Assembly (NCBI RefSeq): GCF_042957465.1
Contig: NZ_JBIBIJ010000008.1
Location: forward strand, 303,136-327,135
Reading direction: 5' to 3'
Source: Kitasatospora sp. NPDC008050
GTDB lineage: Bacteria > Actinomycetota > Actinomycetes > Streptomycetales > Streptomycetaceae
Length of the DNA: 24,000 bases
The notes under the pieces are model-generated. The model did not search any database. It was not told the origin of the DNA and worked only from the letters and a program-made list of their open reading frames with translations. The translations under genes were made by a program, and so were the position numbers. Positions 1 to 24,000 of the stretch are shown piece by piece; position 1 is the first letter of the stretch; the number at the start of each line of letters is the position of its first letter.

Positions 1-552
1 GGTGAAGCCGTGTTCCTCGAAGAGCGAGCACTCCCACAGCGCCGACTCCACGAGCGCCTCGGCAGTGGCGGAGCCGTGTTTGGCGAGCAGGCGCGGGTCG
101 AGGGAGCCGGCGTTGACGCCGATCCGGATCGGCACCCGCGCCGCCGATGCGGCGGCGGCGATCTCCTTGACCTTGTCGTCGAACTTCCTGATGTTGCCGG
201 GATTGACGCGCACCGCGGCGCAGCCGGCGTCGATGGCGGTGAAGACGTAGCGGGGCTGGAAGTGGATGTCGGCGATCACCGGGATCGGGGACTTGGCGAC
301 GATGGCGGGCAGGGCATCGGCGTCGTCCTGGGAGGGGACGGCGACGCGCACGATGTCGCAGCCGGCGGCGGTGATCTCGGCGATCTGCCGCAGCGTGGCG
401 TCGATGTCGGCGGTCAGGGTGGTGGTCATGGTCTGGACGGTGAGCGGCGCGCTGCCTCCTACGGGGACGTCGCCGACGTGGATCCTTCGGGTGCGGCGCC
501 GCGCCGGAGTGCGCGGGGGCGGCCCGGGCAGCCCCAGATCGATGGAGCCCAT
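1..552 (-). CDS. ispG: 4-hydroxy-3-methylbut-2-enyl diphosphate synthase (IspG/GcpE), N-terminal 184 codons; the 3' end runs off the window
   Basis: Reverse translation from ATG (550-552) gives [128 protein letters not shown]... These are typical GcpE blocks ([26 protein letters not shown]). A GGAGGA Shine-Dalgarno (559-564) lies 6 nt upstream. It is absent from the ORF track because there is no stop in the window. Confidence 0.9.
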
Positions 553-554
553 GG

Positions 555-683
555 CTATTCCTCCAGCCTCAAGTGGTTGGTGAGGGAGCCGAGGACGGCT
601 TCGGTGATGCCCGAGGCGTTGAGGCCCGCGTGGGCGAGGAGGGCCGCGCGGGCCTGTGGGAAGCGAGCGCCCTGCTGACCCGA
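555..683 (-). pseudogene. C-terminal ~42-codon remnant of an unidentified gene directly upstream of ispG
   Basis: A frame with high GC3 reads ...[40 protein letters not shown]. It is closed upstream by an in-frame TGA (684-686) and has no start codon. Confidence 0.25.
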
Positions 684-1007
684 TCACGGGCGGGCGGAGG
701 ACGCCTGGAAGCCGGCGGTGCCGTCCCGCTCTCCTTCGAGCCGAGAGAGCGGCAAGGGCTATCGTGAAGCATGGGTGGCCCGCTGTAACCCCCTACCGCA
801 GGCGCACAACAGCACCAGCGGCGCGCGCCAGGAGCGATGGTGCTACGGAGTGCTTCCGGGAGCGGCCAAGTACACCTGGGCACTCATGAGTTCACCGTGT
901 AGCCATAATGGGGAGACAAAGCGCAGGCGTCATGAACGCGCAGCGGCACCCCACCGTCGGCAGGTGAGCCGGCGGCCCGGACCCTACAACGCCGTAGAGA
1001 CATCGTC

Positions 1008-1337
1008 ATGGCAGACCCACCCTTCGCAGGCGGCACACCTCTGCCGTCCGAGCGACTTCTGTGCCGCCAGAACAACGGCACCCTCTACGACACCCGTGAA
1101 CAACGGCCCGTCACCGAGGCAGAGCTTGCCGACGAGATCCGCGCGGGAGGCCGGTTCCGCGCCTACGACCGTGCCACCGGCCACGACTGCACCTACCAGG
1201 TCCTCCTCCTGGTGCTTCGCGCCGCCGCCCCTCCCGGGGCCGTGCGGAGCACGGGCAACCTGGGAGCGCTGCCGCACAGCCCGGTCCGCGGCGGCGGGCC
1301 GACCAACCAGGAAGCAGGAACGGCGGACCCGGTGTGA
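1008..1337 (+). CDS. Small protein with a PhaR-type (PHB/PHA accumulation regulator N-terminal) DNA-binding domain
   Basis: The 109-aa ORF has good GC3. The segment ERLLCRQNNGTLYDTREQRPVTEAELADEIRAGGRFRAYDRATGHDCTYQVLLLVL follows the PhaR N-terminal pattern (R-x-I-x-K-Y-x-N-R-R-L-YDT...Y-I-T-L-x-E-x...V-x-D-x-x-T-G-x-D-x-T-x-x-V-L-x-Q-I). Confidence 0.6.
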   Translation: MADPPFAGGTPLPSERLLCRQNNGTLYDTREQRPVTEAELADEIRAGGRFRAYDRATGHDCTYQVLLLVLRAAAPPGAVRSTGNLGALPHSPVRGGGPTNQEAGTADPV

Positions 1338-1410
1338 TGCCGCCGGACAGCCGGACATTCTCCGGTACCGACGCAATGCGAGGATCGACCACCCGCTCAT
1401 TGGAGGCTGT

Positions 1411-2916
1411 ATGCCCGGTCGGGCGCGGCACGTGTCCGGCGTCCTGGGACGTCTGCTCGTCGACGAAGCACTGCGCTCGCGGCGCAAGGTCCGCGACGGT
1501 GACTCCTGCGATCCCCACCAGGATGACGGACGGGAACGTGCGCGCGCGGTGAGCGAGGCGCTGCAGTCGCTCGGCCCGTTCTACATCAAGGTCGGACAAC
1601 TGCTCTCCACCCGACCCGACTTCGTGCCCGCGGCGATGATCGACGAGCTCGGCAGACTCCACGACCAGGTCACCCCGGCCCCGTTCACCCTGTTCGAGCC
1701 GGTCCTGGCCCAGGACTTCGGCGACCGCTGGCCCCGGGTGTTCCGCGATATCGACACCGAGCGGCCGCTGGGGGCGGCCTCACTCGCACAGGTCTACCGT
1801 GCCGAACTGGCCGACGGCACCCCCGCGGCGGTGAAGATCCAGCGCCCCGGCGTGGCGGCGCTCATGGCCCAGGACATGGACGTCCTGCGCAACGCCGCCC
1901 GACTGATCGCCAGAGCCATGCCCCGCTTCACCGCGGTGATCGACCTGCCGGCCATGCTCGGGGTGATCTTCGACGCCATGGCGGGCGAGAGCGACTTCCG
2001 CCGCGAGGCGGGGAACATGCGCGCCGGCCGTCGGCTGACGCAGGACTTCAAACACCTCACCGTCCCACGCGTCCTGCTCACCCCCACCCCACGGGTGCTG
2101 GTGCAGTCCCTCGCCCCCGGCACCTCCATCCGCGACGCGGACCCCACCGCGTTCACCGAGAGCGAGCGCACCGGCATCGGGCAGGACCTGCTGGCATTCA
2201 TGTACCGGGGTTACTTCCTCGACCGGTACTTCCACGCCGACCCCCACCCCGGCAATGTCTTCGTCGCCCCGGGCCACCCCGCCCACCTGATCGACTGGGG
2301 CATGACGGGCCGCATCGACAGCGGCCTCAGCCGGAGCCTGGTCCTCGTCCTGCTGAACGTCGCCGCCAACGACGGCACCGGCCTGGCGAGAACCTGGACC
2401 GAGATGGGACACCCCACCGCCTGGGCGGACCTGCCCGGCTTCCGCAGCGACATGATCGCCCTGGTGCCCAAGGTCACCTCCGCCTCCCTGGCCGAACTCA
2501 ACTTCGGCGTCACCCTCACCGCCGTCCTCGCCTGCTCCACCCGGCGCGGCATCCAGACCAACCCCGTGATCTCCCTGCTCGGAAAGTCCTTCGCCAACCT
2601 CGAAGGCTCGATCCGCCACCTGTGCCCCGAACTGTCCCTCATCGACGTCTTCGAGGAGAACCTGCGCTCCATCATCTTCGGCCTCGCCCAGGAGACCCTC
2701 TCCGAGCAACAGGCCGCACGCACCGCACTCGAACTCATGATCGCCACACCCGGCACCCTCCAGCAGGGACGCGACATCCTGCGCAACCTCTCCGACCACG
2801 ACGCCCTGCGCACCACCACCCCGCACACGAGCAACTCCCAGAAGACAACCGCGGCAGCCCTCCTCCTCGCCGCCGCCATCACGTGGAAGGCCCACACCCG
2901 GAACCGGAGCAGGTGA
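1411..2916 (+). CDS. ABC1/UbiB (AarF-domain) atypical kinase family protein
   Basis: Family blocks are FYIKVGQLLSTRPDFVPAAMIDELGRLHDQVTP, PLGAASLAQVYRAELADGTPAAVKIQRPGV and HADPHPGNVFV. I place the start at ATG 1411, preceded by GGAGG (1402-1406). The 718-1410 part of the track ORF is Arg/Pro/Ser-rich and overlaps the PhaR-like gene in another frame. Confidence 0.85.
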   Translation: MPGRARHVSGVLGRLLVDEALRSRRKVRDGDSCDPHQDDGRERARAVSEALQSLGPFYIKVGQLLSTRPDFVPAAMIDELGRLHDQVTPAPFTLFEPVLAQDFGDRWPRVFRDIDTERPLGAASLAQVYRAELADGTPAAVKIQRPGVAALMAQDMDVLRNAARLIARAMPRFTAVIDLPAMLGVIFDAMAGESDFRREAGNMRAGRRLTQDFKHLTVPRVLLTPTPRVLVQSLAPGTSIRDADPTAFTESERTGIGQDLLAFMYRGYFLDRYFHADPHPGNVFVAPGHPAHLIDWGMTGRIDSGLSRSLVLVLLNVAANDGTGLARTWTEMGHPTAWADLPGFRSDMIALVPKVTSASLAELNFGVTLTAVLACSTRRGIQTNPVISLLGKSFANLEGSIRHLCPELSLIDVFEENLRSIIFGLAQETLSEQQAARTALELMIATPGTLQQGRDILRNLSDHDALRTTTPHTSNSQKTTAAALLLAAAITWKAHTRNRSR

Positions 2917-2931
2917 AACCGGAGCAGGTGA
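2902..2931 (+). repeat. Perfect 15-bp tandem duplication (AACCGGAGCAGGTGA x2) spanning the kinase stop codon
   Basis: The units are 2902-2916 and 2917-2931. Each carries an in-frame TGA; the first one (2914-2916) is the ABC1 kinase stop. Confidence 0.9.
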
Positions 2932-2947
2932 AACGGGCGAAGCCGGT

Positions 2948-4117
2948 TCACAGCAGGCGGCCGATGCGGTAGACGGAGCGCACGTCCCGCAGGGCGGTGA
3001 GGTCGTGCAGGGGGTTGCCACCGACGACGAGGAGGTCCGCGTCGGCTCCGGCCTTCAGACAGCCCTTGACGCCGGTCAGCGCGCAGGCCGCGGCGGCGAC
3101 CGACGTGACGGCGGCCAGGGCCTGGGCCGGGGTCATGCCGATGGGACCCGCGAGATCGGTCACCGCGTACGGGAGGACGTCGTGGGGCTTGTAGCGGCAG
3201 ATGCCCGCGTCGGTTCCCGCCGTGATCGCAACGCCCGCGCGGTGCAGTCGGGCCCAAGTGGGGCAGAGCCGACGCATACAGTCCGTCAGCAGGGGAGAAA
3301 GCGGCTCGCCCGGCAGCACCCCGACCGTGAGACTCACCGTCGCACCGCTGCCGATGATCCGGTCCACCAGAGGGGGCGTAGGGCGGGGACCGTCCTCGGT
3401 GAAGAACGTCAGGTGTTCGAGGGTGTCGAACCCGGCGTCCAGCACTCGGCCGATCGCTTCGGCGGAGTGCACGTGGGTGGCGGTCCTCATGCCGAGGCGG
3501 TGTGCCTCGTCGACCACGACGCGCAGGTCCTCGGTCGGGTACTGGGGCAGGTGCATGAACGTGCCAGGAGTCATATGGCCGCCGCTGGCCATGACCTTGA
3601 CCACCTCGCAGCCGCGCTCGTGGCGTTCCCGCACCGCGGCGATCAGCGCCTCGCGCCCCCAGGCCTCGCCGCCCAGGAAGTGGCAGTGACCGCCCGGGCT
3701 GGTGATCGGCGGCCCGGCCGCGACGATATGGGGCTGCAGATACGGCCGGGCGGCGGCCTCGTCACGCAGTCTCAGCGCCAGATAGCCGCGGTCCCCCAGA
3801 TCACGCACCGTGGTGATGCCCGCTGCCAGCGCCCGCGCGGCCGCCCGCCGCATCCCGGCCAGCACGCTGTCGTCGTCGCGCGCCGCGAGATGGTCGACCG
3901 GGGCGTCGCCGGCATCGAACACGAGATGAACGTGGGTGTCGATCAGTCCCGGCAGGATCCACGCGTCCGCGCCGTAGTCGATGACCTCGGCATCTTCCGG
4001 GGCCCGGGCCCCGGTCGTGTCGACGGCCTTGATCCGGCCCTCCTCGACCAGCACCGTGCCGGGCCCCAGCGCCGTCGTTCCGTCGAACAGGCCACCGGCC
4101 CGCAGTGCCTTCAGCAT
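2948..4117 (-). CDS. Metal-dependent amidohydrolase (imidazolonepropionase-like/COG1228-type)
   Basis: Signatures are LPGLIDTHVHLVFD (HxH metal motif), KVMASGG, ATHVHSAEAI, GTDAG and the C-terminal ADLLVVGGNPL. The start is taken at ATG 4117 (MLKALRAGGLFDG...) rather than the longer track ORF. Confidence 0.8.
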   Translation of the reverse strand: MLKALRAGGLFDGTTALGPGTVLVEEGRIKAVDTTGARAPEDAEVIDYGADAWILPGLIDTHVHLVFDAGDAPVDHLAARDDDSVLAGMRRAAARALAAGITTVRDLGDRGYLALRLRDEAAARPYLQPHIVAAGPPITSPGGHCHFLGGEAWGREALIAAVRERHERGCEVVKVMASGGHMTPGTFMHLPQYPTEDLRVVVDEAHRLGMRTATHVHSAEAIGRVLDAGFDTLEHLTFFTEDGPRPTPPLVDRIIGSGATVSLTVGVLPGEPLSPLLTDCMRRLCPTWARLHRAGVAITAGTDAGICRYKPHDVLPYAVTDLAGPIGMTPAQALAAVTSVAAAACALTGVKGCLKAGADADLLVVGGNPLHDLTALRDVRSVYRIGRLL

Positions 4118-4498
4118 CAGCCCGTCCCTTCGTCCGGCTCCGGGAAACGGGCACACGGACGCGCCGCACGCCTCCCGGGCGATTGACCGTGCCATCCATC
4201 GAACCCGCCCACCCCGCAGCCGGCCCTCCCCCGATCAGCCGACCCGGCGCCTGAAACCACCGTCGGCCGGACGGTTCGACTGCGGGGGAGACCGCGCTCC
4301 CCTGCCCGGTCCGACCGCCGTGCGGCCCCCGAGCGTCGATCCGGCGGGGCACCCGGCGGACGGTTCAGCCTTGGTGGAGCTGCTGACAGCCCATCACGGG
4401 CTGAATCACGCACCGGCGGATGCGGGCACCATCCGGGAGCAGATCGCCCAGGGCCGGCGCCCGCCGGGCGCTCCGACCACGGCGGTCCGCGGCCGGGA

Positions 4499-5854
4499 TC
4501 AGGGCCGTACGCGGGTCAGTCGCGCCGTGAAGGACGGTGCGGGAAGGTCGTTGGCCAGGGCGATCGGTACGGTCGGGGCGTCCGGTCCGCTGCCGGCCGT
4601 CACCGCACCGACCGTGGTTCCGGCTTTCGCTCCGTGTGGCGGGGGTGTGCCGTGGTCGCCGAGCGTGATGCCCAGGGGTTGGCCGGGAGTCCCGACCACG
4701 TTGAGGTCTTCGGTCGCGGCGACCGGTGTCCGGCCGCCCAGCTTGTCGTCGATGTAGCCGACCACCTGGCCCTTCTTGATGACGGTGGCTGAGGTCAGGG
4801 CGTTGCGGACAGCGTCGATGATCTTCTTGCTGTTGTCCTGGACCAGGACGAGGCTGTTGGAGCCGTAGGGATCGGCTCCTTGGACATGCTGGTCCAGCAT
4901 GGTGCCGAGGATCAGCCGGTCCTTCCCGCCCACCGTCTTGTAGGCCGCCCAGGAGAGGGTTCCGCCGGCCGCGGTGTTCGAACCGGTCTTGATCCCCCGC
5001 ACGCTCAGGCCGGCCAGGAGGAGGCGATCGTTGTTGTTGTTGATCCGCTGAGGAAGGCCCGGAATGTCGGCGTTGGGCATGGCGACGACCTGGCGGAAGG
5101 CATCGGACTTCATCACCGCCTCGGCCAGCTTCAGCTGGTCGACCGCGGTGCTGACGGTTCCCTGGTCCAGGCCGCTCGGATCGGTGTAGGTCGTGTTCGC
5201 CAGTCCCAGCTCCCGCGCGGCATCGTTCATCTTCTTGACGAAGGCCGTCTCGGAGTCGGAGGCGGTGTCCCAGCGCGCGAGCAGCCGGGCGATGTTGTTG
5301 CCCGAGGGGATCATCAGCATCCTGAGCATGTCCTGCTCGCTGAACTTCTGTCCCACCGTGAGTCCCTCGATGCGCGACTCGTCCTTCGCTGTGCCGTCCT
5401 GAACCGCCTTCGCGTCGACCGTGATCTGCGGTCCGCTGTCGTCCCTGTCCTTCAGGGGGTGGTCCCGCAGCACTATGTAGGCCGTCATGACCTTGGCCAC
5501 GCTGGCGGTGGGAACGGGCTTCTGCTCGCCGAAGGCTCCGACAGAGCCCGACCCGGCGACGGTGACCGCGGCCTGTCCGTGGTCCGGCCACGGCGGGGAG
5601 AAGGCGCCACCGGGGAAGGAGAGCGATGACTGCGCGTCATCGCTCACCAGGGCCAGGGCCGGGAGGGGCCGCAGTTCCTGGACGATCCCGAAAGCGGTAC
5701 CCAGCGCTACCACCGGTGCCCCGCAGATCGCGACCCTCCGCACAAGCCCGCGCCGTGCGGGCCGGCGCGGCGCGTTCGTGCGGCCGGGACTCCCGCTGTC
5801 TGTCGACACGGCAGGCTCCGACGAGCCGTGGGCGCCGAAAAGGTCGTTCGCCAT
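4499..5854 (-). CDS. D-alanyl-D-alanine carboxypeptidase (serine peptidase S11, low-molecular-weight PBP) with an N-terminal membrane anchor
   Basis: All three PBP active-site motifs are present: SVAK (SxxK), SGNN (SxN) and KTGS (KTG). An N-terminal hydrophobic segment reads VAICGAPVVALGTAFGIV. ATG 5854 is preceded by GAGGAGGAG. Confidence 0.85.
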   Translation of the reverse strand: MANDLFGAHGSSEPAVSTDSGSPGRTNAPRRPARRGLVRRVAICGAPVVALGTAFGIVQELRPLPALALVSDDAQSSLSFPGGAFSPPWPDHGQAAVTVAGSGSVGAFGEQKPVPTASVAKVMTAYIVLRDHPLKDRDDSGPQITVDAKAVQDGTAKDESRIEGLTVGQKFSEQDMLRMLMIPSGNNIARLLARWDTASDSETAFVKKMNDAARELGLANTTYTDPSGLDQGTVSTAVDQLKLAEAVMKSDAFRQVVAMPNADIPGLPQRINNNNDRLLLAGLSVRGIKTGSNTAAGGTLSWAAYKTVGGKDRLILGTMLDQHVQGADPYGSNSLVLVQDNSKKIIDAVRNALTSATVIKKGQVVGYIDDKLGGRTPVAATEDLNVVGTPGQPLGITLGDHGTPPPHGAKAGTTVGAVTAGSGPDAPTVPIALANDLPAPSFTARLTRVRP

Positions 5855-6160
5855 GGTTCTCTGCTCCTCCTCAGTGCCGGTGCGCGGGGCCGGATCGCTC
5901 GGGCGTGAGCACTCCACGGCGGCTCGGAGGCATATCCATGGAGTGTCTTCTCTCCGCTCCTTCAGGCCACCGGCACAGTGGTGCCCTTTTCAGGACATCT
6001 GGGTCCGTTCTTCCCTTATCGGGACGCAGCTCCAGGCGAATCCGTTCCCAGCTGCCCCAGGTCCGCCTGTCCGCACCGCGGATCCACCCACCCCCTTGTG
6101 CGCGGTCCGGCCATCGCGGGGCAGGAACCCCCGGTCGGCCGACGGGAGACCCAACGCCGA

Positions 6161-7594
6161 TCAGGGCGCCGAGTTGGGCACATCCGGGCTCTTGGCGAAT
6201 GCCTCGGTGGGTGTCATGGGGATGCCGTCCAGGTTGGCGGTTCGGAAGGTGCTGACCTGGGCGCAGCCGCTGGAGTCGTCGGCGGTCGCGGGGTTGGCGT
6301 TGCTCAGCGCCGCCCGGGGGTCGACCGGTGCGGGCGCTGAGGAGGTACCGCCCGCGATGTCCTTCTGCGGGGCTCCCGTTCCGCTGGTCGAGGCGGTGAG
6401 GGGCGCGGACGGTGGCACGACGGAGGGCGCGGCGGCGGGGGTGGTCGTTGTGGAGGTGGCCTGAGCCGCGGCAGCGGAGTTGTCTCCGCTGCCGGTGGTC
6501 AGCGACTGGTCGTTGATGATCGTGGTGAAGAGGTTCTTCGCGGCAGGGGAGACCAGGACGCGGTTGGGATTCGAGGGGTCGGGCTGGTTCTGCATGGTGG
6601 CGAAGGTGATCCGGTCCATGGGCACCTTGTTGAGGTCGTCCGCCAGGCCCACCAGCTGCGTGATGCTCTTGAGGCCGTCATCGACCGTCAGCGCCTTGGT
6701 GGCGGCGTTGGCGAGGGAGAGCACTGCGGCGGGGTCGGTCATGGTGCCGGCGCTCTTGAGCTGACGGACCATCGAGCCGAGGAACATGTGCTGGGCCACC
6801 GTGCGCCCCAGGTCACCGCCGTCGCCGAAACCGTGGCGCGTGCGCACGAACTGCAGCGCGGACAAGCCCTGGAGGGTGTGGGTGCCCTTCGTCAGCTTGA
6901 GGTGCGAGTCCGGATCGTAGACGTTGTCACTCACGCAGACCGGCACGCCGCCGACCGCGTCGGACATCTGCACCACGCCGGTGAAGTCGACCATCATGAA
7001 GTGGTCGATGGGTATGCCGGTCAACTGGTGCACGGCGGCCACCGCGCAGCCCGGCCCGTAGTCCAGGGTGCTGTTGATCTGCCCGAACCGCGCCTTCATC
7101 GACGTGTTGTTCCGCCCGTCGGTGCAGGCGGGCAGGTCGGTCATGGTGTCGCGCGGGATGCTCATCACCGTGGCGTTGCTGCGGTCCGCCGAGACGTGCA
7201 GCACCATCTGTACGTCGGCGTTGGCGCCGGGGCCGCAGTCGCCGCCGATCGCGCAGTCGGCCGCGTTGTCACGGCTGTCGGAGCCGATCACCATGATGTT
7301 GATCGGGGTGCGGCCGAAGGCGTCCGGCTTCTCGTGTCCCGCGTCGCCCGAGGTGCCGGCGAAGAGCGGCGAGTGTCTGATGTTGCCGTTCAGCTTCTCG
7401 TAGAGGTAGCCGAAGGCCCCGGCGGTCACCAGGACCAGGCCGGCCGTGGTGCAGGCCAGGATCCGCAGGCCCCGGCGCCTGAGCTTCCGCTTGCTCCTGC
7501 GCTCAGCCGCCCGGCCACCGCCCGCCTCGGCGCTCTGCGTACCGCGGTGCACCCGGTGCCTGCCGCCCGAGGCGCTCGCTGGTGTGTTCGTCAT
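6161..7594 (-). CDS. LytR-CpsA-Psr (LCP) family cell-wall glycopolymer ligase with an Ala/Thr/Ser/Pro-rich linker and a C-terminal extension
   Basis: LCP blocks are INIMVIGSDSRD, VLHVSADRSNATVMSIPRDT and FVRTRHGFGDGGDLGRTVAQHMFL. An N-terminal TM segment reads ILACTTAGLVLVTAGAFGYLY. The start could be 7594 (MTNTP...) or 7633. Confidence 0.85.
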   Translation of the reverse strand: MTNTPASASGGRHRVHRGTQSAEAGGGRAAERRSKRKLRRRGLRILACTTAGLVLVTAGAFGYLYEKLNGNIRHSPLFAGTSGDAGHEKPDAFGRTPINIMVIGSDSRDNAADCAIGGDCGPGANADVQMVLHVSADRSNATVMSIPRDTMTDLPACTDGRNNTSMKARFGQINSTLDYGPGCAVAAVHQLTGIPIDHFMMVDFTGVVQMSDAVGGVPVCVSDNVYDPDSHLKLTKGTHTLQGLSALQFVRTRHGFGDGGDLGRTVAQHMFLGSMVRQLKSAGTMTDPAAVLSLANAATKALTVDDGLKSITQLVGLADDLNKVPMDRITFATMQNQPDPSNPNRVLVSPAAKNLFTTIINDQSLTTGSGDNSAAAAQATSTTTTPAAAPSVVPPSAPLTASTSGTGAPQKDIAGGTSSAPAPVDPRAALSNANPATADDSSGCAQVSTFRTANLDGIPMTPTEAFAKSPDVPNSAP

Positions 7595-7664
7595 GCCCGC
7601 CCATCCTCGTTCGTCGACCGGTCCGGCCTTCACCGCGCGGTGCCCGGGCCCGCTCGCCCACCGG

Positions 7665-7698
7665 CCGGGGGAGCGGGCGCCGGCACCCGCTCCCCCGG
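7665..7698 (-). terminator. Strong GC hairpin (13-bp perfect stem, 8-nt loop) between the SDR gene stop and the LCP gene
   Basis: The hairpin is CCGGGGGAGCGGG (7665-7677), cgccggca, CCCGCTCCCCCGG (7686-7698). It lies 8 nt downstream of the stop at 7706 on the minus strand. There is no U-tract, which is common in GC-rich actinomycetes. Confidence 0.5.
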
Positions 7699-7705
7699 CG
7701 TCGGC

Positions 7706-8716
7706 TCAGACCTGGTAGCGCCCCGGGGCGAGCAGGTGCAGGTGCTCGGCGACCCAGGCCGAGGTGCGGCGCAGGCCCTCGGCGAGGTCGACCCGGGGCT
7801 GCCAGTCGGCCAGGCGGCGGGCCTTGGTGTTGTCGGAGAGGAGGCGTTCGACCTCGCTGCCGCCGGGGCGCAGGCGGGTGGGGTCGACGACGATCTCGGC
7901 GTCGCGTCCGGAGGCGGTGATGAGTTCCTTGGCGAGGTCGCCGATGGAGACCTCGCTGCCGGTGCCGAGGTTGATGACCTCGCCGAGGGTGCGGTCGGCG
8001 CGGGCGACGGCGAGGAAGCCCTCGGCGGTGTCGGTGGCGTAGGTGAAGTCCCGGGTGGGGGTGAGTGAGCCGAGTCGCACCTCGCGGGCCCCGGAGTGGA
8101 GTTGGGCCAGCACGGTGGGGATCACCGCGCGGGCGGACTGGCGCGGGCCGTAGGTGTTGAAGGGGCGGACCACCGAGACCGGCAGCTCGAAGGCGTGCCA
8201 GTAGGAGAGCGCCGCCATGTCCGCACCGATCTTCGAGGCGGAGTACGGCGACTGCGGCTGCAGTGGATGCTGCTCGCTGATCGGCACGGTGATCGCGCTG
8301 CCGTACACCTCGCTGGTGGAGGTGTGGACGAGGCGGGCGCCGTGGCGCAGGCAGGCGGCGGCGATGTTCTGGGTGCCGACCACGTTGGTCTGCACATAGG
8401 CCTCGGGTGCCTGGTAGCTGTAGGGGATGCCGATGAGTGCGGCGAGGTGGAAGACGGTCTCGCAGCCCTCGACCGCGTCCAGGACCCGCCCGGCATCGCG
8501 GACGTCACCGGCGAACAGCTCCACCGGGCTGTCGGGGTCGGCCAGGTAGCGGGCCAGGTAGCCGCGTTCGGCGTACGGCTTGTAGTGCACCAGCGCCCGC
8601 ACCCGGGCGCCGCGCTCGACCAGCAGGTCGACCAGGGTGCTGCCGATGAAGCCCTCGGCGCCGGTGACCAGCACCGTGCGTCCGCTCCAGTCGTGCGCGG
8701 TGATGGGGTTGTCCAT
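7706..8716 (-). CDS. NAD-dependent sugar-nucleotide epimerase/dehydratase (extended SDR)
   Basis: Signatures are VLVTGAEGFIGSTLV (Rossmann GxxGxxG), STSEVYG and YSASKIGAD (YxxxK). ATG 8716 has GGAG 8 nt upstream. An alternative GTG at 8755 overlaps the upstream stop (GTGA). Confidence 0.85.
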   Translation of the reverse strand: MDNPITAHDWSGRTVLVTGAEGFIGSTLVDLLVERGARVRALVHYKPYAERGYLARYLADPDSPVELFAGDVRDAGRVLDAVEGCETVFHLAALIGIPYSYQAPEAYVQTNVVGTQNIAAACLRHGARLVHTSTSEVYGSAITVPISEQHPLQPQSPYSASKIGADMAALSYWHAFELPVSVVRPFNTYGPRQSARAVIPTVLAQLHSGAREVRLGSLTPTRDFTYATDTAEGFLAVARADRTLGEVINLGTGSEVSIGDLAKELITASGRDAEIVVDPTRLRPGGSEVERLLSDNTKARRLADWQPRVDLAEGLRRTSAWVAEHLHLLAPGRYQV

Positions 8717-8751
8717 GGGGAACTCCGTACTGTGCGGGTCGGGTTGGTGGT

Positions 8752-9951
8752 TCACTGGGACCAGGCGGAGGGCGGCCAGGAGGGGTGGCTGTCGGCGGGC
8801 GCCACCGGGTAGGGCGCGGGGGTCTGGCCGATGGTGCGCAGCACCTTGGCGGCGAGCAGGTCAGCCGCCCGGGCGTGGGTGCCGGGGTCGGCGGCCCGGC
8901 TCATGGCGAGCAGGCGGGTGGGGTCGGCGAGCAGTGGCTCGACGAGGGCGGCGAGCGCTTCGCCGGTGCAGGCGTCGTCCGGCAGGAGCAGGCCGGCGCC
9001 GGCTTCGGAGAGCACTCGGGCGTTGTGTGTCTGGTGGTCGTGGGGTGCGTGGGGGTAGGGCACCAGGACGGCGGGGAGGCCGATGCTCGCGAGTTCGGCG
9101 ACGGTGGCGGAGCCGGCCCGGCAGATCATCAGGTCGGCTGCCGCGTAGGCGAGGTCCATCCGGTCCAGGTAGGGCACGGCGACGGCCACCGGGCTGCCGG
9201 CCAGCTTGGCCCGGACCTGATCCAGGGCCGCCGGGCCGGTCTTGATCAGCAGGCGCAGGTCGCTGCGGTGGCGCCAGCGGGCGGCCAGCTCGACGGCGGC
9301 CTCGGTCAGGCGGGCGGCCCCCAGGCTGCCGCCGTTGAAGATCACCAGTCGCACGCCCTCCGGCACCCCGAACTGCTGGCGGGCCTGGGCGCGCAGCGCG
9401 GACCGGTCGAGCCCGGCCACCGCGCCGACCAGCGGCATGCCGACCGTCTCGGCCCGCAGGCCGGACGGCAGGTGCTCCCGGGTGCGGTCGAAGGCGAGCG
9501 CCACGTTCGGGGTCAGCCAAGCCGCGAAGCGATTCGCCCGCCCGGGCACCGCGTTCGACTCGTGGATCACACTGGGAAGCCCGGCGAGCCGAGCCCCCAC
9601 GATCACCGGCGCACTCGGATAACCGCCCATCCCGACCGCCACCTGCGCGCCCTGCGCCCGCAGGATCTCCCGGCACTGCCGCCCCGAACTCAGCAGCGCC
9701 GCGGGCAACATGAACCGGCGCAGACCGAGCGCCGAGTCGAACGGGATCATGTCCACCGTGTGCAACCGGTAGCCGGCCTCGGGGATCAGCCGGGTCTCCA
9801 GCCCGCGCTCGGTGCCCACGAACGAGATCACCGCCCTCGGATCGGCCCGCCGCAGCGCCTCGGCCAGGGCCAGGCCCGGGTAGATGTGCCCGCCGGTGCC
9901 ACCGGCACCGATCACCACCGACAGGGGTTGGTCCGCGCGGTCTGTCCTCAT
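8752..9951 (-). CDS. MurG-like GT28 glycosyltransferase (undecaprenyl-PP-MurNAc-pentapeptide GlcNAc transferase family), located outside a dcw-type context
   Basis: The N-terminal GAGGTGGHIYPGLALAEAL and the C-terminal AGSATVAELASIGLPAVLVPYPHAPHDHQTHNA match the MurG G-loop and UDP-GlcNAc-binding blocks. None of the neighbouring genes are fts or mur genes. Confidence 0.8.
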   Translation of the reverse strand: MRTDRADQPLSVVIGAGGTGGHIYPGLALAEALRRADPRAVISFVGTERGLETRLIPEAGYRLHTVDMIPFDSALGLRRFMLPAALLSSGRQCREILRAQGAQVAVGMGGYPSAPVIVGARLAGLPSVIHESNAVPGRANRFAAWLTPNVALAFDRTREHLPSGLRAETVGMPLVGAVAGLDRSALRAQARQQFGVPEGVRLVIFNGGSLGAARLTEAAVELAARWRHRSDLRLLIKTGPAALDQVRAKLAGSPVAVAVPYLDRMDLAYAAADLMICRAGSATVAELASIGLPAVLVPYPHAPHDHQTHNARVLSEAGAGLLLPDDACTGEALAALVEPLLADPTRLLAMSRAADPGTHARAADLLAAKVLRTIGQTPAPYPVAPADSHPSWPPSAWSQ

Positions 9952-9970
9952 GCCCAGCAGCCTGCTGGGC
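9952..9970. promoter_or_regulatory. Perfect 19-bp palindrome GCCCAGCAG-C-CTGCTGGGC directly abutting the MurG-like ATG
   Basis: The arms 9952-9960 and 9962-9970 are exact reverse complements. The palindrome occupies the position where a Shine-Dalgarno would be expected, and none is visible. Confidence 0.5.
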
Positions 9971-9971
9971 C

Positions 9972-10000
9972 GGTATAAGAGACTTCTCAGAAGCGTTCAA
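9972..10000 (-). promoter_or_regulatory. Candidate promoter for the MurG-like/SDR pair (-35 TTGAAC, 17-nt spacer, -10 TATACC)
   Basis: On the minus strand TTGAAC (10000-9995) and TATACC (9977-9972) sit in the only AT-enriched stretch upstream of the gene. This would leave a very short leader made almost entirely of the palindrome. Confidence 0.3.
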
Positions 10001-10072
10001 TCACGGCAAACTGCCCAGCCCGGCGGGCTGCTGCCGGGCAGGCTACGTCGGGCCGGTGCCCGCACAGGTTGC

Positions 10073-10381
10073 TCACGAACGCGGGCGGGCGACCGCCTCC
10101 TCGTCCTTGGGGGTGTCCGCGGGCACCGTGCGCCCGCGCCGGGGTACGACGATCACCACGACTGACACCAGGGCGAACACCACGCAGCCGATCAGCGCGG
10201 CACGGATGTAGCCGGCGTTGCCCGACAGGCTGTGCCCGGTGGCGGTGTAGGCCTGCAGGACGGCTGTGGCGTTGCGGAGACCGGGCAGTCCGGAGAACCC
10301 GCGATCCACAGGGACCAGGACGCCGTCACCGCCGGACTGACCAGCCCCTGGAGCTCGGTCCAGGTCGAGGCACACATACAC
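10073..10381 (-). CDS. Hypothetical small protein with a C-terminal transmembrane segment (possibly a gene fragment)
   Basis: GC3 is high. GTG 10381 is preceded by GAGGAG (10392-10397). The C-terminal TM segment is YIRAALIGCVVFALVSVVVIVV, followed by a charged tail. I recognise no family. Confidence 0.3.
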   Translation of the reverse strand: MYVCLDLDRAPGAGQSGGDGVLVPVDRGFSGLPGLRNATAVLQAYTATGHSLSGNAGYIRAALIGCVVFALVSVVVIVVPRRGRTVPADTPKDEEAVARPRS

Positions 10382-10429
10382 GAGGGTGTAGCTCCTCAAG
10401 CGCGCCGGATACGGCCGCGCCAACCTCGA

Positions 10430-10439
10430 CCTTCTACGC
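10430..10439 (-). promoter_or_regulatory. Copy of the GCGT-N-GAAGG motif (GCGTAGAAGG) about 50 nt upstream of the 10381 start
   Basis: The same 10-mer core occurs upstream of usp2 and usp3 (see 19205, 19389, 20640). Confidence 0.25.
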
Positions 10440-10577
10440 AACCGCATCCCGCACAGGACCTGAACCCCAATCACAAGATCAGCGACCCATTCCGTGACCG
10501 CAAAGCCTCAGAAGTGGGGGAAATCGCTGATCGTTCACACCGTCCGACCCGCCAACAAACGTAGGAACCAATCGAGT

Positions 10578-10943
10578 TCAGAGCCTGTCGCCCTTGCACT
10601 GCGTGGTCTTCCACTCCGCCATCTCTTGCTGCAGCTCGCTGACGCGCTTACGTGCCTGCTCCTCGTCAGCAGCCCGCTCTTCAGGGGTGCGCTCACGTGC
10701 GGCGGGACGGGGGGTGGTCAGCAGATGATAAACGTGTCGGCGTGCGTCCTCCTCGGAAGCGAAGTAGCGGTCGATGTGGAGTCGGCCACGTTCGAGGCCA
10801 CCCACGAACCAGCGGCCGTCCTCAGCTCGGTCCAGGATTCCACCTTCGCCGTACCAGCCGGGAAGCGCGTGACCGCGGATGCAGAATGAGCGGTCCGCCA
10901 CTCCGGCCTCGTTCAGGGTGGCCAGCAACTGCTGGTGATCCAT
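10578..10943 (-). CDS. Hypothetical 121-aa cytoplasmic protein, a candidate (second) immunity-type gene of the toxin island
   Basis: ATG 10943 is preceded by GGAGAGG. The protein is MDHQQLLATLNEAGVADRSFCIRGHALPGWYGEGGILDRAEDGRWFVGGLERGRLHIDRYFASEEDARRHVYHLL... and has no signal peptide. It lies in the same orientation downstream of the toxin and first immunity ORF. Confidence 0.55.
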   Translation of the reverse strand: MDHQQLLATLNEAGVADRSFCIRGHALPGWYGEGGILDRAEDGRWFVGGLERGRLHIDRYFASEEDARRHVYHLLTTPRPAARERTPEERAADEEQARKRVSELQQEMAEWKTTQCKGDRL

Positions 10944-11103
10944 CGGTACACCTCTCCGATGCGGGGGCGCCTGTTTTTCGGATCCATGGAGCTCGATCTG
11001 CTGGGTCCGCCCGGCTATCAGCGTTGACCTTGAACTGGACGTCATCCTTCGTCTCAGATGCAGCGCATCCGACGCCGTCGCAGCCAGGCGCCTGCAGCAC
11101 GAT

Positions 11104-11138
11104 ATGGCCCACACCCTGGAATCCAGGGTGCGGGCCAT
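11104..11138. promoter_or_regulatory. 35-bp near-perfect palindrome (17-bp arms, 1 mismatch) between the two immunity-like ORFs
   Basis: The sequence is ATGGCCCACACCCTGGA-A-TCCAGGGTGCGGGCCAT. The inner 9-bp arms (CACCCTGGA/TCCAGGGTG) are perfect. Confidence 0.6.
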
Positions 11139-11281
11139 CTTCGATTCCGGTCCGTATCCGACCACTGCCCCTCAGTAGTCGCCGTCCTCAGAGATCCTCT
11201 GGCCGGCAAGACGACCTGGCGGCCTCAGTCCTCCTCGATGTTCTCGCAGAGGTCGCGGCTGATGCTGTAGGCCAGGCGGCG

Positions 11282-11695
11282 CTATTCGCCGACCAGGTCG
11301 CTTTCCCTGAAGACTCGAATTGATGATTCGTGGACCCCAACTGCCTCCTGATCTGTTCCCCAACCTGCCGCGGCGAGAATCCGATCGGCGGCGTTAGTCA
11401 TAACCTCAAGACTGACACTGCCAAGGGGGATAGCGCGTTTAATAGCAAGTCCTGGTGAAGCAACAATAGCTCCCTTGATTTCGGGGCTGAGGCTCCACTC
11501 GACGAAGACTCCGCCTGACTCATCGCTGCTCGGGTCGTAGAAGACGACGAAAGATGATGAGCTGACATGTCGGCCCGCAGTGCAGTCTCCACCTTGGACG
11601 ACCGGCAGTCCGACGTACTGCAGGTCGGCCTCAACTTCAGCAACCAGGCGGATGAGAGCCGTCTCCTCTTCCTGACTTACACGCTCAGGAAACAC
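11282..11695 (-). CDS. Hypothetical 137-aa acidic protein immediately downstream of the deaminase domain; the candidate cognate immunity protein
   Basis: GTG 11695 has GGGGAG 5 nt upstream. Codon usage is visibly less GC3-biased than in flanking genes (ATT, GTT, CTT, AAA codons). It has no signal or TM segment. Its position and orientation are typical of toxin-immunity pairs. Confidence 0.6.
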   Translation of the reverse strand: MFPERVSQEEETALIRLVAEVEADLQYVGLPVVQGGDCTAGRHVSSSSFVVFYDPSSDESGGVFVEWSLSPEIKGAIVASPGLAIKRAIPLGSVSLEVMTNAADRILAAAGWGTDQEAVGVHESSIRVFRESDLVGE

Positions 11696-11731
11696 TAATA
11701 CTCCCCTGTCCTAACTTATTTGAATTCTAAT

Positions 11732-11770
11732 GCCGGGCCGGGTGGATCGGATTCATTCACTCGGCCCGGC
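11732..11770 (-). terminator. Hairpin (9-bp GC stem GCCGGGCCG/CGGCCCGGC) followed on the minus strand by an AT-rich tract, between the toxin stop and the immunity start
   Basis: The arms are 11732-11740 and 11762-11770. The downstream minus-strand sequence is ATTAGAATTCAAATAAGTTAGG, which also contains a TAAGTT -10-like hexamer ahead of the immunity RBS. Confidence 0.35.
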
Positions 11771-11776
11771 AAAGAA

Positions 11777-12340
11777 TCACCCGATACCGCGGTTCTTCTT
11801 GGCTGTCGCGATCAGTGTAGCGAGGTAGTCAGCCCATGCCTTGTTGAGCGTACGGCCCTCCGGAGTCTCCGGTGACGCATAGGGGATCACGTAGGTGATG
11901 ATGGCTTTCTTCGTACGTGGGTCACCGCTCAGCAATGGAGCGCAGACATCTGGGCACGGTGCCCTGTCCGTGTGCAGTTCGATGACCTCGTCGCCTTGCT
12001 TGAGTTGGTTGACGATGTCCTGCTCGGCGTGTCCAGCAGAACCACCGCTGTTGCCGTAGACCAGACGCGTGCTGCCGTCTGCGCTCCGGACGTTGGCGAC
12101 TGCCACATTCCGCTGCGCATCCCAGTAGCCGGAGGATACCCGGTAGTTGAAGGCGGCCGTGCTGAGTTCGTCACTCGCATAGTCGATCTGCCGTGGGCAG
12201 TTGTTATTGTGCACCAGGACTGGTGCGTTGCCCGCCAGGACATAGAACGTGTGGAGGTCACCTACGGTTAGGTCATAGACCGTTTTCTGCGGGAGCCCCT
12301 TCTGGTCGTTGATGGCTGCGACGGCACGTGTTGACCCGTC
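11777..12340 (-). CDS. 5'-truncated polymorphic-toxin cassette: the C-terminal end of a pretoxin Hint (PT-HINT) domain plus a CDA-fold deaminase toxin domain (DddA/SCP1.201-like)
   Basis: TRAVAAINDQKGLPQKTVYDLTVGDLHTFYVLAGNAPVLVHNNNC is a Hint C-terminal block ending in His-Asn followed by Cys. Downstream, NSGGSAGHAEQ, then 21 aa, then PCPDVC give the H-A-E plus PC-x3-C deaminase signature. The track ORF extends to 12628, but residues before about 12340 are antisense to a VOC gene fragment and are not homologous to toxin sequence. Confidence 0.7.
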   Translation of the reverse strand, partial: DGSTRAVAAINDQKGLPQKTVYDLTVGDLHTFYVLAGNAPVLVHNNNCPRQIDYASDELSTAAFNYRVSSGYWDAQRNVAVANVRSADGSTRLVYGNSGGSAGHAEQDIVNQLKQGDEVIELHTDRAPCPDVCAPLLSGDPRTKKAIITYVIPYASPETPEGRTLNKAWADYLATLIATAKKNRGIG

Positions 12341-12694
12341 CGGGCAGGTGCAGGACGACCTGAACCGCGGGCACTGCCGACCTTCGTCGACCTCACCGGC
12401 GAGCAACCCGCCCTCCGGTTCGCCTACCGCGACCTCGAACTGGCCCGGATCGGCGGCTATCTGCTCATCGCCGGCACCGCCGAGGCCCTGGCTCCGTACC
12501 GCGCCACCCAGGCCACCACCGTGGTGACCTCGCTGGACGAGGTCCTGGCACTGACCGGGCGCCACGGCGGAGAGGTGCTCGACGGCCCGAATCAGGTCCC
12601 CACCGGCCGCAACCTGACCGTCCGCCACCCGGGCGGCGCGATCATCGAGTACGTGGAGTTCGACACCGCCACCCGGGCCCGGACGGCGGAGTAG
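12335..12694 (+). pseudogene. 5'-truncated VOC/glyoxalase-family gene fragment
   Basis: A high-GC3 frame reads ...ALPTFVDLTGEQPALRFAYRDLELARIGGYLLIAGTAEALAPYRATQATTVVTSLDEVLALTGRHGGEVLDGPNQVPTGRNLTVRHPGGAIIEYVEFDTATRARTAE* (stop 12692-12694). It is closed upstream by TGA 12332-12334 with no start codon, so it is absent from the ORF track. Confidence 0.6.
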
Positions 12695-12699
12695 GTCCT

Positions 12700-13030
12700 C
12701 ATGCCGTGCTCAGCCAGCTCGGCGGCCACCCCGATGCCGGAGAGCATCAGCAGTTGCGGTGAGTTGTAGGTCCCGGCCGCCAGCAGCACCTCCCGCTCGG
12801 CACGCAACTCGACCGGCTCACCGTGGCGTTCGGCACGCACGCCGATGACCCGGGCGCCGGGCGTACGCCCTCGGTACGTGGATCTCGGGGGCGTCGTCGG
12901 GCGGCCCCGCCTCGACCAGCAGCACCCGGACACCGGGGTCCTCGCTCAGCCGGGCAGCCAGCACGCACCCCGCCGATCCCGCCCCCACCACGACGTAGTC
13001 GTACCCGTGCTGTGCGGTTCGTGCGGTCAT
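12700..13030 (-). pseudogene. GMC-family (choline-dehydrogenase-like) oxidoreductase remnant with an internal deletion/frameshift and 3' truncation
   Basis: The N-terminus [53 protein letters not shown] (FAD GxGxxG) ends near 12860. A different frame then continues with [49 protein letters not shown], a block that lies about 170-200 residues further along in intact GMC enzymes. Homology stops at about 12700. Confidence 0.75.
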
Positions 13031-13501
13031 GGGTTCTCGTCCTTCCGAAAGAGCGCGTTCCGCCCGCTTCCGGGCCCGCGCTGCTTCCGTGGTACCGCTT
13101 CCCGCCCCCGTGACGGTGTCCTGCGATCGGATGGGCGCGCGGGGGAAGGCGAGCCGTGAACGAGCTGAACGCCGGATACGCGGCCGACGTTCTCAACTCA
13201 CCTTTTACACCTCATAGTTGATGACGACCTTTCGCATCGGCGAGAAAATTCCTATCGCCCAGGTGAGGAAAGCGAATTGCGGAAACATCCCCGGCTGTAC
13301 CTTCGAGGCCGATGCGTTCCCCACTGAGGAAATGTGTCGGGCCCGAGGACGGCGAAGATCGTGGGCTTCCCCCTGCCGAGGGGCTGATCGGACGACAGAC
13401 AGGCCCTGGCCGCAGCGAAACGATGAAGGGAGTCGCCGTCTCCGCCAGGGGACGTGCGGGACTGTCCGTTCGCCGGGACTGTTCGATACCGGGAACAGGG
13501 G

Positions 13502-14023
13502 ATGTCGATGATGATCAACCGTGTCGTTGTCGGAGTCGACGGCTCGCCCGCCAGCGTGGGCGCGCTGCGGTACGGCGCGCAGGAGGCGGTGCTGTCCGGC
13601 GCGGCCCTGTGGCTGGTGCAGGCCCTCCCGCCCGGGGGCGAGGCCGTGTATGTGACGCGGCCCGCCTCGGTCGCCCTGTGCGAGGCCCGGGGCGACCTGG
13701 CCAGGGCCAGGCTGCGCGCCGCGCGTGACCAGGCTCTCTCCGGCTTCGAGGACAGCCCCGAGGTCGTCACCCGGGTCGTGCGCGGTCGTCCCGGTGCCGT
13801 CCTGGTGGCCGGTGCCGACCAGGAGGGTGACCTGCTGGTCCTGGGGTCCGATGCGCGCGGACCCCTGAGCGGCCCCCTGCGCCGGAGCCTGTCCGGCTCC
13901 GTCCACCGGCACTGCCTGGCCCATGCCCGCTGCCCGGTCCTGATCATGTGCGTCCCCGATCGGGTGTGCCGACGACACCACCGTCCACGCCCGGGAGCAC
14001 CGGACCGCACGAACCCGAAATGA
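13502..14023 (+). CDS. Universal stress protein (UspA family), paralogue 1
   Basis: Usp blocks are RVVVGVDGSPASVGAL...GDLLVLGSDARGPL..GSVHRHCLAHARCPVLI. A 25-aa Arg/Pro-rich tail follows the usual C-terminus. ATG 13502 follows ACAGGGG. Confidence 0.8.
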   Translation: MSMMINRVVVGVDGSPASVGALRYGAQEAVLSGAALWLVQALPPGGEAVYVTRPASVALCEARGDLARARLRAARDQALSGFEDSPEVVTRVVRGRPGAVLVAGADQEGDLLVLGSDARGPLSGPLRRSLSGSVHRHCLAHARCPVLIMCVPDRVCRRHHRPRPGAPDRTNPK

Positions 14024-14024
14024 T

Positions 14025-16265
<2,241 letters not shown>

Positions 16266-16635
16266 CGCCGCCCTCCCGGCCGGGGAGCCCCGGGGCGTCC
16301 GCGCAGTCCGTCGGCCACTGGAACACCTCGTCCACTCCGCTGGTCCCCGACGTGTGTCCCGACGGGGATCCGGTCGGCTGTCAGGTCCGTCCGGCCGGAC
16401 CGGGCATGGTCCGGCCGGCCTGTCACATCGCGTTCCACGCCAGGCCGCCCCGCGCCGGGACCGGCTCCCCCGACCGGCGGACCACCTGGCCCCGCCCGTG
16501 AGCCGGCGTTCGGGGTCCAGAGGTCCGATACGTGCCGGAAGTCCTGGCGAGGGCTCCGACCTCCCGGACCGCCGCCTCCTCGGCCGCACCGACCTGCGCG
16601 GGACCGCAGACCGTCACCTGGATCACTGCTGCTCC

Positions 16636-18108
16636 CTACTCGTCGTCGGGCAGGTACCAGTGGTGCGGCGCGATGAGCCCGTCGATCGACCCGGGTCCCC
16701 AGGAGCCGGGCGCATACGGCTCCACGGGCCGTGGGTGGGCCAGGAGTCCGCCGGAGATCTCCCACAGGCGCTCGATGGAGTCCGAGCGGGTGAACAGCGA
16801 CTGGTCGCCCAGCATCGCGTCCAGCAGGAGGCGTTCGTAGCCCTCCAGGCCGTGCCGGCGCCGGAAGGAGTCCGCGTAGCGGAAGGTCATCTCCGCGGCG
16901 CCGAGCCGCATCGCCGGTCCCGGTTCCTTGGTGAGGAAGCGGGCGCTGATCCAGCCGGGATCGTCGAAGTCGATCACCAGGGCGTTGCCGCGTTCCGCGC
17001 CGGGGCCGTCGTGCGCGTCGTCGGGGAACATCCGCCGCGGGGGCTTCTTGAAGTGCAGGGTGACGGTCTGGCGGCGCTTGGCCATCGACTTGCCGGAGCG
17101 CAGGTAGAACGGGACACCGGACCACCGCCGGTTGTCCACCTGCGCGCGCAGCGCGATGAACGTCTCGGTCTGGGAGTTCGGGTCCACTCCTGGCTCGGCC
17201 CGGTATCCGTCGTACTGCCCGCGCACCACGGCCGCGGGGTCGAGGGGTTCGAGGGCGTTGAAGACCTTGGCCTTCTCGTCGCGCAGGGGCTGCGCGCTGA
17301 GGGAGGCGGGTGGCTCCATGGCCACGATGCCGAGCACCTGGAACAGGTGGGTGACGATCATGTCCCGGTAGGTGCCGGTCTCCTCGAAGAAGGCGGCGCG
17401 GCCCTCGATCCCGATCGTCTCGGGCACGTCGATCTCGACGTGGCTGATGTGCTCGCGGTTCCAGACGGGTTCGAACAGTCCGTTGGCGAAGCGCAGGGCG
17501 AGGATGTTGTCGACGGACTCCTTGCCCAGGAAGTGGTCGATGCGGAACACCTGGGACTCGTCGAAGACGGCGTGCACGGTCTCGTTGAGCGCGCGGGCCG
17601 AGGCGAGGTCGGTGCCGAACGGCTTCTCGATGATCACCCGGGTGTCGCGGGCCAGGCCGGTGTCGCCGAGCATGCCGATGACGGAGGTGAACGCGGCCGG
17701 TGGGACGGCCAGGTGGCACAGCCGGCGCGGGCTGCCGCCGATGGCCTGCTCGGCGGCCCGGACGGCGGTGAGCAGCGGCTGCGGATCCTCCGGGTCGGCA
17801 GCGCCGAAGCTCAAGCGGTCCTCGAAGGCCTGCCAGCTCGCGCCGGTGGGCTCGGCGAGGCCGAACTCCCGCACCGCATCCTCGGCGTGCCGGCGGAACT
17901 CCTCATCGCTGAGCGCGTACTGGGCCGGTGCCGAGCCGACGATCCGGTAATCCTCGGGGAGCAGGCCGGCCTTGGCGAGGTGGAACAGGCCCGGGAGCAG
18001 TTTGCGCCGGGCGAGGTCGCCGGTCGCGCCGAACAGCACGATGACGTGGTGCTCGGGGCGGTCGGTGGTCATGGGGGCGGTCGGGGCCGCGGGCGCTGTG
18101 GTGGTCAT
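16636..18108 (-). CDS. zwf: Glucose-6-phosphate 1-dehydrogenase
   Basis: Signatures are VLFGATGDLARRKLLPGLFHL (NADP site), RIDHFLGKE (active-site signature) and EKPFG. The start ATG 18108 overlaps the stop of the upstream remnant (ATGA). An alternative ATG is at 18072. Confidence 0.9.
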   Translation of the reverse strand: MTTTAPAAPTAPMTTDRPEHHVIVLFGATGDLARRKLLPGLFHLAKAGLLPEDYRIVGSAPAQYALSDEEFRRHAEDAVREFGLAEPTGASWQAFEDRLSFGAADPEDPQPLLTAVRAAEQAIGGSPRRLCHLAVPPAAFTSVIGMLGDTGLARDTRVIIEKPFGTDLASARALNETVHAVFDESQVFRIDHFLGKESVDNILALRFANGLFEPVWNREHISHVEIDVPETIGIEGRAAFFEETGTYRDMIVTHLFQVLGIVAMEPPASLSAQPLRDEKAKVFNALEPLDPAAVVRGQYDGYRAEPGVDPNSQTETFIALRAQVDNRRWSGVPFYLRSGKSMAKRRQTVTLHFKKPPRRMFPDDAHDGPGAERGNALVIDFDDPGWISARFLTKEPGPAMRLGAAEMTFRYADSFRRRHGLEGYERLLLDAMLGDQSLFTRSDSIERLWEISGGLLAHPRPVEPYAPGSWGPGSIDGLIAPHHWYLPDDE

Positions 18109-18179
18109 GGATTCTGCTTCTCTGCGTGTCCGCCGAACTCGCCGCGCATCGCGGAGAGGATCCTGTCCGTGAACTCGCC
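18105..18179 (-). pseudogene. C-terminal ~24-codon remnant resembling short-form 6-phosphogluconate dehydrogenase (gnd)
   Basis: ...EFTDRILSAMRGEFGGHAEKQNP* matches the conserved C-terminal L-S-A-[ML]-R-x-x-F-G-G-H of short-form Gnd as I recall it. Upstream sequence in every frame is not protein-like. The TGA overlaps the zwf ATG. Confidence 0.4.
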
Positions 18180-18416
18180 GGGGCCACAGGGGGCGGGAGC
18201 GCGACGGGTTCGCCGGGCCAGGGCACCTGCGGTCGGTCCGTCCACAGCACATGGTGCGGCCCTCCTGCCGTCCTCGTCGGCCGGGACACGGCGCCGCGGT
18301 GTTCTTCCTCCGGATGGGCCATCCGACCCGCTTGAGGCGCCGACGATCGGCGGGGCGACGAACGGCGCCACGGCGAGCGGCTCCGCGGCGAAGGGCGCCG
18401 AGGCACGGCGGCCGGT

Positions 18417-18536
18417 GACGGCCAGCAGTGCGGCGGGGTGGTCGGTGAGCACGGCGTCGGCGCCCAGCCGGGCGGCCTCGCGGTAGTCGGACGCGTTGCC
18501 GCCCCCGGCGCGGTGGGCGATCACGAGCGGACGACG
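18417..18536 (-). pseudogene. Glycerophosphodiester phosphodiesterase (GDPD) remnant with the central ~180 residues deleted
   Basis: RRPLVIAHRAGGGN (the GDPD N-terminal VIAHRG block) joins directly to ASDYREAARLGADAVLTDHPAALLAV (the GDPD C-terminal G-x-D-x-I-x-TD-x-P block). Confidence 0.5.
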
Positions 18537-18555
18537 GCTGCGGTCAGCCCCCCGG

Positions 18556-19131
18556 TCAGGCTGCGGGTGCACAGCTGCCGCCTCCCGCCCTCCCCACCCC
18601 TCGGCCCCGGGAGTCGCCCGCCGGCCCGGGTGGCGCCAACTGGCCGACGCAGCTGCCCTGGACGGCGGAGTACCCGATGAGCACCGGGCACCGGGCGTGC
18701 TTGAGGCAGTACCGCCGGGCCGAGCGGCCGCGGAAGCGGTGGCCCGGGCGGTGACCGCCGACTCCCAGCACGAGGAGGTCGGTGTCGTGCCGCGAGCAGG
18801 CGACGAGGGCCGGGCCGGGCTGCCCCCGAAGGACCGCGGGCGAGAGCCGCACGCCGTCCGGAATGTCCGGGATGTCCGCGAGGACGGCATCGCAAGCGGC
18901 CGCGAGCCGCTTCTCGGCCGCCTTCTCGTAACGGCGGCACAGGGCGTCGAGGGCCGGGAAGGAGGTCGGCTTCGAGGGGCGCGGCGCGTCGCCACCGGGC
19001 AGCTCCCATGCCAGCACCGGGCAGAGCTCGGCCTGGTGGCGCAGCGCCTCGTACGCGGCCCGCCGCAGTGCCAACAGGCTTCCCGGGGAGCCGTCCACAC
19101 CGACCACCACACGCTTCACGAGTACCGACAT
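18556..19131 (-). CDS. Universal stress protein (UspA family), paralogue 2, with an atypical 39-aa C-terminal extension
   Basis: Usp blocks are KRVVVGVDGSPGSLLAL...TDLLVLGVGGH...RYCLKHARCPVLI, followed by GYSAVQGSCVGQLAPPGPAGDSRGRGVGRAGGGSCAPAA. ATG 19131 is preceded by GGAGGAG. Confidence 0.8.
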   Translation of the reverse strand: MSVLVKRVVVGVDGSPGSLLALRRAAYEALRHQAELCPVLAWELPGGDAPRPSKPTSFPALDALCRRYEKAAEKRLAAACDAVLADIPDIPDGVRLSPAVLRGQPGPALVACSRHDTDLLVLGVGGHRPGHRFRGRSARRYCLKHARCPVLIGYSAVQGSCVGQLAPPGPAGDSRGRGVGRAGGGSCAPAA

Positions 19132-19204
19132 GCTCTCTCCACTCCTCCGGGTCCGGTCCGTGGTACGGCCCCCGCAGTCCGCCGCTGTCGCTCACCGTGG
19201 GGCC

Positions 19205-19219
19205 GCCTTCCACGCTAGG
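19205..19219 (-). promoter_or_regulatory. Conserved motif copy M1 (minus strand CCTAGCGTGGAAGGC) containing a TAGCGT -10-like hexamer, about 80 nt upstream of usp2
   Basis: It is near-identical to the copy upstream of usp3 (20640-20654). TAGCGT fits the Streptomyces TAnnnT -10 pattern. No good -35 is visible. Confidence 0.4.
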
Positions 19220-19388
19220 AGCCGGCCCGGGCGGACGGGTCGGCCGATCGGACCATGCGGTGGTGGATCCCGGCCGACCGCCCGACCGGTGGCGCATCAG
19301 CATCCGACCCCGAGACCGAGGGCCGGTCCGGCGGGTGTACGCCATCCGGTGGTATCGCCCCGGCCGAGCGGCCCGGAGCGAGGCCGGC

Positions 19389-19402
19389 GCCTTCTACGCT
19401 GG
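19389..19402 (-). promoter_or_regulatory. Conserved motif copy M2 (minus strand CCAGCGTAGAAGGC) followed by leader blocks paralogous to the usp3 leader
   Basis: Downstream on the minus strand, CGGATGGCG (19348-19340) and GGACCGGCC (19329-19321) occur in the same order and with similar spacing as in the usp3 leader (20603-20595, 20582-20574). Confidence 0.35.
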
Positions 19403-19562
19403 CCCGGTAGGCGGTGAAGAGCAGTCGTCAGGCCCGGTGGCACAGGACCCGTGCGTCCCTGGACCGTTCGGGGCGGACCGTGACCGAAGGTTGCCCAGCG
19501 CATGAGGTTCGACGAAGGTCCTGGCCCCGTCGCCGTGAGAACGTCGAGAACGTGATGCCGCG

Positions 19563-20030
19563 GTGAGCGCGCCCGGTCCTTCAACGCAGCCGCCCGCCGT
19601 GCCACCGCGCATCGGCGACGCGGCTGCCCTGGCCTGGCTGCTGGGGCTCAGCCTCCTCATCGTGACGCCCGACGTGCTGGCGGGCAGCTCCGTCCACCTC
19701 ACGTCGATGATCATCGTGCTGTGCGCCCTGGCCGCCGGCCTGTGCTCGCTCCGCATGACCGTGGTCGCCGCGCTGCTGACCGCCACCGTCCGCCCCCTGC
19801 TCTACCTCACCGAACCGCCCGCCTCCGTCGCGGACGGGGTGGTCAGCGCGGTGGTGACGGCGATGGTCGCCGCCCTGGCGGGCGAGTTCTACCCGCTGGA
19901 GGACCGCCTGCCGGCCTGGCGAGGACTCGGCCGGGACGGCCGAGGCCCTGCGGCATGACCTGCACGCCTACGCCCCCGGCCGCGCCCGCGCCCGCGACGA
20001 CGTGACGGCCCTGGTGCTCCGCCGGGTCGG
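19563..20030 (+). pseudogene. Possible remnant of a membrane-anchored PP2C/SpoIIE-type phosphatase (N-terminal TM region joined by a frameshift to the extreme C-terminus)
   Basis: The ORF 19563-19958 encodes about 3 hydrophobic helices. The adjacent frame reads ...GEDSAGTAEALRHDLHAYAPGRARARDDVTALVLRRV, resembling the DD-x-T-L-L-V-L-R ending of SpoIIE/PP2C domains. The catalytic domain is absent. Confidence 0.25.
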
Positions 20031-20068
20031 CGGGAGCACCGGAGAAGGAACGGGCATCGGCCGGACCG

Positions 20069-20518
20069 TCAGTGGTCGAAGTCACGGAGCACCACGACCG
20101 GGCAACGCGCGTGCTGGACGCAGTACTGACTCACCGAGCCCGCCAGCACGTTGACGAAGGCGTGGTGCTCCCGCCTGCCCAGGACCAGCAGGTCCGCACC
20201 CGCCGCCCGCCCCAGCAGTTCCTCGGCGGCGTTGCCGAGCAGAACGGTCTGCCGGATCTCCACGGGCGGGTCGCCCCCGGCCACGTCGGCCACCGTGCGG
20301 GCCAGCGTGTGGCCGGTCTCCTCGCCCAGCCGGGGCTCCGGCTTGGCCATGACGACCCCGTACATCGCGGGATAGACCCAGCAGGCCACGGCGTCCACCA
20401 CCGCGCCGGTGGCCCGGGCCTGGCCGATCGCCCATTCCAGGGCCCGCCGGGAGGAGGGCGAACCGTCCACCCCGACCACGATCCGGCCCTCGGCCGTGCT
20501 CTCGTTCACGCTGCCCAT
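20069..20518 (-). CDS. Universal stress protein (UspA family), paralogue 3
   Basis: Usp blocks are RIVVGVDGSPSSRRALEWA...ADLLVLGRREHHAF...GSVSQYCVQHARCPVVVL. ATG 20518 lies 9 nt after GGAG. The track start at 20527 directly abuts the GGAG. Confidence 0.85.
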   Translation of the reverse strand: MGSVNESTAEGRIVVGVDGSPSSRRALEWAIGQARATGAVVDAVACWVYPAMYGVVMAKPEPRLGEETGHTLARTVADVAGGDPPVEIRQTVLLGNAAEELLGRAAGADLLVLGRREHHAFVNVLAGSVSQYCVQHARCPVVVLRDFDH

Positions 20519-20639
20519 CACGTCCATCTCCTACCGGTCACGGCTGCCACCGGGAGGGTCCCGGCGTTCGGGCGGCCGGTCCCATCGACCGGCCCGCCAT
20601 CCGCAGGCTCCCGGTGATGACCGGGCCGGCCCCTCGGAC

Positions 20640-20654
20640 GCCTTCAACGCTAGG
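20640..20654 (-). promoter_or_regulatory. Conserved motif copy M3 (minus strand CCTAGCGTTGAAGGC) with a TAGCGT -10-like hexamer, about 130 nt upstream of usp3 in the usp3/adh divergent region
   Basis: See M1 and M2. The shared upstream element CCACCGGTCGG (20702-20692) also occurs upstream of M1 (19292-19282). Confidence 0.4.
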
Positions 20655-20838
20655 CAGCCGCGGCCCGCCCCCGGCACCCCCGACCGGTCGACCGACCGGT
20701 GGACCGCGCTCCCACCGATTCGCTCCGGACGACGCCGGGAATCCCGCCGGGTCGGCGTCCGCAGGAGAGTCGGCCGGGTGTCTCCGACAATGGAGGTAGT
20801 TCGTCGGCCGGACCAGGAGCTCTAGGAGAACCCCCGCC

Positions 20839-21879
20839 ATGACCACCGTTTCCGCCTATGCCACGCCCGCCGCCAAGGCCCCGCTGGAGCGCACGACCAT
20901 CGAGCGCCGCGCGGTCGGCGAGAGCGACGTAATGATCGACATCAAGTTCGTCGGGATCTGCCACTCCGACATCCACCAGGCCCGCGAGGGCTGGGGCGAG
21001 GCGATCTTCCCGATGGTGCCCGGCCACGAGATCGCGGGCGTGGTCGCCGAGGTCGGCCCCGGCGTGACGAAGTTCCGGGTCGGCGACCGGGTGGGTGTCG
21101 GCTGCATGGTCGACTCCTGCCGCCGGTGCGACAACTGCAAAGCCGGCCTGGAGCAGTACTGCGCCGAGGGCCCCGTGTGGACCTACAACGCCGTCGGCAA
21201 GGACGGGCAGCCCACGTACGGCGGCTACTCGCAGAAGGTCGTCGTCGACGAGAACTACGTCGTGCGCATCCCACTGGGCCTGTCCCTGGACGTGGCGGCC
21301 CCGCTGCTGTGCGCCGGCATCACCACCTACTCACCGCTGCGGCACTGGAACGCCGGCCCCGGCAAGAAGGTCGCCGTCGTCGGCCTCGGCGGCCTCGGCC
21401 ACGTGGCCGTGAAGATCGCGCACGCGCTCGGTGCCGAGGTCACGGTCCTGTCCCAGTCGCTGCGCAAGAAGGACGACGGCCTGCGGCTGGGCGCCGACCA
21501 CTACCACGCCACCAGCGACCCGAAGACCTTCGAGGAACTCGCGGGCAGCCTCGACCTCATCCTCAACACCGTCTCCGCGCCGCTCGACTTCGCCGCCTAC
21601 GCCTCGCTGCTGCGCACGGACGGGACGATGGTGAACCTCGGTCTCCCCGAGGAGCCGGTGCAGATCGTGCTCCAGTCGCTCTTCGGCAACCGCCGCAGCA
21701 TGAGCAGCTCAGGCATCGGCGGCATCGCCGAGACCCAGGAGATGCTGGACTTCTGCGCCGCGCACGGGGTGGCGGCCGAGATCGAGCTGATCCGCGCGGA
21801 CGAGATCAACGACGCCTACGAGCGGGTGCTCGCGAGCGACGTCCGCTACCGCTTCGTCATCGACACGGCCACCATCTGA
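20839..21879 (+). CDS. Zinc-dependent NADP alcohol dehydrogenase (cinnamyl-alcohol/AdhC/YahK-like MDR)
   Basis: Signatures are [31 protein letters not shown] (catalytic Zn), [15 protein letters not shown] (structural Zn) and [13 protein letters not shown] (NADP Rossmann). AGGAGAA lies upstream of ATG 20839. Confidence 0.9.
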
Positions 21880-21886
21880 GCCCCGG

Positions 21887-21928
21887 GCGGACTTTGGGCG
21901 GACCCTCGCGGACCTTGGGCGGACCCTC
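21887..21928 (+). promoter_or_regulatory. Tandem 21-bp repeat x2 (20/21 identical), giving with one extra upstream core four GCGGAC cores phased 11/10/11 bp, about 40 bp upstream of the response-regulator gene
   Basis: The repeat units are gcggactttgggcggaccctc (21887-21907) and gcggaccttgggcggaccctc (21908-21928). An AT-enriched stretch follows (21929-21955), then GAGAGGG and ATG 21968. Confidence 0.6.
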
Positions 21929-21967
21929 TAAGAGAGTTCTAAAAGCGCTGTTTGAGAGGGTTGTCCC

Positions 21968-22654
21968 ATGAGCAACGAGTGGAAGATCCTCGTCGTGGAC
22001 GACGACCCGGAGGTCCGCGGCGCCGTCGAGGACGGTCTGGCCGTCGAGGGCTACGCGGTACGGGGTGTCGCCGACGGCCTCGCGGCCCTCTCCGAGCTCG
22101 GCCACTGGCAGGCCGACGCGATCGTGCTGGATCTCCTGATGCCCGTCATGGACGGCCTCGCCGTCTGCCGGCAGCTGCGCGCGCTCGGCGACCGCACTCC
22201 GGTCCTGGTGCTCACCGCACGGGACTCGGTCAGCGACCGGGTGGACGGCCTGGACGCCGGGGCGGACGACTATCTGGTCAAGCCCTTCGCGCTCGACGAA
22301 CTGGCCGCACGACTGCGCGCGCTGCTGCGCCGCACGGTCCCCCACCCCAGTGACGACATGATCCGCGTCGGCGACCTGGCGATCGACCCGGCCGGCCGCA
22401 GCGGGCGCCGGGGCGAGCGGTCGATGGAGTTCTCGCGCACCGAGTTCGCCCTGCTGGAACTGCTGATGCTGCACGCGGGCCAGGTGCTGCCGCGCGAGAT
22501 GATCGTGGAACGGGTCTGGGGCGTCGACTTCGGCCCGGACTCCAACTCCCTGGCCGTCTACATCGGTTACCTGCGCCGCAAACTGGAGGCCGGCGGCGAG
22601 CCCCGGCTGGTGCACACCGTGCACGGCATCGGCTACCGGCTGGACCCGGCGTGA
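21968..22654 (+). CDS. OmpR/PhoB-family response regulator
   Basis: The receiver domain has KILVVDDDPEV...DAIVLDLLMPVMDG...VLVLTARD...DDYLVKPF. The winged-helix output has RTEFALLELLMLHAGQVLPRE...VYIGYLRRKL...VHTVHGIGYRL. Confidence 0.9.
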   Translation: MSNEWKILVVDDDPEVRGAVEDGLAVEGYAVRGVADGLAALSELGHWQADAIVLDLLMPVMDGLAVCRQLRALGDRTPVLVLTARDSVSDRVDGLDAGADDYLVKPFALDELAARLRALLRRTVPHPSDDMIRVGDLAIDPAGRSGRRGERSMEFSRTEFALLELLMLHAGQVLPREMIVERVWGVDFGPDSNSLAVYIGYLRRKLEAGGEPRLVHTVHGIGYRLDPA

Positions 22655-24000
22655 GGGCCCATGCCCGCTGGCGGCGGCGCCGGCCGCTGCGCACCCGGCT
22701 GGCGCTCGCCGGGTCGGCGGCGGTCGCCCTGGTGGCGATCGGCGTGTGCCTGGCGGCCTTCACCATCGTCCGCTACGAGCTGCGCCACCAGCTCGACCTG
22801 CACCTCGTCCAGCAGGCCACCATGCTCCAGCAGCAGGAGCGCAGCCACCCGCCGGGCGTCGTCTACGGCGAGTGCGGCTACCTCGCCGCGCCCGCGTGCA
22901 CGCAGATCGTCCCGGCCGCCACCCGGTTGGACCCGGCCGAGCCCTACCTGCTGCCGGTCACCGCGGAAACCCGCCAGGTCGCGGCCGGGCAGCGCCCGGC
23001 GTACTACACGGACATCCAGATCAGCGGACACCCGGCCCGGATGTACACCGCCAGGTTCGGCGGCACCCAGGCCGTCCAGGTCGCCCTGCGCTCGGACGCC
23101 GTGGACCGCGGGGTGCGCCAGGCCGGCGAGCTGATGGCGGCCGTGGCCGGGGCCGGTGTCCTGCTGGCCGGGGTGCTCGGCTACGTGCTGGCCCGCACCG
23201 GACTGGCGCCGGTCGCCCGGCTGACCGCCACCGCCGAACGGATCGCGGCCACCCGTGACGCCGGTCTGCGGATCGAGCTGCCGCCGGGCCGGCACGAGGA
23301 CGAGGTGACCCGGCTCGCCCGCAGCTTCAACACCATGCTCGGCGAGCTGGAGCAGTCGGTCACCGCCCAGCGCCGTCTGGTCGCCGACGCCTCGCACGAG
23401 CTGCGCACCCCGCTGACGGCGCTGCGCACCAACGCCGAACTGCTCGCCCGCACGGACCGGTTGACGCCGGCGCAGCGGGACAGGGCGGCGGCCGGGCTGA
23501 ACCGCCAGCTGCGCGAGGTCACCAGCATGGTGAACGACCTGATCGAGCTGGCCCGGGACGAGGAGCCGCAGCTGCTGCTGGAGCGGGTGCGGCCGGCCGC
23601 ACTGGTCGAGCACTGCGTGGCCGCGGCCCGCGACCACTGGCCCGCCGTGGCGTTCGACCTGGCCGTCGCACCCGACACCGTCGGTCTCACCCTGCCGGGC
23701 GTGCCGGCGCGGCTCGTCCGGCTCTTCTCCAACGTGCTGGACAACGCGGCCAAGTTCAGTCCTGCGGGCGGCACGGTCGAGGTGACGCTGACCGGCTCGC
23801 CGCTCCAGCTGACCGTCCGGGACCACGGTCCGGGCATCGCGCCCGAGGACCTCCCCCATGTCTTCGACCGGTTCTACCGCGCCTCCGCCGCCCGGGCGCT
23901 GCCCGGCTCCGGCCTCGGACTCGCGATGGCCCGGCAGATCGCGCAGGCCCACGGCGCCGCGCTCACCGCCGAGTCGGCCCCGGGCGGCGGCGCGCTCTTC
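22651..24000 (+). CDS. Sensor histidine kinase (TM-sensor-TM-HAMP-HisKA-HATPase); the 3' end is off the window
   Basis: GTG 22651 overlaps the regulator stop (GTGA). The H-box is ADASHELRTPLTAL, the N-box LDNAAKFSP, G1 DHGPGI and G2 GSGLGLAMA. It is not in the ORF track because it has no stop in the window; the track ORF 22661-23134 is an off-frame shadow. Confidence 0.9.
   Translation, partial: MRAHARWRRRRPLRTRLALAGSAAVALVAIGVCLAAFTIVRYELRHQLDLHLVQQATMLQQQERSHPPGVVYGECGYLAAPACTQIVPAATRLDPAEPYLLPVTAETRQVAAGQRPAYYTDIQISGHPARMYTARFGGTQAVQVALRSDAVDRGVRQAGELMAAVAGAGVLLAGVLGYVLARTGLAPVARLTATAERIAATRDAGLRIELPPGRHEDEVTRLARSFNTMLGELEQSVTAQRRLVADASHELRTPLTALRTNAELLARTDRLTPAQRDRAAAGLNRQLREVTSMVNDLIELARDEEPQLLLERVRPAALVEHCVAAARDHWPAVAFDLAVAPDTVGLTLPGVPARLVRLFSNVLDNAAKFSPAGGTVEVTLTGSPLQLTVRDHGPGIAPEDLPHVFDRFYRASAARALPGSGLGLAMARQIAQAHGAALTAESAPGGGALF

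Follow-up and report, generated by a model that had tools for sequence, protein, structure and literature searches.

A truncated XOO_2897-clade deaminase toxin fragment beside an intact-looking immunity gene in Kitasatospora sp. NPDC008050

What is a complete deaminase domain doing at the end of an open reading frame whose beginning is the antisense of another gene, and is it a working protein, a spare part or a relic? The question is raised by the annotated minus-strand ORF 11777..12628 (283 aa) in a 24-kb stretch of the genome of Kitasatospora sp. NPDC008050, here called the window, which was analysed over its whole length. The identical protein is found in the database under this strain, where NCBI names it 'nucleic acid/nucleotide deaminase domain-containing protein'. 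A first-pass annotation of the bare DNA had described an orphan, 5′-truncated polymorphic toxin in which a Hint tail is fused to a DddA/SCP1.201-like deaminase, and the minus-strand translation that it quoted agrees exactly with the sequence. The features needed below are the following:

10308..10470, plus strand: ISL3-family transposase gene, degraded 3′ end
10578..10943, minus strand: conserved 121-aa ORF, downstream of the immunity gene
11282..11695, minus strand: immunity gene (by linkage), 137 aa, family listed as 'Imm116' / UmbD (Zhao et al., 2024)
11731..11771, minus strand: GC-rich hairpin (inverted repeat I6) between toxin stop and immunity start
11779-11777, minus strand: stop codon of the toxin fragment
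11780..12199, minus strand: complete XOO_2897-clade deaminase toxin domain, 140 aa (C144-G283), PF14440
11959-11942, minus strand: PCPDVC
12034-12020, minus strand: GHAEQ, with H200-A-E202 at 12031-12023
12217-12197, minus strand: LVHNNNC
12200..12343, minus strand: Hint tail, last 48 codons (PDGSTRAV…VLVHNNN), about one quarter of a pretoxin Hint domain
12343, minus strand: start of Hint-type sequence (P96)
12344..12352: breakpoint between the truncated toxin (minus) and a truncated small gene (plus); Hint homology stops at 12343
12344..12628, minus strand: N-terminal extension of the annotated 283-aa ORF, antisense of the plus-strand remnant
12353..12694, plus strand: small-gene remnant of the 3R6A / PA4183-like family, pseudogene
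12592..13030, minus strand: GMC-type FAD oxidoreductase pseudogene fragments (an N-terminal Rossmann piece and a GMC_oxred_N piece)

The family of the deaminase is the first point to be settled. The domain matches PF14440 (XOO_2897-like deaminase) with an E value of 4.1e-12 and 46.5 bits, where the gathering score is 27, over profile positions 2-86 of 101, and the precomputed annotation of the database entry is likewise PF14440. The profile search gave no match of the domain to PF14428 (DddA/SCP1.201) at E<=1; as a control, a DddA toxin sequence matches PF14428 at 2.2e-29. When the family alignment was compared with the DddA toxin domain by hhalign, a probability of 9% was obtained over 57 columns that comprise only the generic HxE…CxxC stretch, and the 'block for block' alignment with DddA claimed at the outset therefore falls away. 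The zinc and catalytic motifs, HxE and PCx(2-3)C, are present, H57, E59, C82 and C86 standing in invariant or near-invariant columns of the family; the family-invariant residues R20, N31, H57, E59, C82 and C86 (domain numbering) are all kept, no inactivating change is seen in the toxin domain, and the homologous frame is open across 188 codons. Between GHAEQ and PCPDVC lie 20 residues and not 21 as first counted. The C-x3-C knuckle, which had been singled out as a peculiarity, occurs in 14 of about 42 relatives, roughly one third, and was discarded as a unique or inactivating feature since it recurs in the family. This spacing and the motif TDRAPCPD[VILM]C are the marks of a small actinobacterial subclade, for which 50 representative clusters were found at E<1e-3 among 1.8 billion proteins.

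The predicted fold points in the same direction. The AF2 model of the domain (pLDDT 96.1) has the topology a1-b1-b2-a2-b3-a3-b4-a4, with helices at residues 11-23, 58-65, 86-92 and 113-136 and strands at 32-38, 44-50, 71-79 and 100-105. The HxE and PCPDVC motifs lie where helices 58-65 and 86-92 begin, a fifth strand is absent, and the model ends after strand 4 in the long helix 4, with no C-terminal hairpin. XOO_2897 belongs to the Helix-4 division of the fold, where strand 5 is absent, and SCP1.201 to the C-terminal hairpin division (Iyer 2011, NAR 39:9473, PMC3239186). Foldseek against the PDB returned APOBEC/AID proteins as 49 of the top 50 matches, with probabilities up to 0.97, and no DddA structure among these 50; solved structures searched with the sequence of the toxin domain yielded nothing relevant. 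The deaminase fold expected at first is thus borne out by the structural comparison, and the likeness to DddA gives way to one to APOBEC/AID. The domain belongs to the XOO_2897 clade, in the AID/APOBEC-like Helix-4 division, and by homology it would be a zinc cytosine deaminase, its activity and substrate being predicted from this kinship.

The residues preceding the domain are the C-terminal end of a Hint domain. The profile TIGR01443 for the intein C-terminal block gives 22.9, its cut-off being 15.6, PF07591 reaches 18.5 bits over its positions 104-137 of 137, which is under the gathering score of 27.7, and the N-terminal nucleophile block is absent, leaving the Hint fold incomplete. At the profile level, the description as a C-terminal pretoxin Hint block followed by a CDA-fold zinc deaminase toxin is upheld by TIGR01443 and PF14440, with PF07591 below its gathering score and PF14428 silent. 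The block ends in …VLVHN-NNC, aligned with the …LVHN ends of relatives; an intein-like C-terminal block had been proposed correctly, with the error that cysteine was placed directly after His-Asn, the real order being H-N-N-N-C. The tail aligns with the full-length toxins of two other loci, L005 (1491 aa, ALF x7 and PT-HINT) and L022 (1528 aa), from residues 1307/1340 onward, and over 187-188 aa the fragment and the C-terminal ends of full-length toxins share 59-65% of their residues (59% with L005, from exactly DGST on, and 65% with L022). A search of 5.8 billion proteins, in a database that contains at least the toxin, immunity and 121-aa ORF proteins of the strain itself, brought up no Hint tail with an identity above 64%. 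A Hint tail of 48 codons is the kind of conserved handle through which orphan cassettes recombine, an observation that speaks against a relic.

Where the toxin breaks off can be placed within a few nucleotides. No toxin homologue aligns upstream of 12343-12358, where the sequence is unrelated, and DNA homology to a family of 126-aa genes begins at 12353/12354 in 12 of the 13 loci with a DNA match, and likewise in a further alignment; the truncation point lies at 12344-12352. The original picture of a 5′-truncated toxin that has no delivery or repeat region and whose homology begins abruptly at about 12340, beside the antisense of another gene fragment, has thus stood up. About 1,300 N-terminal toxin residues are missing in the window, which holds no further toxin remnant and none of ALF ring, coiled-coil stalk, signal peptide, umbA (trypsin-lectin) or umbB, and there is no full-length toxin gene within about 12 kb on either side. 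Two in-frame starts are possible, GTG 12628 and TTG 12406, the latter with GGAGG 5 nt upstream; since the open frame reaches both, low-level translation is possible, which counts against a relic.

The plus-strand remnant derives from a gene of about 126 aa, is missing roughly its first 12 codons and contains a +2 frameshift. It is 87% identical to the homologue of Kitasatospora sp. LaBMicrA B282, and its matches among PDB sequences are 3R6A ('uncharacterized protein', E 3e-22) and 8AID (PA4183, E 4e-11). Its identification as a VOC fragment is not confirmed: neither the remnant nor the full-length 126-aa homologue matches any Pfam family, and NCBIfam gives no support either. The surroundings of the 126-aa gene in 14 genomes show no synteny with the window, and the parent arrangement is not reconstructable from them. 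The locus is flanked by GMC pseudogene pieces and an ISL3 remnant. The former lie in two different frames and match PF00732 positions 159-207 (E 9e-8) as well as FAD/NAD-binding N-terminal profiles; the latter has a 72% nucleotide match to a gene of locus L006 annotated DDE_Tnp_ISL3, and its translation, …LLKRAGYGRANLDLLRNRI, matches L006 by tblastn (E 3e-4). The conserved 121-aa ORF has a 71% identical homologue in Kitasatospora sp. MAP5-34, the last gene of an array of a toxin and small ORFs that adjoins the same epimerase/GT28 genes as the window does, and may be a further orphan immunity-type gene. The remainder of the window consists of housekeeping and stress genes and includes no delivery genes. 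Searches around the island for tRNA genes, Rfam families and flanking direct or inverted repeats gave nothing informative, and a consensus scan found no sigma-70-like promoter there, which is weak evidence in a high-GC actinomycete. A 96-nt region spanning the hairpin between the two genes folds at -31.4 kcal/mol (z -1.9), and the hairpin sequence is largely kept in locus L007, where the toxin is gone.

The gene downstream of the fragment, ORF 11282-11695, had entered the first-pass annotation only as a partner to be co-expressed in a toxicity test. It proves to be the cognate immunity gene, judged by linkage in relatives: homologues lie directly downstream of full-length PT-HINT and PF14440 toxins in L002 (35% identity, E 1e-20), L003-L005 (60%) and L022 (61%), and the linkage recurs in four independent loci, other Kitasatospora among them. 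Protection by its protein is what this arrangement predicts. The protein has no Pfam family match and no PDB fold match, and in Kitasatospora gansuensis the pair is catalogued as umbC (PT-HINT + XOO2897-deaminase) and umbD, 135 aa, 'Imm116' (Zhao et al. 2024, Nature 629:165). The gene looks intact and under purifying selection (dN/dS 0.11 vs L007).

In intact relatives the domain of about 140 aa is C-terminal in secreted proteins of about 1,500 aa, with the pretoxin Hint domain just ahead of it, examples being the ALF-ring umbrella toxin UmbC of K. gansuensis and a ricin-lectin protein of strain Ki12. The same deaminase/immunity module is carried on ALF/UmbC, ricin-lectin and Rhs scaffolds, and because the nearest tip (65%) sits on a ricin-lectin protein without ALF matches, the parent scaffold of the fragment is not nameable. 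Other loci are reduced further: L006 has the immunity gene with just the last 31 toxin codons, and L007 an 89% identical immunity gene with about 11 toxin codons left. The toxin dN/dS against L005 and L022 is 0.23-0.25, a value silent on selection on the fragment since dS exceeds 1.2 and the divergence is for the most part older than the truncation. An apparent second orphan, Kutzneria P0002, was rejected, the 197-aa ORF being the end of a gene for about 1567 aa that is broken by a run of N.

With a probability of roughly 0.65 we regard the locus as a toxin relic that can no longer be delivered, next to an orphan immunity gene that is under selection. The ancestral protein would have been a secreted toxin whose Hint domain is thought to release the C-terminal deaminase; the latter would be toxic to competing actinomycetes through the deamination of cytosines in their nucleic acid, probably in single-stranded DNA, and the downstream protein of the Imm116/UmbD family would protect the producer. 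An illegitimate rearrangement at 12344-12352 would then have cost the gene about 1,300 codons, and with them its signal peptide, its delivery scaffold and three quarters of its Hint domain. The remaining part can neither be secreted nor cleave itself and has no recognisable promoter, and the fragment is probably not expressed. Selection would have kept the immunity gene, most likely as protection against relatives that still fire the toxin, and the deaminase coding sequence would simply not yet have decayed. The observed parts of this reading are the family and fold of the domain, the truncation point, the linkage of toxin and immunity gene, the stepwise loss of the toxin in relatives and the selection on the immunity gene.

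A rather unlikely alternative is that the pair forms a silent reserve, which recombines through the Hint tail into the 3′ end of a full-length toxin gene elsewhere and so swaps both tip and immunity. A tip, a 48-codon handle and an immunity gene are the organisation described for polymorphic toxins (Zhang 2012, PMC3482391), and the module's presence on ALF/UmbC, ricin-lectin and Rhs scaffolds means that tip swaps do occur. The usual place of an orphan cassette, however, is immediately behind the main gene, and here there is no full-length toxin within about 12 kb; upstream, the pair is bounded by an illegitimate junction with another truncated gene instead of a cassette boundary, the closest Hint tail, 64% identical, is probably too divergent for homologous recombination, and relatives lose the toxin progressively. 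Less probable again would be a working intracellular pair of the toxin-antitoxin type, in which the immunity protein restrains a cytoplasmic deaminase made from GTG 12628 or TTG 12406 that would act as an addiction module for the island or as a conditional mutator. The intact catalytic residues, the open frame that NCBI annotates as a 283-aa gene, the plausible Shine-Dalgarno sequence before TTG 12406 and the purifying selection on the gene directly downstream are in keeping with it. Against this, the first 95 residues are an antisense reading of another gene, open frames come cheaply in DNA of about 70% GC, the consensus scan found no promoter-like site, and a strong hairpin separates the two genes; moreover, immunity genes persist alone in L006 and L007, and such a gene is therefore selectable without the toxin of the fragment.

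It would be a long shot to see in the fragment a living, domesticated APOBEC-like deaminase with a 140-aa core, cytoplasmic and held by the Imm116-type protein as an addiction or conditional-mutator module, or, as a separate proposition, to expect from the C-x3-C subclade without strand 5 a substrate or sequence preference new among base-editor deaminases. Two further explanations are highly improbable. A chimeric join in the assembly could have produced the head-to-head junction at 12344-12352, the genome being a draft (the contig with the protein measures 426 kb) and the Kutzneria toxin gene being broken by an assembly gap; yet there is no run of N and no repeat at the junction, the surrounding 3 kb contain several independent pseudogenes and the IS remnant, which fits real decay, and independent relatives have analogous truncations. 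The domain could also be a DddA/SCP1.201-like deaminase, possibly acting on double-stranded DNA, with an unusual C-x3-C. In its favour are the HxE … PCxxC zinc motifs, which all CDA-fold deaminases share, the 57 columns that hhalign aligns across them, and the occurrence of SCP1.201-type deaminases on the same type of umbrella-toxin scaffold. This reading is nevertheless already refuted at family level by the profile, fold and PDB results and by the frequency of C-x3-C in the family.

As it stands, the relic matters little: it is one more polymorphic-toxin remnant, already annotated by NCBI as a deaminase-domain protein. The novelty implied at first is not there, since the toxin family and the Imm116 family are both catalogued, as is the occurrence of the former in umbrella toxins, and screens for base editors have already included PF14440 members, some of them deaminating single-stranded DNA cytidines when fused to nCas9 (preprint 10.1101/2023.05.21.541555). 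The corrected, XOO_2897/APOBEC-like family would lead one to expect the behaviour of a single-stranded DNA deaminase and no new double-stranded DNA editor. Taken with L006 and L007, the locus indicates that Kitasatospora keep Imm116-type immunity while the toxin is whittled away, which is consistent with selection of orphan immunity against umbrella and similar toxins. Given its very high model confidence and catalytically intact look, the 140-aa domain may also be a cheap candidate for screens of small PF14440 deaminases.

Among known systems, the domain resembles the XOO_2897-like toxins (PF14440) in its above-threshold profile match, its HxE and PCx(2-3)C motifs, its Helix-4 topology without strand 5 and its position, C-terminal to polymorphic toxins after PT-HINT or Rhs; unlike them, the fragment is detached from any delivery region, and it falls in the small actinobacterial subclade with C-x3-C. 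AID/APOBEC deaminases are its best structural matches, although they resemble it weakly (E 3e-3 or worse, TM 0.3-0.43, 9-20% identity); with 140 aa it falls far short of them in size, it has no strand 5, and it comes from a bacterial toxin. They are relatives at the level of the fold, and family membership is not implied. With DddA/SCP1.201 (PF14428) it shares the character of an interbacterial deaminase toxin, the HxE…CxxC zinc site and the adjacent immunity gene, and S. coelicolor UmbC1 carries SCP1.201 as its toxin tip, but that family is of the hairpin division, and the domain here has neither a match to its profile nor more than 9% hhalign probability. The closest umbrella module is K. 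gansuensis UmbC WP_184911057.1 (ALF x8 + PT-HINT + XOO2897-deaminase) with its UmbD Imm116; tip and immunity protein are 59% and 60% identical to those of the window, with the same gene order and tight spacing, whereas the Umb components of the K. gansuensis locus (ALF ring, stalk, umbA/umbB) have no counterpart here. Finally, the locus resembles the orphan toxin/immunity cassettes of Rhs, CDI and other loci (Zhang et al. 2012, Biol Direct 7:18, PMC3482391), in which a 5′-truncated tip with a short pretoxin piece is followed by an immunity gene, here too with another small conserved ORF downstream. In contrast to those cassettes, the fragment adjoins no full-length toxin gene and is bounded by an illegitimate junction and pseudogenes, and it is for these reasons that it looks like a relic rather than a member of an ordered cassette array.

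The toxin fragment lies in an annotated minus-strand ORF (11777..12628), and a protein database search retrieved a 283-aa NCBI entry of Kitasatospora sp. NPDC008050 that is identical to its product and is named 'nucleic acid/nucleotide deaminase domain-containing protein'. The DNA is that of a high-GC actinomycete, with a window GC content of ~70-77% that drops to 58-64% around 10.5-12.5 kb. The ORF reads exactly as the minus-strand translation quoted in the first-pass annotation, and the motifs and neighbouring features are as follows.

Features of the toxin fragment (motifs from translation) and its surroundings
10308-10470, plus strand: ISL3-family transposase gene, degraded 3' end, in-frame stop codons
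10578-10943, minus strand: conserved hypothetical 121-aa ORF, 71% homologue in L023 (Kitasatospora sp. MAP5-34)
11282-11695, minus strand: putative immunity gene
11959-11942, minus strand: PCPDVC
12034-12020, minus strand: GHAEQ
12217-12197, minus strand: LVHNNNC
12343, minus strand: start of Hint-type sequence (P96)
12592-13030, minus strand: GMC-type FAD oxidoreductase pseudogene, two out-of-frame fragments

GHAEQ and PCPDVC are thus present as first described, but the spacer between them is 20 residues, not 21; similarly, His-Asn is found at the Hint-toxin junction, but the order is H-N-N-N-C and Cys does not directly follow it. In the profile searches proposed at first pass, the Hint tail covered positions 104-137 only of the 137 of PF07591 (18.5 bits, below threshold), and it exceeded the cut-off of the NCBIfam intein C-terminal block model. 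The 191-aa fragment matched PF14440 in Pfam (XOO_2897-like deaminases; E 4.1e-12, 46.5 bits vs a gathering score of 27); PF14428, currently called 'DddA-like', was not matched with a cut-off as loose as E<=1. Only 50 relatives of the domain (140 aa) emerged at E<1e-3 when 1.84 billion representative proteins were scanned in full, and in many cases the domain forms the C-terminus of a long protein that also carries PT-HINT, Rhs-type or alanine-rich sequence. R20, N31, H57, E59 and C82 are invariant in an alignment of 28 relatives, C86 nearly so, and the window copy keeps all six. The C-x3-C spacing, noted at first pass as a difference from DddA, occurs in 14 of ~42 relatives and is therefore a subclade trait rather than a defect.

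The AlphaFold2 model built from the family alignment is very confident (pLDDT 96.1), has the order a1-b1-b2-a2(HAE)-b3-a3(PCPDVC)-b4-a4 and lacks a fifth strand. Absence of this strand is a listed trait of the XOO_2897 clade, which shares the 'Helix-4' division with AID/APOBEC; the clade of DddA, SCP1.201, falls instead in the C-terminal-hairpin division (Iyer et al., 2011, PMC3239186). APOBEC or AID chains make up 49 of the 50 best Foldseek matches in the PDB, a likeness at the fold level only (E 3e-3 to 0.1, TM 0.3-0.43). The first-pass assignment to the DddA/SCP1.201 family had relied on a hand alignment; on direct comparison, a sequence of the DddA toxin, validated by its PF14428 match (2e-29), reached 9% probability against the family profile, the alignment being confined to the generic HxE…CxxC stretch. 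We therefore reject this assignment, as PF14428 is not matched and the fold division also differs. Some PF14440 members are reported to deaminate ssDNA cytidine in base-editor format (2023 preprint, 10.1101/2023.05.21.541555), and the window protein is predicted from its family to be an active deaminase.

Both full-length relatives of the toxin, L005 from Kitasatospora gansuensis and L022 from Kitasatospora sp. Ki12, possess ~1,300 more N-terminal residues; their tips are 59% and 65% identical to the fragment, respectively, and both matches begin exactly at …DGST…. When the toxins of L005, L022, L002 (a metagenome contig) and L023 were compared with the window by tblastn, nothing was found other than 12358-11783, and the open frame upstream of 12343 is the antisense of a plus-strand gene remnant, which bears out the 5' truncation and the abrupt start near 12340 noticed at first pass. 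The 'VOC' identity proposed for this remnant is unsupported, since no Pfam family matches it or even its full-length homologue; by sequence, it matches the solved structures 3R6A and 8AID. DNA homology to the corresponding 126-aa gene in 14 other actinomycete genomes starts at 12353/12354 in almost all, and alignment indicates that the window copy lacks ~the first 12 codons and carries a 2-nt insertion. As Hint homology ends at 12343, the breakpoint falls within 12344-12352, where two 5'-truncated genes are joined head to head. The 126-aa family (window 12353-12694 (+); 4580-4960 in locus L008; structures 3R6A and 8AID/PA4183, no Pfam family) occurs widely in Streptomycetaceae, Nonomuraea and Nocardia, and the surroundings of the 14 homologues show no synteny with the window. 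The GMC pseudogene is convergent with the truncated 126-aa gene and retains only ~the first 210 profile positions, its C-terminal domain being absent.

No Pfam family matches ORF 11282-11695 (137 aa), nor did its AF2 model (pLDDT 80) find any meaningful fold match in the PDB. Its homologues occur directly 3' of PT-HINT + PF14440 toxins at independent places, namely L002 (35% identity, E 1e-20), L003-L005 (two loci in one Kitasatospora assembly, and one in K. gansuensis; 60%) and L022 (61%), with weak linkage in L001 from Kutzneria; it is, in all likelihood, the cognate immunity gene. The L005 toxin (1491 aa) has seven ALF repeat matches and a full PT-HINT, and its gene adjoins trypsin-lectin and FG-GAP propeller genes. 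The catalogued K. gansuensis umbC, WP_184911057.1, one of 14 UmbC proteins with XOO2897 deaminases in the supplement, encodes 1495 aa (SP, ALF x8, coiled coil, PT-HINT and XOO2897-deaminase) and an umbD for 135 aa, assigned to 'Imm116', begins 16 nt further on (Zhao et al., 2024, Nature 629:165). Since the loci above agree in length and spacing with these genes, the window immunity gene probably belongs to the Imm116 family.

L003 and L004 are two distant umb-like loci of one genome (GCA_042675285.1; 0.43 Mb and 6.99 Mb) that share their toxin tip and whose 135-aa immunity proteins are identical; umbC is called there in several pieces, owing to frameshifts or assembly quality. In L001 (Kutzneria sp. 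NPDC052558, 9800-10000), a run of N in a G/C-rich part of the Hint domain splits the toxin gene into 1314-aa and 197-aa ORFs, and we rejected the short 'deaminase domain protein' as an orphan, it being an assembly artefact. In the window, a strong, GC-rich hairpin (11731-11771 (-)), conserved in the metagenome contig L007, lies between toxin stop and immunity start and is followed by an A/T-rich stretch with TAGAAT; it may act as a terminator or processing site, uncoupling immunity expression from the toxin.

Other relatives have lost more of the toxin. In L006 (Kitasatospora sp. NPDC059599) just the last 31 toxin codons precede an immunity homologue (63%), and in L007, whose immunity gene is 89% identical to that of the window, the DNA match breaks off at window position 11811, 11 codons short of the toxin stop, with an unrelated gene in front. 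These relatives form a toxin decay series. The dN/dS of the immunity gene against L007 is 0.11, which points to clear purifying selection. The composition of the cassette is foreign to its host: GC3 is 0.73 for the toxin (11780-12343) and 0.56 for the immunity gene, vs 0.86-0.96 for neighbours; it is also low in the L007 copy (0.64) and host-like in the K. gansuensis copies (0.90-0.94). This suggests a fairly recent transfer from a lower-GC donor.

On the side of the cassette away from the 126-aa remnant stand the conserved 121-aa ORF and the degraded ISL3 transposase end, the latter sharing 72% DNA identity with an ISL3 fragment that lies near the orphan immunity gene of L006. The L023 array (2884-8363) begins with a secreted alanine-rich protein of 1381 aa, continues with two small ORFs and ends with the 121-aa homologue; it adjoins the epimerase and GT28 genes (84% and 81% nt identity) and the response-regulator/kinase pair (79%) that are also present in the window. 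Thus, this chromosomal neighbourhood hosts toxin and immunity arrays in the genus Kitasatospora, and the window carries a rearranged and decayed version of it. The 121-aa ORF may be another orphan immunity-type gene. In strain GP82 (L025/L026) its homologue is surrounded by genes for transposases and group II intron RTs. Compared with MAP5-34, ~12 kb of the window separate the GT28 gene from the response-regulator/kinase pair (window 9952-21928 vs L023 10557-10583), containing the toxin relic, pseudogenes, three USP genes, FUSC, G6PD and ADH, and the toxin/immunity segment has the opposite orientation and is placed across the epimerase-GT28 pair, on its other side. The remaining window genes are ordinary chromosomal ones (ABC1 kinase, amidohydrolase, DD-carboxypeptidase, LCP, epimerase, GT28, USPs, FUSC, G6PD, ADH, two-component system), with no delivery machinery among them; the region around the cassette showed neither a tRNA nor an Rfam family, and neither bounding repeats nor a consensus promoter. 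A short stretch of DGR/DGH repeats (…DGRDGRDGRDGHDGHDGHDG…) is present in the FUSC-family membrane protein (14025-16589 (-)).

In inteins and Hint domains, Asn cyclisation requires the whole fold. Lacking a signal peptide, a delivery scaffold and a foldable Hint domain, the fragment would be neither exported nor processed, and we consider it, with a probability of roughly two in three, a relic next to an immunity gene that is the part kept by selection, plausibly against neighbours still deploying the toxin. The main rival, a reserve cassette for toxin-tip swapping by recombination, is doubtful, as no full-length toxin gene lies nearby and a search of 5.8 billion proteins, including at least three of NPDC008050, found no Hint tail closer than 64% identity. 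The intact deaminase domain and two in-frame starts, one with GGAGG 5 nt upstream, would also suit an expressed intracellular toxin-antitoxin-like pair, a reading to which we give still less credence, and it is unlikely that the junction was produced by misassembly.

With regard to known systems, the relic reading retains from the first-pass annotation the Hint tail and the orphaned CDA-fold deaminase toxin with its immunity gene, but not the family or the rarity: XOO_2897 deaminase toxins, their placement in umbrella and other polymorphic toxins, the Imm116 partner and orphaned toxin tips are already described. To these the locus adds a candidate APOBEC-like deaminase that is compact and has a confident model, and a neat case of immunity retention while the toxin decays.
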